A DNA stretch of 64,000 nucleotides, taken from contig CAVTRY010000011.1 in NCBI GenBank assembly GCA_963737265.1, positions 1,184,001 through 1,248,000 of the forward strand, in the 5' to 3' direction. The position numbers and the translations under genes are program-made. The notes below the pieces were generated by a model. That model had not been told where the DNA came from and did not search any database. It worked only from the letters and a program-made list of their open reading frames with translations. This stretch comes from an uncultured delta proteobacterium (GTDB lineage Bacteria; Myxococcota_A; Polyangia; Fen-1088). Within the stretch, counting starts at the first letter, position 1; the number at the start of each line of letters is the position of its first letter. Of the stretch, positions 1 to 64,000 are shown one piece after another.

Positions 1-370
1 TGACGACCATGCGGCACACGAGGGGCTCGATTTTTCCGAGAAGTGCCTCGACCTCGGCGCGGCTGACGACGGCCGGAAGCTGCTGCTTGACCCGTGGCCA
101 CGGGATGTTTTCGACCTCGGCGGGACGCTCCAGCGTGACCGCGTACAGGAAGTGCAAGCTGGCGACGTACAGTTTGATGGTGGATGGACTCTGCCCGCGC
201 TCGTGCTGCGCGAGCAGGAATTGCCTGATCTCGGGCATGCCCATCTCGCCAGGTGGGCGCATGAAATGCCGAACGAATTTCGTTGCGCACCACAGGTAGC
301 TTTCTTGCGTGCGAGGGGAGTACTCACGCAGCTTGAGATCGGACGCCATTTTCTCGTACAGTTGACCCAT
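1..370 (-). CDS. Tyrosine recombinase, N-terminal part (Phage_int_SAM_4-like domain), truncated by window edge; resembles integrases paired with IS91-like transposases
   Basis: Not in the ORF track. Manual translation from the ATG at 370 gives MGQLYEKMASDLKLREYSPRTQESYLWCATKFVRHFMRPPGEMGMPEIRQFLL...SPSTIKLYVASLHFLYAVTLERP...LPAVVSRAEVEALL. RBS AAGGAG lies upstream and the frame stays open to base 1. Confidence 0.85.
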   Translation of the reverse strand, partial: MGQLYEKMASDLKLREYSPRTQESYLWCATKFVRHFMRPPGEMGMPEIRQFLLAQHERGQSPSTIKLYVASLHFLYAVTLERPAEVENIPWPRVKQQLPAVVSRAEVEALLGKIEPLVCRMVV

Positions 371-472
371 GTTTCATCTCCTTGTGTCTGCCGGCGCCCG
401 CCCATCGGGCGCCGGTACTCACAAGGTCAACCACAGACAAGCAAGCTCCGAAACTGCCGCGCTAGCGGCTTG

Positions 473-546
473 GTTCAACAAGCCGTGGCACCTGACGATC
501 GGTCGCCTTCGGCGCCCGCTCGCAGGTGAACGCCAGGGCGTTGGGC
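473..546 (+). other. attC site 1 (R'' fused to recombinase-element terminus)
   Basis: GTTCAAC-AAGCCGTGGCACCTG...CAGGTGAACGCCAGGGC-GTTGGGC. Confidence 0.85.
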
Positions 547-561
547 GGACCAGGATCGATC

Positions 562-1090
562 ATGAACTCAGCAATTGTAAGCAAGCTGTTGACAGCCGGC
601 GACCGAGGTCGTCTCGAGGACCTGTGCCGCGAATGCACCGATTTTTTTTGAGCTCGTCGAGGGCCAGCCGGGTGGAAGTGAGACGGCAGCCGAGATTCTC
701 GGACCGCTTCCCTCGAACGTCACGTCTGGGGCAAAGAGCATCCTCGGTTTGGAGCGAGGCAAAGAGTTGATCGGTGTTGTGGAACTGTTGGCTGGATTTC
801 CACTGCCCAATGAGTGGTACGCAGGTTTGCTCCTCCTTCGGCCTGATGCCCGATGTTCCGGTGTTGGAACAACTGTCTGGGAAAACTTGCGGGAAAGGAT
901 GAAGATTGATGGCGCCGTGGCCACTCGACTCATCGTCCAAAAGCAGAACCCAGGAGCCAGACGATTTTGGGAACGGCAGGGCTTCGCTCTGGAGAAGGAA
1001 ATCGTAGCGAAGGTCGGGAAGCTGGAGAGCCAAGCCTGGCAGCTTCGTCTTTCCTTCGAAGCGGCCGCCCAACAAGCCGTTGCAGACTGA
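562..1090 (+). pseudogene. GNAT-family acetyltransferase cassette, frameshifted in a T8 run (642-649)
   Basis: ATG 562 reads MNSAIVSKLL...CRECTDFF then stops. Removing one T joins it to the 749..1090 ORF, which has LLLLRPDARCSGVGT (motif A) and NPGARRFWERQGF. Confidence 0.8.
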
Positions 1091-1138
1091 CGGTCGGCCG
1101 CAGACGGCCGCCCGCCGCTGAACGGCAAGGCGTTCGGC
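1067..1138 (+). other. attC site 2
   Basis: GCCCAAC-AAGCCGTTGCAGACTGACGG...CCGCTGAACGGCAAGGC-GTTCGGC. Confidence 0.92.
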
Positions 1139-1149
1139 GGACGCCGCGC

Positions 1150-1178
1150 TGGACGATGTTGTGAACATCGTTCATACT
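1150..1178 (+). promoter_or_regulatory. Putative TA promoter with palindromic operator
   Basis: TGGACG-17bp-CATACT. The palindrome ACGATGTT-gtg-AACATCGT (1153-1171) overlaps the spacer, and the ATG is 6 nt after the -10. Confidence 0.6.
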
Positions 1179-1184
1179 GAACGC

Positions 1185-1415
1185 ATGACGAAGCGCCTGC
1201 AGGCAATCGGAAACAGTGCCGGGATCATCATCGATCGGCCCATCCTCGACCTGCTCGGGATAACGCAGGATACTGACCTCGACCTCAAAACCGACGGGAA
1301 GCGACTGATCATCACCCCACTGGAGGGCGAGCGCTCCCGAGCAGGAAGGCTGGCAAAGGTACAGACGCGTGCACTGCGAAGGCATGCTGGGACATTCCGG
1401 AAGCTCGCGAAGTGA
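1185..1415 (+). CDS. AbrB/MazE-family antitoxin
   Basis: MTKRLQAIGNSAGIIIDRPILDLLGI (SpoVT/AbrB signature); overlaps the toxin start (GTGA). Confidence 0.88.
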   Translation: MTKRLQAIGNSAGIIIDRPILDLLGITQDTDLDLKTDGKRLIITPLEGERSRAGRLAKVQTRALRRHAGTFRKLAK

Positions 1416-1819
1416 AGACTGATACTGTCTTCCTGACGGTCAGCGAGGTGCTGGGTTTGCACTCCGACCAGATCCAAGAATTTGGTGGAGCTGCGGGGAT
1501 TCGGGACGAAGGACTCCTGGAGTCCGCAGTGGCCCAGGCGAGCACGACCTATGATGGCGAGTACCTGCACAACGGCCTATTTGAAATGGCGGCGGCGTAC
1601 GCGTTCCATATTGCGGAGAATCAGCCATTTCTCGACGGAAACAAGCGGACTGCCTTGAACGCCGCCATCGTCTTCCTGGGGCTGAACGGTTTTGATGTTG
1701 TAGATGACGAGGGCATGCTGTACGCCGCCATGATTGGCCTTAGCACCGGCGAATGGTCCAAGGGACGGATGGCAGCGCTGCTCGAACGTTTGTCGGAGCC
1801 GTGGAAAGACGCCATCTGA
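1412..1819 (+). CDS. doc: Doc/Fic-family toxin (death-on-curing)
   Basis: GIRDEGLLESA and NQPFLDGNKRTA (Fic motif with His replaced by Gln). Confidence 0.88.
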   Translation: MKTDTVFLTVSEVLGLHSDQIQEFGGAAGIRDEGLLESAVAQASTTYDGEYLHNGLFEMAAAYAFHIAENQPFLDGNKRTALNAAIVFLGLNGFDVVDDEGMLYAAMIGLSTGEWSKGRMAALLERLSEPWKDAI

Positions 1820-1828
1820 CTAAACGCC

Positions 1829-1879
1829 GCCGAACAAGACGTTGCAGACTGATGATCCCGCCGCAGGGACATTGGTGTA
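1829..1879 (+). other. attC site 3, left half only (interrupted by transposon)
   Basis: GCCGAAC-AAGACGTTGCAGACTGATGATCCCGCCGCAGGGACATTGGTGTA closely resembles the first half of the long attC at 5788/11954, then diverges. Confidence 0.75.
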
Positions 1880-1961
1880 ACATCAACGGGGCTTTGATCG
1901 CCAATTCGGTTTTCGGCCCGAATTGCCGTGCAGCCAAGATCAATGCCAGGCAGCGAGAAAA

Positions 1962-2246
1962 TCATCGTGCCGCCACCGGAAATTCTGCACCATGACCACA
2001 GTGCGGACACGCGCCGGGAGGAGGATACTTTCCCGCGATCAGATCGTCGAACGGAACCATTGTCAGTCGCGAAACCTGAAAGGCCAGGTTGACGCTCACG
2101 GGGACTCGCTTCTTCTTCACGTTGATCATGGAGCCCATTGCAAACCCTAGAACCTTCGATAGCACCTTCCACCCGCCGGTGCGAATGCGCAGGAAGCGCA
2201 AGGCTACCCTTACGTGCTCCTGCTCTTCGGAGGTCAGCCTCTTCAT
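1962..2246 (-). CDS. Small XRE-like HTH protein with C-terminal CPHCG motif
   Basis: MKRLTSEEQEHVRVALRFLRIRTGGWKVLSKVLG...GACPHCGH; ATGA overlap with the transposase stop. Confidence 0.65.
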   Translation of the reverse strand: MKRLTSEEQEHVRVALRFLRIRTGGWKVLSKVLGFAMGSMINVKKKRVPVSVNLAFQVSRLTMVPFDDLIAGKYPPPGACPHCGHGAEFPVAAR

Positions 2247-3481
2247 GCTGCAATCCTCGCCGAAAAGATCGGCTCGATGCCAAGCTCGCGCATGGCTTGC
2301 GCCAGCACGGCGAGGTTGTGGCACAAGATCTTGCAGAGGACTTCGTTTACCTGGGCGACGAACTTCTTGGAACGAACCGCGCCACCGAACTTCCTTTTGA
2401 CCGACGAGAAGACAGATTCGACATTCGACCGAAGGTGGTAGTGCGCCTGGAATTCGTCCTGACGGTAGATGAAGCAGCCCCACATCTTGCGCCACGACGC
2501 CGGGCCGCTTCCCTTGCTGTTGCTCTTGAAGGGGATGTAGGGAACCGCGCCAGCCGCTTCGACGGCGTCCAGGTTGGCACGCGAGAGATAGCCCTTGTCG
2601 GCCGACAGCTCGGCAACATCGAAGCGTTCCGCAGTCGAAGTGAGCAGCGCGGGAAGCTCCGGACAGTCGTTCGAGTTCGAGCCAGTGACCTTGATGGCGG
2701 TGACGATGCCGGTCTTGACTCCGACCATGGCGTGCGCCTTCAACCAAGCGTGTTCGCACATTTCCTTTCCGTACTTGGCGTCATACCAGCGGCGGTAGGT
2801 CGAAGTACCGAAGCCGGTCGAATCCACCGCGAAATTGCTCTCGATAGCGGCCAACGGGGCGGCGCTTTCCTCGATGAGCTTGATCAAGAGCGGCGCCATC
2901 TCGGCATTCTCGAAACGCTCGAACAGAGTGTTGAACTTGGGAGCCTTGGTGATGTGGCCGGCTTCGGCACACGCCTTGAGGTCGGTGCTGGCCCGGCGTC
3001 CACTGACCGTCGTGTAGATCTTCATGACCATCGCGTAGACGGCGTCAGAGAGTGGGATCGGCTTGGGGCCACGGCCGGTGTGCTCCGGGTTCTGGATGCC
3101 TTCGCAGAGGCCGTGCAAGAGATCCTGGACGATGCTCTTCTCGGAGCACTGGGCATCGTTGTAGTTCACCCAATCCTGGGTATATGTCTTGCGGGTCAGC
3201 GTGACGGACTCGGTGACGACCTGGGTACCGTCAGGCGTCGTCTCGATGGTCTTCGAGAGTTCGACGGCTTCCACGGCCCATATATGTTTGCACTTGCAGC
3301 GACGGGTTTCGTGGTCTGGGCAGGTGCAAGTTCCGGTCAGGGTGTTCACGAGATAGCCACCCGACGGCTGGGTCTGAGAGGGCACCATCCAAGTCATACC
3401 CGCGACCCGCTTGATGCGCTTGTCCGAGGAGAGAAGCAGTCCGCGCTCTTGCCGTCCGTCTTTCTTCATCGTCGATGTCAT
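2243..3481 (-). CDS. DDE transposase (DDE_Tnp_1-like) with N-terminal SWIM zinc finger
   Basis: SWIM motif CTCPD...CKHIWAV; catalytic-type motifs AVDSTGF, SADKGY and YHLRSNVESVFSSVKR. Confidence 0.9.
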   Translation of the reverse strand: MTSTMKKDGRQERGLLLSSDKRIKRVAGMTWMVPSQTQPSGGYLVNTLTGTCTCPDHETRRCKCKHIWAVEAVELSKTIETTPDGTQVVTESVTLTRKTYTQDWVNYNDAQCSEKSIVQDLLHGLCEGIQNPEHTGRGPKPIPLSDAVYAMVMKIYTTVSGRRASTDLKACAEAGHITKAPKFNTLFERFENAEMAPLLIKLIEESAAPLAAIESNFAVDSTGFGTSTYRRWYDAKYGKEMCEHAWLKAHAMVGVKTGIVTAIKVTGSNSNDCPELPALLTSTAERFDVAELSADKGYLSRANLDAVEAAGAVPYIPFKSNSKGSGPASWRKMWGCFIYRQDEFQAHYHLRSNVESVFSSVKRKFGGAVRSKKFVAQVNEVLCKILCHNLAVLAQAMRELGIEPIFSARIAA

Positions 3482-3483
3482 GT

Positions 3484-3564
3484 CTACAGTGTAGCCACAC
3501 CGTGGGCACACGTCAAGGAGAAAAAGAATGCTTGACCAAGATCCACATTGTGGCTACGCTGTAG
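3484..3564. promoter_or_regulatory. Back-to-back mirror promoters with shared 15-bp inverted operator
   Basis: Minus strand TTGACG-17-TACACT-6nt-ATG(3481); plus strand TTGACC-17-TACGCT-7nt-ATG(3568). Both -10 boxes sit in TGTGGCTACRCTGTAG. Confidence 0.7.
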
Positions 3565-3567
3565 CAC

Positions 3568-3780
3568 ATGAGCAAGAAGAGCCAGCCCAAGACGCACAGA
3601 GTCATGCCATCGGCAAAACCAGTCAAGGACGAGATGATCCGGATGCGGATACCTGAGGATCAGAAGGTGGCCCTGGAAGCTGTAGCGAGCGGAGAGGGGT
3701 TGGATCTGTCTACCTGGCTTCGGCAATTGGCCCTACGGACAGCGGGGCTCCTACCAGGGGTCAGGACGGATCAGCGCTAA
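3568..3780 (+). CDS. Ribbon-helix-helix (DUF1778-like) DNA-binding protein
   Basis: KDEMIRMRIPEDQKVALEAVASGEGLDLSTWLRQLAL. Confidence 0.75.
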   Translation: MSKKSQPKTHRVMPSAKPVKDEMIRMRIPEDQKVALEAVASGEGLDLSTWLRQLALRTAGLLPGVRTDQR

Positions 3781-5162
3781 TGGCGAACGAACGCCTTACG
3801 GAGAACATCGTTCGTGATCATCTTCGTCTCAAGGGAGGAGATGGGATCAAGGTTGAAGAACAGGCCAGCTTGGACCCTGTGATAGCGGCCGCTATGAAGA
3901 AGGCCAGCAAACACGGTGCTGGCACCGGAAAACCAGAGTTCATCGTTACACATCAAGAGGCACCTGACGAAGTCATCTTGTTCGAGTGTAAAGCTGATTC
4001 CGGTTTTCATGAAAGCGCGAGACGACGCGCCGGACAGGATTCCACCCCGGCAGATATCACAGCTTGCGCCGTCGACGGTGTTCTACACTACGCCAAGATC
4101 CTAGCCGCACATCGCAACGTGATCGCCGTTGCGGTAAGCGGCCAAAAGAAATCGGAACTTCGCGTTTCCACCTATCGCTGTGTCAAGGGTGCGGATACCC
4201 CAGAACCTCTACTAGAGGCGGATGGACGCCAAGTTGAACGACTGCTTTCTGTCAAGGAATACCTTCATCTGTTTAGAATGGATCGAGCCGTTATCCACCA
4301 AAATGTGGATCAGTTGATGGCACACACACGAGAGGTGCATAATTTTCTTCGTGACTACGCAAAAGTAACCGAGGCCGAAAAACCGCTTGTCATTTCGGCC
4401 ATCCTGTTGGCTCTTCAGCATCAAGCGTTCAAGAAGTCATGGAGCGTAACGACCGACCAAGATCTAGCCACAGCAACCTATGAGGCCGTAGAGAAGAGTG
4501 TACGACGGGCCATCAACGCATCGAAGCGCGAACTGATGATGGCCGCCTACTCTTTCTTAAAGACGCACCCAGAACTAACAAAGGAACGAACCCTCCACCC
4601 GAAGGGCCAACCCGCCATTGAGCAATCGCCGCTTCGTTATCTCATCCAGGACATCGAAGCTCAGGTCTTACCGTTCGCAGAGATGTACCCAGACTTCGAT
4701 GTAATCGGGCAGTTCTACGCGGAATTTCTGCGGTACACCGGCGGGGATGGCAAGGGACTCGGCATTGTGCTTACGCCTAGGCATCTGACCGAATTATTCG
4801 TCGAGATCTCTCAGGTGAACAAGAAGGACACGGTGCTGGACCCGTGTGCTGGAACCGGCGGGTTCCTCATTTCCGCGATGATGGCTATGGACCGCCAGGC
4901 GCGCGGAGACGAGGAGATGAAGAAGGCAATTCACGAAAATCAGATCATCGGTGTTGAGCAAAGATCCGACATGTTCGCGTTGTGTGTATCGAATATGGTG
5001 CTCAGGGGTGACGGACGATCAAACCTTCACCGTGGTGACTGCTTCGATTCTGCAATTGCGGACCAGATCAGCAGTCCGTCGCGTGCGAAGATGCATCGAC
5101 CAAACAAGGGACTTCTTAATCCCCCATTCGCTCAGCGTGGTGAAGATCAGCATGATGCATGA
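3780..5162 (+). pseudogene. BcgI-alpha-like restriction endonuclease/N6-adenine methyltransferase, C-terminally truncated
   Basis: PEF...FECK nuclease-like motif, GIVLTPRH, motif I VLDPCAGTGGFL and motif IV NPPF. The ORF stops about 9 codons after NPPF, at a junction. Confidence 0.8.
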
Positions 5163-5370
5163 TCCGACGGAACTGCTCAAAGTCGCCGAGCTTTCAGGAC
5201 TCCTCGACGCGGCCAGCAGTGCGGTGCAAACAAACTGGGCGACCGTGAAGGACTGGAAACTTGAATCGCGCTACACTCGTTCGGTGAATCCCGCCACCGT
5301 CATCGCCTTTCTCGACGCGCTTGATCATCCCACGGATGGGGTACTTCCATGGCTTCGCAGTCACTGCTAA
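5158..5370 (+). pseudogene. C-terminal fragment of a HEPN-domain protein
   Basis: HDPTELLKVAELSG...NWATVKDWKLESRY...GVLPWL pattern; N-terminus missing. Confidence 0.6.
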
Positions 5371-5759
5371 ACGCTCAGGTTGAGCAGGGAAAGACGACCT
5401 TGTCCGCATTGGATGCGGCGGGTCTGGACGTCCGCGCGGCCTTCTGGATATTTGATGAGGAGAGCCAGACGTGGCGCTTCACGGTAGCGGAGCCAACAGT
5501 CGACACGAGGGGAACCCACGCGCTGTATGAGCTGATGGCTCGGGGTTTGGCCGGACAATCGGATGCGCTTCCCCTCCGTGAGATCTACGTGGTCTCATCG
5601 GATGACCAACTCGTTTCGCTCGTTCGAATGGCAATCGCCACACCCGGAAATGCGATCAGCGGGATCACCTTTTCCGGCAACGTCGTCATGGGAAACAGGA
5701 TCCCTGACATGTTCATCTACCGGATGTACAGGCCCCCAATCGCTAGAGCGGCCCCGTAG
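5349..5759 (+). CDS. Hypothetical protein, probable partner (antitoxin-like) of the HEPN gene
   Basis: 136-aa ORF (LDAAGLDVRAAFWIFDEESQTWRFTVA...DMFIYR) overlapping the HEPN 3' end and ending just before attC4. Confidence 0.7.
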   Translation: MASQSLLNAQVEQGKTTLSALDAAGLDVRAAFWIFDEESQTWRFTVAEPTVDTRGTHALYELMARGLAGQSDALPLREIYVVSSDDQLVSLVRMAIATPGNAISGITFSGNVVMGNRIPDMFIYRMYRPPIARAAP

Positions 5760-5787
5760 CCAGAGGGCTCCACGGGCCGCGCGAGCC

Positions 5788-5891
5788 GCCGAACAAGCCG
5801 TTGCAGCTGTCAATCCCGCCGCCGGGACATCGTGTAGAATCGAGGCGCCGACTCGGCGGCGGGCTTGCAGCTGAACGGCAAGGCGTTCGGC
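5788..5891 (+). other. attC site 4 (long type)
   Basis: GCCGAAC...CCCGCCGCCGGGACATCGTGTAGAATCGAGGCGCCGACTCGGCGGCGGG...GTTCGGC; nearly identical to 11954-12058. Confidence 0.92.
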
Positions 5892-6102
5892 GGACGACGG
5901 ACGAGTCTCGGCGAAGAAGATGCGACGAAGCATTCTATTGTGCTGAACCGGGGGCGAGGGCGCCATCTCGCACTCCATGACGGTGGTGTCACGGTTGCGT
6001 CTTGGACGGCTACGCAACCCTTGAGGTTTGCCATGGCGCCTGCTTTGCGTAGGGCGCTCGAGAACACTGGAGACCAGAGACACGTTACGAAAGGCTTCAA
6101 CG

Positions 6103-6999
6103 ATGAGGAACACTGAAGTGCCGAGCCCTGTTGCCAATGATGGAAGTATCATCCGCATTACCAAGGGAAGATCGACTGGCTGTGGCCGTAGGCTGCACCA
6201 TGAGCCATCCACGGGCTCGCTTTGGGCAATCGGTTGCCTGCTTGTCGCGGGGTGGGCTTGCAGCAAGTCCGGAGGATCGTCCCAACGAGACGCGACGATC
6301 GATGCCGTGATGCCCTCAGGCGGAACAGCGGGTTCCACGATTCCGGGCGAGGTCGGAGGTACCACGCCCTCTGGGGGAGCCGCGGGCGCCAGCATGGGAG
6401 GGAACTCCGACTCGGACGCGCGTGCGGGTGGTTCAGGCGGCATCGGTGGCCTGCCTGGCGGCGGGGGCGCTCAAGGCACAGGTGGAATCGCCCCAACGGG
6501 CGGTACGATAGCGACTGGAGGAATTCAGGCGACAGGAGGAATCGCTGCAAGCGGCGGCACGTTGAATGCTGGCGGAACGCAGTCCACTGGGGGTATCGGT
6601 TCCACAGGCGGAATTCTGGGCACTGGAGGAATCACTACTCACGATGCAGCCGCGGACGTCAGCCAACTGATCAACGAAGCCGGCAATCCAATCTGTGGAG
6701 ACACGCTCTGTGGAACAGCCCAGTACTGTTGCAACAGCCCTTGCCAGCAATGCATGCCGAGCCCTGACACGTGCTCATTGCTCGTCTGTGGAACCGCAGA
6801 CGGCGGCACCTTCGATTCCTACCCCTCCGACTGCACTGCTGGGTACTCCGGAGACTCCACCTACTGCGGGACGTCCGCCACAACACCCCATTCCATCCAC
6901 TTCTACCAGTGTTCGACCAGCGTGTTGGCTCTGCCCTGTCGGAAGTTGTCGGTCGGCACAACTGGCGGCGCCTTTTGCTGCCCGGGAGCGACGTACTGA
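6103..6999 (+). CDS. Putative lipoprotein with Gly/Thr-rich linker and Cys-rich C-terminal domain
   Basis: Hydrophobic stretch ending LVAGWAC, xxTGG repeats, and about 14 Cys in the C-terminal ~100 aa. Start codon uncertain. Confidence 0.7.
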   Translation: MRNTEVPSPVANDGSIIRITKGRSTGCGRRLHHEPSTGSLWAIGCLLVAGWACSKSGGSSQRDATIDAVMPSGGTAGSTIPGEVGGTTPSGGAAGASMGGNSDSDARAGGSGGIGGLPGGGGAQGTGGIAPTGGTIATGGIQATGGIAASGGTLNAGGTQSTGGIGSTGGILGTGGITTHDAAADVSQLINEAGNPICGDTLCGTAQYCCNSPCQQCMPSPDTCSLLVCGTADGGTFDSYPSDCTAGYSGDSTYCGTSATTPHSIHFYQCSTSVLALPCRKLSVGTTGGAFCCPGATY

Positions 7000-7068
7000 A
7001 GCACGGGACAAGATCCGAATGGAATCGATCACTGGAAAGCAGCTCACTTTGACCTGCGCTCTGACGCC

Positions 7069-7123
7069 GTCGAACAAGCCGTTGCAGACTGATGGTCGGC
7101 CGCGGACGGCCGCTCGCAGCTTA
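7069..7123 (+). other. attC site 5, left part (right part at 8613-8631)
   Basis: GTCGAAC...CGCTCGCAGCTTA | IS | TTAACGGCAATC-GTTCGAC reconstitutes an attC like the right part of attC9 (12781-12831). Confidence 0.85.
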
Positions 7124-7144
7124 GGCGCCGTCAAGAATTAACAT

Positions 7145-8564
7145 TTACAGCTTACGTGCTCGCCTGGGATGGATTGTGTAGTTCCATTCACCGTGGAACG
7201 GCAACCGGGTGATACTGAGTTCCGCCAATTCCTCGTCAGTGATCCGTCGGCCGACTGGGTACTTGCGCCGATCGAGACGACACTGGACTGCGAGTCCCTT
7301 TGCTGTGGTCGTTCCTGCAATCAGGCCCACGATTGTCTCGTAGTCACGTAACGGCTCACCCCGCCAGTTCGACGAGATGAATGAAAAGAGCCGGTGCTCG
7401 ACCTTGTTCCATTTGCTCGTTCCTGGCGGAAAGTGGCACACCTTGATCGATAGACCGGTCTGATCGGAAAGTCGCTGCAGTTCGACCTTCCACAAGCGCA
7501 GCCTGTAGCCGTTGCTGCCGCCAGAGTCAGCCGTGACCAGCAGCTGGGTGGACTGAGGATACAAGTGCCTTCCTTCGTGCTGCCACCATCCGCGTATCGA
7601 CGCTACCGCGAACGCCGCCGTGTCGTGGTCGGTTCCGACATTCACGAATCCCGTGTTGCGTGCCATGTCGTAGATGCCATATGGGTACGCGCGGGGCACT
7701 GACGGATCCGGGAAGTCGTGGCCGTTCACCACGTCGGCAGTCCCGTTGAGTCGCCACTGCTGTCCGGCGTTTCGATAGTTTCCGACGAGTTCTTTCTTCT
7801 TGGTGTCCACCGAAATCACAGGGCACATCTCCGCCATCGTACGTCGCACCTCTCGATTGATGTGCCGAAACTGGGCATCGCGATCCGGATGATCCTCCCA
7901 GGGCCATCGCATCATCCTACATCGACGCAGGATCCATCAGAGTCTCGGCCATTTCTGGAAGGTTTTCCCCTGGGGTCGGTGCGCGCGCCGGTGTGCAGGC
8001 AGGTTCGGCAGCGCGCACGGGCGCGGAGACCGGCATAACTATCGGCATCTCCGCAAGATCACTTACAATTTAGATGCGTTGGCCCTGATGATCCTCCCCC
8101 TCTTCGGTCTTCCTGTTCCCCTGCAAGCTATAGTCCATGTCTCGTAGAAGTTGGGCAACCTTCTCGTGGCTTATTGGGTGGCGGCGCGCAGTCAACTCCA
8201 GAGCGAGGGCCCGAGTGCTCTTGCATGTCCACCGAAGCGGCGATTCCGGATCGCCGAGGGTAAGCGGCTCCACCAGCGACTCAAGCAGCCGCGGCAGCTC
8301 GGGATCGTATGTCACCAGTTTCGGGCGTCCGGCTCCCTTCCGTCGAACTCGCTCTCCATGCAGAGGTTTCTGTCGCAGTTCCTTCACGCCCTTCGTAATG
8401 GTCACCCGTGACAGGCCGCATGCGCGACTCACGAGACTCACGCCGCCATAGCCAATATTGGTGGCCTCCGCCGCCGCAAGCATACGCCGAGCACGCTCAC
8501 TCAAGTGTGGCCACACCAGACGGAACTTCCCTTTGAGACTTTGTGTCGGGTCCAATCGGCTCAA
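7145..8564 (-). pseudogene. ISAzo13 (Rhodopirellula-type) transposase split by a MITE
   Basis: GDPESPLRWTCKS, HPDRDAQF, ISVDTKKKELVG, TADSGGSNG and PPGTSKWNKVEHRLFS. Removing 7899-8097 restores TEEGEDHPDR in frame. Confidence 0.9.
7899..8087. mobile_element. 189-bp MITE with ISAs1-like ends
   Basis: 15-bp TIRs CAGGGCCATCGCATC / CAGGGCCAACGCATC and a 10-bp target duplication ATGATCCTCC (7889-7898, 8088-8097). Confidence 0.88.
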
Positions 8565-9063
8565 ATGGTACTGCGGCAGACGCTCATGTAAAGTTTATTT
8601 CTTGACGGCACCTTAACGGCAATCGTTCGACAATCGGGACCGCGACTTGGGGCGTTTGGAGTTCTGGCGGCGAAGGCCATTGCTGCTCGGTCGCAATTCG
8701 GCCTTCGCCCGACAACGATCTTCTCGGTTGGGGCGGTGGCCTCCAGGATTCTGGGCCGACTGTGAAGGGCATTGATCGCCGGAATTGCCCCGAAGGAGCT
8801 GCGACTCCGCCGCTGCAATCGGGGCTGTGCAGGCCACACGTTGGCGCCGACCGGCGTAGATTCGGCGCCGACATCACCACTCGGGCGACTGATCTCACGG
8901 TCGTGCTTCCGCGGGAACGCAGTGGCCGGCGTGCTGACGCCGAATATGGGCGACCATCGCAGGTTTTCGACAAGCGCGTTCTGCGTCCCCGCGGAAATCA
9001 TCTCGGCTTGTGGATGCGTCTCTGCCGCGATGGCCGGCCGAAGTTTGAAGGGGCGGTCCCGTT

Positions 9064-9226
9064 GTCGAACAAGCCGATGACGACGAAGGCCGTCAGCTCT
9101 CGGTCGGAGTCCAACTAGCCGGGGCCGCGCGGCTCAACAGATCAACGGTGGGCGCCGCGCGGCCCCGGCAGTGCTACTATCGAGCCGCCGGGACGGCCCT
9201 CGCCGCTTATCGGCAGATCGTTGGAC
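9064..9226 (+). other. attC site 6 (unusually long)
   Basis: GTCGAAC-AAGCCGATGA...TTATCGGCAGATC-GTTGGAC with an internal GCCGGGGCCGCGCGGC/GCCGCGCGGCCCCGGC stem. Confidence 0.75.
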
Positions 9227-9665
9227 GGACCGATCATCGGTGATTGAGAAATGAACCTCAGCACTTGCCAAAATCCCATTCACTGCTCCTCTGCGCTCTA
9301 CTTTCAGGATGCGGCACGGGCGGCGCATCCAAGAGCAGTGCCGCTCGCAGCTTCTCGGTGGACCCCAGCAGCAGATATTGGCGCGCTGGCGCGCCAATTG
9401 GGTCTCTGTAGACGGCGGACGACTTCCGTCGTGATCTGACGGTCGACAGCGTTACCGCTTCTTGCGTTGGGCCGAACGGAATCCCGGGAGGGCTCGTGAT
9501 CGTGGTCGAACGGGTGCGTCCCGCGCCTCGAGTCAGCGGTGATGTGCAGCTCGCAGCAGCAGCGCCTTGGACGGATGCGTGTCACTTTGGGCTTGCACCT
9601 CCGCTACTAAGCGTTACTATGTACCTGTAGTCAGTGACGTTAAGTAGATCATCAAGGAGCTGTTC

Positions 9666-9995
9666 GTGGGCAAGCAAATAACGGAAATGCTTAAGGGAAT
9701 CCTAGAGGGCATCGTCCTCGCGATCCTGTCTGTGCGGCCCGCGTACGGCTACGAGATCACGGCGCGGCTTCGAGCGCAGGGCTTCTCCGACATCGCCGAG
9801 GGCACCGTCTACGCCCTGCTCGTCAGGATGGAGCAGCGCGACCTCGTCGACGTGGAGAAGGTCCTGTCCGAGAAGGGACCGCCGCGGAAGGTGTACTCGC
9901 TCAACGCTCGGGGGCGGGAATACCTCGAAGAGTTCTGGAGAACCTGGAGCTTCCTCGCTGAACGCCTGGAACAGCTCCATGAAGGAGGCAGATGA
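9666..9995 (+). CDS. PadR-family transcriptional regulator
   Basis: EMLKGILEGIVLAIL...YGYEI...EGTVYALLVR...GPPRKVYSL. Confidence 0.92.
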   Translation: MGKQITEMLKGILEGIVLAILSVRPAYGYEITARLRAQGFSDIAEGTVYALLVRMEQRDLVDVEKVLSEKGPPRKVYSLNARGREYLEEFWRTWSFLAERLEQLHEGGR

Positions 9996-9996
9996 C

Positions 9997-10392
9997 ATGT
10001 TCATTTCAAAGTTCATAGCGAAGGTGATTGGCGAGAAGGGGCAATGGCGGCAGTACAAAGCGCGCGCAAGACAACTTCCCGCGAGCTATCGCACGGCAGT
10101 TGAGGCGCTGGAGCGGTACCTGATGTACCTCGGGGGCGGGGATGACGGGACTGCGATTTTCGCGGACCTCGTCGACCTGTTCGAACAGAGCGCGGCGAAC
10201 CGGACCCCGATCCGCCAGATCGTCGGGGAAGACCCCGTCGAGTTCATCGAGACGTTTGTCCGAAACTACCCGAACGGTCAGTGGATCACCAGGGAGCGAG
10301 AACGGCTGACCAACGCCATCCAGCGCGCCGCCGAAGAAGAAGCGAGAGAAGCGAGCTCAAATCCTCTGGAAAAGAAAGGCGGGGAAAAATGA
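9997..10392 (+). CDS. DUF1048-family protein
   Basis: EKGQWRQYKARARQLPASYR...DLVDLFEQSAA...IVGEDPVEF; the usual PadR neighbour. Confidence 0.85.
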   Translation: MFISKFIAKVIGEKGQWRQYKARARQLPASYRTAVEALERYLMYLGGGDDGTAIFADLVDLFEQSAANRTPIRQIVGEDPVEFIETFVRNYPNGQWITRERERLTNAIQRAAEEEAREASSNPLEKKGGEK

Positions 10393-11633
10393 TTCGGACG
10401 ACGAGCGAAACACTCTTGCGGGGACACGTCGAGGACGGCTGGGGGAAGGTGGCCGATGTCTTCCGGGCGAACTTCGAAGGGAGCCCCGGAGAGGTCGGCG
10501 CGGCGTGCTGCGTCTACGTGGACGGCCGCCCCGTCGTCGACTTGTGGGGCGGCCTCGCCGACCGAGACACGAACCGGCCGTGGGACAGGGACACCATCGT
10601 TGCCGTCGCATCCACGACCAAAGGCGCCGCCGCGATCTGCGCGCATCTGCTGGTCCAGCGAGGCAAGCTGGATCTGGACGAACCGGTGGTCAGGTACTGG
10701 CCGGAGTTCGGCGCTGCCGGCAAGGAGCAGATTCCGGTGCGCTGGCTGCTCTCACACCAGGCCGGCCTGCCGATCGTCGACGGACCGCTGACCTTCGAGG
10801 AGGCCTGCGCTTGGCATCCGGTAATCCGGGCGCTCGAGGCGCAGAAGCCGTTGTGGCAGCCGGGCACCGAGCACGTCTACCACAGCATGACCTTCGGGTT
10901 CCTGGTCGGAGAGCTGGTACGGCGGATCACCGGCAAGTCGCTCGGCACGTTCTTCGCCGAGGAGATCGCCGCTCCGCTTGGGCTGAGCGCCTGGATCGGG
11001 CTGCCCGAGGAGCAAGAGGGACGGGTGGCCGGGGTCGCGTACGCCGCTCCGTTCACGATGGAGGAGATGACCGCCGGGATGATCGAGACCACTGGCCTCG
11101 ATAGGGCCACGGTCATCGCCTGGATGAACGCCGTGTGGAGTCCGGACTCCGTGCAAGCCCGCGCCGGCGTGCTCGGCGGCGCTCTCGATCCCGCCAGCGG
11201 TTACATGAACACGCGGGCCTGGCGCGCTGCCGAGTTCCCGGCCGCGAACATGTGGGCGGACGCTCGATCGCTGGCCCGCATGTATGCGGCCACGGTGAGC
11301 GAGGTCGACGGCGTGCGGCTGCTGGAACCAGCCACGGTCGAGAGAATGATCGTCGTCCAGACCGACAAGACACGGATGAACGGCCTGCCGCCGGGACTCG
11401 ATATTCCGGCCAACCGCTCCTTCTACATGTCGCTCGGGTTCTGGCGGGCATGCCCACCGATGCCCTGGGCCGGGCCGCGCTCGTTCGGCCACCCCGGCTC
11501 CGGCGGATCGGTCGCCTTTGCCGAGCCCGATGCCGGTGTCGGCTTCGGCTACGTGACGAATCTGTGGTCATTCAGGATTGGCGAACCGCGCGCGTCGAAC
11601 CTGGCCGCGGCGGTCGTGGCCTGCCTCGGGTGA
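10389..11633 (+). CDS. Serine hydrolase, beta-lactamase-related (family VIII esterase-like)
   Basis: STTK (SxxK), LLSHQAGL, YHSMTFG and FGHPGSGG. Confidence 0.9.
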   Translation: MIRTTSETLLRGHVEDGWGKVADVFRANFEGSPGEVGAACCVYVDGRPVVDLWGGLADRDTNRPWDRDTIVAVASTTKGAAAICAHLLVQRGKLDLDEPVVRYWPEFGAAGKEQIPVRWLLSHQAGLPIVDGPLTFEEACAWHPVIRALEAQKPLWQPGTEHVYHSMTFGFLVGELVRRITGKSLGTFFAEEIAAPLGLSAWIGLPEEQEGRVAGVAYAAPFTMEEMTAGMIETTGLDRATVIAWMNAVWSPDSVQARAGVLGGALDPASGYMNTRAWRAAEFPAANMWADARSLARMYAATVSEVDGVRLLEPATVERMIVVQTDKTRMNGLPPGLDIPANRSFYMSLGFWRACPPMPWAGPRSFGHPGSGGSVAFAEPDAGVGFGYVTNLWSFRIGEPRASNLAAAVVACLG

Positions 11634-11745
11634 TGTATCACCTCCTCGCGTATGACGGGTCGTCTGAGTTGCTGAAGCTGGTCCACGTCCGGATGCTGGC
11701 CGAGGCAGGCGTCCCGCTGGCCGAGATCGGAGCCCTGCTCAACCG
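11634..11745 (+). pseudogene. MerR-like regulator fragment
   Basis: ELLKLVHVRMLAEAGVPLAEIGALL resembles the MerR helix region; N-terminal HTH absent. Confidence 0.45.
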
Positions 11746-11953
11746 TCATTTTTCGACGGATTCACATTGCGGTCTACACGTCCCCCAGCGATTTGCTCCG
11801 GAGGTGGAGTTTGTGTGGAGCATGACAGGCAACATTGTGTCGGAGGTCCACTCGTGGCTCGGCGGCGGACCGTTCAATGGGGCGGGCCTAGCTAGCGGTT
11901 ACGACGTACTGGATCCGACCGTGCGGATGCAACCTCACGATCTCTTCGCGGCC

Positions 11954-12058
11954 GTCCAACAAGCCGTTGCAGACTGACAATCCCGCCGCCGGGACATCGT
12001 GTAGAATCGAGGCGCCGACTCGGCGGCGGGCTTGCATCTGAACGGCAAGGCGTTCGGC
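11954..12058 (+). other. attC site 7 (long type)
   Basis: GTCCAAC...GTTCGGC; near-identical to attC4. Confidence 0.92.
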
Positions 12059-12108
12059 GGACGTGTCATCGCGGGGACCATACGTCGGCGATGTGCTATT
12101 CTTCCACC

Positions 12109-12309
12109 GTGCTAGCAACGAAGCAAAGGGTGAAGGATCTTCTCGATCGGCTGCCTGATGATTGCAGCCTTGAGGATGTCGTCTACCATCTGTACGTCAT
12201 TCAGAAAGTCGAGGCCGGGCTTGCTGACGTGGATGCCGGCAGGCTGATCCCCCACGATGTTGTCGCTGCGGAGCTTCGTCGTAAGTGGCTGGCGGGAAGC
12301 GAGCAGTAG
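12109..12309 (+). CDS. Putative antitoxin
   Basis: LLDRLPDDCSLEDVVYHLYVIQKVEAGLADVDAGRLIPH; overlaps the RelE/ParE gene. Confidence 0.8.
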   Translation: MLATKQRVKDLLDRLPDDCSLEDVVYHLYVIQKVEAGLADVDAGRLIPHDVVAAELRRKWLAGSEQ

Positions 12310-12596
12310 TTTGGACTCCCGCCGCGCGGGACTGTCTCGACGAGGCATTGCAGTTCATCGCGGCCGATTCACCAGCCGCAGCTGCAAAGGTTCTGGAAGT
12401 CGTGCTTGCCGCTGCGGAATCATTGTCGGTCTTCTCCGAACGCGGTCGCATGGTCCCGGAGATTGGGAGCCGGTCCGTCCGCGAGATCTTCGTCTATCGG
12501 TTTCGGGTTATGTATCAGGTCTCGTCGCGGGAGGTGTGTATTCTCGCGGTCTTGCACGGAGCGATGGACTTCGATCGATGGCTTCGACACACGTAG
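12285..12596 (+). CDS. RelE/ParE-family toxin
   Basis: VVWTPAARDCLDEALQFIAADSPAAA...GRMVPE...VREIFVYRFRVMY...ILAVLHGA. Confidence 0.9.
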   Translation: MAGGKRAVVWTPAARDCLDEALQFIAADSPAAAAKVLEVVLAAAESLSVFSERGRMVPEIGSRSVREIFVYRFRVMYQVSSREVCILAVLHGAMDFDRWLRHT

Positions 12597-12600
12597 CGCC

Positions 12601-12666
12601 GCCGAACAAGCCGTTGCAGTCGACGGTCGCCTTCGGCGCCCACCGCTTAACGGCAAAGCATTGGGC
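12601..12666 (+). other. attC site 8 (R' mutated GTT>ATT)
   Basis: GCCGAAC-AAGCCGTTGCAGTCG...CTTAACGGCAAAGC-ATTGGGC. Confidence 0.8.
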
Positions 12667-12685
12667 GGACCTACTCTCTCGGCGG

Positions 12686-12712
12686 GCTGCTAGTCTAGCG
12701 GCTTGGTTCAAC
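12686..12712. repeat. Second copy of the recombinase-element terminus
   Basis: GCTGCTAGTCTAGCGGCTTGGTTCAAC; shares CTAGCGGCTTGGTTCAAC with 462-479. Confidence 0.8.
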
Positions 12713-12831
12713 ATGCCGTTGCAGCTCTCGTAGGCAGTGCAAGTAAAAAGAACAGGGAGTGATTCGGGTCGTCTGGGCACAGATGGTCGGCCGCGGACGG
12801 CCGCTCGCAGCTTAACGGCAAAGCGTTAGGC
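12706..12831 (+). other. attC site 9
   Basis: GTTCAAC-ATGCCGTTGCAGCT...GCAGCTTAACGGCAAAGC-GTTAGGC. Confidence 0.8.
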
Positions 12832-12849
12832 GTATTCCACGGAGTTCAA

Positions 12850-13182
12850 ATGGTCAGCTGCTATTTGCGATATGTCATTGATCCTCACAAGCTTCCCGAA
12901 TTTGAAGCGTACGCGAAGATGTGGATCCCGTTAGTCGAGCGGTTTGGTGGTCAACACCACGGCTACTTTCTTCCACACGAGGGCCCCAACAACATCGCAA
13001 TAGCACTGTTCAGCTTCCCGAGCTTGGCTGCCTACGAGGACTACAGGCGTAAGGCAGCGACTGATCCAGAGTGCCAGGCAGCCATGTCCTACTACAGGGA
13101 GACACGCTGCTTTCTGAGCTTTGAACGCAGTTTCATGCGCCCGGTGCTCGGGGAAGGAAACGCCCAACAAGTAGGCGTTTGA
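12850..13182 (+). CDS. NIPSNAP-family protein
   Basis: CYLRYVIDPHKLPEFEAYAKMW...HHGYFLPHEG...ALFSFPSLAAYEDYR; RBS GGAG. Confidence 0.9.
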   Translation: MVSCYLRYVIDPHKLPEFEAYAKMWIPLVERFGGQHHGYFLPHEGPNNIAIALFSFPSLAAYEDYRRKAATDPECQAAMSYYRETRCFLSFERSFMRPVLGEGNAQQVGV

Positions 13183-13254
13183 TCCGGCCGCAGCCATAGA
13201 TATTCCCCTGACTGGCTGAATTCGCGCGCGGCCGGATTGAACGTCTGGTTGAGC
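13162..13254 (+). other. attC site 10 (divergent type)
   Basis: GCCCAAC...AGGCGTTTGATCCGGCCGC / GCGGCCGGATTGAACGTCT...GTTGAGC hairpin. Confidence 0.65.
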
Positions 13255-13697
13255 CAAGCCGCGGGTTCGGGAGGAGAAGTGACTCTTCTGCCCATGGGCA
13301 AAGCAGGTCGACTTTTCGAGCAGCGGGGCGATCGGGACGATGCTTTTGCTGGGGTCGGAGGTTGTCGACGGTCGCGAGTGAACCGAGAAAACGAGAATCG
13401 TGCGTGCTCGAAGGCGCGGGAAACCCGTCGCCCACGACGAACGCACAGAGGTTTCCATGGCCGTCGAAATGAAGACGACAGCCTGGTTGCAGGCGACAGC
13501 TCCAAGCGAGAGGACATTCATGACGAGTCGAGCGGCGGGGCGCGCCCAATCTTGCTATGCCAGCGCGCGAATTCGACTGCCTCGGACTTCCAAGGCTTGC
13601 CTCATGACCTCAACCATCCGAACCGCCGGATGCGGACCCGCATGTCCGGTGGTGTGGGAGGGGCGCAGCGGGCAATTCCGCTGCCCCCTATCCCGAT
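13255..13697 (+). ncRNA. Class C group II intron remnant, ORF-less (5' boundary uncertain)
   Basis: Domain V GAACCGCCGGATGCGGACCCGCATGTCCGGTGGTG (CGC triad) and domain VI GGGAGGGG...CCCCCTATCCCGAT at 13620-13697. They are preceded by a residual IEP C-terminus NLAMPAREFDCLGLPRLAS*. Confidence 0.85.
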
Positions 13698-13762
13698 CAA
13701 GGCCTTGCGTCCGACGATCGGCCGCGGACGGCCGCTCGCGGGTGAACGCCAAGGCGTTCGGC
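13698..13762 (+). other. attC site 11, R'' replaced by intron 3' end
   Basis: CAAGGCCTTGCGTCCGACGATCGGCCGCGGACGGCCGCTCGCGGGTGAACGCCAAGGC-GTTCGGC. Confidence 0.75.
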
Positions 13763-13784
13763 GGACATCCGAAGCCACGCGAAT

Positions 13785-13831
13785 CCGGTACAGGCTAGAC
13801 CGGTACAGGCTAGACCGGTACAGGCTAGACC
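13785..13831 (+). repeat. 15-bp tandem repeat x3
   Basis: CCGGTACAGGCTAGA repeated three times exactly. Confidence 0.95.
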
Positions 13832-14830
13832 TGCCGGTGCCAAGCCCGACGTGCTACTATCCCCTTGGCCAGTTTGCGCATGAGCGCGACGGCCGCGCGC
13901 GGGGCGCGGCCACCGTCCCGCTGCCTTTTGCGCTGGTACCAGGCGTTGGCGATGGGGTCGGCCTGAATCCAGCGAAAGACGGCGAGCCACAGAAGCTGGC
14001 GCACGCGAGATGGGCCGCGCTTGGTGATCTTGATTTGGCCCTGCACGGTGCCGCTGCTCTTCTCCTTGAGGTTGAGGCCCATCGCCTTGAGGAAGGCGCG
14101 GGTGCCAGAGAACGACCTTGCATCGCCGACCTCGGCGAAGATCGCGGCGGCGGTGGTGTGGCCGACGACGGGCGCGAGAGCGGCGGCGGGCGTGGTGGCG
14201 GCGAGTTGGTCGACCTTAGTTTTGGCCGCGGCGAAGGCGCGATGTGCTCGATACCCCGTCGGCGATGGCCATCAAAGCGTCGCGTTCAAGGCCGACTAGC
14301 GGGACGCCGACGGATGTCCTGGCCGATGCGATGACGGCGGCGATCTTGTCGTCGGCAATGAGCCTGCGGCTGATACCAAGCAGAAGCTTGGTGGCCTGGT
14401 CCGGGGCAGCGGCGACAGCGGCTGGCCCGCCAATGCGCGCGAGCAGCGCCATGAGCGACGACGAGGTCAACTCGATCAGCGTGGGCAACTCAGGCCAGTG
14501 GCGAGCGAGCCAGCTTTCCAGGCGATGCACGAGCCGCAGATAGCGCTCCTGGTGCAGGTCCAAAATGGCGAGCGCTGCGTGGAGCTGGCGGCGTTCTGGA
14601 ACCTCGTCGGGCAGGCGGGTGGACAGGCCATCGGCGTGCAGCCTGGCGATGATGGCGGCAGCCTTGGCGTCGTGAAGACTGGGTACGCCGTCGAAGATTT
14701 CCTTGGCATCGTGGGTGCGCTTGCCGCTGACCATGAACACGGGGAATGCATACTCTTCGAGCTGGTGGCGAAGCACATCGCCGTAGGTGCCGGAAGGCTC
14801 CATCACGGTTTCGACGGTGATGCCAGCGGC
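13825..14830 (-). pseudogene. IS110-family transposase, truncated and internally deleted
   Basis: MEPSGTYG...SLHDAKAAAIIA (DEDD domain) and GLNLKEKSSG...ITKRGPSRVRQLLW...AVALMRKL (Transposase_20) lie in different frames. Confidence 0.85.
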
Positions 14831-14871
14831 GCGGAACCTGCGCCTTTTTCATCAACTACCTTTAGCTGAAT

Positions 14872-14917
14872 GTCGGCCGCAGACGGCCGCCCGCCGCTGG
14901 ACGGCAAGGCGTTAGCC
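14872..14917 (+). other. attC site 12, right half only
   Basis: GTCGGCCGCAGACGGCCGCCCGCCGCTGGACGGCAAGGC-GTTAGCC matches the right part of attC2. Confidence 0.75.
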
Positions 14918-14964
14918 CGAGCTCGGGAAATCGTCGCAAATAGTATCTCCTGTGATACCATAAG

Positions 14965-15381
14965 ATGGTGCGTGTGGTTCTTGATACTTGCGTGCTTGTC
15001 GCGGCCTGGCGATCCAGCCTGGGCGCTTCATTTGAGATCATGCGGCTTCTCCGACGGAGAAGGTTCGAGATCGCCGTGTCTGTTCCCCTGGTCGTCGAGT
15101 ATGAGTCCGCATTGCTGCGCCACCTTTCCTCGGCCCGCCGGGCGGCCGACGTCGCGTCCTTCGTCGACTACCTGTGTCTCGTCGCGCACAAGCAGGACAT
15201 CTTCTTTCTGTGGCGTCCGTTGCTTCGAGATCCGAACGACGACATGGTGGCAGAGCTTGCGGTCGCGAGTCGTGCCGACGCGATCATCACGCACAACCTG
15301 AAGGATTTCTCTGCCGCGGCCAACCTTGGTATTCGAGTCCTCACGCCAGGTTCCTTTCTGCTTCATCTTTCACGGAGATAG
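14965..15381 (+). CDS. PIN-domain toxin (PIN_3-like)
   Basis: RVVLDTCVLVAA...LRDPNDDMVAELA...IITHNLKDF. Confidence 0.92.
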   Translation: MVRVVLDTCVLVAAWRSSLGASFEIMRLLRRRRFEIAVSVPLVVEYESALLRHLSSARRAADVASFVDYLCLVAHKQDIFFLWRPLLRDPNDDMVAELAVASRADAIITHNLKDFSAAANLGIRVLTPGSFLLHLSRR

Positions 15382-15385
15382 GTAC

Positions 15386-15673
15386 ATGTCCACGCTCAGT
15401 CTCAGACTTCCCGTATCGCTTCATCGCAAGCTGTCCGATCTTGCGGAGAACGAAGGCGTTTCATTGAACCAGTTGATCAGCTCGGCTGCCGCAGAGAAGG
15501 TAGCCGCGTTGATGACCCAAGAGTACCTGTTGAATCGAGCCGGCCGCGCATCGCGGGACAAGTTCGACGCCGTGCTAGCGCGGGTTCCGAAGGTGTCCCC
15601 GGTTGCAGGTGACGAGATTCCCGCTGCGTACTTGAAGCGCCCACGCAGGAAGGGCGGGCTAACAAGCCGCTGA
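15386..15673 (+). CDS. HicB-like/RHH antitoxin
   Basis: MSTLSLRLPVSLHRKLSDLAENEGVSLNQLISSAAAEK. Confidence 0.88.
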   Translation: MSTLSLRLPVSLHRKLSDLAENEGVSLNQLISSAAAEKVAALMTQEYLLNRAGRASRDKFDAVLARVPKVSPVAGDEIPAAYLKRPRRKGGLTSR

Positions 15674-15746
15674 CTGACTAGCATCGTAGGAGCCATACCG
15701 TACCGAAGATGTCGTCTCTTGGCCCCCGCTAACGCTCGCGTTCTGA
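15657..15746 (+). other. attC site 13, degenerate; end of array
   Basis: GGCTAAC-AAGCCGCTG (complementary to the cassette's opening GTTAGCC); right arm poorly conserved. Confidence 0.5.
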
Positions 15747-15760
15747 CAGTGGCGCCATGT

Positions 15761-16345
15761 CTATTCGCCCCGCTTCACGAGAACGCGTTCGATGCGGCGG
15801 TCGGGCACCAACCACACCAAAGCGACGAACAGGAAAAGCCCGTTGGCAAGCCACGGACTTACGAACGCGAGCGGAATCGCCGTCAGGTAGCACAGCGGCG
15901 AGAGTTTTCCTTTCCAGTCGCGCCCGACCGCTGCCGCGAGCAACGAACCTGGCCCCTGCTGCGCGATGATGCTGCGTTGAAGGACGTAATAGGCGATGGC
16001 CGCCATCAGCAGGACGAAACCATAGATGGCGGCGGGCGTGGGCGCGCGGTAGTTCTCGCCCATCCAAGCCGTGGTGAAGGGAAAGAGCGACAACCAGAAC
16101 AGCAGATGCAGGTTCGCCCACAGAATGCCGCCGCTCACGTACCGGGTGGAATGGAGCATATGGTGGTGATTGTTCCAATAAATCCCGACGTAGAGAAAGC
16201 TGAGAACATAGCTCGAAAACACCGGCAAGAGCGGCTTAAGCACCCCCACGTCGCCCCCGCGCGGCACCTTCAATTCCAGCACCATGATGGTGATGATGAT
16301 GGCCAACACGCCATCGCTGAAGGCTTCCAGCCGGTTCTTTTCCAT
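15761..16345 (-). CDS. TMEM175-family (DUF1211) potassium channel
   Basis: RLEAFSDGVLAIIITIMVLEL...YWNNHHH. Confidence 0.92.
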   Translation of the reverse strand: MEKNRLEAFSDGVLAIIITIMVLELKVPRGGDVGVLKPLLPVFSSYVLSFLYVGIYWNNHHHMLHSTRYVSGGILWANLHLLFWLSLFPFTTAWMGENYRAPTPAAIYGFVLLMAAIAYYVLQRSIIAQQGPGSLLAAAVGRDWKGKLSPLCYLTAIPLAFVSPWLANGLFLFVALVWLVPDRRIERVLVKRGE

Positions 16346-16348
16346 GGA

Positions 16349-17416
16349 CTAGCCGGACCCCAAGAGTTTTCCCCCGCTCCTGTGCTCGTGCACCGGCTTG
16401 TGCAGGACGATGTTGCGGCCGGCCTCGCGGCCGTGCTCGTAGGCAGCGGTCAAGCGCACGCCGATGCCGCCGCCGCCGCTGCGCCGGGGGTAGCGCTGGT
16501 GCAGGAAGCCTTCCAGTCCAGGATCGCCCACCCAGATCAAACCCTCGCGACGGCTCTCGGCAACACCCGCCTTCAGCTTCTCGTCGAAGCCGGTCATCAC
16601 GCCGACCAGGAAACGCCGCCGCTCCTTGTCGCTGTCGATGCGGTGGCTGCGCTTGTGCTCGCGCCACAGGCGTTCACCGGTTTCGAGCAAAAATCCGTGC
16701 ACGTAGGACGCGACTTCCAGATTCGACAGCTTGCCGCACAGCTCGAGCACACGGCCGCTGCGTGCCTCGCTAGCCAGGTACGCGGGCACCCAGATGGCCT
16801 CGACGAAAAAATGGCGCGCCAAGAGCCCGGCCAGCACGTGCTCGGCCGCCTCCACGCGCCGGCGCGGCACGCCCAAGTGGACGAAGGTGTAGCCGTCGCT
16901 GGCCGCCGCCACCGTGGCGTCGATGTTGTGCTTGAGCATCAGTCGCTGCGCGGCCTTCATGGCAGCCTCGGCCTCGTGGACATTGGGGCTCTCGGCCAAG
17001 GCGAGCAGACGCGAGATCCGCCGCAGCACCGGGCTGCCTCCCTCGGCGCCCGCGGGCGCCGCCGGCAGGCCGGTGGCGCGCGCGTCGATGCCGAAGCGGC
17101 GGCACACGTCGTCGAAGGCGGGACCGTGGGCTGCCTGGTCGCGCACGTTCAAGATCTCGTCGACAAACTGGTGGGCGATCTCGTGCTTCAAAACCTCGCG
17201 CACCACGCTCCACGGTTGCTCGAACACCAAGGTGCGATCGACCGCGATGGTTCTGGTGGACGAATTCCACTGGCCGAGGCGCCTGCCCACGTCGGACAGC
17301 GCCAGCACCGGCGGCCGCATGCGCCGGTGAAAATGATTCGCGTTAATCTCGCGCCAGGTGGCGGAAAGCTCGCGCAGCACTGCCGCGGTCACATCGGTGC
17401 GAATATCCTGATTCAT
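16349..17416 (-). CDS. SprT-like metalloprotease / DUF2786 protein
   Basis: LKHEIAHQF (HExxH), HGPAF, and RLLALAESPNVHEAEAAMKAAQRLM. Confidence 0.85.
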   Translation of the reverse strand: MNQDIRTDVTAAVLRELSATWREINANHFHRRMRPPVLALSDVGRRLGQWNSSTRTIAVDRTLVFEQPWSVVREVLKHEIAHQFVDEILNVRDQAAHGPAFDDVCRRFGIDARATGLPAAPAGAEGGSPVLRRISRLLALAESPNVHEAEAAMKAAQRLMLKHNIDATVAAASDGYTFVHLGVPRRRVEAAEHVLAGLLARHFFVEAIWVPAYLASEARSGRVLELCGKLSNLEVASYVHGFLLETGERLWREHKRSHRIDSDKERRRFLVGVMTGFDEKLKAGVAESRREGLIWVGDPGLEGFLHQRYPRRSGGGGIGVRLTAAYEHGREAGRNIVLHKPVHEHRSGGKLLGSG

Positions 17417-17530
17417 GGGCGCGACCATTGTGACATGTAACCACTCGATTTCACGTGCTCCACCCGATCCGAATTTCCGCACCGAAGATCAAGCCTGGAT
17501 CGCAGACTTGTTTTGAGTAGCTTGCCTGCC

Positions 17531-19921
<2,391 letters not shown>

Positions 19922-20112
19922 CTGCACATAATGCGCACGGCGGAGTTGCCGAGTGGCAACCGGCGGCCCAGACTCAGATCAATCGAGAAATCGCCATGTC
20001 CGGGTTTTCTAAAGACGTGTGGAAGCGCAAAGCAGCGCCGCCGATCATGGCAATTATTGCCACCATGGCGGCCTAATTCCGCCTACGCGCCGGGATAGCG
20101 AGGAAAACTGAA

Positions 20113-20910
20113 ATGACTCTGGCGGGCCTAGTCAGGCAGGCGGCCCCGGTGAGGGCCATTCGCCGCGAGCGCTACCGTCGCTGCTTCGAATCCTCGAAGG
20201 GCTTCGCCATGCACTCCGGCGTCTTTCGCACTTTTGAAGAAGCAATCGCCGCGGCGCCGAGCTCCGCCGGTTTCAATCAGGCTAGATCTGCTTCGGATTT
20301 CGTGGACAGGCTCGATCGCGTGTTCGCCTATGATTATCCGGTCTTGTTCTGGCTGCAGCGGATCTTTCGGGAATCGACTTCCCTCCGATTGCTCGACATC
20401 GGAGGCAACATAGGCGTTCACTATTTTGCGTACGGGAAGTACATCGACTTTCCGTCGCAACTTAAATGGCGGGTGGCGGAAGTCGAAGAAGTCGCCAAGT
20501 CCGGCCGAGTTCGCGCCCAGAAGATGGGCGACGCGAACTTGGAGTTCACAACGTCCTTCGAGGATCTCGACACGCCGGCGACCGATATCATCCATTCAGC
20601 GGGGGCGCTGCACTACATAGGCCGACCGTTCCTGTGGGACGTCATTGCGCGCGCAAAATCGAAACCACGCGATATCATCCTCAACAAGCTTCCGCTCTAC
20701 CAGGGCGCCGACTTCGTATCGCTGCAAAATATTGGCGCCGGATTTTCTCCGCTCCATGTATGGAATCGCCCAACGTTCATCGCGCGTTTCGAGCAATTGG
20801 GCTACCAACTCGTCGACGACTGGAGTGTGCCCGAGCGACACTTTGAGATATTCGACGATCCAATCCGATCGTTTGGTGCGTTCAGCGGAATGTACCTACG
20901 CCAGAAGTGA
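20113..20910 (+). CDS. SAM-dependent methyltransferase (TIGR04325-like)
   Basis: YDYPVLFWL...LLDIGGNIGVHY...GALHY. Confidence 0.75.
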   Translation: MTLAGLVRQAAPVRAIRRERYRRCFESSKGFAMHSGVFRTFEEAIAAAPSSAGFNQARSASDFVDRLDRVFAYDYPVLFWLQRIFRESTSLRLLDIGGNIGVHYFAYGKYIDFPSQLKWRVAEVEEVAKSGRVRAQKMGDANLEFTTSFEDLDTPATDIIHSAGALHYIGRPFLWDVIARAKSKPRDIILNKLPLYQGADFVSLQNIGAGFSPLHVWNRPTFIARFEQLGYQLVDDWSVPERHFEIFDDPIRSFGAFSGMYLRQK

Positions 20911-20923
20911 TTGCGGCCTGGAT

Positions 20924-22291
20924 TCACAACATCTTCGCAAATCCGGCCACGCGCTCGGCTAGCTTCATCGATCGGCTGACCAGCTCGGGAACTCCGGCGT
21001 TGCGATAGGCATTGCCGTGGAAGAACAGCCCCGGATGGCGGCGTTCGCCCTCTTCCAGACCGGCCACGCGATCCATGTGTCCCAGGGTGTACTGGGGCAA
21101 GGCGCGCTCGTGACGAACGATGTGAACGAAAGACGGCCCAGCGGTGAGGCCGACGAGACCGCGCAGCTCGCGGTCGGCCAATGCGGTGACGTCGCTGTCG
21201 GGCATGGTGAGGGCTTCGAGATGGCGGGCGCCGCCGGTGCGCACTGAAAAAAGGTGGAAGCCCGCAGGTGCGCGCCGGCCGAAAAACTGCGACGGGAAGA
21301 TGCCGCCGAGCACGCGCAGGGGTTGCGACGGCGGAACAAAAAATCCATACGCCTCGGCCGGACGCGAAAGCGCGGAAACGGGATAGCCGAGGTGAACCAG
21401 CGTAACGGGCACGTAGGGAATTTGAGCGAGAATGCCGGCGATGCGTTCATCAAGCGCTGCCAGGATGACAGTCGCGACATGCGCAGGCAGCGCAACCACC
21501 ACGGCGCCCGCTTCCTGCGTCTCCGTCCGCCCTTGCTCTTCCACCGTAACCCGGTAGCCGGCCGAGCTTTCGGCGACGCCACACACGCGCGCGCCCAAAC
21601 GCAGATCTTGGCCAAGGTGTACCGCCAGCGCGCAGGTCAGCTCGTCGAGCCCGTTTTCAAACGAGGACAATCGCGGTGCATCCTTCCGTTCAGCAGCGGC
21701 GAATTCCCCGCGCATGGCCAGCAAGAAACTGCGCTGGTCGCGTTCCATCTTCGCAACCAGGGGAAAGGCCGACGGCAAGCTGACCTGTTCGGCGTCGCCC
21801 GCGTAGAGCCCGGAAACCAGCGGCTGCAGCAGCCGTTCGCCCGCGATCGCACCGAGTCTCCGACGAGCGAACGCCGCGACCGATTCGTCCCCGCCGTGCG
21901 CCGACGGCCCCCGCGGTAGGACCAAATCCACGGCCGCACGAAGTTTCGCCCGCCATGGCAACAGCGACGACTTTGCGAACGCCCAGGCGGTCAGCGGCGT
22001 GTCGTGCAAGCGGCCGTCTGCCGCCACCAATCGCCGCTCGGCCGCGCCGCCGGCCAGCACCACGCGATGCTCGATGCCCAGGGTCTTGGCCAGCGCCGAG
22101 ATGGCGCCCGACCGATCAAGATAGCTTGCCGGTCCACGCTCGCATAGATAGCCATCGCGATGATCGCTTTCGATCTTGCCGCCGGCGCGCGCTTCGCTTT
22201 CAAAAACCAACACTGGCACGCCCAGTCGGCGCAATTCGAAAGCAAGGGCAAGTCCGGAAATCCCGGCACCGGCGACGATCACTGGCTTCAT
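20924..22291 (-). CDS. hemY: Protoporphyrinogen/coproporphyrinogen oxidase
   Basis: GAGISGLA FAD motif, ERGP, LVSGLYAGD and ALPQYTLGH. Confidence 0.9.
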   Translation of the reverse strand: MKPVIVAGAGISGLALAFELRRLGVPVLVFESEARAGGKIESDHRDGYLCERGPASYLDRSGAISALAKTLGIEHRVVLAGGAAERRLVAADGRLHDTPLTAWAFAKSSLLPWRAKLRAAVDLVLPRGPSAHGGDESVAAFARRRLGAIAGERLLQPLVSGLYAGDAEQVSLPSAFPLVAKMERDQRSFLLAMRGEFAAAERKDAPRLSSFENGLDELTCALAVHLGQDLRLGARVCGVAESSAGYRVTVEEQGRTETQEAGAVVVALPAHVATVILAALDERIAGILAQIPYVPVTLVHLGYPVSALSRPAEAYGFFVPPSQPLRVLGGIFPSQFFGRRAPAGFHLFSVRTGGARHLEALTMPDSDVTALADRELRGLVGLTAGPSFVHIVRHERALPQYTLGHMDRVAGLEEGERRHPGLFFHGNAYRNAGVPELVSRSMKLAERVAGFAKML

Positions 22292-22374
22292 GGGTCGGGC
22301 GGAACTTTACATAATTCAACCGGGCGGCGCAGATCATTCACCAAAAGCTCCAGACTGTGCATAGCTTGGTCGCC

Positions 22375-23193
22375 GTGCCCATCGACCTTCACTTCTTGAC
22401 CGAATCGACGCTCGACGACGCGCGGATTGCGGACTACCGCGATCTACAAGATCGGCGGCTGGGCGAAGACAGCGGGCGTTTCGTGGCCGAGAGCGAGCTT
22501 ATCGTGCGCAAGCTGCTGGCAACGAATCTTCGCATGTGCTCGGTACTGCTCACCGCACCTCGCCTGGAAACGCTTGAGCCCGCTCTCGCAGCGGCGCGCG
22601 GCGATTTTCCGGTCTTCGTGGTGGCGCAGACGGTGATGGACCAAATCGCCGGCTTTCACGTCCACCGTGGCTGCTTGGCCATTGCCGAGCGACCGCGGCG
22701 AACGGACCTCCCAGCCAATGCACGGACCGTTGTGGCGCTGGTGGATCTCGTCGACGTCGACAACTTGGGCGCCATGGCTCGCAACGCCGCGGCCTTGGGA
22801 GCGGATGCCATGTTGCTATCGCCCCGCTGTGCCGATCCGTTCTATCGCAAGGCCGTGCGCACCTCGGCGGGCGCGGTGTTGTCGCTGCCCATCGTTCGGG
22901 CCACGCGCTGGCCCGAGGATCTGCTGGCTTTGCGCGAAACGCACGGGCTGACGCTCGTCGGCGCCGTGGTGAACGAGCAAGCTGTTCCTCTCGCCAGCTT
23001 CCTACCCCCTGCCCGGCTGGCCATTCTCTTCGGCGCCGAAGGACCTGGCCTCGCCCCGGAAATTCAGCGCGTTTGCGATATCCTCGTGACCATTCCCATG
23101 GCGCAAAGACCGGCCGTCGATTCCCTCAACGTCGCAACCGCAGGCGCGGTGTTCCTGTACCACGTGAGCCAACTGGCGAAGCGAAATGGCTAG
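22375..23193 (+). CDS. TrmH/SpoU-family RNA methyltransferase
   Basis: DNLGAMARNAAALG, FGAEGPGL and DSLNVATA. Confidence 0.92.
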   Translation: MPIDLHFLTESTLDDARIADYRDLQDRRLGEDSGRFVAESELIVRKLLATNLRMCSVLLTAPRLETLEPALAAARGDFPVFVVAQTVMDQIAGFHVHRGCLAIAERPRRTDLPANARTVVALVDLVDVDNLGAMARNAAALGADAMLLSPRCADPFYRKAVRTSAGAVLSLPIVRATRWPEDLLALRETHGLTLVGAVVNEQAVPLASFLPPARLAILFGAEGPGLAPEIQRVCDILVTIPMAQRPAVDSLNVATAGAVFLYHVSQLAKRNG

Positions 23194-23281
23194 ACGCCTG
23201 CGTGTCCGATCTGTTTGCTCTTCGCGGGCAGGCCCACGGGTTCAACATGCAGGCTGCGACTCGCGTGGCCGCCACCGCCGG

Positions 23282-25768
23282 TCATGGAGTCGGCGCGACC
23301 ACGACCGTGTAGAAGCTGTTGGCGGTGCTCCCTCCGTTGCCGAGCGTAACGGTGGAGCCAGTCACGAAACTCTTCTTGAAAAGGCTAAACGTCCTGGGGG
23401 GCGCCTCGCTGTTCACCAGGTTCATGCCCGAATCCGTGAAGGCGGAGAGCCAGGATGGCGGGGGGGTTGTGAGGTCGTTGAGGGCAACGTAGACATCGGC
23501 GTTTCCGGTCACCCTGAACGTCGCGATCGTCGCTCCCGTGAAGGCTTTCGAGGAGTTGGCGGTCCGGATCCAAGCCGAACCGGCGAGGGTACTTGGCACC
23601 GTCGTCAAGGTGAACGTCCGATCTCCGTACTGGTTCGCACCGACCGCGAGGCTCGATTGAATCGACCAGTTTGCGGCGTTGGCCGTATCGTTGACGACGA
23701 GATTGCTGATAAGGGGAGTCGGCGCGACGACGACCGTGTAGAGGCTGGCGCTGGTGTTGCCTCCGTTGCCGAGCGTAACGGTGGAGCCCGTCGCGAAACT
23801 TTTCTTGAGAAGGTTAAACGTCTTGGCGGGCGCCTCGCTGTTCACGAGGCTCATGCCCGAGTCGGTGAAGCCGGAAAGCCATGACGGCCTGGGGGTGATG
23901 AGGCTGTTGAAAGCCACGTAGACATCGGCGTTTCCGGTCACCGTGAACGTCGCGGCCGTCGCTCCGGTGAAGGCTTTCGACGCGTTGGCGGTCTGGATCC
24001 AAGCCGAACCGGCGACGGCGCTTGGCACCGTCGTCAAGGTGAACGTCCGATCGCCATACTGGGCATCGCAGACCGCGAGGTTGGCTTGAATCGACCAGTT
24101 TGCGGCGTTGGCCGTATCGTCGACGACGAGATTGCCAATAAGACTGACAGCTCCTGAGCCGAACCCGAGGACCCGCCCGTCGGCGGTTCCGACGTACACG
24201 CGGCCGCCCGCGATCCCGGGCGACGCGAAGTTGGCCATCTTGCCGATGGACCCGTGCCAGAGCTCGTTCATGACACCGCTCGCCGGCACGGCGTCGTACG
24301 CCCGAAGATCGGCACCGCAGCTGCCCCCCACCGCGTATTCGACCCACACCAGGGCGCTCGCGGCCGTCGATCCGTTCGAGCTGACCAACGGCGAGCCCGA
24401 GCCCGTTCCGAACGTTCCGCTCGACTTGCCGCTGAAGGTGAACGTGGGCTTCCCCGAGCCGTCGAGTCCATAGCTGAACGCGCGAAGATACGCAGGACTG
24501 CCGCTCTCCGAGGATTCGACCGTGTAGACATACCCACCGTCGCCGGGCCACACGCCTGGCTTCGTCCACATGCCCACCGCGCCGAGGGTGTTCGGGGAGA
24601 ACGGACCTATCTCCTCGAGCGCCGCGTCGCCTCCGGCGATGCCTTGCCCGCGTCCACCCAGCGCATCGCGGTTCAGCAAGTAAAGGACTCCCCCTTTGCT
24701 CCCGGCCATCATCAAGTGCGGGATGGCCGTCGTTCCGAAGGTCGACGGCAAAAGCAGCGGCGAGCTCGAGCCGAAGTCCCAGTCGTTCGTGTCGAGGGCG
24801 GCCGTGTCGGACGGGCTGAAGTAATCGGTCGCCTTGAGCGAGCCGTCGGTCTGCACCGTGAGGCGCACGGCCGCCTCGGGCAGCGCCGACGGAGGCGACG
24901 TCCCCGGGCTGGTCGTCACCGGTGACGAGACGCCGTTCCCCGTGACGAAAAAGATTTGCCCGGTACCGTCGGAGGCCAGGGCGCCCGGTGCCCACACCGA
25001 CCCGAGCGGAGTCTTGTTCGAGCCTGCCTCGGTCGTCCAGAGCGTCTTGACGACCTGTCCTGACGTCGGCACTCCGACGATCCATCCCACCGCGGGCGCC
25101 TGGTCGCAGTGGCTGCCGAATCCGGCGTAGACAACGCCGTTCAAGAGCAAGAGGCCCGGACGCTGGAGCTGGGCCTGCGCGTTGAAGGTCTGGGACGAGT
25201 CGTTGGTCGCGCTCCCCTGGATACGCACGGGGAAGCCGCTGACCTCGCTCCCGGTGGCGACGTTGATCCCGTGCGCGAAGTACCCGATCGTCCCCGACGA
25301 GCCGCTCACGTACGCCTTCGACAGGAGGTACGCGGTGTTCGTGGACGAGTCGATGACCGGGGTTCCGGTGATGCCGACGGTCGGAGAGATGTTGGGGCAC
25401 TGGTTCGGAAGGTCACGTATCGCCACGGCCGTGGCCAGCGTGCGTGTCCAGATCTGCGTTCCTTTCGCTGGGTCGAGGCCGTAGACGACGTTGTTCTCAG
25501 TCGCGATGAACAAGATCCCCTGCGATACGAGCGGCTGGGCGTAGACTTGCCCGGAGATGGGCGTGGCGAAAAGCGGCCCGAAGCTACCCCCGCCGACCGT
25601 GGCCGGCGCCAGAGCCGCCTCGTCCGAGTACCATCCCGTCCGGAGCTCGTCGCCCGCGAACGTCACCGAAATCGTGCTGAGGGCGCTGGCACGCCGTTCT
25701 CCCGAGAGCACCGTCAGCGACGCAACCAACGAAAGACGCAGCCAATAAGTTCGATTGCGAGAAGTCAT
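23282..25768 (-). CDS. Secreted PQQ-like beta-propeller protein with two C-terminal repeat domains
   Basis: Signal peptide; GQVYAQPLV, GITGTPVID, QRPGLLLLNGVVY and DWDFGSS. Confidence 0.8.
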   Translation of the reverse strand: MTSRNRTYWLRLSLVASLTVLSGERRASALSTISVTFAGDELRTGWYSDEAALAPATVGGGSFGPLFATPISGQVYAQPLVSQGILFIATENNVVYGLDPAKGTQIWTRTLATAVAIRDLPNQCPNISPTVGITGTPVIDSSTNTAYLLSKAYVSGSSGTIGYFAHGINVATGSEVSGFPVRIQGSATNDSSQTFNAQAQLQRPGLLLLNGVVYAGFGSHCDQAPAVGWIVGVPTSGQVVKTLWTTEAGSNKTPLGSVWAPGALASDGTGQIFFVTGNGVSSPVTTSPGTSPPSALPEAAVRLTVQTDGSLKATDYFSPSDTAALDTNDWDFGSSSPLLLPSTFGTTAIPHLMMAGSKGGVLYLLNRDALGGRGQGIAGGDAALEEIGPFSPNTLGAVGMWTKPGVWPGDGGYVYTVESSESGSPAYLRAFSYGLDGSGKPTFTFSGKSSGTFGTGSGSPLVSSNGSTAASALVWVEYAVGGSCGADLRAYDAVPASGVMNELWHGSIGKMANFASPGIAGGRVYVGTADGRVLGFGSGAVSLIGNLVVDDTANAANWSIQANLAVCDAQYGDRTFTLTTVPSAVAGSAWIQTANASKAFTGATAATFTVTGNADVYVAFNSLITPRPSWLSGFTDSGMSLVNSEAPAKTFNLLKKSFATGSTVTLGNGGNTSASLYTVVVAPTPLISNLVVNDTANAANWSIQSSLAVGANQYGDRTFTLTTVPSTLAGSAWIRTANSSKAFTGATIATFRVTGNADVYVALNDLTTPPPSWLSAFTDSGMNLVNSEAPPRTFSLFKKSFVTGSTVTLGNGGSTANSFYTVVVAPTP
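23285..24142 (-). repeat. Two tandem 429-bp (143-aa) intragenic repeats
   Basis: Units 23714-24142 and 23285-23713, each LIxNLVVxDTANAANWSIQ...YGDRTFTLTTVPS...YTVVVAPTP. Confidence 0.92.
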
Positions 25769-25879
25769 GGCTTCTCAGATGGACAAACCTTGTCAATCGG
25801 TTCAGGGAAGTTTGTAAATAGCTTGTAACAAGACCTCGTCGACCTTTTCTGCTCCTCGCTGTCGCAATTGGCAAACCAT

Positions 25880-26644
25880 CTAGACGCGTGCGTGGAGCAC
25901 CGCGAAGGGCCAGTCGAAGTCGACCGGCGCTGGCGCCGCGATGGTGACCGGCGGTCGATCGCCGAAAATCGCGGCCAGGGCGCCCCGGCTGTCAAGGACG
26001 TCGAGCAACTCGCCGCCGTTGGCGAAGCGCTCGCGGACCACAACCTGGACGTGCCTGGCCACACGCACCTCACCAGGTAGCAAAGCGGAAACATCATCAA
26101 AGCGAAGGCCCTGGCTCGATGTGCGGGTGAAATAGCGGCGCCCGGCCAGAAGCGCGTGCGCCAGCGCTCGATTGCCCGACGTTCGTGAAAACCAGCGCAG
26201 CGGCACGCTGGCCAGAAGCCAGCCGCCCGGCCGCAACACGCGCCGCACTTCGGATCCCGCGCCCGAGCCAAACCAGTGCCAGGAAAAATTGGCCACCACG
26301 AGATCGAAACTGCCGTCTGCAAAAGGCAAGGCCTCGGCGCGCGCTTGCAGCAGCGGAATGTGCGCCAGTCCAGGCTTTGCCCGCGCCACAGCCAGCATTC
26401 TGCTGGAATAGTCCACCGCCTGCCACGACACGTGCGTGGCCTCGTTGGCCAGAATTTCCGTCGAGAATCCCGTGCCGCAGCCAAGGTCCAGCCCGCGACC
26501 GACGAGCTCCGGTGCCCCGTCGAGGAGGCGCGCCAACACGGTTCGGTAGAAGGCGCGATTCGCCTCTCGATCGTAGCGTCGCGCGCGCCCGCCGCCCGAC
26601 CAGCACGCGCCCGAAGACAAGTCCACCTGCGTTTTGCCGACCAA
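25880..26644 (-). CDS. Class I SAM-dependent methyltransferase
   Basis: GLDLGCGTG, AEALPFADGSFDLVV and RVLRPGG. Confidence 0.85.
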   Translation of the reverse strand: MVGKTQVDLSSGACWSGGGRARRYDREANRAFYRTVLARLLDGAPELVGRGLDLGCGTGFSTEILANEATHVSWQAVDYSSRMLAVARAKPGLAHIPLLQARAEALPFADGSFDLVVANFSWHWFGSGAGSEVRRVLRPGGWLLASVPLRWFSRTSGNRALAHALLAGRRYFTRTSSQGLRFDDVSALLPGEVRVARHVQVVVRERFANGGELLDVLDSRGALAAIFGDRPPVTIAAPAPVDFDWPFAVLHARV

Positions 26645-26657
26645 ACGAACGGTGCCC

Positions 26658-26957
26658 CTAGTCGAGCAGCGGATGCAACTCCGCCTTTAGCGGCGCCACG
26701 CCACCATCGGCGACGGTAATCTCGGTGAAATACGAGTAATACCCCGGGCACCTGATTTCCACGCGATAGAAACCAGGACGAATGAATTTGTTCTCCTTCA
26801 CCAATTCCGACGCGCGGCCGATCATCGCATCGTCGAGCAGCACGACGGCCTCGGGCACGTTGCATTCGACGTGGAGGGTAGCCGCACCTTCCGGCTTCAT
26901 CGTCGCGCATCCGGCCGACAAAATGAAAAACACAACAACAACGGCCAATGCCTTCAT
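26658..26957 (-). CDS. PEGA-like lipoprotein
   Basis: Lipobox LSAGC; LHVECNVPEAVVLLD...PGFYRVEIRCPGY. Confidence 0.75.
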   Translation of the reverse strand: MKALAVVVVFFILSAGCATMKPEGAATLHVECNVPEAVVLLDDAMIGRASELVKENKFIRPGFYRVEIRCPGYYSYFTEITVADGGVAPLKAELHPLLD

Positions 26958-26961
26958 GACT

Positions 26962-28104
26962 TCACCGATTCTCCTCGAGGGATGACGAGTCTGCGTTGCG
27001 CACTTGCATTTCCAAACGATCGACGGTGGCTCGGGTGGAAACCATGGCAAGCTTGTTTCCCACCTCGCGCACAAGCACCTGCGCAAGCGCGGGACCACCG
27101 ACGCGCGTGAAGATGCGGATCTCTGCCATCGTGGCGGTGACGTGGCGGACCTCGCTGGCCGTCACCGCCCCCAGTCGTTTCAGGGCTTGCAGAATGACCG
27201 AGATTGCCCCTGGCTCGACCACGTCGAGTTGCAAAGTGACGAAGGGAGCCGCCACCGTGGGCGCGTGCGCGGCACTCGCCACCGCGCGCGCCACCGTGCT
27301 TGCCACGCGCTCGAAGCAGGCGATCCGCGCGGCGCCTTCGTCCGCAGCAAACCCGCGATCCTCGTCGTTGCGATCCACGGCCGGCCCGCGCGGTCCCTGG
27401 GCTCCGGCCTGAAATAGACGCGTGCTCACGCTGCACTTGACGGAAATGCGACCGACCCCACGCACGATACCCTCGGTGGTCGCTTTTCCGACCGCGAAAA
27501 GGCCATAGGCGTTTTGCTTGGCCGCGCTGGCCGCGAGCTGCGCTTCCCCCGGCGCGGGATCCAGTTGCGCCTTGACGCCGTTCACCGTTAGCGCGCCAAC
27601 TAGCATCGGCGCCACGCCGGCCGGAAGCGGGCCGGCGACGAGCACCAAGTTGGCCGCTGACTTCACGACGGGTGCCCGGACCACCGGGGTCGCGGCGCCC
27701 CGGGCGCGCTCCAATTCTCGGCGCAACAAAACCGTGTCCACGTCCGCTTCCACCATCACATGGAGAATCCCGTTCTCGTTCTCCTGTTCGAGCAGGCGAT
27801 AGCTGCGAATGAACCGCTGCGCCGCATTGGCCAGCGACGCCTTGAGCTGGGCCACCGTCGGAGAAACCGGTCCCGGCGGCGCGTCGCTCTGACCGATCAA
27901 CTCTGCCAGTGAACGTTCGGCTGCCTGGCGAAAAGCATCAGCCAGGGCGCGCTTCTTGGCCGTGACCGCGTTGCCGGCGACGATGGGCGCCTCGGCGCGC
28001 ACCACCCGTTCGTTGGGCTCGGCCGGCTGTGCCGATGCCGCGCTGGCCGCAAGCAGGCCAACCAACCAAACTGGAGTGAAAACGACGTTCCAAATCCTCT
28101 TCAT
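26962..28104 (-). CDS. Secreted protein with FlgT-N-like domain
   Basis: Signal peptide; AEAPIVAGNAVTAKKRALADAFRQA. Confidence 0.65.
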   Translation of the reverse strand: MKRIWNVVFTPVWLVGLLAASAASAQPAEPNERVVRAEAPIVAGNAVTAKKRALADAFRQAAERSLAELIGQSDAPPGPVSPTVAQLKASLANAAQRFIRSYRLLEQENENGILHVMVEADVDTVLLRRELERARGAATPVVRAPVVKSAANLVLVAGPLPAGVAPMLVGALTVNGVKAQLDPAPGEAQLAASAAKQNAYGLFAVGKATTEGIVRGVGRISVKCSVSTRLFQAGAQGPRGPAVDRNDEDRGFAADEGAARIACFERVASTVARAVASAAHAPTVAAPFVTLQLDVVEPGAISVILQALKRLGAVTASEVRHVTATMAEIRIFTRVGGPALAQVLVREVGNKLAMVSTRATVDRLEMQVRNADSSSLEENR

Positions 28105-28714
28105 GGTCGCGCCGCCTCAAGGTAGATCACAACCGCCGCGCCGGCGAGTGATTCGATGAGGTTCGCGTGGCCTGCCGGCAAGACGAGGCGCCCCTTGTCG
28201 TCGCGGCGAACCGACACCGCATCCCTGGCAGCGGACGACATGGGCCGATAGGTTGCGCGGGCAACTCGAACCTCTTTGTCGTCGGCCGCGATCGTCGGAG
28301 CGAATTCGAACGGTGCGGTGGCGACTTGCACAGCGACGCTCGCTTCCTTGGCGGGCATGATGTCAGCGAAACGCAGCCCAAGCCACAGCACCACGCCACC
28401 GTCGGACTGGTATTCGATCCTGGACGTGGCGGCGTTCTTGATCGCGGCGTTGTCGTCCGCAGTCTTGCCCAAGCCAAGGGCGCGCAGGGCCGCGCGTAAC
28501 TTTTCTTCGGCGGTAGCACGCGCGCGCCGCTCGGCGCCCGGCCGCGCGGCGTTCGGTCCGGGCATGCGAATATCGGCCGCCGAACCGGCCTGCGCCGTGA
28601 TCGTGCCCGCGGTCCAGTCGACCTCGGCGCCCGCGACGGTGCGCTTGAATGCGGCCGGTTCCTTGGCCTGTGCCGCGCCTGCCAGCAAGGCCAGAAGCAG
28701 CGGCAGAAGCCGAA

Positions 28715-28724
<10 letters not shown>
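28101..28724 (-). CDS. Secreted hypothetical protein (LPP20-like N-terminus)
   Basis: Signal peptide and [13 protein letters not shown]; overlaps the guaA end and the next gene start. Confidence 0.6.
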
Positions 28725-30262
<1,538 letters not shown>

Positions 30263-30320
30263 TTGATCTCCCGTAAGAACCCGCAAAGGGTTCTGACCTA
30301 CTCACGCGAGTATTTCGCGC

Positions 30321-31790
30321 CTACTGTTCCACGCGGTAGTTGGGGGCTTCCTTGGTGATGATGACGTCGTGGACGTGCGATTCGCGCAGGCCGGGCGTGG
30401 TGATCTTGATGAAGCGCGTTTTGGTGCGCATTTCGTCCAGGTTCTTGCATCCGCAATAGCCCATACCGGAACGCAGGCCACCGATGAGCTGGTAGATCGA
30501 CTGCGACAGGCTGCCACGGTAGGGAACGCGGCCCTCGATGCCCTCGGGCACCAGTTTGGCTTCGGTCGTGACTTCGGACTGAAAGTAGCGATCCTTGCTG
30601 CCCGCGCGCATGGCGCCGACCGATCCCATGCCGCGGTAGAGTTTGTAGCTGCGGCCTTGATAAAGGATGATCTCGCCCGGCGCCTCGTCGGTACCGGCGA
30701 AGAGGCTGCCGATCATCACCGTGTGGGCGCCGGCGGCGATGGCCTTGACCATGTCGCCGGAATACTTGATGCCGCCGTCGGAAACGATGCGCACGTCGGT
30801 CTTGGCCAGGGCGCGCGCGCAATCCGAAACCGCGGTCACCTGGGGCACGCCGATGCCGGCGACCACGCGCGTGGTGCAGATCGATCCCGGTCCCATGCCG
30901 ACCTTGATGGCGTCCGCGCCTGCCTTGGCCAACGCCAGCGCGCCCTCGGCAGTCGCGACGTTGCCGGCGATGATCTGCGCCTTGGGAAAGGTCTTGCGAA
31001 TATCGGCGACGGCTTCCTGAACGGCTTTCGCGTGACCGTGGGCTGTGTCGACACAGATGACGTCGCATCCCGCGTGCAGCAAACCCGACACGCGCAGCTG
31101 GAGATCCGCCCCCGTGCCGACCGCGGCGCCCACGCGCAACCGCCCCAAATCGTCCTTGGCGGCGTGCGGGTGCTGCTGCGCTTTCTCGATATCCTTGATG
31201 GTGATGAGCCCGTGCAGCTTGCCGCTGCTGTCGACGACGAGGAGCTTCTCGATGCGGTTCTTGTGCAAAAGCTCCTTCGATCCCTCGAGGCTCATGCCCT
31301 CCGGCGCAGTGATGAGGTTCGTCGTCATCACGTCGCGCACCGGCTGATCGAGGTTGCGTTCGAAACGGACGTCGCGGTTGGTGAGAATGCCCACCGGTTT
31401 GCCGTCGCGAGCTACGACGGGCAGGCCCGAGATGTTGTGCCGCCGCATCAGCTCGAGTGCCGTGAAAAGCTTCTGATCGGGATCGATGGTGACGGGATCG
31501 ATGACCACGCCCGTCTCGGCCTTCTTCACCTTGGTGACTTCAAGAACCTGCTCGTCGACCGTCATGTTCTTGTGGATGACGCCAAGCCCGCCCTCGCGCG
31601 CCATGCAAATGGCCGTGGGAGCTTCGGTCACGGTATCCATCGCCGACGAAAGAATCGGCATGGCCAGGGTGATGGTCGCGGTCAGGTGCGAACGAACATC
31701 GACGTCCTTCGGCAGAACCTCGCTTTCCGCAGGCACAAGCAGGACATCGTCGAACGTGAGAGCTTCGCGCAAAGGACCGTCAGGCAGCAT
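30321..31790 (-). CDS. guaB: IMP dehydrogenase
   Basis: [13 protein letters not shown] pair, GPGSICTTR and YRGMGS. Confidence 0.98.
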
Positions 31791-31871
31791 CTCGGGAGAC
31801 TATACATTTGCCGTGCACCCTTCAAGAGATTCGCGCACGAATCCCGTGGCAACGCGCGCAAGCGGGCTCGC

Positions 31872-32527
31872 TTAGCGCGGCTTCTTGGCCAATCGACGGA
31901 CCAACTCTTCGAGTCCAACCATCTGAATGTCCAAGGTACCGATGCGTTTCGCCATCGGCCTGTCAATATCGGTCGCGACCAGCAGGCTTTCTCCGTCGGG
32001 ATAGGCGCGTCGGAACGCCGCCAACCCTGCACCATCGCCGACGCGCAAGGCGGACCACTTGCACTCGATGGCGACGGGCGGCTGGCCTCTGCGAGCGAGC
32101 ACGAAGTCGACCTCGTGGCCACGAACGTCGCGCCAGTAGTTGACCTCATCCTCGGGAAAGTGGCTGCGCAATTCGTTGAGAACGTAGTGCGCCCACAGCT
32201 TGCCCAGATCCTCTGCTCTCAGATCGTGCCAGCCGCGGTAGTAAGACACGAAGCCGGTGTCGAATGCATACACTTTGGGCGCGGCGACTATTTCCGTGCG
32301 CCTGCGTGACGAGAATGGCCGCGCGACGTAAGCCACGCCGGTGGCCTCAAGAACCGCGAGATAGTTTGCGATGGTCGTGCGGCTGACCTCGCATGGACCG
32401 GCGTAGCTCGTCGCTTCGAACATGCCACCGCTGTTGACCAACACCAACTCCATCCTGAAAGCCAAATCACCGAGCGTCGCCGCCAAGCCTGTTCGATCTG
32501 GTTGAGCCAGAACAAGCGCTGAATCAT
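31872..32527 (-). pseudogene. AAA+ ATPase (DUF4143-type), ATPase domain deleted
   Basis: N-terminus MIQRLFWLNQIEQAWRRRSVIWLSG is joined out of frame (~32453) to PKVYAFDTG...YWRDVRGHEVDFV...AIECK. Walker A/B motifs are absent. Confidence 0.8.
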
Positions 32528-32608
32528 ATGCAAGTAGGATTGCATATACTGACAGCAAACGCCACTAGGGTTGCGTTTGCTGCGGCTGCCAGATGCGAAT
32601 CGACGCTA

Positions 32609-32637
32609 TTGACAACCGAATACATGTTCGGTAGTTT
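32609..32637 (+). promoter_or_regulatory. Sigma70 promoter with TetR-type operator
   Basis: TTGACA-17-TAGTTT; palindrome ACCGAA-tacatg-TTCGGT fills the spacer. Confidence 0.7.
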
Positions 32638-32704
32638 GAATAGGTATTCGCTTTCCGACAGTAGCGGTTCGACTAGCGACGAAGGGATTGAAAGGAAAGA
32701 AAGA

Positions 32705-33343
32705 GTGAAAGCTGGACAACGCAAAGAACGGCAGCTCGCGCATGCGCGCACGGACATCTTGGATGCCGCGGTCAAGGCGTTCGCGCGCACCGGCTTGCAC
32801 GGTACCACGATGCAGGACATCGCGCGCGAAGCCGGCTACACCGCGGCGTCGCTGTACACCTACTTCAAGAGCAAGCAGGACATCGTCGATGCCATGGTCA
32901 CCCAGCTGACCGATGAATACATCAAGGTATTCGACGAACCCGTGCCGAGCGGGCTTACTTTTCGGCAAAACTTCGAGTTGGTTCTGCACCGTCACCTGGA
33001 GCTTATCGACAAGAGTCACAACGTCTTTGTCGGCTTCCTGAGCGACCACACCAACCAGAGCATGTGCGCCAGCGACGACACCGGCCGCGCCTTTCACGAC
33101 AACTTCGAACGAAGGATCAAGCGGCTGGCGGAGTGGCTGAAGGAAAACGCCAAAGCGGACGATATTGGCGGGCACGATCCGGAAGTCGTCGCACGCATGC
33201 TCTTCGGCATGGCGTTCGGCCTTTTCCACCGCTGGGGCGCCGAGGACAAGCAAGAACCCTTCGTGAACTACGCGCCCCTCATCACCGAGTTTTTCTTCCA
33301 CGGCGTCAGTGGCAAGCCCAAGACCGGAGCACGCAAGAAATGA
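32705..33343 (+). CDS. TetR/AcrR-family regulator
   Basis: ILDAAVKAFARTGLHGTTMQDIAREAGYTAASLYTYFKSK. Confidence 0.92.
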   Translation: MKAGQRKERQLAHARTDILDAAVKAFARTGLHGTTMQDIAREAGYTAASLYTYFKSKQDIVDAMVTQLTDEYIKVFDEPVPSGLTFRQNFELVLHRHLELIDKSHNVFVGFLSDHTNQSMCASDDTGRAFHDNFERRIKRLAEWLKENAKADDIGGHDPEVVARMLFGMAFGLFHRWGAEDKQEPFVNYAPLITEFFFHGVSGKPKTGARKK

Positions 33344-34773
33344 TCGCAAGCAAGACTAGATTGGCTCTCACCTGCATCGCAATCCTGGCCCCGCTGGCAT
33401 CTACGGTCAGGGCCGAAACGCTGACCCTCGATCAGTGCGTGGCCATCGCGCTGAAGGAAAGTCCGGACACGGTCTCCGCCAACTATGAGGTAGAGGGTGC
33501 CATCGCGAAGAAGAATGGCGCATTTGGCGCTTATGGTCCGAGGTTACATTTGGATGCAGGCATCCAGCGGTGGGACAAGGAGTTTGCAGCGCCGCTTTTT
33601 GGGATGCTCCCGCAGTACTGCACCCAATGCGTGTGGGATCCTGTATTGGATTCGACCGGAAATCCGGTGCAGACCAAGAATCCAGACGGAACCTACTCAA
33701 ATTTGCTCAAGATCCAGAACGACTCCCTCGTATTTCGTCCCCAAGTCACCTGGTCTGTTGGTGTGACACTCGCCCAACCCATCGCTTCTTTGTGGACCGT
33801 GCGTGAGGCGAACCAGCTTGCGAAGCTGGGTATCGATATCGCGGAGATCAAGCGCAGGTCAGCCCAGCGTGACGTCGCCTTCCAGGTTACCGAGGCGTAC
33901 TACCGGCTGCTTCAAGCAAAGCGGCTGGCCGACGTAGCGGAGAAGTCAGTGGAGCAAGTCGCCACACAAGTCAAGCGAGCCCGCACCTTCTTTGAGCGTG
34001 GCGTCGTCGCCCGCAACGACGTTCTTCGCGCCGATCTCGGCTTAGCAGCAGCCCAGCAACGCCTGATTCAGGCAAAGGGCGGCGTAACTCTGGCCCGCGG
34101 CCGGTTGGCCACGCTCATGGGTCGCTCGCCAGACAGCGAGATCGACACCACGGATCTCTCCCACGAGCCGACCGTCGAAACGCCCGTCGCCCCGGCGTTG
34201 GCCGAACAGCAGGCGGTGGATACCCGCTTCGAGCTCAAGGAAATCGCGGCCCACATCGACCAAGCGAATACCGGTGTGCGCATGGCCAAGTCCAAAATGA
34301 TGCCGCAGGTAAATGCGGTCGCAAATTACACCCGTGCCACAAGCTCGCTACTGGCGCTACCAGAATCCTGGTTCATCGGCGCCACTGCCTCGTGGGACAT
34401 CTGGGAGGGCGGCAGCACCTACTACGGCATCGACGAGTCCAAGGCCCAGCTCGCGCAGGCGCTCCAGGCGCGCCGCAAGGCCGAGGACGCGATTCGCCTC
34501 GACGCGCGCAGCGCGCACGTGGGGGTCACCACGGCGGCGGAATCGCTGGACGTGGCTAAACACGCAGTGGAACAGGCGGAGGAAAACTTCCGCATCGAAC
34601 AGAAACGCTACGAGAGCACGAGCAACACGTCGTTCGACGTGCTCGACGCCGAAACCCAGCTCACCACCGCGCGCGGTCAGCACCAGGCCGCCTTGTACGA
34701 CTACCTCATCGCCCAGTCCAACCTGTCGCGCGCCATGGGCGACAGCCAGCCGGTTCGCAAAGCCACGCCCTAG
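33340..34773 (+). CDS. TolC-family outer membrane efflux protein
   Basis: Signal peptide, LTLDQCVAIAL and two OEP helical repeats. Confidence 0.9.
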   Translation: MIASKTRLALTCIAILAPLASTVRAETLTLDQCVAIALKESPDTVSANYEVEGAIAKKNGAFGAYGPRLHLDAGIQRWDKEFAAPLFGMLPQYCTQCVWDPVLDSTGNPVQTKNPDGTYSNLLKIQNDSLVFRPQVTWSVGVTLAQPIASLWTVREANQLAKLGIDIAEIKRRSAQRDVAFQVTEAYYRLLQAKRLADVAEKSVEQVATQVKRARTFFERGVVARNDVLRADLGLAAAQQRLIQAKGGVTLARGRLATLMGRSPDSEIDTTDLSHEPTVETPVAPALAEQQAVDTRFELKEIAAHIDQANTGVRMAKSKMMPQVNAVANYTRATSSLLALPESWFIGATASWDIWEGGSTYYGIDESKAQLAQALQARRKAEDAIRLDARSAHVGVTTAAESLDVAKHAVEQAEENFRIEQKRYESTSNTSFDVLDAETQLTTARGQHQAALYDYLIAQSNLSRAMGDSQPVRKATP

Positions 34774-34794
34774 AACTTAGAGAGGACCATCATC

Positions 34795-35775
34795 ATGTTG
34801 TGCAAGAATCTAAACCTCGCCGCCATCCTCCTGCTCGCCGCCATGGCACCCGCGTGCCGAGAGGGCGGCGTGGCTCGCCTGCCCGAAAGCAAGGCCGCGA
34901 CAGTGGAAACACCCAAGCCCGCCACGCCTGCGCCCGCCGCCCCGGCCGCAGCCGCGCAGGCCGGCGAGCAGCCCGCGACCCCGACCGGCGCGTCCTTTTT
35001 CTCGGGCACGACCGAAGCCCATCGCCGCAGCACCCTCACGCCCAAGGTGTCGAGCTCGGTCTTGCGCGTGCACGTGCGCGACGGAGACATCGTGAAGGAA
35101 GGCCAGCCGCTCGTGACCCTCGATACGCAGGATTTCAACCTGCGTCTGCAACAGGCCGAGGCCGGGTCGCAGGCCGCCAAGGTACAGCTCGATTCGGCCA
35201 AGCTCGATTGGAATCGCACCAAGTCCCTGCTCGATGACAAGGCCGTGCCGCAGAGCCAGTTCGACATGGTCGATGCGCGCTACAAGGGTGCGCAGGCCGG
35301 CGTGCTGCAGGCCGAAACCGCCGTGGCCATGGGCCGCAAAGCTCTACGCGACGCCACCGTGCACGCACCCTTCAGCGGCATCATCGTCAAGCGCATGGTC
35401 AATGAAGGCGAGTACGCCACGGTCATGCCCGCCACGCCCTTGGTCATCATCGAGGAAGTCAATCCCATCGATTTACGTGTGCAGATTCCGTCTACGGAAA
35501 TGGGCAAGGTCAAGGAAGGCGACATGCTGCACGTGCGTTTCCCGGCCACCCAGCAGGTCGTGGACGTGCGTCTGACCCGGGTGGTTGCCGCGCTCGACCC
35601 GCACACGCGCACCTTCTCGGCGATTGCCGAGATCCCCAACACTGATCGCAGCCTGCGCACCGGCCTGTATGCCGAGGTCACGGTGAGTGGCAAGTCGACG
35701 ACCCAGGAAGGCACCAGCAGCACGCCCAAACGGCTCGCCGCCCGCACCAAGCCCGCCAAAGACAAGAAAGACTAG
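34795..35775 (+). CDS. RND efflux periplasmic adaptor (MFP) lipoprotein
   Basis: Lipobox APAC, VRDGDIVKEGQPLVTLD, APFSGII and DPHTRTF. Confidence 0.92.
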   Translation: MLCKNLNLAAILLLAAMAPACREGGVARLPESKAATVETPKPATPAPAAPAAAAQAGEQPATPTGASFFSGTTEAHRRSTLTPKVSSSVLRVHVRDGDIVKEGQPLVTLDTQDFNLRLQQAEAGSQAAKVQLDSAKLDWNRTKSLLDDKAVPQSQFDMVDARYKGAQAGVLQAETAVAMGRKALRDATVHAPFSGIIVKRMVNEGEYATVMPATPLVIIEEVNPIDLRVQIPSTEMGKVKEGDMLHVRFPATQQVVDVRLTRVVAALDPHTRTFSAIAEIPNTDRSLRTGLYAEVTVSGKSTTQEGTSSTPKRLAARTKPAKDKKD

Positions 35776-35777
35776 CC

Positions 35778-38700
35778 ATGAAACTCGCCGATATTTCCAT
35801 CCGCCGCCCGGTGTTCGCGACAGTGATGGTGAGCGTGCTGGCCGTGTTCGGTGTGTGGGGCTACCAGCAGCTTTCCATCGACATGTACCCCGAGGTCGAA
35901 TTCCCGATCGTGACGGTGACGGCTATCTACCCGGGCGCCGATCCCGAGACTATCGAGTCGCGTGTGATCGACAAGCTGGAGGAAGCCATCAGCACGGTCA
36001 ACGGCATCAAGGTCATGCGTTCGACGTCGATGGAAAACGTCGGCCTGGTGTTCGTGCAATTCGAGCTCGAGCGCAAGGCCGATCAAGCGGTGCAAGACGT
36101 GCGCGATAAAGTCTCCGCGGCGCTGAAGAATCTGCCGACCGATCTCGAACCGCCGCTGGTCGAGCGCGTGGACATCGGCGCCGCGCCCATCATCGCCATC
36201 TCGCTGGCCGCCGACATGCCCAGGCGCGATCTGACCAAGATCGCGAAGGACGTGATCAAGCAGCGTCTGCAGGCCATCAACGGCGTGGGCGGACTCGACA
36301 TCGTGGGCGGCCAAGAGCGCGAGTTCCACGTCTGGATGGATCCGCACCGACTGGATTCGTTCGGGCTAACCCCGGGCGATGTGGGCCAAGCGTTGGCGGC
36401 GCAGAACGTGGAAATCCCGGGCGGGCGCTTCGACGCCGACGCCAAGGAGCTGGCGGTCAAGACGCGCGGACAGATCCACTCCGCCGCCGAGCTCGGAGAC
36501 ATCATCATTCCTGCGGCCGTGGGATCGGTCGTGCGCATCCGCGACGTGGCCCGTGTCGAGGACGGCGCCGAGGAGCAGCGTTCGTACGCGACCTTGAATG
36601 GCAAGGCGTCGGTTACGTTGCTTGTGCGCAAACAGTCCGGCTCTAACACCGTCACCGTCGCCCACAAGGTCCGCGATGCGCTCGAACGTCCTCAAGAAGC
36701 AGGTTCCCGCGGTGACCATGACGGTGGCCTCGGACAGCTCGGTGTTCACTGAACGATCCATCGACGACGTGAAGTTCGACCTGATCTTCGGCGCGGTGCT
36801 CGCCATCCTGATCATTTTGTTCTTCCTGCACGATTGGCGCGCCACGCTCATCAGCGCGACCGCCCTGCCGACGTCGGTCATCGCGACCTTCGCCTTCATC
36901 TATTTCATGGGCTACACGCTCAACATGATGACCATGCTGGCGCTGTCGCTCTCCATCGGCATCTTGATCGACGACGCCATCGTGGTCATCGAAAACATCC
37001 ACCGCCACCTCGAACAAGGCAAATCGCCGATGAAGGCCGCGTCCGAAGCAACCGCTGAAATTGGCTTGGCGGTCATGGCGACCACGGCGTCGATCTTGGC
37101 CGTGTTCGTCCCGGTGGCGACCATGAAGGGCATGATTGGTCGCTTCTTCGTGCAGTTCGGCCTGACGGTTGCGTTCGCCGTTTCCGTCTCGCTGTTCGTG
37201 GCCTTCACGCTGACACCCATGCTGTCCTCGCGCTTTCTGCGTGCCCACACCGGCAAGGGGCCCATCGCCCGCGCCATCGAGCGCTTCCTCGACGGCGTCG
37301 AGGGCATCTACAGCCGCCTGCTCAAGGGCGCCCTCGCCCACCGCTGGTTGACCATGGGCGCGGCGTTCATCGTCTTCCTGTCGAGCCTTTACCTTGCCGC
37401 CATCGTGCCCAAGGAATTCATGCCTATCGAAGATCGCAGCCAATATGCAATCAAGCTCGAGCTGCCCACTGGCTCGGCGTTGGCAGTGACCGAGCAGACC
37501 TCCGAGTCCATCGCGACCCATCTGCGCGCCATGCCGGGCGTGAAAGACACGCTCATCACCATCGGCGGCTCATCGGCCCAGTCCGAGGTCAACCGCGCCG
37601 AAATTCAGGTCAATCTCGTGGGAAAGAAGGACCGCGGATTCAGCCAGGCCAAGGCCATCGCCTTCACGCGCGACCAGTTGCCGTCATGGCTCGGCCGCAG
37701 CGACGTGAACTTTGCCGTCGAGCCCTACCAAATGGTGGGCGGCGGCGGCAGCGCCTTCCGCAACTCCACCATCCAGTTCAATGTGCGCGGGCGGGACTAC
37801 GCCGACATCAGCAAAGCCACCGACGAGATCATCGCCTGGATGAAAACCCAGAAGGGCTACGTCGACATCGACACCTCCTACCGCGGAGGCAAGCCGGAGC
37901 TGGCCATCAACATCGACCGCGACCGCGCCGCCGACTTGGGCGTGCCCGTCGCCTCCATCGCCATGACGGTGCGCAACCTCATGGCCAACGATAAGATTTC
38001 GGAGCTAACCGTGGACGGCGACCGCTACGATGTGCGCATGAAGCTGGACGAGAGCTTCCGCAAGCGCGCCGAGGATCTCGCGGCGGTCAAGATTCGCTCC
38101 GTGACCGGCCAATTGGTCAACATGTCCAACGTCGCCAACATCGCCCAAGGCACGGGTCCGGCCAAGATCGAGCGACAGAACCGCCAGCGCCAAATCACCG
38201 TCTATGCCAACTTGAACGGCTTGGCGCTCGGCGATGCCTCGAAACAAATCGACGAGGAAGCCAGGAGGGCCGTGCCTTCCACCATGGTGAGCGACTGGAC
38301 CGGTATGGCGGATATCATGCGCGAATCCATGGGCTACCTCATCTCGGCCCTACTTCTCGCCATCATCATCGTGTACCTCGTGCTGGCGGCGCAATTCGAG
38401 AGTTTCCTGCACCCCTTCACCATCATGTTGTCGTTGCCACTGTCGATGGTCGGCGCATTTGGTGCCATCGCGCTTTCTCACAGCATGATCAACATCATGA
38501 CCATGATCGGCATCATCCTGCTCATGGGCCTCGTGACGAAGAACGCGATCCTTCTTGTCGATTACACGAACACCCTGCGCCGTCAGGGACTAAGCCGCTA
38601 CGAAGCCCTGCTCAAGGCGGGCCGGGTGCGATTACGCCCCATTCTGATGACCACTGGCGCGATGATTTTCGGCATGTCCCCGGTTGCCCTCGGCGTCTCC

Positions 38701-38898
38701 GAGGGTGGCGAACTGCGCGCCCCCATGGCCATCGCCGTCATCGGCGGCCTTTTGACCTCGACGTTGCTAACCCTGGTGGTAGTTCCCGTGGCCTACACCA
38801 TCATCGATTCTCTCGCGGAACGGACCCTCGGTCGCGTCACCGTCCTGCGCCAAGGCGACGAGACGCCGCTTCAAGCGGCGGCCGGGCACGGGGCTTAA
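35778..38898 (+). CDS. RND efflux permease (AcrB family), one +1 frameshift near 36686
   Basis: [14 protein letters not shown]..., [22 protein letters not shown] and RLRPILMT. The two ORFs join at DALE/VLKKQ. Confidence 0.88.
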
Positions 38899-38908
38899 CG
38901 GCTCGTCG

Positions 38909-39760
38909 CTATCCGCGCACGCCCAATCGATTCATCAAACGGCTCGCCAATGCAGCCAGGCCACGTTTCCTGCTGGGCCCGGCGATAGGACCTACCATGC
39001 GGACCACGGCGACGGTCACGTTGTCGTAACTACCGATGCGATTGGTGGCTTCGACCAACGACCGACTGGCATCCTCCACATCGGGCTTCGAGCCAAGTGC
39101 CACGATTTCGGTTTTCGGCAGGATATTGTAAAGGCCATCGCTGCACACAATCAGCACGTCGTCTTGCTGTAATTGATGGACCAGGCGGTCGCGATTGACA
39201 ATAAGATCGCGTCCGAGACTGCGGGTGAGCGTGGACCTGTCGGGGTGGCTTTGCGCCCGCTCCTCGCTGATGAGTCCAAATCGAACCTTGTCCGCTACCA
39301 CGGTGTGATCGCGGGTTAACTGCTCGATTTGGCCATCGCGAATCAGATACAAGCGCGAGTCGCCCACGTGAACCGCGGTCAACTCCCCACGATCGATGGC
39401 CACTGCGGTCAGTGTGGTGGACATGCCTCGCAGAGGCGTCACGACCACCGAGCGATCGTAAACCTCGATGTTGGCCTGTTGAACCGCCCGATAGAGTCGT
39501 TGGCCCGCCGGGCGCTCGCGCGGTTCCTCTTGAAACGCGCGCAGCGTGACCTCGACCGCCATCTGACTCGCGACCTCGCCACCTTCGCCGCTCGAAACGC
39601 CATCCGCCACCACGACCAACCCGCAGGCATCGCTTTCGATCAGCACGCCACTTGAATCTTCGTTGTGGTCGCGCTCGGTGCCCTTGTCCGTCAACGTGGC
39701 GGCAACAAACGCGCAATCGACTGCGACGAGATCTCTCAAACTGGCGTTTCCGTGTGACAT
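38909..39760 (-). CDS. PP2C-family Ser/Thr phosphatase
   Basis: RDHNEDS, VVADGV, HVGDSRLY, CSDGL and DNVT. Confidence 0.93.
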   Translation of the reverse strand: MSHGNASLRDLVAVDCAFVAATLTDKGTERDHNEDSSGVLIESDACGLVVVADGVSSGEGGEVASQMAVEVTLRAFQEEPRERPAGQRLYRAVQQANIEVYDRSVVVTPLRGMSTTLTAVAIDRGELTAVHVGDSRLYLIRDGQIEQLTRDHTVVADKVRFGLISEERAQSHPDRSTLTRSLGRDLIVNRDRLVHQLQQDDVLIVCSDGLYNILPKTEIVALGSKPDVEDASRSLVEATNRIGSYDNVTVAVVRMVGPIAGPSRKRGLAALASRLMNRLGVRG

Positions 39761-39795
39761 CCTACCAACCTTCTGCGAAATTTGGTGCAATCAAC

Positions 39796-40800
39796 ATGAG
39801 CGAACCAGTCGTCGGCGACAAAATCGACCAATACGAGCTTCTCGACCTGCTCGCACGCAGCGGGATGGCTTCCATCTTCAAAGCCAAGGATACGTTGGCC
39901 GGTCAGATTGTTGCGCTGAAAATCCCCCACATTCAATTCGAAAGCGATGTGGTCTTCTTCGAGCGCTTCAAGCGCGAGGAGATCATTGGGCAAAAGCTCA
40001 ACCACCCTAACATTTGTAAGGTTTTGCACCCAAAAGAAAAGACCCGCATGTACATCGCCATGGAGTACGTCCAGGGGCGCTCGCTGCGGGCGATGCTGCA
40101 AGAAAAGACGCCCCTTCCCCTCGACCGAGCGTTGGCGATCGCGATTCAACTGTGCGAGGCGCTGGTCTATCTGCATGGCCAGGGTGTGGTCCACCGCGAC
40201 CTCAAACCCGAGAATATTCTGCTCACGCCGGATGGCAACGTGAAGCTGCTCGACTTCGGCATTGCCCTCGATGCCTCGGCCCGCCGCATGACCTGGTTTG
40301 GCCTGTCCAATACCATCGGAACGCCCGACTACATGGCACCGGAACAGGTGGGTGGCCGGCGCGGCGATGCGCGTACCGACGTCTACTCGGTGGGCGTCAT
40401 GCTGTACGAGATGCTGACCCTGCACTTGCCGCACGAGAGCCCGAATCCTCATGTGCTTATGCGCGCCAAGACCACCGACGAGCCCACCCCACCCACGATT
40501 CACGAGCCGGGAATCAGTCCCCAGATCGAGGCCATTCTGCTCAAGGCCTTGGAGCGCGTTCCGCGCGACCGCTACGCCGACGCCGAGGCATTCTTGGTCG
40601 ACCTGCGCAATCCGTCCGCCGTTCCCCTGCGCGACGCCGAAAGCGACCGCGCCCGCCGACGCCGTATCCGGATCCCATCGCGCGTAGCCGTTCCCGTGAT
40701 TATTGTCGCTCTGCTCGCGGGCCTGCTGGCATTGGTGAGCGCCAGCCACCGCAAACCTGGCCATGCGCCGCACGCCGCGGCACCAACCCAATCGAGGTAA
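39796..40800 (+). CDS. Hanks-type Ser/Thr protein kinase with C-terminal TM helix
   Basis: VALK, HRDLKPEN, DFG and GTPDYMAPEQ. Confidence 0.93.
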   Translation: MSEPVVGDKIDQYELLDLLARSGMASIFKAKDTLAGQIVALKIPHIQFESDVVFFERFKREEIIGQKLNHPNICKVLHPKEKTRMYIAMEYVQGRSLRAMLQEKTPLPLDRALAIAIQLCEALVYLHGQGVVHRDLKPENILLTPDGNVKLLDFGIALDASARRMTWFGLSNTIGTPDYMAPEQVGGRRGDARTDVYSVGVMLYEMLTLHLPHESPNPHVLMRAKTTDEPTPPTIHEPGISPQIEAILLKALERVPRDRYADAEAFLVDLRNPSAVPLRDAESDRARRRRIRIPSRVAVPVIIVALLAGLLALVSASHRKPGHAPHAAAPTQSR

Positions 40801-40806
40801 TTCTTC

Positions 40807-42147
40807 ATGTCGCCCCATTTTGAACAATGGCCCAGCTTGGCCTGGATTCTTCTTTGCGGGTTTCTGGTCATGTTTATGCAGGCCGGTTTCGCGCTCATCG
40901 AAACCGGATTCTGCCGCGCGAAAAACGCGGTCAATACCATCGCCATGAATCTGGTCATTTACCCGGTCGCCGTGCTGGGATTCTGGCTCGTAGGCTACGG
41001 TCTGATGATGGGCGGTATGCACGGCTGGCCAGCCTTGGGCAATGCCTCCGCCGACGCGCGCGAGATTTCGCTGCACCTCGGCCACCATGCCTTCGGTCTC
41101 TTGGGTTGGTCCAAGTTCGCATTGCTGAACATGACCGACGATCCAATCAATCTGGTCATGTTCATGTTTTCGGCGGTATTTCTCGACACGGCAGCGACCA
41201 TTCCCACCGGCGCCATGGCCGAACGCTGGAAATTTCTCTCCTTCATGCTCTATGGCCTGTTCATTTCGATGTGGCTTTATCCGCTTTATGGCAATTGGGT
41301 CTGGGGCGGCGGATGGCTTGCCACCCTCGGCGTGACCGCTGGCCTGGGTCACGGACATGTCGATTTCGCGGGTTCGTCGGTGGTCCACCTGACCGGCGGA
41401 GTGACCGCCTTGGCCGGGGCCATGGTCCTCGGCCCTCGCATGGGCAAATACCGCCACGACGGAACGACCGCGGCCATGCCGGGCCACAACCTCCCCATGG
41501 CGGTCCTGGGCACCTTCATCCTCGCGTTCGGCTGGTTCGGCTTCAATACCGGATCCAGCCTTTCCGCCACAGACCCGCGCATTGCCACGATCGCCGTCAA
41601 CACCATGCTGGCGTCCTGCGCCGGAGCCCTTTCGGCGCTGCTTTACGTATGGGGAACCGCACGGCGACCAGAGATCGACATGGCCTGCAATGGCCTGCTC
41701 GGCGGCCTCGTTGCAATTACGGCGTCCTGCGCCTTCGTCAGCCCGGCGTCGGCGGTGTTGATTGGGGCAGCGGCTGGCCTCTTCGTCGTTTGGTCCGTGA
41801 TGATCCTCGAACGCCGGTTCAAAATCGACGACCCGGTTGGGGCCATTTCCGTTCACGGAACTTGCGGCCTGTGGGGCGCGCTCGCTGTCGGCGTCTTCGC
41901 CGACGGCAGCTATGGCGTAGGCTGGAACGGCGTACCTGAGCCGGTTCGCGGTCTGCTCTTTGGCGACCCCTGGCAGCTTGTTGCCCAGTTGATCGGCGTC
42001 ACCGCCAATATTGCCTTCGTCTTCTCGCTGTCTTACGTTTTCTTCCGCCTCCTCGACCGCCTCATCGGCAATCGGGTCAGCGCCGAAGCCGAACAAGCCG
42101 GGCTCGACGTTTATGAAATGGGTTCGGGCGCCTATTCTGGCCACTGA
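40807..42147 (+). CDS. amt: Ammonium transporter (Amt family)
   Basis: FMQAGFALIE, DFAGSSVVH, GWFGFN and DDPVGAISVH (twin His). Confidence 0.95.
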   Translation: MSPHFEQWPSLAWILLCGFLVMFMQAGFALIETGFCRAKNAVNTIAMNLVIYPVAVLGFWLVGYGLMMGGMHGWPALGNASADAREISLHLGHHAFGLLGWSKFALLNMTDDPINLVMFMFSAVFLDTAATIPTGAMAERWKFLSFMLYGLFISMWLYPLYGNWVWGGGWLATLGVTAGLGHGHVDFAGSSVVHLTGGVTALAGAMVLGPRMGKYRHDGTTAAMPGHNLPMAVLGTFILAFGWFGFNTGSSLSATDPRIATIAVNTMLASCAGALSALLYVWGTARRPEIDMACNGLLGGLVAITASCAFVSPASAVLIGAAAGLFVVWSVMILERRFKIDDPVGAISVHGTCGLWGALAVGVFADGSYGVGWNGVPEPVRGLLFGDPWQLVAQLIGVTANIAFVFSLSYVFFRLLDRLIGNRVSAEAEQAGLDVYEMGSGAYSGH

Positions 42148-42272
42148 TTCAAGTCCCGCGGCTGACATAGAGAGGCGCAACCGCGAGAATCTCGGGGTTG
42201 CGCCATTGATGGACTGGTTCGAATTACTAAGGGCTAGGCTAAGTGAACGGCTAGCGCGTGACGTTGGAAATT

Positions 42273-44177
42273 CTACGTGGTCAGAGCCTGCACGCTTTCC
42301 ACGGCGGACTTGTCGAGCAGCACCGACTTCTGTTTCCTCTTGCTGCTGCCGAGGAAGTAGACGGCGCCGTAGAGTCCCCAGATAAAGCACACTCCGAGTG
42401 CGATGTAGGGTTCCTTGACGCTCATACCGGACACCATGAATGGACCGATAAGATAGAAGAGCATGCAGAGCAGATTGGCCACCAGACCAAACACCGGCAC
42501 CAACACATGTTTGATCGTGTTGAACGAGTGGTGCTCCTTGAAGGCCACAATCGCAATGACGTTGGTAATCATGTAGAGCAAGAAGGTGCCGAAGTTGCTA
42601 ACTAGAGTGACGATGACCAGCGTGTTGGGCATCTTGGCATAGGTCGCCGGGTCGAAGAGGCCAAAGGCGTACCAGACGTTATGGATGTTGGCTTCAAGGG
42701 GCGCCGGGGTGGTGCCGCCAAGGTAGATCGACACGGTCGCAATGCCGATCACGGCCGAGATGACCACGAGGGTCCAGATCGACCGGTGCGGGGTCAGGGT
42801 CTTGCCGTGAAGCATGCCGAAGTGGGACGGCACTTCGTCGTCCTTGCCCATGGCATAGGTCACGCGAGCGCCGGTCGATAGACAGGACAGCGTCGTGCCG
42901 ATCAAAGCCAGGAACACGGTCGACGCCTGCACCAACATGAAGGCTTTACCGGCGGCTGGACTGCCGAACAGCCAGGTCCCCACGATGACCATCATGTCGC
43001 CGAGGGGTGCGCCCGAGGCCCCGGCGTTGGCCAGGGTGTAGCCTTGATTCAGGAAGTAGTTTGCCGCGAAATACTCGATGAGGTAGCAGACCACACCTTG
43101 AATGGCGAGTGACAGAAGCACGGCGCGGGGAATGTCCTTCTTGGCATTCTTCGCCTCTTCACCCATCGACGTGACCGACTCGAACCCAACCAGGATCAAG
43201 ATTGCGATGCACGCCTGAATAAAGATGAGCGAGAAGCCGTGGGGAGCTACGACGGATGACCCGGTGGGGTGGAACTTGAAGTGTGGGGTCAGCGGCGTCG
43301 GGTGGTCCGCATCGACCGGCTCCATCGTCGTTCCCTGATCGGCGGCATAGCTCAGGATGAACGGAACCGGCCGTCCTTCCTTCATCTCCGGAACGGGATT
43401 GCCGTCCGCATCGACCTTGTTCTGCAGGACCGGCTGTCCGTGGTCCATCTTCGGCGCGCCGTTTTCCACGACGGGCTCTTGCGCAACCTGGAAATTGACC
43501 GCCGTGCCATTGGCCAATTGAAAGCCTTGTGAGCCATCCGGATGGCTCAAGCGGTAAGAAATGGCCATACCCGAGAACACGAGGAGAGCCGCGATCTGAA
43601 TCACGTTGATGGCCACGTTGACGCCCGTGGTACCGGTAACGCCGCGGAAGGCGATGAAACCCACACCCGCTGCGAAGGCAACGCAGAACAGAATCATGAA
43701 CAGTGGGCTGTTGTAGACGCCGCTGAAGGTGTTGGGGAAGAACTGATTGAGCAAATACCCGCTCAGAATGGCCGTGACGCCGACCATGCACCCGGGATAG
43801 ACCCAGTAGTAGAGGTGGCTTGCCCAACCCGTAACGAACTTCGCCACGCGGGCGAATTTGAATGCCTTGGTGGTTTTGAGAAAGGCCTGCTCGGCGAAGA
43901 AGTACGAAGAGCCGGCCCCCGGATACAGCTTCGATAGCTCGGCGTAACTAATCGCGGTAGAAAAGCACAGAAGCAAGGCCGCGATAATTCCGAACCACAT
44001 CGCCTGGCCGGCCATTGGAGCGCCGTACAGCGACTGCATCTGGAAGGTGAGCCACAGAAATGCGCCGGGCGCAATCAGGGCCATTGCATTGATGGTGAGC
44101 CCCGTCAATCCCAGCGTCGCTCGCGACGAGGTGCTCGAGGCATTGGCGGGAACGGCGGTGCGCGATCCATCTGCCAT
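42273..44177 (-). CDS. APC-family permease
   Basis: Multiple TM helices; ISYAELSKLYPGAGSSY, GFESVTSMGEEAKN and ARVTYAMG. Confidence 0.9.
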   Translation of the reverse strand: MADGSRTAVPANASSTSSRATLGLTGLTINAMALIAPGAFLWLTFQMQSLYGAPMAGQAMWFGIIAALLLCFSTAISYAELSKLYPGAGSSYFFAEQAFLKTTKAFKFARVAKFVTGWASHLYYWVYPGCMVGVTAILSGYLLNQFFPNTFSGVYNSPLFMILFCVAFAAGVGFIAFRGVTGTTGVNVAINVIQIAALLVFSGMAISYRLSHPDGSQGFQLANGTAVNFQVAQEPVVENGAPKMDHGQPVLQNKVDADGNPVPEMKEGRPVPFILSYAADQGTTMEPVDADHPTPLTPHFKFHPTGSSVVAPHGFSLIFIQACIAILILVGFESVTSMGEEAKNAKKDIPRAVLLSLAIQGVVCYLIEYFAANYFLNQGYTLANAGASGAPLGDMMVIVGTWLFGSPAAGKAFMLVQASTVFLALIGTTLSCLSTGARVTYAMGKDDEVPSHFGMLHGKTLTPHRSIWTLVVISAVIGIATVSIYLGGTTPAPLEANIHNVWYAFGLFDPATYAKMPNTLVIVTLVSNFGTFLLYMITNVIAIVAFKEHHSFNTIKHVLVPVFGLVANLLCMLFYLIGPFMVSGMSVKEPYIALGVCFIWGLYGAVYFLGSSKRKQKSVLLDKSAVESVQALTT

Positions 44178-44410
44178 TGTTCTGTTCCTTTCCTTGTGGG
44201 TTAATAACCAACGGTTGCTACGCACCTAAGACTACCCACGGATGGTTAAGGGCGGGTTTCAAGCCAACTAACTTTCCGTTAAGGATCGCCATTTGTTTCC
44301 GAAATATGAACGCCAGATAGCCACGCGATTAGCCACGACGTACAACTGTCGTTTCGGGATATCCGTTGCAGTACAAAAACCGACCATCCCCACGGTCGAG
44401 ACGTGCTTTG

Positions 44411-47116
44411 CTAGCGACCGTTTCGGTGGACAGCCAACGCCGCGCGAACGGCGGCAAGGACGGCTTCTTCTTGTTCGCTGCCGAGGGCCGATTCCAATGC
44501 TTGCAACGAGTGCGCTCCGCCAAGGCGCCCAAGGGCGCTCGCCGCCGCCACGCGCACCGGAACGTACTCGTCACTCTTGAGGCACGCCGCCAGAGCGGAT
44601 ACGCTGGTGGGATCGGCGATAGCCGACAGCGCCTCCACGGTCTCGCGCCGGGTCTGCACAAAGGCGAGATGCTCGACCAAGGGACGAACCGCGCGGCCGT
44701 CTTTCAAGTCGCCCAAGACGGCAACGATACGCTTGCACAACGAGACATCGCCAGCGCAGGAATCCAAAGCCTCGGCTAGGATCGGGACGCCGGTCTTGTC
44801 GGCTTGCTCCGCCAAACCGAGCGCGGCCTGGACGTGCAAAGCATAGCTTGCCTCGGTCGCGTGCTTGGCCAGGATCGCGCGAACGCGCCCCTGTACGTCG
44901 GTTGCGCCTAGGCGCGCGGCCGCCACGGCTGCCCAGTCGCGGACTTCATCGTCCTTGGCGCTGGTTACCGCGGCCAGCAGCGCGCCGAGCGTCTCGGGCC
45001 GCGGCGGCAAGGCCGTGACCAGCAGGCTCGCGGCCTCGCGTCGCACGGCTGCCGGCGCGGTTCCAACCAGCAACGGCGCGAGCAGGGCAGCCACATGCGC
45101 ATCGCCCAGCCGAGCACGTTCGATCAGTCGGGCAAAATCGCCCGCGCCGCCCGCCGCTCCCACCAACTTCGTCTCATAGCGCGCCTGCTGCCCCAGCCAT
45201 TCGTCGAGAAGGTGCCGCAGAACCGCAACCCTGTCCGGCCGCTGGTCGGCCATGTCGTGCTGTTCGCGCGGATCCGAGCCGACATCGAAATACGAACAGT
45301 AGTCTTTGCCCACGTCGCAAATCAGCCGTTCCGATGCGAGCGCGACCATGCGCTTGTCTTCCACCTCGGCGAACGCGGGCGGCAGACGGTCGGACGGCGC
45401 CGGCGGATTCACCAACCACGGACCGAGATCCGTGCCCCGCATGCGCGCGGGCAGCGGGATGTCGAGCAGCCCGAGAACGGTCGCCGAGATGTCGATAAGC
45501 TGCGTCGTGCCGGCGACAAGGTGCGGGGCAAGACCCGGGACCACGACGATGAGCGGGACGCGGACCTGCTCCTCGAACAGGGTCGTTCCGTGATAGCGCC
45601 CGCCATGTTCGCCAAATTCTTCACCATGGTCGGCGGCCAGAATGATGATCGCGCCCGGCCGCTTCCGCTCGATGATTTTCACCACGTTGCCAACGACCGA
45701 ATCGGCGTAAGCAATTTCGCTGTCGTAGCGATCGACGTCGCGCGAGCCGAAGTCGAAGCCCGGATGACGCTCGTACGGCTCATGCGGTTCGAACAGGTGC
45801 AGCCACAAAAACAGCTTGCGTGGATTTTCCGCGCGCAAGAAGTCTTCGATTTGGCCGACGCGGCCTTCAGCGGCGAGGAATTCGTATTTCACGTATTCAA
45901 AGTCGAAGTTATTCGCCTCGAAGGCCTTCATCTTGTGGGCGTCGATGTAGAACACCGCAGGCGGAAAGAACGCCGCCGTCTTCCAACCATAGCGGCGCAA
46001 AAGCTTGGCCAGGGTCTCGTGCGTGTCGGAAGGCGCCAGTCGAGCCAGCGTCGGGTAGTACTTTCCGATCATGAGCGATGCGAGCGAGAACGACGTGTGC
46101 GGCGCTTGGGTATACGCGTGCTCGAAGCGCACGCCACGGGCGGCGAGAGCGTCAATGTTGGGCGTGGTCGGACGGGGGTACCCGTAGCAGCCCAAATGAT
46201 CGGCGCGCACGGCATCGATGGTGATGAGCACGATATCGGCGTCGGGCCGGCGCGGCCCCTCAGGCAGGAGTGGCAACGTCGCGGTGGCTGGGGACGCCGC
46301 GGAAAGCACCACGGGCGTCTTCCGCGGCGGAAGACTGCACAGAAGGATGCTGGCGAGCTGGGTCTTTTCGTAGACGAAGAAGCGCAGGCCCTGGCTGGTG
46401 GCAAGAGAGGGGAGCGCAAGCGCAAGTCCAAGCGCGAGCGCGCTCGCCAAGACCACATCGATGAGCCACCAGCGGGTCCAGCGTCGGAGCCCAAGCCAGA
46501 CGCGCAGGGCGAGCACCCACAGCACAAGCTGCATCGCCGCGAGCGAGAGGTGAAACCAAGAATAGAGCCGTGGCAGCACGACACGATTGGTTCGGTCGAT
46601 CGCCAGCGCCACAAGTGCGAGCACGATCCCCGCAATGAGCGCACGCTTCACGCTGCCTTCGCCGCTGGACTTACCATCGGTGCGCTCGGCACGGGAGAGA
46701 ATCCTGTCCCACAGCGATACCGCAAGCAGCACACACCCCGCACCCAAAACCAAGAGCACCGCCGACAGCAGATTGTGCGCTGGAATGCGCGACGCCTGAA
46801 CACCGCGAAACACGGCCCAGGCGTCGTAGACGAGCAGCGGCGAGGCAAGCAGCAGCGCTGTCGCCTGCGCAGAAGAGACCCGCCGCGTTCTTGCCCGCGG
46901 CCGCTCCAGCCCGAGCATCGCCACGACGAAAACCAGTGCCAGAGCGCCGCCGGCCAACGCTGCCAGTCCGCTGTCGATGGCGACGAGGTGAATTCGGTTG
47001 GTCGCGCCGAGGATTCCGGCTGAAGCCGCCAACGTCGCGATGGCGTCCGCGGCGCCGGCAAGCGCGCCGCCGAAAAAGCCAGCGACAATCGCCCGTCTTG
47101 CAGCGACCTGGTTCAT
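44411..47116 (-). CDS. Membrane-anchored sulfatase-like hydrolase with C-terminal HEAT repeats
   Basis: N-terminal TMs; LITIDAVRADHLG, TPNIDALA, HLFEPHEPY and ADHGEEFGEHG. Confidence 0.85.
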   Translation of the reverse strand: MNQVAARRAIVAGFFGGALAGAADAIATLAASAGILGATNRIHLVAIDSGLAALAGGALALVFVVAMLGLERPRARTRRVSSAQATALLLASPLLVYDAWAVFRGVQASRIPAHNLLSAVLLVLGAGCVLLAVSLWDRILSRAERTDGKSSGEGSVKRALIAGIVLALVALAIDRTNRVVLPRLYSWFHLSLAAMQLVLWVLALRVWLGLRRWTRWWLIDVVLASALALGLALALPSLATSQGLRFFVYEKTQLASILLCSLPPRKTPVVLSAASPATATLPLLPEGPRRPDADIVLITIDAVRADHLGCYGYPRPTTPNIDALAARGVRFEHAYTQAPHTSFSLASLMIGKYYPTLARLAPSDTHETLAKLLRRYGWKTAAFFPPAVFYIDAHKMKAFEANNFDFEYVKYEFLAAEGRVGQIEDFLRAENPRKLFLWLHLFEPHEPYERHPGFDFGSRDVDRYDSEIAYADSVVGNVVKIIERKRPGAIIILAADHGEEFGEHGGRYHGTTLFEEQVRVPLIVVVPGLAPHLVAGTTQLIDISATVLGLLDIPLPARMRGTDLGPWLVNPPAPSDRLPPAFAEVEDKRMVALASERLICDVGKDYCSYFDVGSDPREQHDMADQRPDRVAVLRHLLDEWLGQQARYETKLVGAAGGAGDFARLIERARLGDAHVAALLAPLLVGTAPAAVRREAASLLVTALPPRPETLGALLAAVTSAKDDEVRDWAAVAAARLGATDVQGRVRAILAKHATEASYALHVQAALGLAEQADKTGVPILAEALDSCAGDVSLCKRIVAVLGDLKDGRAVRPLVEHLAFVQTRRETVEALSAIADPTSVSALAACLKSDEYVPVRVAAASALGRLGGAHSLQALESALGSEQEEAVLAAVRAALAVHRNGR

Positions 47117-47520
47117 CCCGCCTCCTCGCCGATAGGACGAGCCTGCGCCCAGCGCCGCTCGACCGCGCGCGGAAGCTCGGCGTACTCTGGCCGAGCCAGC
47201 CTCGGGGACAGCATCGGATCCATGGCGACGATCGCTTCGGCCTCCTTGTGCGCAAGCTCGACCAGTTGCATCGAGGGTGACGATATCGAGATCGGCATAG
47301 AGAGTTAGGGCCTAGGTGCGCGGAATGGGCGTTGCGGGAAGCACGAGCAGGTGCGGCACAATGCCGTTTTTCTCGCGGGTTTGCCAGCCGTTTTCGTCGC
47401 TTTCACGACGGCGCAAACACACGCCAGCCCATGCGCGGTCAGCCGCGCTGCTGTGACCGAACCGGCCCCCGCCAACTTGACGACAGGGTCGTCAAGCCCG
47501 ACTGGCAGCCGCGCCAGGGC
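47113..47520 (-). pseudogene. recG: Collapsed RecG helicase pseudogene
   Basis: Three fragments in order: LDDPVVKLAGAGSVTAARL (N-term-like), PHLLVLPATPIPRT*ALTLYADLDIVTLD (helicase motif III region), and LVELAHKEAEAIVAMDP...RW (C-term-like). Confidence 0.8.
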
Positions 47521-47533
47521 CGTCGGCCTTCGC

Positions 47534-48166
47534 CTATTGGAAGGTGAACTTAAGCTGATACTCGCAGATCGAATAGACGTCACCCTCTTCGATCTTTCGG
47601 GCTTCGATGCGTTCGCCGTTGTAGTCGATACCGTTGGTCGAGCCCAAATCCTTGATGTAGTAAGCGCCGGCGCGGCGGACCACGGCGGCATGCTTGCGCG
47701 AGATGTTCCCGTCGCGAATGGCAAGGTCCGACGTCTTGGCGCCGCGGCCAATGATGAACTGATCCTTGTCCACGATGTACTTCTGGTTGCCGAAGATGAG
47801 ATAGAGCGGCGGCACGGCTGCCAACCCGCTGCCTGTTCCCGCCGGGGGCACCGCCACGGCCGGACCCGGCGGCAGCGGCGGCCGGCCCGCGTAGTGCGCG
47901 GTCATGCGCGCCGACGGCAACGGCGGCGGCACCGGCGGCGGCATCGATGTCCTCGGCTGCTCTGGGCCAGTAAAAAGCTTGGACGGCTGGGCGTCGGTGT
48001 CCGGACCCACCAAGTAGCCGCTTTGCTCGACAAAATGCTTCATCGCCTCGTTGACCAGTTCGTCGACGCCGCGATCCATGGCTTCGGACATTTGCTCGAA
48101 TACCTGCCAAAGGGCGTCGCGGCAGTAGAAGTGGCGAAGCGTTTTTCGATTCGGGTCCGTGGGCAT
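47534..48166 (-). CDS. FHA-domain protein with RHH-like N-terminus
   Basis: FIIGRG...ISRKHA...DLGSTNG; Pro-rich linker. Confidence 0.88.
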   Translation of the reverse strand: MPTDPNRKTLRHFYCRDALWQVFEQMSEAMDRGVDELVNEAMKHFVEQSGYLVGPDTDAQPSKLFTGPEQPRTSMPPPVPPPLPSARMTAHYAGRPPLPPGPAVAVPPAGTGSGLAAVPPLYLIFGNQKYIVDKDQFIIGRGAKTSDLAIRDGNISRKHAAVVRRAGAYYIKDLGSTNGIDYNGERIEARKIEEGDVYSICEYQLKFTFQ

Positions 48167-48429
48167 GATACCTCACACTATAGAAAACCTATCCATCTAG
48201 CCAACTAGCAAGCCAACTTCCTAATCCCGCGACAGCCGCAGAAGGCCGTGGCCGGAGTGACCTTCGTCGGCCACGGCCACGACGACGACGACGTTTACGA
48301 CCACCATTCATCGCTCCAACTGGGTGGCGCGTCCATTCTGGAAAGGCGTCTTTTTCTGCCGCCTCCCGCGATGTCGCTGCGCTTGTCGCGGGATTGCGGC
48401 CACCTGGCCATTCCACCATAAACCCCACC

Positions 48430-49731
48430 CTAGCCACCCTGGCCCTGCAATAGCGCCGCGACCCGCTTGGCCTCCGAGCCCACCGACACCCCGGCTGGGA
48501 ATCCCTTGATCTTGGCCGTGTCGCCCGCAAGTTTCAGGAGTGCGCCGACATCCGCCGCCGTCCCCAAACGCACCTTTGGCGTCGCCGGCAAGGGCGCCTC
48601 AAGAGCCAAAATCGCAGTCATGCGGGCCAGCGGCGAGGGCGACGCCAAGGCGGCCAAAACCTGCGGTTTGGCCGGGGGACCCACCTTTGAGATGTCCTTG
48701 ACGAGGAAATCGATCACGTCTTCCTTCTTGAAAGAAAGCTTGCCAGAAAACGCCTGCAGCGCTGGAACAATTGCCGCGCTCTTACCTATCTCGATGGCCG
48801 CCTCGTGCGCGCGGTAGCGCACGAGCTCGTTCCTGTCTTCTGCGATGATTCGAATCAACCCGTTCTGAGCTTCCGGCCCGCCGACCTTCTCGACGACGCC
48901 GAAAGCCTCTCCGCGCAATTCGCGGTTCGCCTTGGCGTCAGCGGCGATCTTGAGCGCCAACGGCAGCACGCTTGGAAAGCGCGATTGCTGGAGCGCCTTG
49001 GCTGCCGCAATCGCTTCCACGGCGGAGCCCTTCTGCATCTTGCCGGCCAGATAGTCGGTGACCGTGGGTCCGCCAAGCAGGCCCAAGGCCAGCCACATGT
49101 CGTCCGGTACCGCGCCGCCTGACGAAAGTCGCTTGAGCAACGCGACGCCACCTTGGTCGCGTGTCGGCTCGTCGCACACTTTGACCAGCAGCTCTGCCAA
49201 GCCTCGATAGGGTGCCTTGGGATCGCCCAGCAGCTTGACCAGCATCGGTCCCGAGGCGGGCCCGATGGCCGACAGCATCTTGTCGAGAGAATGGCGTCCG
49301 CCGGTGAAACGGCCTTCGGCGAGATCCTTCTCGATAGAGGCAAGCAAAGCCGCATCGATGCGTTTCTGCTCGTCTGGGGGAGCGTGCTGGCGCACGCTGA
49401 AAAGTCCGTCGCGCGCCTCGCGCGCCTTCGGCACCTGCGGGCTCGCCATGCCCGTGATGTGGATCTCGACTAGGCTTTTCAGGATCTCCCAGCGCTCGCC
49501 TGCCTCGCTGGCGGCTAGGATTTCGTCGACCTTTTCCGGCCGTCCGATATCGACCAGGGCGGCAGCGGCCTCGGCGCGAAGCTTCGCCGGCACGTTCGAG
49601 CTGCGCAGGGCTTCCTCGATCCTGTCCGGACCCTTTTGCGTGCCCTTCCACGTTTCGATCTTCTCGGAGTTGACGCTTTCGCACGCCACGACGCCGAGCA
49701 AGGACAGACCAATCACCGCCAGCGTTCTCAT
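48430..49731 (-). CDS. HEAT-repeat lipoprotein
   Basis: Lipobox VVAC and helical repeats. Confidence 0.75.
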   Translation of the reverse strand: MRTLAVIGLSLLGVVACESVNSEKIETWKGTQKGPDRIEEALRSSNVPAKLRAEAAAALVDIGRPEKVDEILAASEAGERWEILKSLVEIHITGMASPQVPKAREARDGLFSVRQHAPPDEQKRIDAALLASIEKDLAEGRFTGGRHSLDKMLSAIGPASGPMLVKLLGDPKAPYRGLAELLVKVCDEPTRDQGGVALLKRLSSGGAVPDDMWLALGLLGGPTVTDYLAGKMQKGSAVEAIAAAKALQQSRFPSVLPLALKIAADAKANRELRGEAFGVVEKVGGPEAQNGLIRIIAEDRNELVRYRAHEAAIEIGKSAAIVPALQAFSGKLSFKKEDVIDFLVKDISKVGPPAKPQVLAALASPSPLARMTAILALEAPLPATPKVRLGTAADVGALLKLAGDTAKIKGFPAGVSVGSEAKRVAALLQGQGG

Positions 49732-49743
49732 CGGGACCAGATG

Positions 49744-50539
49744 TTAGCCACCTGCGGATCGCCGGGTCAAGGTCAACACGGATCTTGCCTTGACGGGGTC
49801 GTTGGTAACGATGCCGCTTACGCCCATGCCGGCCAAGGCCCGGATGCGATCGGGTGCGTCCGACCGTCCACGCGTTCACCGCATAGCCGCGACGCCGCCA
49901 CCGCGCCACTGTCCACGGCATGCACAGGCATTCATCTGGATGCACTGCGAATGGACGCAACAACGGCACAAGCGCATCCGTCCGCAGCGGCCAAGGCCGG
50001 TGAAATGGCCGCGGGCGCTCGAATAGCAACGCGCAGGGCACGGCGGGATGCCGCCTGCGCCACAACCAAATCGCCGCGGGGCTGAACGAAGAAACGAGTA
50101 TCCTTGGGCCCGCGCCGGCGCGGTCAATCGCGTCGGCCACGCGGTCGATGAGCGCCGGGCCAGGAAACAGACCGGCGCACTTGATCTCCACGTTGACGAG
50201 AGCCTTGGGACCGCAGGCGTCGAGCGCTTCGGCCAGCGTAGCCACGCCGCCACCGCCACGCAGGGACACCTCGCGAAGCGCGGCGAAGGAAAGCGCGGCG
50301 AGGCGTTCCGGTCGCCCCGCCAGCCTCGTCAAATCGTCATCGTGAAAAACCACGACCTCGCCGGTTCGGCAACATTGGACGTCCAGCTCCACGCCGTCCG
50401 CGCCGTCGGCCATGGCACGGCGGAAGGCGGCAATCGTGTTTTCGGTCTCGTGCGCGCTCGAACCTCGGTGGGCGATGACCAGTGGCCCTTTTCCAACTTC
50501 CGGTTGCCAGGTTGTCCGCGGCGACGAATTCCAGGCCAT
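49744..50539 (-). CDS. Glycerophosphodiester phosphodiesterase, +1 frameshift near 49861
   Basis: IAHRGSS..ENTIAAF, ELDV and HDDDL. The true C-terminus WTV/DAPDRIRALAGMGVSGIVTNDP lies in the neighbouring frame. Confidence 0.85.
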
Positions 50540-50591
50540 GGTGCATAGGCTTTATAGCGCGCGGGGGCCGGCCCTGCGCTAAACTCCGCGC

Positions 50592-52979
50592 ATGAAGTAT
50601 TTTTCGCTGACCACGCCCGTCCTCGGCGCATGGGTGTGTGCAGCCAGTCTGCTTGGCTGCGCGCACGGCATGGCAGCGAAGCCCGCCCCGCTCAGCAAGG
50701 CAGCGCAGGCCATCGCCAGCGAAGCACGCACCGTCGCCAGCATCGCCACCGAGGAAGACTTCTTCGAAGCCAAATTGCTCTACCAGGCATTGCCCGAGGG
50801 GGCCGACGAGCAGGCGCGTCTGCGACTCAAGCTGCTCGACTACCTTCTCGACCCCATCGCGCGACTCAACGCCGAGCAATTGCGACGCAATCCCGGCATG
50901 CTCGGCAGCGAGGACGATTTCGATCGACTGCAGGACTCGTTTCGCGACGCCCTTGAGCTCATCTCGCCGGGTTCGCTGTGGGTCGCGGGCGGGCCACCGC
51001 TTGCGGATCGCGAGCGCCAACTCCTAAGCGACTCGGCCAAGCTGCTCGTAGGGGCCTACTCTCCGCGCGGCAATGAGCCCCCCGTCGCGCTCGCTCTCTT
51101 CGTGCTTCAGTCCATTGACCCAACCAATCGCGAATGGCCGGCGCGGCTCGACCAGCTCCTTTCCTGGGTCGATTCCGGCGCGCAAATATCGCCCGGTCAA
51201 CAGGGGCCGCGTCGCCTCGCCACCCTGGCCGATATCCTCGAAAGCGCGGCGGCGGTCTGGCCCGCCCCCGCGCTGCTCGATCGCTTGTCAAATCTCGCCG
51301 TCGGCCGCCAGGACAAAGTAACGGGTATCCTGCGCCGCCCCATCGGAACCGGCGAAGGCGCGCGCAATCTACTCAGTGAGCTTCTGCTCGACACCGAATC
51401 GCTTTCCGCCATGTCGGTGGCCGCCGCGTCGACCTATCTCCGTTGCGGGCAGATCGCGAAGGCTGGGCAGGTTGCCGCCAGCTTTTCCGACAAGACAGGG
51501 GACGACCCGGAATTCCGCCAGCTCGTCGCGGCGGCGCTCGCGCCGGCGAAGCCGGCCGACTACCTGGCGTTGGCGCGGCGGTTCCTTCCCCGCAACTCGC
51601 TCCTGCGTGGCACGTCCACCGATCGCATCGATCCGGCGGCAGCCATGGGTGTCTTGCGCCAGGGACTATCGACCTACCCCGACGATCCGGATCTGCTCCT
51701 CGTGGCCTCGCGGGTCGCTCGCATGCTGTCCCAACCCCTGCTGTCGTTGCGCTTGCTCGACGAAACCACGGCGGCGCTCGCGTCCCGCAAGGCCGGCGTG
51801 GATACCCTCAGCGATCTCGCCGCCGAGCGCATGGAACTGTCCTTCCTGCGCCTGAAAATGCGCATGGATCCGGACCGCATCGCGCAGGCCGAGGTCGAAG
51901 CAAGCCAGCTACGCGCCCAGCTCGCCGATGCGCGCAACCGCTTCGGCGCCGCACGTTTCAAATTCGACGAGGCGGAAATCGACTACCTGCTGGCAGGAGG
52001 ACTGGTCGATGCGGGCCAAATCGAAAAGGCAGCGCCACTTCTCGAGCGCGCGAATCGCGATGGCGACGCTGGCGTGGACGCCACACGGCAGCTGGCCAAC
52101 CTTTCCATCAAGCGCGGCGATCCCCAACAAGCCATCACGATCTTGCGCCAAGCGATCGATTCGCGCGAGCACAACGCGCCCGCCGAGGACACCATCCCCT
52201 ATGTTGAAGGCCAGGCCAAGCTGTCGTTCGTGCTTGGCAATGCCTACGAGATCGCCGCCGACCTCGACGACGCGCGCAAGGCTTGGGCGGGTGCCGCGCA
52301 CGGCTGGGAGCGCCTCATGCTCGAACAGCTCCGGCGCAAGAACCTCGCCTCGTCCACCGAGGCCACCATCGAGGTCGGGCGACTTTACTACCTTCTTGGC
52401 CGGCGCGAGGAAGGCCTGCGCAAGCTCGACGAGGCCATCGCGCAAGATGAAGATCGCGACCAAAGCTACCTCGATTCCATCGCTTTTCTCGTCCAACGCG
52501 GGGAAGCCGAGGCCGCCCTCGATATCTATCGGCGGGCCATGGCCAGGCCGGGACGTTCAGTGTCCGAGTACGTGAAAGTCTACGCCTCGCTGTGGATCCT
52601 GGACCTTACCCGGCGCAGCGCCAATGCACCCGATGCGGGAGCCATGGCCTATCTTCGCGCTATCGCCGGCCGCAAGGTGCTGCTGCGCCCGCCGCGGGCC
52701 GCGCTCTGGTACACCGAGCTTGCCCGCTACGCCACCGGCCAGATCGACTACGCCGCGCTTCTCGCCAAGGCCGATACCACTGGCAAGCGCGCCGAGGCTT
52801 ACTTTTACGAAGCCATGCGCCGGCTGTCGAACGGACACAGCGACGAAGCCCATGCTCTGTGGAGCAAGGTCGTGGAGACCAAGATGATGTCCTTCTTCGA
52901 GTTCGAGATGGCATCGCGCTACCTCCGCACCGGCGCACCGGCGCGCCCCGAGGGCGCAGACAAATCCGAAACCATCTAG
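50592..52979 (+). CDS. TPR-repeat lipoprotein
   Basis: Lipobox LLGC, TPR-like helices and C-terminal EAYFYEA...FFEFEMA. Confidence 0.8.
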   Translation: MKYFSLTTPVLGAWVCAASLLGCAHGMAAKPAPLSKAAQAIASEARTVASIATEEDFFEAKLLYQALPEGADEQARLRLKLLDYLLDPIARLNAEQLRRNPGMLGSEDDFDRLQDSFRDALELISPGSLWVAGGPPLADRERQLLSDSAKLLVGAYSPRGNEPPVALALFVLQSIDPTNREWPARLDQLLSWVDSGAQISPGQQGPRRLATLADILESAAAVWPAPALLDRLSNLAVGRQDKVTGILRRPIGTGEGARNLLSELLLDTESLSAMSVAAASTYLRCGQIAKAGQVAASFSDKTGDDPEFRQLVAAALAPAKPADYLALARRFLPRNSLLRGTSTDRIDPAAAMGVLRQGLSTYPDDPDLLLVASRVARMLSQPLLSLRLLDETTAALASRKAGVDTLSDLAAERMELSFLRLKMRMDPDRIAQAEVEASQLRAQLADARNRFGAARFKFDEAEIDYLLAGGLVDAGQIEKAAPLLERANRDGDAGVDATRQLANLSIKRGDPQQAITILRQAIDSREHNAPAEDTIPYVEGQAKLSFVLGNAYEIAADLDDARKAWAGAAHGWERLMLEQLRRKNLASSTEATIEVGRLYYLLGRREEGLRKLDEAIAQDEDRDQSYLDSIAFLVQRGEAEAALDIYRRAMARPGRSVSEYVKVYASLWILDLTRRSANAPDAGAMAYLRAIAGRKVLLRPPRAALWYTELARYATGQIDYAALLAKADTTGKRAEAYFYEAMRRLSNGHSDEAHALWSKVVETKMMSFFEFEMASRYLRTGAPARPEGADKSETI

Positions 52980-53075
52980 ACGTCGCGCGCGCCACACATA
53001 GCGACGCGAGCGGTTCGTTCGATAGCGGTTGACGCTTCCGGCGCTCCGTGTGCTACATAGAAGGCCTACGAATTC

Positions 53076-53147
53076 GGTGCCGTGGCCAAGTGGTAAGGCA
53101 AGGGTCTGCAAAACCCTCATTCCCCGGTTCAAATCCGGGCGGCACCT
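53076..53147 (+). tRNA. tRNA-Cys (GCA)
   Basis: GGTGCCG/CGGCACC acceptor stem, AGGGT-CTGCAAA-ACCCT anticodon arm, GGTTCAAATCC T-arm and U73. CCA is not encoded; TTGACG lies upstream at 53029. Confidence 0.96.
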
Positions 53148-53189
53148 CAAGACGTGTCTGCCAATCGCAGGCCGAGCCCCGGCCGAGCG

Positions 53190-53265
53190 AGCAAGCCCGC
53201 CCGCGAGGCGCGACGAGCGCACATAGCGCGGGCTCTGTAAGCGAGGAGAGACGAGGCGGGCGGGC
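53190..53265. repeat. Possible degenerate REP-like intergenic element
   Basis: GAGGCGCGACGAGCGCACATAGC...TGTAAGCGAGGAG resembles REP-type repeats of deltaproteobacterial genomes (recalled, not searched); single copy here. Confidence 0.3.
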
Positions 53266-53456
53266 GGCGCAGCCGGACGGGCGACGGGAGCGATTGATGG
53301 ACACGTCTTCAGTATCGGAACGAATCGGCCGGCCGCCTGTTTTTTGATGAACGATTGGGCGACATCGATCACACTTATCCTACGCGATTCGTTGGTGCAG
53401 CGGCAAAGACTCGCCGATATACTGCCGGCCAGCGGCAGCCCCAACGTCGCTCCATC

Positions 53457-55433
53457 ATGTCCCGCTCTCACGCAGCCCTCATCGTCGATGCCGATCCGCA
53501 AGGGCTTGAGTCCCTGGTGTACGGTTTTCAAGGTGCCGACTGGCGTATCACCGCCTGTCCGGTTCCAGAAACGGCGTCACTGCTGGTCAAGGCATCGGGC
53601 GCGGAAATCGTGGTGATTGCCTCGCGCGGCGAGCACGAAGAAGCTTACGACCTTGTGCGCCAGATGCGTGGGCAGGATGCCTTTCGCGCCCTGCCCGTCC
53701 TCGTGCTCGGACCCGAGGAACTGCGCTCGCCGCTGAAAGAATGGGGAAATGTCGACCTTCTGCCCCTACCCTCGTTCGTGCGTGATGTTCTGACCGCCAG
53801 CCAGGTGCTGGTCGTGGCAAGCGCGACGGCGGCCCAAAATCCCGGCGACAATCCGCGCTACGCGAGCCCGACCACGCCAGTCGAAACCCTTTCGCTAGTG
53901 CGGACCATGAATGGACTCGGGCGCTCTGGCCTGCTGCGCCTCGAACATGCGGAACGCCATGGTGAAATCTGGTTTCACGACGGAGAGCTAACGGCGGCCC
54001 AGTTTGGCCAGCTCGAAGGTGCCCCGGCGATACAGCACTTGCTTCTGTGGGAAAGCAGCGCCATCGAGCTGCTGCTGCGGCCGGTAGCCAGGCGTGGGCA
54101 GCTCCACCAAACCGCGCAGGAATTTTTCGAAGAGCTCGGTCGCTTTCAAAGGGATTTCACCCACGCGACGAAGGACATCGGGCCGACCACCACCGTCTAC
54201 ACCAAAGATGAAGACCGCCCTTTGCAATCGGCGGGCGACATTCCTGCCGAGGTGACCCCGGTGGTTCGCCTGTGCGACGGCCATCGCACGTTGTCGGATG
54301 TCATCGACGAGAGTCCCTTTCGCGTACTCGACACCGTCCGGGTGTTGAGCCGACTCATCGGGCTTGGAATTCTGACCCGGCGGAATCCCGGGCCAGAGCC
54401 AGCGGTCGCTCTTTCTCGCACGCCGCTTGACGAGTTCTGGGAAACCGCCCTCATCGTGGGTCCACCGAGCTCGCTCCCCACGCCCGCGCGAATTGGAGGC
54501 ACGCCAGCCCCGGTGCACGTCACCGAGGGTGGGGAGCCGGATTGGCGAGACGAGCCAGCCACGCGTCGCGAGGGCGAGAGGCGCGGCCGCAAACAAACAC
54601 TGGAGCTCGGCACGCCATCGGAGCCAACGCCACCGCCGTCGGGCCCGCCGACATCGTCGCCCGAGGAAGCCACGACGGTCGCTCACGCCGCTAACGCCAA
54701 GCCCGGAACGCAAGCCAGCGGCACCCTGGAGGTCCGCAAGGCCGATTGGCGCGCCCGGCCTAGCGTCCAAGCCAAAGTACACATCGGCGGCGACCTCGGG
54801 TCCATCGTTGTGGATATACACGACGGCAAGACGGCACGTGCGACGGAAGCGCCGAGACAGAAGCCTCGTGCCGCCACGCCGCCGCAGACGGAAAGTGCCG
54901 CGACCCGAATCACGGGCGTGCTCCAGGTGACGCCCTCCGGCCGCTCGGCACGACCAACCTCCGCACCTGGACGTATCTCCATTCAACTAGACGCCTCGCT
55001 GGTTTCGCAAGCCGAGCGACAGAGCGACTCCCGACCACCAGCCACCAACACCAAGTCCGAGTCGAGCGGAACGCGTCTGGCAGGTGAGCTGCAGGTGACG
55101 CCGACGGGAAAGGCATCGCTCGCAGTAGCCAAGAGCGCATCTTCTTCCTTTCACATCGATCCGTCGCTGGCCGATCCGGCGTTGTTGCCCAAAGCTCCAG
55201 TCGCCAAGGACGCGCGTAAAGGTTCCACCGGCGGCGTGCCAGTGGAAAATCCCCACGGGCCGCACCGACCAAGCGGTGGCTTCTCGGCGATCGAGAGCGA
55301 CTTCTTCGAACGCGAAGCGGAGCTCTACAAAGAGGAGAAGGCCGAGTCCTTTACCGACCTCGAAGACGACCGCGACAAGGCTGGAGTCAAGAAAAGCAAC
55401 CCAGCGCCCATGGCCGGCAAGAGGAAGCGCTAG
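53457..55433 (+). CDS. Pseudo-receiver + DUF4388 domain protein with long Pro/Ser/Thr-rich tail
   Basis: ALIVDAD receiver-like start; RSGLLRLEHAERHGEIWFHDGELTAA. Confidence 0.75.
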   Translation: MSRSHAALIVDADPQGLESLVYGFQGADWRITACPVPETASLLVKASGAEIVVIASRGEHEEAYDLVRQMRGQDAFRALPVLVLGPEELRSPLKEWGNVDLLPLPSFVRDVLTASQVLVVASATAAQNPGDNPRYASPTTPVETLSLVRTMNGLGRSGLLRLEHAERHGEIWFHDGELTAAQFGQLEGAPAIQHLLLWESSAIELLLRPVARRGQLHQTAQEFFEELGRFQRDFTHATKDIGPTTTVYTKDEDRPLQSAGDIPAEVTPVVRLCDGHRTLSDVIDESPFRVLDTVRVLSRLIGLGILTRRNPGPEPAVALSRTPLDEFWETALIVGPPSSLPTPARIGGTPAPVHVTEGGEPDWRDEPATRREGERRGRKQTLELGTPSEPTPPPSGPPTSSPEEATTVAHAANAKPGTQASGTLEVRKADWRARPSVQAKVHIGGDLGSIVVDIHDGKTARATEAPRQKPRAATPPQTESAATRITGVLQVTPSGRSARPTSAPGRISIQLDASLVSQAERQSDSRPPATNTKSESSGTRLAGELQVTPTGKASLAVAKSASSSFHIDPSLADPALLPKAPVAKDARKGSTGGVPVENPHGPHRPSGGFSAIESDFFEREAELYKEEKAESFTDLEDDRDKAGVKKSNPAPMAGKRKR

Positions 55434-55700
55434 CGCGGGCTCGTTGCCAGCGCCGATCCGACCCGTTGCGGCAAGCTCGCGCGGTCTGTGCGTGCAGTCG
55501 AAAGTGTCGCAGCCAGCTTGGTCGAGGGCGGAACCCGCGGCTACAGGGCGTCGGCGTTTGTACCGATGTTCCTTGCAATGATCCCCCCTTGTTCTGCCTC
55601 GACCGTCGTTACGGTGAGGGCGAAAAATTCTCGCACGCCCACGTGGCGCCGCCCATAAGACGAATCACACAGAGCCTCTGATGCGCCGGGCGCAAATTCC

Positions 55701-56159
55701 ATGAGCCGCCGACCACGCGTGATCCTCCTTGTCGAGGACACCGACGACGATGCGGACTTGACGTTGCGGGCGTTTCGCACCAACGGTCCGCCATGCAAAA
55801 TCGTGCTCACGCGCGACGGGCGGCAGGCGCTTGACTACGTTTTCGCGCAAGGAGCCTTTACGGGCCGCGATGCGAGCTTGTCGCCCACGCTGATCCTTCT
55901 CGACCTGAAACTTCCATGCGTGAGCGGGCTCGAGGTCTTGCGTCAGCTACGCGCAAGCCCACAAACTGAAAATGTTCCCATCGTGGTCATGAGCTGCAGC
56001 ACCGAGGAAGCCGACATCGTCACCAGCTATCGTCTGGGCGCGAACAGCTACATCCGCAAGCCAGTCGACTTCGTCGAGTTCGCCGAGGCCATCGAGCTGC
56101 TCGGCCGCTACTGGCTAAGCCTCAATCAATCCTCGAACGCGGAGGGCGGGCGGACATGA
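55701..56159 (+). CDS. Single-domain response regulator (Rcp1-like)
   Basis: ILLVEDTDDD, LLDLKLP and SYRLGANSYIRKPVDF. Confidence 0.92.
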   Translation: MSRRPRVILLVEDTDDDADLTLRAFRTNGPPCKIVLTRDGRQALDYVFAQGAFTGRDASLSPTLILLDLKLPCVSGLEVLRQLRASPQTENVPIVVMSCSTEEADIVTSYRLGANSYIRKPVDFVEFAEAIELLGRYWLSLNQSSNAEGGRT

Positions 56160-58105
56160 GCGCGCAGCTCGGCGTTCTGTTTCTCGAGGACTCCGAGGAT
56201 GATGTTCTTCTCATCGTCCGACACCTCGAAAAGTTCGGCTTCGCCGTCGATTCTTGCCGGGTGGATACGCCGGACGCTTTTCGCGCTGCCCTCAAGGAAG
56301 ATTCCTGGGACATCGTCATCAGCGACTACTCGCTGCCCGGACTCGACGCCTTGTCGGCGATCGCGATTTTCAAGCAGAGCGGACCGGACATTCCCTTCCT
56401 GGTCGTTTCCGGGGCGGTGGGCGAAGAGACGGCGGTCGAGGTGCTGAAGTCCGGCGCGCACGACGTCCTAATCAAGAACAATCTGGCGCGCCTGGTGCCC
56501 GCGGTGAAGCGAGAGATTCGGGAAGCCATCGAGCGCCGAGCGCGGCGTGAGGCCGAAGAGGCGCTTGCCGCGAGCGAGATCAAATTCCGCCGCATCGTCG
56601 AAACGGCCCACGAAGGCATTTGGATGCTGGACCAAAACGGCCACACCACCTACATGAATCGCCGCATGGCCGACATGCTGGGCCTAGACGAGGCTGGAGC
56701 GGCGGCCGCGACGCCGGTGCAGTTTCTGGCCGAAAGCAAAGTGGCCGAGGTCATCGCCAGCTACCTGCGCCGCGAGACCGACGGCACCACAACCTACCGC
56801 GCGCAGTGCCGATTGCGGCGCGCGGACGGATCGGCGCTGTGGGGCATGTTGGCTTTCCATTCCATCATCGACGAAAACGGAAGCTGCTTTGGCCATCTGG
56901 CGACCATCTTCGATGTCACAGAACATCGCCGGCTGCAGGAGCAGTTGATGGTGTCCGATCGCATGGCCTCGGTCGGCATTCTGGCCGCCGGTGTCGCGCA
57001 CGAAATCAACAACCCGCTCGCCGCCGTGCTTACCAACTTGCACATGGCGCTGGAATGCCTTCCCACGCTGAAGCTGGATGCGACGAGCGAGAAGGATCGG
57101 GGCGAGCTTGATGAGGAGCTGCGCGACGCGATGGAGGCGTCCGAACGCCTGCGCGACATCGTGCGCGACCTCAAGATTTTCTCACGCACGCCGGAGACAT
57201 CCATGGGTCCGGTGGATATTCAGCGCATCCTCGAATCGTCGCTGCGCATGGCCTGGAACGAGCTCAAGCACCGTGCCCGTGTCGTGCGCGAATACCAGCC
57301 CGTCCCGCTCGTTCACGGCGATGAATCTCGCCTTGGTCAGGTTTTCCTCAACCTCATCGTCAACGCCGTTCACGCTCTGGAAGAGGGCCGCGCCGACAAC
57401 AACACCATCACTATCTCCACCGCAGTCGAGGCGCGTGGCCGCGTCGTGGTCGAAGTCCGCGACACCGGCTCCGGGATGTCGCAAGAGGTGCAAAGTCACC
57501 TCTTCACGCCGTTCTACACGACCAAGCCCGTGGGCGTCGGTACCGGCCTTGGGCTTTCCATCTGCAACCGCATCGTACAGGCCTTGGGCGGCGAAATCCT
57601 CGTCGACAGCGAAGTCGGGAAGGGCAGCACCTTCCGAGTATTCCTGCCACCGTCCGAGGCCACCAGCACGGTCCGCAAGACGAACCGCATCCGCCGCCCC
57701 ATTGCCGCTCTCTCGGCGCGAGTCCTGGTCATCGACGACGAACCCATCGTAGGCACGGCGCTCAAGCGTGTGATGGGCAAGGAAAACGACGTCATCACGG
57801 AAACCAGCGCGCGCAAGGCCCTTGAACGTATCCGCGCCGGCGAACAGGTCGATCTCATCCTGTGCGATCTCATGATGCCCGACATGACGGGCGTGGACTT
57901 TTACAACGAGCTGCACGCCTTCGCGCCCGAACGCGCGGCCGACATCGTGTTCATGACCGGCGGCGCCTTCACGCCAAAAGCGCGCAATTTTCTCGACACC
58001 GTCCCCAACGAGCGCCTGGAAAAGCCCTTCGATATGGTCACGCTCAAGAATCTGGTGCAGGAACACTTGCTCACGCACCCGATCGGCACCGGAAAGAAAG
58101 GGTGA
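56156..58105 (+). CDS. Hybrid histidine kinase REC-PAS-HisKA-HATPase-REC
   Basis: AGVAHEINNPL, NLIVNA, DTGSGM and GTGLGL, with receiver domains at both ends. Confidence 0.93.
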   Translation: MSAQLGVLFLEDSEDDVLLIVRHLEKFGFAVDSCRVDTPDAFRAALKEDSWDIVISDYSLPGLDALSAIAIFKQSGPDIPFLVVSGAVGEETAVEVLKSGAHDVLIKNNLARLVPAVKREIREAIERRARREAEEALAASEIKFRRIVETAHEGIWMLDQNGHTTYMNRRMADMLGLDEAGAAAATPVQFLAESKVAEVIASYLRRETDGTTTYRAQCRLRRADGSALWGMLAFHSIIDENGSCFGHLATIFDVTEHRRLQEQLMVSDRMASVGILAAGVAHEINNPLAAVLTNLHMALECLPTLKLDATSEKDRGELDEELRDAMEASERLRDIVRDLKIFSRTPETSMGPVDIQRILESSLRMAWNELKHRARVVREYQPVPLVHGDESRLGQVFLNLIVNAVHALEEGRADNNTITISTAVEARGRVVVEVRDTGSGMSQEVQSHLFTPFYTTKPVGVGTGLGLSICNRIVQALGGEILVDSEVGKGSTFRVFLPPSEATSTVRKTNRIRRPIAALSARVLVIDDEPIVGTALKRVMGKENDVITETSARKALERIRAGEQVDLILCDLMMPDMTGVDFYNELHAFAPERAADIVFMTGGAFTPKARNFLDTVPNERLEKPFDMVTLKNLVQEHLLTHPIGTGKKG

Positions 58106-58149
58106 CCCGATCATGGTGCGGGCTTCGCCCGCCTCCCAAGGCTTCGGGC

Positions 58150-59544
58150 TCAAATCCCCAGTTTCTTCAGCTTGTCGATAAGTGTCGTCCGCCCGATGCC
58201 GAGAAGGACGGCGGCCTTCGACTTGTTGTTTTCCGACCGGCGCATCGCCGTGCCAATCAGCGCGCGCTCGAAACGCGCCACGGAGGTCGGCAGGTCGACT
58301 CCGTTTTCCGAAAGATCCCATAGCGTGCGCGCCACCGTCTCGCCGGTCTCGCCGCCCAAGGTCGGTGGTACGTCGTCGGCATCGATGGTGCCATCGCGAT
58401 CCAGGATGGCCATGCGCTCGATGAGATTCTCCAGCTCGCGCACGTTGCCCGGCCAGCCGTAAAGTTGCAGCACGGCCAACGCCTTATCCGACAGTGCCAG
58501 CGGGCGAGCCAACCGGCGCGCGGCGCGCTCGAGAAAATGGGCCGCGAGCGTGGGCACGTCTTCAAGACGATCGCGCAGAGGTGGAACGTGGATGGGAACC
58601 ACATTGAGCCGGAAAAACAGATCCTGCCTGAACCGGCCTTCGCGCACCATCGCATCGAGGTCGCGATTGGTAGCGGCAAGGAAGCGCACGTTGATCTGAT
58701 ACGAGCGCTCCGACCCGACGGGGGTCACGGACTGGTCTTGTAATACGCGCAGGAGTCGGGCTTGCATCGACAGAGCCAGCTCGCCGACCTCGTCGAGCAG
58801 CACCGTCCCGCCGTCCGCCTCGCGCAGACGGCCGAGGCGCGTTTCGTGGGCGCTCGTAAAGGCCCCTTTGACGTGGCCGAAGAGCTCGCTTTCGATCAGC
58901 GATTCGGGAATAGCGGCGCAGTTCACCGCCACCAGACGCTGGCCAGCTCGCGGCGACGAGGCGTGCAAGAGCCGCGCGATGACCTCCTTGCCGCTGCCAG
59001 TTTCCCCCGAGATCAGAACCGTGGCGTCGGTTGGACCTACCTGCTGGACAACATCGAGCAGATTCTGCAAGACTCGGGATCTGCCGAGCAAAACGGCACC
59101 ACTCCCCGCCAGGGTTGGGCTACCGTCCGCCGGGGTTGGTTTGGTCTTCGTCGGGAGACCCGCGGCCTGACCCATCGCCGTTCGCACGACTTCGGTGAGC
59201 GCCGTGGGGTGGAACGGCTTGGTCAGGAAATCGAACGCACCTTCCCGCATTGCGCGCACAGAATCCGGCACGCTACCCGCGCCGGTCAAAATGATCACCG
59301 GCGTCCGCGGCTGCTTTCTGCGCACGAACTCGAGCACGGCAAAGCCATCCGCCAGCGGCATGAACAAGTCGGACACCACGATGTCGAAGTGGTTGTCCTC
59401 GACCTTGCGAATGGCTTCGGCTCCGTCGCCCGCGTCCATGACCTCCATGTCGAGATGGCGCAGCAGCCTGGCGAGGGTCGAGCGCACGACATCGTCGTCA
59501 TCAGCAACGAGCGCCGTCTTTCCCTGAAACGAACCTTCTTTCAT
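58150..59544 (-). CDS. Sigma54-dependent response regulator (NtrC family)
   Basis: REC, GETGSGKE, ESELFGHVKGAFTSA, WPGNVRELEN and a Fis HTH. Confidence 0.94.
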   Translation of the reverse strand: MKEGSFQGKTALVADDDDVVRSTLARLLRHLDMEVMDAGDGAEAIRKVEDNHFDIVVSDLFMPLADGFAVLEFVRRKQPRTPVIILTGAGSVPDSVRAMREGAFDFLTKPFHPTALTEVVRTAMGQAAGLPTKTKPTPADGSPTLAGSGAVLLGRSRVLQNLLDVVQQVGPTDATVLISGETGSGKEVIARLLHASSPRAGQRLVAVNCAAIPESLIESELFGHVKGAFTSAHETRLGRLREADGGTVLLDEVGELALSMQARLLRVLQDQSVTPVGSERSYQINVRFLAATNRDLDAMVREGRFRQDLFFRLNVVPIHVPPLRDRLEDVPTLAAHFLERAARRLARPLALSDKALAVLQLYGWPGNVRELENLIERMAILDRDGTIDADDVPPTLGGETGETVARTLWDLSENGVDLPTSVARFERALIGTAMRRSENNKSKAAVLLGIGRTTLIDKLKKLGI

Positions 59545-59613
59545 TGCCCCGTTCCATTCGGAATCGGCGGAAAACGCCGAAGCCTTGAACAGGGAGCGGG
59601 CGGACGTGAACAG

Positions 59614-61866
59614 CTACCCGGAATTTAGGACCTCCCGCAGACGACGCAGCAGATCCTCGGGTGAAAACGGCTTGAGCATGATGAAGCCGCCCCGATCCGG
59701 TGTTCCATTGCGCGCTGATTCGTCGTCGGCGTAGCCGGTCATGAACAGCACCTTCACCGCTGGAAATCGCCCCGCGACGTGCGCAGCAAGCTCGCGGCCA
59801 CCCATGCCTGGCATAACCACGTCGGTAATCAGCGCATCGATGGGAGTCGTCAGTTCCTGGCATAAGGACATCGCTTCGTCGCCGCCGCGCGCCGCGATGA
59901 CCCGGTAGCCCACCTGATCGAGAATCCTCGCAACGACCTTGCGCAGGAGATCCTCGTCCTCCACGAGCAGAACCGTCTCGGTGCACGGCTCGCCATCGGC
60001 GCCCCTCGACGTCTCAGCCGAGTCGTCGGTCACGCGCGGCAAATAGATCTCGACGCACGTGCCCTTGTCGGGTTCGCTTCGCACGCGGATCTTGCCGCCG
60101 CTTTGTTTGACGATGCCGTACACCACGGGCAAGCCAAGGCCGCTGCCACGGCTCGTTTCCTTGGTCGTGAAAAAGGGCTCGAATGCCTGGGCAAGCACCT
60201 CGGACGACATGCCACAGCCGGAATCGGAAATTCGCAGAAGCGCATACTCGCCCGCGGCGATGGTATCGAAGGCCCCCGTCTCGGCAACGGCCAAGCGCGC
60301 GATGCAGGTTTCAATCGTCAGGCTGCCACCCTCCGGCATCGCATCGCGTGCGTTTAGCCCAAGGTTGATGATGACTTGCTCGATCTGCGACGGGTCGGTC
60401 TTGACCTTTCCTACGTCGGCGGCAAGCCGGGACGACAAGGTGATCTGCTCGCCAATCAGTCGGCGCAACATGGTTTCGACGCTGCTTACGATGGCGTTCA
60501 ACTCGACCACCTGAGGTTGCAGCACCTGGCGCCGCGAGAATGCGAGCAGACGCCTGGTGATGCCAGCCGCACGATCCGCGGCTTTTCGGATCTCGCCGAT
60601 GTCGGAGCGCAGGAGCTCGTCGTCGTCCGCTTCGCCCGCGCCTTGCAGCGCCAGATCGGCAAAAGCGATGATGGCGTTCAGCGCGTTGTTCATATCGTGA
60701 GCGACGCCGCCGGCCAGGCGACCCACCGCCTCCAGCTTCTGGGTCTGCCGCACTTGTTCTTCGCTGGAACGTAAGGCCGTCTCCATTTCCTTGCGGCTCG
60801 TGATGTCGCTGACCACGGCAATGGCGCCGATCACGCGCCCGTCGGAATTGCGGTAAGGGGCGAGCGTGGCGATGGCCCACACGGGATTGCCGGTGCCTGA
60901 GCGATTCACCGGCATGTCGGGCGACAACACGACCTCTCCGGCCAGGACGCGGCCAAGGGTGTGCTCGAAGCTGTCCGCGCCCAAGTCCGGAAAAAACTCC
61001 GCGAGGCGGCGCCCGTGCACATCGAGGCCGGCGATCCCCAAGAAGCGCTCCATGAAGGGATTGCACTGCACCACGCGCCCATCCCTGTCCATCACCACGA
61101 TGCCAGAGCCCACGTTTTCAAGCACCTCGCGATGGAGCTGCAACGCTTCGCTCAGATTCTCGGCGGCGCGTTTGCGTTCCTTCAGGTTCGACAACCATTT
61201 CGCCAGGGTTACCTCCGAGCGCCAGCCGCCGGAGATCTCAGCCTGCGGAGTGAAATAGAAATTGTGCGTGGCTTCGCTGCCCAGCACCGCAATCGGATGG
61301 GCCAGCAATACATCGAGAAGGGCCTCGGGCGGGAACTTGCCACGATGGTACTGGCACATGCCAAGCGCGGCGCAGTCGCGAAAAAACGCCCCCATTAGGC
61401 CCTCGTGTTCGAGCAAACGCTCGGTTCCCTGCGTCTGGCGCAAGGTCCAGGACATCTCGCTCGTCACTCGCAGCGCTGTCCATCCGTCCGCCAACGCCAT
61501 GGCCGTCATCGCGTGCAATTGATCGAGCGCGCGTTCGGCGGAAAAGCCCCCGCCCTTGCCGTACATTTGCTTGGCGGACAGAAACACCATCTGGCCTCGG
61601 CCCTCGGCGCTATCGATATCAACGCCCCCGTCGCGAAGCAACGCCATAGCGTTCTCGGGTGACTGGGAATCGTAAATGTAGAGCACGCGCTGCCGCTCGT
61701 CCAAACCCGCCTGCACGAAAGAAGCCACGACCGCCTTGTGCTCGTCCCCGTTGCCGTGGATGAAGCAGGCGTGGTCGCCGGTGCGCAGATCCGCCACGGT
61801 CCGCAACCGGCGTGAACCGGTTCCTCTCGGGTTTTCTAGCGGCGAGCGTATCTTGGGAATCGACAT
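59614..61866 (-). CDS. Hybrid histidine kinase MEDS-PAS-HisKA-HATPase-REC
   Basis: GDHACFIH (MEDS), GGVAHDMNN, NARDAMPEGG and a C-terminal receiver. Confidence 0.9.
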   Translation of the reverse strand: MSIPKIRSPLENPRGTGSRRLRTVADLRTGDHACFIHGNGDEHKAVVASFVQAGLDERQRVLYIYDSQSPENAMALLRDGGVDIDSAEGRGQMVFLSAKQMYGKGGGFSAERALDQLHAMTAMALADGWTALRVTSEMSWTLRQTQGTERLLEHEGLMGAFFRDCAALGMCQYHRGKFPPEALLDVLLAHPIAVLGSEATHNFYFTPQAEISGGWRSEVTLAKWLSNLKERKRAAENLSEALQLHREVLENVGSGIVVMDRDGRVVQCNPFMERFLGIAGLDVHGRRLAEFFPDLGADSFEHTLGRVLAGEVVLSPDMPVNRSGTGNPVWAIATLAPYRNSDGRVIGAIAVVSDITSRKEMETALRSSEEQVRQTQKLEAVGRLAGGVAHDMNNALNAIIAFADLALQGAGEADDDELLRSDIGEIRKAADRAAGITRRLLAFSRRQVLQPQVVELNAIVSSVETMLRRLIGEQITLSSRLAADVGKVKTDPSQIEQVIINLGLNARDAMPEGGSLTIETCIARLAVAETGAFDTIAAGEYALLRISDSGCGMSSEVLAQAFEPFFTTKETSRGSGLGLPVVYGIVKQSGGKIRVRSEPDKGTCVEIYLPRVTDDSAETSRGADGEPCTETVLLVEDEDLLRKVVARILDQVGYRVIAARGGDEAMSLCQELTTPIDALITDVVMPGMGGRELAAHVAGRFPAVKVLFMTGYADDESARNGTPDRGGFIMLKPFSPEDLLRRLREVLNSG

Positions 61867-61924
61867 CTTGTTTCACCCACCAGCTCGGGCCGAAGGCGCG
61901 ACGGAACGAACGTCCACGTCGCTG

Positions 61925-62368
61925 TCACTGCGGGCTCCGAGAACGACTGTCCGATCCATTCACGGCAAGAAATTCCTCCATGCCGCCGATAATTTGTTGC
62001 TCGCGAGCATACGAGTAGCTGCCGCAGACGATGGGCGTGGCCTGCCAGCTCTTGCCCACGAGAAGCTCGGATTGGATCACGGCAGCCGATGTCGCAGGGC
62101 CGAGCCTGACCACCAGGTGCTCACGCAGATCGGAAACTCCCATCTCCGTCCTGAAGGCAACCATCTCCGACTTCGCGGGATCTGTACGCTCGATTCGCCA
62201 ACCGTCCTTGGCCAGGTTGGCTTGCAGGTAGGCCCAGCGCTGTTGCGTGGACGTGTGCGAGGACAGAGACAGCATTCCCAAACTCTTGGTTCGCGGCTGA
62301 AGCGCGCCGCAGGCGGAAAACACCAGCGCGAATCCAAGTACAATCGTTCTGCCTGGTCGGGAATGCAT
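61925..62368 (-). CDS. Hypothetical lipoprotein
   Basis: Lipobox FSAC after a hydrophobic stretch; RBS GGAGG. Confidence 0.6.
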   Translation of the reverse strand: MHSRPGRTIVLGFALVFSACGALQPRTKSLGMLSLSSHTSTQQRWAYLQANLAKDGWRIERTDPAKSEMVAFRTEMGVSDLREHLVVRLGPATSAAVIQSELLVGKSWQATPIVCGSYSYAREQQIIGGMEEFLAVNGSDSRSRSPQ

Positions 62369-62752
62369 GATGGCCTCCGCAAGGACAGAACAGCAAGACC
62401 GGGGCCGGCTATTGGGGCCCCAAAATCAGCGACTTTGCATGCGCACCGTCGGATTTCCACCGGGCATTATGACGACGACCGCCTTTTTTTTGACGGTGAA
62501 AAATAGTAATTTAGATTACTAGAATTGAGTAGATTATAATTCCGGAGTAGCGCTGTAGCCTGTAGCCTTGGGTTGCGGGCGAAGCCCGCAGTCGGTCCCT
62601 CCGTCGGTCTTCCGCCAGGGCGCCACAAAGCTCGCGACGGAAAAGCGACACGTCAACGGCTATGGCCAATCCCGCCGCTACAAAATCATACAGGAATTTC
62701 CCATTAGCCAAGGCCAGTCCGTCCGGGCACGAACCTTGCCTTATCCCCCGAC

Positions 62753-63964
62753 ATGCTGGCGAATTCTGTCCCGTTGTCCGCGGCGAACGACACACCGGCA
62801 TCGGAGGCGCGAACCGCGCCGACAGGGTCGCGCGTGCTGGTGGCGGAGGACGACCAGCTTCAACTGCGAGCCTACGTACGCGCCCTTCGTGCCGTTGGCT
62901 TCGAGGTGGATCGCGCGGACAACGGCGAGGACGCCGTCAACTTGCTGCTGGCCAACACGTACGATGCGGTCATCTCGGACATCACGCTTCCCAAGGTCGA
63001 TGGCGTCGGCGTGCTGCAAGCCGCCCACAAGCGCGATCCCGACATGCCGGTGGTTCTCATCACCGGAACGCCAAGACTCGACACGGCCGTCGCTGCGGTC
63101 GAGCACGCGGCCTTTCGCTATCTGCTCAAGCCGCTCTCTCCGGCGCAGTTGCAGGAAGCTGCCATCTATTCGGCCCAGACGCACAGGTTGTCCGTGCTTC
63201 GTCGCATGGCCATTGCCTCGGCGGGTGAAGCTTGGAGCCCGGCAGAAGACCGCACGGGCCTTAAGCAGGTCTTCGAACGAGCGCTACAATCAATCTGGAT
63301 GGCCTACCAGCCGGTGGTGTCTTGGAAACACAAGCAGATCTTCGCCTACGAGGCCCTCCTGCGCAATGACGAGCCGACCCTTTCCAATCCTTGCGCGCTG
63401 CTGTCCGCCGCAGAACGTTTGGACCGCGTGGCCGAGGTGGGTCGGATCGTACGTAACGAAATTGCCACGCAGGTGCCCGACGCCCCAAGCCGCTTCGTGT
63501 TTGCGAATCTACACAGCCACGACCTTCTCGACGAACATCTCTACGACCCCAAATCACCGCTGTCGCAGGTCGCCGACCGCGTTGTACTGGAGGTGACCGA
63601 ACGGGCCTCCCTGGCGCTTGTCTCCGAGATCGAGGAGCGGGTGGACCGACTGCGCGCCCTCGGATTCCGCATTGCGCTCGACGATCTTGGCGCCGGCTAT
63701 TCCGGGCTTTCGAGTTTCACCACCTTGCAGCCCGAGGTGGTCAAATACGACATGTCCCTGGTCCGCGGCGTCGACAGCTCGCCCACGCGACGAAAGGTCA
63801 TCTCGTCCATGACCGCGCTTTTCGCCGAAATGGAAATGCAGGTGGTGGCCGAGGGCGTGGAAACCCCAGCCGAGCGCGACGCTCTCATCGCCCTCGGGGT
63901 CGATCTCTTGCAGGGCTATCTCTTCGCCAGGCCGGCCAGGGGCTTTGTCACGGTCGACTTCTGA
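62753..63964 (+). CDS. Response regulator with EAL c-di-GMP phosphodiesterase domain
   Basis: REC plus YQPVV, YEALLR, LEVTE, ALDDLGAGYSGL, AEGVE and QGY. Confidence 0.93.
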   Translation: MLANSVPLSAANDTPASEARTAPTGSRVLVAEDDQLQLRAYVRALRAVGFEVDRADNGEDAVNLLLANTYDAVISDITLPKVDGVGVLQAAHKRDPDMPVVLITGTPRLDTAVAAVEHAAFRYLLKPLSPAQLQEAAIYSAQTHRLSVLRRMAIASAGEAWSPAEDRTGLKQVFERALQSIWMAYQPVVSWKHKQIFAYEALLRNDEPTLSNPCALLSAAERLDRVAEVGRIVRNEIATQVPDAPSRFVFANLHSHDLLDEHLYDPKSPLSQVADRVVLEVTERASLALVSEIEERVDRLRALGFRIALDDLGAGYSGLSSFTTLQPEVVKYDMSLVRGVDSSPTRRKVISSMTALFAEMEMQVVAEGVETPAERDALIALGVDLLQGYLFARPARGFVTVDF

Positions 63965-64000
63965 CTTCGGCAACATCTCTCGTCGCCCACTGCGAGGCTG

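Follow-up and report, generated by a model that had tools for sequence, protein, structure and literature searches.

An IS91-type element with an IntI-like recombinase gene, probably targeted to the R'' box of integron attC sites

Two kinds of mobile element, IS1111-attC of the IS110 family and group IIC-attC introns, insert specifically, and in one orientation only, into the attC sites of integron cassettes. The element type described here is likewise attC-homing in a fixed orientation, but its insertion point within attC differs from theirs, and so do its enzymes. IS1111-attC uses a DEDD transposase with a guide RNA and the introns a reverse transcriptase with a ribozyme, all unrelated to the candidates here, an HUH enzyme and/or a tyrosine recombinase. 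With IntI and its cassettes the element type has in common a related recombinase fold, a GTT/AAC core and sites that fold as single-stranded hairpins, and, read in its own direction, it is bounded like a cassette. However, the IntI reaction uses bottom strands and R', whereas the crossover here would lie at R'' of the top strand. The window's recombinase family also lacks the IntI insertion and scores below the IntI cut-off, and the unit is a transposon with its own transposase.

The closest described transposons are IS91, IS801, IS1294 and the ISCR elements, which are rolling-circle elements with an HUH Y2 enzyme. The available part of PMC13181058 describes for the terIS ends of the IS91 family one subterminal palindrome that adjoins the site of cleavage, and for the family as a whole a specific target tetranucleotide with T in position 2 next to oriIS and an alternation of GTTC and CTTG. 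The element type shares with these transposons the zinc-ribbon and Y2 transposase, the unlike ends (one subterminal palindrome at terIS, palindromes at oriIS), the lack of a target duplication, and the oriIS-side tetranucleotide with T second and a similar tetranucleotide at terIS. It differs from them by an extra IntI-like recombinase gene upstream of the transposase gene, by the use of GTTA/GTTG rather than GTTC/CTTG and, in the clade of the window, by apparently targeting only a tetranucleotide inside the attC R'' box. The same gene pair occurs in the IS91 elements with an 'Integron-like' recombinase (Smyshlyaev et al., 10.1101/542381); in the available part of that text this recombinase subgroup is the nearest relative of IntI and is without the IntI insertion. 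An IS91-like element, ISShvi3, is mentioned in passing beside an attC in a Shewanella integron (available part of PMC9229058). This sentence was the only published trace of attC targeting by IS91-type elements in our search, which covered article texts. The available portions of 10.1101/542381 and PMC9229058 describe no attC targeting, insertion point, orientation rule or joined-end hairpin.

The element and its recombinase gene

The window is the whole stretch of 64,000 nucleotides that was analysed, part of contig C11 of an uncultured delta proteobacterium. Its positions 1-479 are probably the int-proximal (terIS) end of a decayed insertion sequence of the IS91 family, about 2.7 kb in length, with the gene layout int, tnp (zinc-ribbon and Y2 HUH transposase) and oriIS hairpins. 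The features of this end and of the array around it are:

2-370, minus strand: N-terminal part of the int pseudogene, 123 codons, open at the window edge (ORF and Pfam)
371-390, minus strand: int 5' leader with a putative ribosome-binding site AAGGAG at 378-383, minus strand (read from the sequence)
391-415, no strand: hairpin with a 10-bp stem and a loop of 5 nt, immediately upstream of the ribosome-binding site of int (fold; kept in the clade)
456-469, no strand: terIS subterminal palindrome GCCGC-gcta-GCGGC, 5-bp stem and 4-nt loop, beside the element end (fold)
465-479, minus strand: terminal 15-mer of the element, GCGGCTTGGTTCAAC on the plus strand (ends from copy comparison)
473-479, plus strand: chimeric R'' box GTTCAAC of attC1, with the junction within AAC 477-479 (copy comparison)
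480-546, plus strand: rest of the target attC1, with L'', central part and L', ending with R' GTTGGGC at 540-546 (nhmmer and fold)
466-14920, plus strand: attC array of about ten sites, with the element antisense within it (nhmmer)

The N-terminal part of int matches Pfam Phage_int_SAM_4 (E 4.4e-15) and also Phage_integrase, over profile positions 5-136 of 172. Its reading frame extends to the left of the window up to residue 229, and residues 1-229 are 91% identical to a 305-aa homologue, P0002. Residues 225-305 (89% identity to P0002) are displaced 9.4 kb leftwards, to C11:1174069-1174311, as a nested insertion of 9.4 kb, an element with a duplication of about 6 bp, splits the gene after residue 227. 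The window gene also carries H223R in an alignment column that is otherwise invariant; R132, K157, H223, R226, H249 and Y258 are retained in 29/29 homologues. On TIGR02249, the NCBIfam IntI profile with a curated whole-protein cut-off of 265 bits, the 229-aa part from the window gene scores 112 bits. The intact 305-aa homologues P0002, P0011 and P0019 score 188-192 bits in a match of two separate parts, with the middle of the profile left uncovered, and the real IntI of the genome scores 456 bits. In an alignment with the genome's own IntI, the recombinase lacks about 40 residues exactly at the place of the IntI insertion. Because of the sub-cut-off scores and the missing insertion, the recombinase is classified by sequence as an IntI-like tyrosine recombinase without the IntI insertion and not as an integron integrase.

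Directly downstream of int, both in relatives and in the window's genome, lies a gene with Zn_Tnp_IS91 and Y2_Tnp domains, which the earlier note had proposed to look for. In an intact relative these domains score 1.9e-28 and 2.6e-52, respectively. In the window's genome Zn_Tnp_IS91 is matched at 7e-32 and Y2_Tnp over positions 1-75 of 183 only, and the frameshifted gene ends near residue 304 of 417. With int split and carrying H223R, and tnp frameshifted and truncated, the window copy is dead.

The ends of the element were set by comparing three copies in genome G001 and four in G012. The G001 copies are 94.7-96.7% identical over 2.70-2.77 kb, and the shared part ends sharply; in the folds, terIS has one subterminal palindrome and oriIS has nested ones. 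No target-site duplication was found, the sole repeat across both junctions being a GTT triplet. The zinc-ribbon and Y2 domains, the sharp and unlike palindromic ends and the absence of a duplication match the description in the available part of PMC13181058, and together with the tetranucleotide they assign the window element, at the sequence level, to the IS91 family.

The int 5' leader is kept in seven aligned copies, the 456-469 palindrome in all element copies, and the perfect 10-bp inverted repeat at 391-400/406-415 in L034 and L047-L051 with a few uncompensated changes. No T-run follows this stem. Folding of 371-470 gave z values of -6.35 and -5.99 for the two strands, with 0/200 shuffles as good. 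A promoter scan of 371-480 found no sigma-70-like promoter for int on the minus strand, and terminator-like sites at chance level, one per strand. The terminal 15-mer recurs in inverted form some 95 bp inwards of the oriIS end; a search with N at position 8 returned 45 matches in 24 of 89 genomes of the family, and the reversed control returned 6.

The insertion point inside attC

The recombinase N-terminus, the two hairpins and a junction of the terminus with attC1 had been reported from the letters alone, and all are present. TTGGTTCAAC lies at 470-479, and its AAC at 477-479 continues into the attC matched at 480-546 (nhmmer E 6e-17 and 5e-18). The array of about ten sites at 466-14920, all of them on the plus strand, was found by nhmmer with a model made from five window sites. 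From the comparison of copies, the heptamer GTTCAAC of the attC1 R'' box is supplied by the element as its terminal heptamer. In relatives this heptamer stands in front of unrelated attC bodies, and the uninterrupted attCs of these arrays bear other heptamers.

Where, then, does the array stand relative to the recombinase gene? The earlier note saw the gene in the position of intI and considered a non-canonical integron platform, in which this recombinase would serve the array instead of IntI and 371-479 would be attI. The gene is indeed divergent from the cassettes to its right, which include a GNAT fragment and a Fic/Doc pair, and it abuts the first attC of the window; as the note had seen, neither a cassette gene nor an attI lies between int and attC1. 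However, the array continues to the left of int, where the further attC that the note had sought lies at C11:1170828-1170909 (plus strand, E 2e-15), and its own intI survives as a C-terminal remnant at C11:1165080-1165457, 19 kb upstream. The intI genes of this genome point towards their arrays, being co-oriented with the cassettes in 3/3 integrons and divergent in none. The window element thus sits in the middle of a chromosomal cassette array, antisense to the cassettes. The platform reading is rejected, and we hold it to be extremely improbable, because the gene has attCs to its left and right and is a split pseudogene within a 2.7-kb mobile unit with defined ends and up to three copies per genome, and because a true intI remnant lies upstream.

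The position was read from six intact copies, three in G001 and one each in G002, G030 and G080, four genomes of the same bacterial family. These copies are always antisense to the cassettes with attCs on both sides. When the element was removed in silico at the repeated GTT, an R''-type heptamer came to stand beside an L''-type start in 6/6 copies. On the restored sites the lineage attC model gave four strong matches (E 3.6e-18 to 1.2e-7), one weak match (0.009) and one without a match, and 4/6 sites fold as canonical bulged hairpins. The flank of L051 (G002) was called attC by eye where HMM, hairpin score and MFE fold all fail, and one G030 flank was likewise called by eye. The ad hoc hairpin score is rough, as it missed the good attC of L048 (-7.7) and also missed L051 (0). 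L047 and L049 have no score because their end motif departs from the regex used, and the -17.7 of a non-clade G002 row belongs to that element's own oriIS hairpin.

Further R'' insertions are represented by solo terIS ends in the window, G030 and G023, by a remnant in G085 (L196) and by three oriIS fragments in G000. The two features of this kind in the window are:

12695-12712, minus strand: solo terIS scar of 18 nt, including the identical 15-mer, joined to attC (downstream attC E 4.7e-12)
13162-13544, minus strand: R''-type heptamer GCCCAAC (13162-13168), then a 379-bp oriIS-end fragment of a second element subfamily, 99.7% identical to a copy on contig C13

Genome G000 has 57,202 GTTR sites on both strands and 28 attC matches; the chance that seven of seven insertions fall at R'' is p ~5e-20, even allowing 100 attCs. 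The terminus adjoins an attC in every clade relative with a readable flank, which bears out the association expected from the window alone. As independent insertions share one position and orientation in different attCs, the sequences indicate that the element clade inserts at attC R''.

The seven attC-adjacent recombinases and P0002 form one clade with 100/100 support, and 21 others fall outside it in the tree. Outgroup elements with the same hairpin sit at plain GTTA sites with no attC nearby. No attC was found beside the 21 outgroup elements with the same ends, and the attC model matched 0/5 of their restored sites; for outgroup elements in other families this is weak evidence, because the model is lineage-specific.

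The earlier note had linked the element to IS91 through CTTG/GTTC; the link to IS91 stands, but the tetranucleotides have to be revised, the element end being 5'-GTTG in the transposase's reading direction and the target 5'-GTTA/GTTG. On the oriIS side the six intact clade copies read GTTA (5) and GTTG (1), the readable G012 copies GTTA (3/3) and one outgroup copy GTTT. On the array top strand the clade target is YAAC of R''. Its remnant on the oriIS side across nine insertions is TAAC in six, CAAC in three and GAAC in none, as against GAAC 14, CAAC 5 and TAAC 2 among 21 readable uninterrupted attCs (Fisher p = 0.0009). A bias of YAAC over GAAC counts for IS91-type specificity, such specificity being an IS91-type trait.

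Mechanism and competing explanations

The anatomy and ends of the element, its insertion point, its orientation and its restriction to one clade are direct observations; the enzyme that cuts and the reason why attC is chosen have to be proposed from them. The reading that we favour, and consider probable, is IS91-type rolling-circle transposition with an evolved targeting of attC R''. The Y2 transposase would nick next to oriIS, and rolling-circle replication would displace one strand as far as terIS. The displaced strand would then be inserted, behind a YAAC tetranucleotide, into a target in single-stranded form, the cut at YAAC on the array top strand being 5'-GTTR in the transposase's direction, and the terminal heptamer of the element would replace the R'' box of the attC. 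The chosen YAAC would lie 5' of the attC hairpin, much as a tetranucleotide and a hairpin are combined in the oriIS of the element itself. Since the oriIS hairpin gave no match with the attC model, this mimicry would rest on the architecture and on a resemblance of 10-14 nt. The recombinase may select the target, or may integrate a circle. The GC skew of C11 is negative around 1.18 Mb, except for the 1.15-1.20 Mb bin that holds a nest of mobile elements, which suggests that leading-strand synthesis at this place uses the array top strand as its template. The idea that the lagging-strand template is targeted has no support in this skew and was dropped.

The same insertion point invites an integron-like explanation, which we regard as possible but unlikely. 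Here the Y2 enzyme would do no more than make a single-stranded circle, whose end-hairpin the IntI-like recombinase would join, at AA|C of R'', to a resident attC top strand in its folded form. The joined-end hairpin would have a 15-bp base stem containing GTTCAAC/GTTGAAC, followed by an unpaired spacer and then by another stem with a variable loop. Circle junctions built in silico fold into such an attC-like hairpin in 6/6 elements, including two outgroup elements. The junction triplet GTT/AAC is that of IntI, the position of the insertion mirrors the IntI crossover exactly, and a single-base bulge in the 5' arm is present both in the element's antisense strand and in natural attC top strands. 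The six residues from R132 to Y258 are kept in all 29 homologues, and the available part of 10.1101/542381 reports the subgroup as the closest relatives of IntI. The repeated GTT/AAC hides the exact position of the cut, so that cleavage after AAC, as by a Y2 enzyme, and cleavage at AA|C, as by IntI, agree with the sequences to the same degree. However, the YAAC bias fits a tetranucleotide-reading HUH enzyme and would be unexpected if AAC sufficed. The CTTG ends of some outgroup elements follow the GTTC/CTTG alternation of IS91 and break the G of an IntI-type core, and the outgroup insertions at plain GTTA sites also speak against this explanation.

A third explanation treats the int-tnp unit as cargo, an ordinary gene cassette moved by the host IntI through canonical attC x attC recombination. 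After the insertion the sites on either side could apparently still serve as attCs, and the unit lies between two GTT cores. A cassette would be expected to exclude the upstream hairpin and to include the downstream attC, but the conserved unit does the opposite, with the downstream attC varying between a short and a long type. Moreover, the crossover lies in R'' and not in R', the unit is antisense, its hairpin is unmatched by the attC model, and outgroup elements bounded by the same ends are located outside arrays. We judge this explanation very improbable. Returning to IS91-type transposition into R'', this reading agrees with one of the two proposals made from the window alone, an attC-targeting IS91-like element acting as a reverse 'cassette': the recombinase is without the IntI insertion, a Y2 gene follows, and the terminus-attC joint recurs in the readable clade relatives.

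The intact relatives look like an undescribed integron-specific parasite. It would be the third kind of attC-homing element after IS1111-attC and the group IIC-attC introns, and one that combines a single-strand HUH transposase with the closest known relative of IntI. ISShvi3 presumably carries a recombinase gene too. An attC-targeting element of this kind could serve as a natural probe to tell which of the attC strands is accessible in the cell. It would also illustrate how arrays are eroded and rewired, since with every insertion one R'' box is exchanged and a further hairpin, seemingly fit to act as an attC, is added; and the origin of IntI and attC would become testable with a simple two-gene element. 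For annotation, an Xer/IntI-like gene may point away from an attC array without being the integrase of the integron. It is also conceivable, though we think it distinctly unlikely, that elements with an IS91 transposase and an IntI-like recombinase are single-stranded 'counter-cassettes' that recombine with folded attC top strands at R''. If so, the IntI/attC system and these transposons would have a common origin, with the recombination of transposon end-hairpins turned into cassette capture, or the reverse.

Distribution of the element clade

Clade members were found in one bacterial family only, in 7 of 89 genomes, and in 0 of 400 other genomes of the phylum sample; in the class and phylum searches five candidates were scored per genome. 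A single-protein scan of genome contigs gave 10 distant relatives of 23-59% identity. In a plasmid collection all 591 matching records, mostly rhizobial plasmids, were below 60% identity and are probably class 1 integrases. A scan with the recombinase alignment had listed 80 metagenome loci; at 29-46% identity they are not of this family, and they were discarded. The two peptide patterns chosen are common to IntI and Xer.

In the assembled contigs of public runs we found neither an empty site nor a circle junction, the flanks of L048 being without cover. Joints of 2829-2833 to 5968-5974 were considered as excision and set aside, as they connect two similar attCs with other letters between. Contigs of the element are present in four public soil or peat runs, and loose contig ends on its left side carry different flanks of the attC type.

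The recombinase gene and its surroundings

The features described in the earlier note are all present in the sequence, each at its place; those of the terIS (int-proximal) end are as follows.

Window 2-370, - strand: open reading frame, recombinase N-terminus
Window 391-415: perfect 10-bp hairpin
Window 456-469: small palindrome
Window 470-479: TTGGTTCAAC, running into attC1, which ends at 546

Folding of window 371-470 gave a z of about -6 on both strands, and none of 200 shuffles was equally good. The window corresponds to C11:1184001-1248000 of the genome (G000; 6.55 Mb, 25 contigs, 63% G+C), which was searched with an nhmmer attC model built from five window attCs and hence specific to this lineage. 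About 10 attC sites, all on the + strand, were found at window 466-14920. The cassette ORFs are also on the + strand; a GNAT fragment is among them, as is a Fic/Doc pair. The GNAT acetyltransferase gene, in the first cassette after attC1 (window 526-1090), is seemingly frameshifted near an eight-T run at ~643-650, and the Pfam match in the 749-1087 frame covers profile positions 39-116 only. The array also contains, with attC-like sites on either side, a DDE_Tnp_1 transposase gene (window 2243-3508, - strand) and an N6 DNA methylase gene fragment (window 3780-5159).

When the contig was extended leftwards, the window int frame proved homologous to a 305-aa protein family only up to residue 229. 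The homologue search returned 377 of 812 candidate proteins at E <= 0.001, of which the best 120 were listed. Intact homologues score 188-192 bits on TIGR02249 (integron integrase), below its cut-off of 265, and match it in two stretches that skip the profile middle; G000's own IntI (C17:93509-94585) scores 456 bits. Aligned with this IntI, the homologues lack ~40 residues exactly at the IntI family-specific insertion. As the earlier note had held, the window gene is not intI. According to the preprint 10.1101/542381 on tyrosine recombinases, recombinases of IS91 elements are IntI's closest homologues and are without the IntI insertion. The window copy further carries R in place of H223, a histidine that is found in every one of the 29 aligned homologues.

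Int residues 225-305 are encoded 9.4 kb to the left, at C11:1174069-1174311. An IS91/Y2_Tnp gene was sought downstream of the recombinase, and a Zn_Tnp_IS91/Y2_Tnp transposase gene directly follows this split-off C-terminal part; it is frameshifted and stops near residue 304 of 417. The window gene thus belongs to an IS91-family element, and the window copy is dead, a wreck. The 9.4 kb between the int halves is a nested insertion (L006, the C11 stretch left of the window, 8312-17683; C11:1174312-1183683) that has TTATGCCGAG-type ends and a ~6 bp duplication. Its tyrosine-recombinase genes are of the recombinase-in-trio kind, and this trio-like element has another copy at C14:407412-410060. The insertion is in turn broken up by two gene pairs, IS21 istA/istB and rve/AAA_22.

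A further attC in the same orientation (C11:1170828-1170909, E 2e-15) precedes the entire nest on its left, and still further left is a true intI remnant (C11:1165080-1165457) with one stop and 90% identity to C17 IntI residues 239-359. The recombinase therefore does not occupy the intI position, and with attCs on both sides the alternative integron platform considered in the earlier note falls away. Classical integrons have intI divergent from the cassette array. The three integron loci of G000, one with an intact intI and two with remnants, are the following.

C17:93509-104534
C7:296126-303735
C11:1165080-1198915

At each of these loci, intI and the attC top strands share one direction, so that transcription away from the array, which had been likened to that of intI, is not the local rule. 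The stretch from the intI remnant to the first array attC holds two genes (L006 885-4105; C11:1166885-1170105), one for an IS110-family transposase and one for a group II intron reverse transcriptase/maturase. The IS110 family and group II introns both include known attC-homing members.

Element ends and the insertion point

Of 89 genomes from the same bacterial family, 7 hold close recombinase relatives (E <= 1e-90). With five candidates scored per genome, relatives were found in 36 of 401 genomes from the class (E <= 1e-55) and in none of 400 other phylum-sample genomes at E <= 1e-95. Three copies in the genome G001 have 2.70-2.77 kb in common (94.7-96.7% identity), and their boundaries are sharp. 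Along the gene, the left end starts with GTTGAAC, which a single variable base separates from AAGCCGC and the small palindrome; the right end has the inverse 15-mer, nested palindromes and ...AAACGCCTATTG, followed by flanking GTTA or GTTG. The same kind of ends bounds four 99%-identical copies, in G012, of a relative whose recombinase is 49% identical, with GTTA beside the right end. These ends agree with IS91-family anatomy as given in PMC13181058: an upstream terIS with one palindrome, a downstream oriIS with several, no duplication, and a target tetranucleotide with T second beside oriIS, a similar one being found at terIS.

In the window copy, as in six intact ones (G001 x3, G002, G030, G080), the left end adjoins the L'' side of an attC, which bears out the IS91-like, attC-associated character proposed earlier. 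The attC beside it differs among copies, being of short or long type. The neighbour of the right end in the six intact copies is an R''-type heptamer (GGCTAAC x3, GCCTAAC, GCATAAC, GCCCAAC). After in silico removal at the repeated GTT, each heptamer precedes an L''-type start. The attC model matched across the join in four of six restored sites (E 3.6e-18, 7e-17, 3.3e-11, 1.2e-7) and weakly in a fifth (0.009); only the G002 copy (L051) gave no match, and among outgroup elements none of five restored sites was matched. Four of the six fold into long bulged hairpins. There are attCs on either side of the element, which is antisense to them in every case. The heptamers and restored attCs therefore place the insertion, as read from these junctions, inside R'', at the YAAC of the array's top strand. 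By the same reading, GTTCAAC, the R'' of window attC1, is the element's own last heptamer, which explains the weld of hairpin terminus and R'' box noted earlier; that observation was real.

Target choice and mode of insertion

In G000, 57,202 GTTR sites were counted over the two strands, against 28 attC model matches. The chance of seven of seven insertions falling at R'' is about 5e-20, even granting 100 attCs per genome. Since both flanks differ among copies, these are separate events and not one cassette shuffled by IntI: crossovers at R' would alter neither the attC body beside terIS nor the heptamer beside oriIS. The choice of R'' is biased (Fisher p = 0.0009), with TAAC 6, CAAC 3 and GAAC 0 at nine insertions versus GAAC 14, CAAC 5 and TAAC 2 in 21 uninterrupted attCs, the latter being those with a regex-readable R'' among 43 model matches (4 more were welded and 18 unread).

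Of the 29 rows in a recombinase tree, one clade (100/100) unites the seven attC-adjacent proteins with P0002, an intact 305-aa homologue entered without genomic context, and the other 21 fall outside. Neither the attC model nor a crude hairpin score found attC in the outgroup flanks, except for one hairpin-score hit that is another element's own oriIS hairpin; because the model is lineage-specific, this negative is weak for distant genomes. One copy of the G012 relative, which is not attC-associated (L052, G012:C37, ~2705 and 5455), lies at the midpoint (GTT|AAC) of a long perfect palindrome that two inverted tRNA-like T-arm segments form, a hint that elements beyond the attC clade also prefer hairpin-forming DNA. 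So far the putative attC-homing clade is found in one bacterial family only.

IS91-type rolling-circle transposition is the most likely mode of action, judged from sequence, and fits the anatomy and the tetranucleotide bias. The transposase would nick next to oriIS, the gene-antisense strand would be displaced up to terIS, and the displaced strand would be joined behind YAAC in single-stranded target DNA. Such a strand would be collinear with the array top strand, and the antisense orientation would therefore be fixed. Our best guess is that attC is chosen because YAAC plus a hairpin resembles the element's own oriIS, whose outer 10-14 nt are similar to the L'' of some resident attCs, although the lineage attC model does not match oriIS. 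A bolder rival is that the recombinase might integrate a circle produced by the transposase, given that the joined ends fold as an attC-like hairpin in six of six elements tested, the insertion point mirrors the IntI crossover and aligned homologues retain all catalytic residues. Against it speak the YAAC bias at R'', the plain GTTA targets of outgroup elements with the same hairpin, and the fact that some outgroup ends show a GTTG/CTTG alternation.

IS91 elements with an IntI-like recombinase are already known, as 10.1101/542381 states. In a search limited to the text of published articles, we found no description of a clade homing to the R'' box, of a fixed orientation or of a joined-end hairpin. 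The window copy points to a probable third kind of attC-homing mobile element.

Solo scars and shortened copies

The exact 15-mer recurs at window 12698-12712 as a solo scar (12695-12712) joined to an attC. Similar solo terIS scars of 15-30 nt lie on attCs in L050 (G030:C84, 2441-2456) and L189 (G023:C437, 1500-1514), and G085 has a scar remnant. Deletion, or IntI action on hybrid sites, are possible origins. A pattern search for the 15-mer gave 45 matches in 24 of 89 genomes, versus 6 for the reversed control. Thirty loci (31 of the 45 matches) were inspected, the remainder being mostly further G012 and G001 copies. Nine of the 31 are clade-type left ends or bare 15-mers. The attachment of the terminus to attC in other genomes holds up in this search: behind these nine lies an attC matched by the model in six (one weakly), an attC by eye in two and an R'-like remnant alone in one.

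Copies of a second subfamily in G000, each preceded by an R''-type heptamer, are listed here.

Window 13166-13544: 379-bp oriIS fragment behind GCCCAAC, 99.7% identical to the C13 copy
C13:567215-568628: copy of about 1.4 kb behind GGCTAAC
C23:17841-17960: 125-bp solo fragment behind GTCCAAC

The oriIS end is kept in all and the inner cut-off points differ, as would be expected if rolling-circle copying had started at oriIS and aborted. One and the same other repeat cuts both the C13 and the C23 copy.

Follow-up and report, generated by a model that had tools for sequence, protein, structure and literature searches.

Positions 13162-13762 of the window (by which we mean the whole stretch of 64,000 nt analysed here) are best explained, with a probability of about three in four, as a single attC site, that of a NIPSNAP cassette, split just after its R'' box by a composite of 530 nt that consists of the ends of two defunct mobile elements. 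Read along the + strand, the locus runs from the NIPSNAP ORF through the R'' box, the end of an IS91-family element (- strand, 376 nt), the 3' remnant of a group II intron of class C (+ strand, 153 nt) and a single C to the rest of the attC site. The locus can neither splice nor transpose. It is a dead scar, of little importance in itself, and the attC site it has split can probably no longer recombine.

The cassette sense in this region is the + strand, on which all three Pfam-supported cassette ORFs of the window (N6_Mtase, Beta-lactamase family and NIPSNAP) lie, each with an attC site downstream. The alternative assignment of the array's top strand to the - strand, which would explain repeats starting AA/C, was rejected on account of these three ORFs, and the AA/C borders are covered by the IS91 reading presented below. 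The NIPSNAP-family ORF (12850-13182, +; Pfam PF07978, E 2e-19) encodes 110 aa as it is now read, with its last five sense codons and its stop falling inside the inserted IS91 end. The R'' box GCCCAAC (13162-13168, +), identified by its match to seven intact sites, is cut off from the rest of the attC. An alignment by eye with the same seven sites places this remainder at 13698-13762 (+), where it comprises a C, an AAG spacer, L'', the central hairpin, L', a CAAGGC spacer and the R' box GTTCGGC (13756-13762, +). By manual count, R'' and R' match at six of seven positions. When R'' is joined to AAGGCCTTGCG... (13699 onward), the result reproduces the 5' half seen in the seven intact attC sites. 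These belong to the same subtype, come from six other genomes and share the consensus RYYYAAC-A(A/T)GG(C/A)GTTG(C/A)ACCCGACGATCGGCC...GGGTGAACGCCAAGGC-GTTRRRY. The window L'' differs from the intact sites at three positions, which may reflect decay or plain variation. The bottom strand of the remainder folds at -23.2 kcal/mol (z -4.11). Taken together, 13162-13168 and 13698-13762 show the complementarity of R'' and R', the L''/L' stem with an extra base and the position 3' of a cassette ORF that characterize an attC site. The insert between them measures 530 nt and is flanked by CAAG at 13168-13171 and at 13698-13701. The site had previously been described as an attC missing only the start of its R'' box; in fact the R'' box is there, with 530 nt separating it from the remainder downstream.

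The first part of the insert (13169-13544, -) is the truncated oriIS-side end of an IS91-family element. This assignment derives from the 100% identity between 13166-13544 and G000:C13:567215-567593 in the same genome (G000), where the copy runs on into a - strand ORF with Y2_Tnp (E 6e-56) and Zn_Tnp_IS91 (E 5e-17) domains in Pfam. Within the 376 nt, a terminal palindrome (about 13172-13250) is followed by non-coding DNA and then by the final eight tnpA codons with their stop (RAPPLDSS; 13518-13544, -); two - strand frames of the window end itself gave no Pfam match. A common order of YAAC, strong palindrome, 220-280 nt and tnpA stop (preceded by ..ARAPPxxSS) was found in two other genera of the family, represented by G015 and G051, the C-terminal motif ARAPPxxSS of tnpA being conserved in G015. 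We inspected four copies of this end in the genome (window, C13:567215, C13:371664 and C23:17954). Each adjoins a different cassette at RYYYAAC, and identity among the four starts at AAC; a fifth copy is listed at C12:370924. GTTG or GTTA adjoins oriIS in seven flanks, and all the flanks of this element type that were read are attC R'' boxes. In the window, the bottom strand of R'' reads GTTG, the target tetranucleotide beside the oriIS end. According to the excerpts consulted of PMC13181058, IS91-family elements make no target duplication, carry subterminal palindromes at oriIS, use a target tetranucleotide with T at position 2, and have at terIS one palindrome next to the cleavage site. The element described here has a Y2 HUH transposase and oriIS palindromes next to such a tetranucleotide, and it has produced no target duplication.

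The terminal palindrome had been counted as an attC site (13162-13256, "attC10") belonging to the upstream cassette. Although it folds at -23.3 kcal/mol (z -4.05) with AAC...GTT ends, it is no such site: the sequence starting at its AAC recurs unchanged behind four different cassettes, and in all three loci with more than 300 nt following, it continues into IS91 tnpA. The statement that the intron segment starts right after an attC hairpin hence holds for the strong hairpin, which does lie just upstream, but not for its identity, as the hairpin is the palindrome of the IS91 end. The cassette that seemed to lie between "attC10" and "attC11" is an artefact of this misreading. Without a cassette between two attC sites, the region therefore contains no candidate for the "intron-derived cassette intermediate" that had been proposed. 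The combination of oriIS palindrome, target R'' and internal GTTGAGC looks like an attC site, and the hybrid may be recognized by IntI. An IS91-type palindrome that passes for an attC will mislead counts of attC sites and cassettes in these genomes, both visual and automated ones.

A complete element was found in G051, with a tyrosine recombinase gene upstream of tnpA and a far end ...GCCGCGCCAGCGGCTTCGTTCAAC (ending ...GTTCAAC) that is followed at once by an attC remainder. The terIS end also adjoins an attC remainder at window 452-478. A tblastn search of the genome of the window yielded no complete copy of this type, and its terIS end was deduced from window 452-478 and G051. The tyrosine recombinase at the left end of the window (partial match to TIGR02249, 99.5 bits) was considered as a truncated integron integrase and rejected, given that this recombinase travels with the IS91-type element; being a passenger, it is therefore no evidence for array polarity. 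Also discarded was the idea that 13256-13549 (-) is the N-terminus of an IS110-type transposase. Sixty-two nt of it recur beside such a fragment on contig C21, and neither the window frames nor the C21 fragment gave a Pfam match. Among the papers listed for IS91 with attC (12 of 51, from a limited collection), none dealt with IS91 elements aimed at attC, to judge by titles and the openings of abstracts.

Another account is a chance deletion by microhomology. The intron would have been inserted at L'/CAAGGC-GTT of an upstream attC, and a deletion between two copies of CAAGGCGTT (CAAGGCGTT/CAAGGCGTT), reaching into the 5' half of the next attC, would have removed R', the cassette and R''. Intact sites of the same subtype do carry CAAGGCGTT in both halves. 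This leaves unexplained, however, a matching R'' box exactly at the other border of the insert, as well as an IS91 oriIS end at the insert start placed as in the other inspected copies; moreover, the 5' exon hairpin (L''/L') that it requires is absent upstream of the intron tail. We consider such a deletion very improbable.

The second part of the insert (13545-13697, +) is the 153-nt tail of a group II intron, in sense orientation to the cassettes and with an intact 3' end. Rfam model RF00029, whose gathering score is 40, matches 13621-13697 (+) with 41.2 bits (E = 1.1e-4 when the whole window is searched and 1.2e-6 for 701 nt). Domain V lies at about 13622-13653 and domain VI at about 13655-13695, and the segment shows the conserved stem, 2-nt bulge, tetraloop and bulged branch site of these domains. 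To assess the fold we aligned the window copy with seven related intron ends, the set covering five genomes. The consensus fold has 29 pairs, and compensatory changes occur in ten. None of the 29 is broken in the window copy, which has two double changes of its own at columns 19/38 (GC) and 21/36 (AU). Because all pairs are kept and two double changes are particular to this copy, domains V and VI of the window copy are taken to descend from a working intron of a distinct sub-lineage. The earlier observation of intact-looking domains V and VI on the + strand is thereby borne out, and so is the terminal CCCGAT directly before CAAGGCC, with the junction at 13697/13698.

Upstream of these domains, the RT ORF is indeed reduced to its last 20 codons plus a stop (13545-13607, +; translation PNLAMPAREFDCLGLPRLAS), as had been noticed before. 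By manual count, 12 of 19 residues equal those at the C-terminus of a full-length RT of the same genome (L006). Full-length relatives encode a protein of 457 aa with RVT_1 and GIIM domains, the RT/maturase that group II retroelements carry in domain IV, and the 5' cut of the window copy falls in codon -20 of this gene. With blastn, 13566-13706 shares 98 of 141 positions with the full-length intron of the same genome, and the intron of G012 matches the tail at 87.7% identity over 114 nt (window 13584-13698, 88%). Positions 13545-13593 have no second match in the same genome. Other 5'-truncated tails of the lineage, with an intact 3' junction and located directly after genes, were found in G012:C263 and G030; such decay is therefore common.

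No 5' part of an intron accompanies this tail. The Rfam families for domains D1-D4 gave no match in 13100-13800 even at E <= 10. In blastn searches, 13150-13565 resembled domains I-III neither of this genome's full-length intron (word size 7) nor of the closer G012 intron (word size 9). A GUGYG 5' end is absent upstream of domains V and VI in the segment. The stretch thus lacks both the GUGYG 5' end and the domains I-III needed for catalysis. The preliminary description had read 13255-13697 as an ORF-less class C intron. As a complete intron after a true attC, or as an intron-derived cassette, the segment has in our view next to no chance of being correctly explained, and 13255-13544 is the IS91-family end. 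The intact domains V and VI and the hairpin upstream speak for the ORF-less interpretation, and its length of 443 nt is within the range of ORF-less class C ribozymes. Against it stand the missing 5' end and domains, the identity of 13166-13544 to an IS91 element end including the tail of tnpA, and the abrupt start of the RT remnant at the 13544/13545 border.

Full-length relatives of the intron show where this lineage inserts. The same genome contains four copies of 1886 nt which differ by at most one mismatch and have four different flanks. Those on C7, C11 and C17 are inserted in attC sites with the structure R''-AAG-L''...L'(..CTGAACGG) / GTGCG...CCGAT / CAAGGC-GTTRRRY, that is, on the top strand of attC, with L' (AACGG) on one side and the spacer preceding R' on the other. 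The copy on C14 follows an ordinary GC hairpin (..CATCGG/C). A 5' intron fragment at C13:213487 follows ..CTTAACGG of another attC. In G053, the C7 copy (RT 87% identical) occupies the same attC position, and an internally deleted mini-copy on C2 lies in an attC with both junctions intact; genes for Phd/ParE and BrnT flank the G053 insertions on the strand of the intron. For a copy in G051 (84% identical) the 3' junction alone was read, and it is the same attC junction. In total we counted seven attC top-strand insertions in three genomes of one family, sense to the cassettes and with the junction AACGG/C. In G004 and G012, the copies are located behind classic terminators that come after stop codons. 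The preliminary description had asked for the orientation of full-length relatives with respect to attC; for those located in attC it is the top strand, sense to the cassettes. Of the two findings which that description had held to be damaging, an antisense location in attC was not encountered, whereas a location after terminators applies to the C14, G004 and G012 copies and to the survey presented below. The relatives thus support its suggestion of a top-strand insertion mode. The window copy itself says little on this point, being 5'-truncated and preceded by an unrelated IS91 fragment.

The choice of target appears to be reflected in the exon-binding sequences. From a domain I alignment, with pairings assigned by eye, the copies that home to attC have the EBS1 CCGUU, complementary to the L' sequence AACGG. 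EBS1 and IBS1 covary in other copies (GUGA and ..UCGU in G004; CAA and ..UUG in G012; pairings by eye in the presumed EBS1 loop). IBS1 is short in this lineage and IBS3 is a single C, the first base of the 3' exon being C in the 11 other 3' junctions read. The RTs of the relatives have RVT_1 and GIIM domains and no endonuclease domain in Pfam; this, together with sense insertion shortly after a stem-loop or terminator, is typical of class C. The best plasmid RT matches are about 57-61% identical and unclassified.

To place the lineage in a broader context, we surveyed the 80 nearest RT loci, limiting each species to a single genome; the 3' ends were located by means of a covariance model that we derived from our own alignment. 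Of 81 3' ends listed, two cut by the end of the locus were excluded, leaving 79. A hairpin ends within 14 nt of the site in 54 of the 60 5' exons that combine a recognizable 5' end with 60 nt or more of flank, and three of the 79 3' exons are attC-like. The one attC-like case with a readable 5' exon (L050) is again on the top strand. Living relatives of the intron home after terminator-like hairpins or into the attC top strand, always in sense orientation to the genes. Judging from these junctions, this class C clade homes to terminators and occasionally uses the attC top-strand hairpin instead, and its EBS1 is, as far as the predicted pairings tell, adapted to attC L' in this genus. With seven insertions and a matching EBS1, this lineage uses the strand opposite to that of all but one published case; which strand of attC is entered therefore seems to depend on the intron lineage and not on attC.

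These junctions bear on a further account of the locus, ectopic retrohoming, by which the intron entered the top strand of an intact attC at GCCCAA/CAAGG, the border between R'' and the spacer, and an IS91 end later removed the 5' part of the intron. Such a 3' exon would start with C, as it does in the 11 other junctions, and CAAGGC is the usual 3' exon of attC-inserted copies. Yet three copies outside attC share just the first C of the 3' exon, and CAAGGC is therefore not required for homing. Besides, the intact cassette has no hairpin upstream of R'', in a clade that inserts after hairpins (54/60), and the 5' exon ..CCAA fits the EBS1 of none of the relatives read. Finally, the bottom strand would read ..CGCAC/TTGGGC, so that insertion of an IS91 element at CTTG would leave GCCCAAG, where GCCCAAC is observed. 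We hold this course of events to be improbable.

Our preferred explanation, in which two mobile elements successively contributed to the composite, involves three steps. An IS91-type element would first have inserted at R''. A class C intron would then have reverse-spliced into the + strand just after the terIS palindrome, at the border with the attC remainder; its proposed target is this palindrome (GCCGC-GCTA-GCGGC) followed by 9 nt. A single deletion would finally have brought together codon -8 of tnpA and codon -20 of the RT gene, with the loss of everything between them. This geometry of a hairpin plus 9 nt fits class C targets, which is an argument and no test. The history needs a coincidence, the location of the intron within 1 nt of the IS91/attC border, and the order of events is not readable from the sequence alone. 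None of the genomes searched contains the precursor that this history calls for, namely an IS91 element that is still intact and has an intron at the border of its terIS end.

The same borders would also be obtained if the composite had moved as a unit, that is, if a defective IS91 derivative with the intron tail beside oriIS had landed at R'', either through transposase acting in trans or through one-ended transposition stopping at a surrogate end. The intron would then never have inserted here, and its place next to R'' would reflect nothing other than the target choice of the IS91 element. Both borders of the 530-nt insert are exactly where an IS91-type insertion at R'' puts them. On the - strand, the 3' end of the intron is preceded by CTTG, which the consulted part of PMC13181058 gives as a canonical IS91 tetranucleotide and which would adjoin every attC-inserted intron copy with the 3' exon CAAGGC. 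On the other hand, no second junction between an IS91 end and an RT gene exists in this genome, and the junction is absent from the 61 genomes searched (60 of the family besides G000). The composite could not have arisen without a deletion in this scheme either, which makes it no simpler than the best explanation. We judge it unlikely.

Beyond the scar itself, the locus led us to a broader proposal, namely that the class C intron lineage of this genus has specialized on the top strand of the host attC sites (EBS1 CCGUU, L' AACGG) and that, in parallel, the IS91-type element is a cassette mimic. As a whole this must be called speculative, and we rate its chances as low. If it were true, attC-inserted intron copies would be transcribed together with cassettes and could be removed by splicing. 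Near-identical copies (at most one mismatch in 1886 nt) also occur after ordinary hairpins, in sense orientation, in the same genome. One cell would then hold both recombination partners that the Leon-Roy scheme of cassette genesis requires: gene-terminator/intron and attC/intron/spacer-R'. The geometry of these partners would join a gene to an R' box. As for the IS91-type element, its oriIS palindrome with GTTGAGC and its terIS GTTCAAC would re-create attC-like sites flanking the insertion on both sides, and IntI could then mobilize the element itself or cassettes next to it in spite of the insertion. Independently of this proposal, sense-oriented introns that could potentially be spliced from cassette transcripts are present in chromosomal arrays. 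The IS1111-attC group consists of mobile elements aimed at the attC R'' box. The IS91-type element is a third kind of mobile element aimed at that box, besides the IIC-attC introns and the IS1111-attC group.

In its family, the element resembles IS91, IS801 and IS1294, as portrayed in the sections consulted of PMC13181058, in its Y2_Tnp and Zn_Tnp_IS91 transposase, in the lack of target duplication, in an oriIS located downstream of tnpA with subterminal palindromes (with GTTG or GTTA as the target here), and in a terIS that starts with GTTG followed by a palindrome. It differs from what those sections describe by the tyrosine recombinase gene upstream of tnpA and by flanks that are all attC R'' boxes. 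A further difference from the IS91 family lies in the R-box-like heptamers at its ends, GTTGAGC near oriIS and GTTCAAC at terIS.

Class C introns are reported to insert at terminators and less often at attC sites (excerpts of PMC4424553, citing Robart et al. 2007). The lineage described here shares with the terminator-type introns of that source, as far as the excerpts go, an RT with RVT_1 and GIIM and without an endonuclease domain, sense insertion just after hairpins or terminators, a short IBS1 and a single-C IBS3. In contrast to them, most copies in this genus use the attC top-strand hairpin, and the window copy consists of a 153-nt tail only. IIC-attC introns, in turn, are described in the parts consulted of PMC7923331 and PMC3001079 as inserted in the bottom strand at R'' (TTGT/T), opposite to cassette transcription. 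Those of the S.ma.I2 type covered there resemble our lineage in belonging to class C, in residing in cassette arrays and in having the attC hairpin as the target stem-loop; both can also use terminator-like hairpins. They differ in strand and orientation, since the published insertions are antisense at bottom-strand TTGT/T and ours are sense at top-strand AACGG/C. Indeed, none of our seven attC insertions is in the bottom strand at R'' and antisense (for G051, as judged by the 3' junction).

The literature searched, a limited collection drawn on in part, yielded one case of a class C intron in an attC site's top strand, that of a sense insertion in a class 1 integron of Enterobacter cloacae (Rodriguez-Martinez et al. 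2012, J Bacteriol 194:150, via excerpts of PMC7923331). Integron group II introns are thus described in these sources as antisense residents of the bottom strand with one published exception, and the present lineage repeatedly does the opposite. Our insertions are like the E. cloacae one in being top-strand sense insertions of class C introns in attC, and unlike that single case, as cited there, in being seven in number, spread over three genomes and provided with an EBS1 matched to the conserved L' of the host attC family. Top-strand behaviour is hence known in kind, and its recurrence together with the EBS1 match is the new part. The intron lineage with its insertions on the top strand of attC is a modest addition to a known kind, and so is the IS91-type element, which targets attC and has ends that resemble it.

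A truly shortened copy of the intron lineage lies in an attC top strand of a related genome (G053:C2, locus L042, 958-1307 in the reverse-complement view). This copy of ~350 nt has both junctions intact, its 5′ end being reduced to the first 7 nt, after which come a segment of domain IV, the start and the end of the RT and domains V-VI. Since domains I-III are deleted, the L042 copy cannot be a ribozyme. Two further tails of the lineage, in other genomes of the family (L043, G012:C263; L025, G030:C56), are truncated at the 5′ side and keep intact 3′ ends. Each sits immediately 3′ of an ordinary gene's stop codon; one consists of domains V-VI alone, and the other of the 3′ half of domain V and domain VI.

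Attachment-site-like 3′ exons are also present in related class C introns from two MAG records belonging to other groups, L091 (two intron ends) and L050. These exons read CGGCAAGGC-GTTCGAC and CGGCCAGCC-GTTGGGC and, in L050, R″-L″..L′ lies within the 5′ exon. Top-strand attC use by class C introns thus recurs beyond this family.

The window opens with a portion of an IS91-type element (1-478, - strand), of which a complete copy is found at L041 (G051:C398) and in which a tyrosine recombinase gene (MGQLYEKMASDLKLR..., start ~370) is located upstream of tnpA. The remainder of an attC directly adjoins the terIS end of this element (..GCCGCGCTAGCGGCTTGGTTCAAC, 452-478). There is an R-box-like heptamer at each end of the element (GTTGAGC at one, GTTCAAC at the other), and an insertion at R″ consequently leaves an attC-like site on either side. 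An 18-nt scrap of the same terIS end (12695-12712) precedes the attC at 12713-12836. A second IS91-type element (L002, 2838-3305; G000:C23:17400-17835) differs from the first in its C-terminus (..CPKCGGKM..), and tandem repeats of 76 nt lie close to its end. In L002 it interrupts the tnpA of a first-type element, and on C23 it is inserted within another copy of the oriIS-side end of the first type; ~10 further copies of the second element's end are found in the window's own genome.

Other contents of the cassette array include two cassette-sized ORFs on the + strand, each followed by an attC on that strand: one at 3780-5159 (Pfam N6_Mtase, E 7e-18) and one at 10281-11630 (Pfam PF00144, Beta-lactamase family, E 8e-72; this family covers serine hydrolases broadly). 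An ISAzo13-family DDE transposase gene inside the array (7148-8564, - strand) is broken into two ORFs (Pfam DDE_Tnp_ISAZ013, E 9e-109 and 8e-21). The space from the split NIPSNAP attC to the next attC (14843-14922) is occupied by a frameshifted remnant of an IS110-family transposase (13828-14082, - strand; Pfam Transposase_20, E 2e-7), adjoined by three 15-nt tandem repeats (CAGGCTAGACCGGTA, 13776-13831).

A single full-length integron integrase match was found in the window's genome (L014, G000:C17:93644-94585; TIGR02249, 456 bits). Downstream of this gene, on the same strand and at a distance of 3-5 kb, are attC sites and an intron copy, and integrase and cassettes are hence co-directional. 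C-terminal fragments of intI are found at similar distances from the intron copies on C11 and C7.

A run of three neighbouring tyrosine recombinase genes is present in two copies in this genome, at C14:407412-409817 and, just left of the window, at C11:1181970-1183516. One copy appears to truncate, on its C-terminal side, the IS91-associated recombinase that lies at the left edge of the window. Both copies resemble a recombinase-in-trio element.
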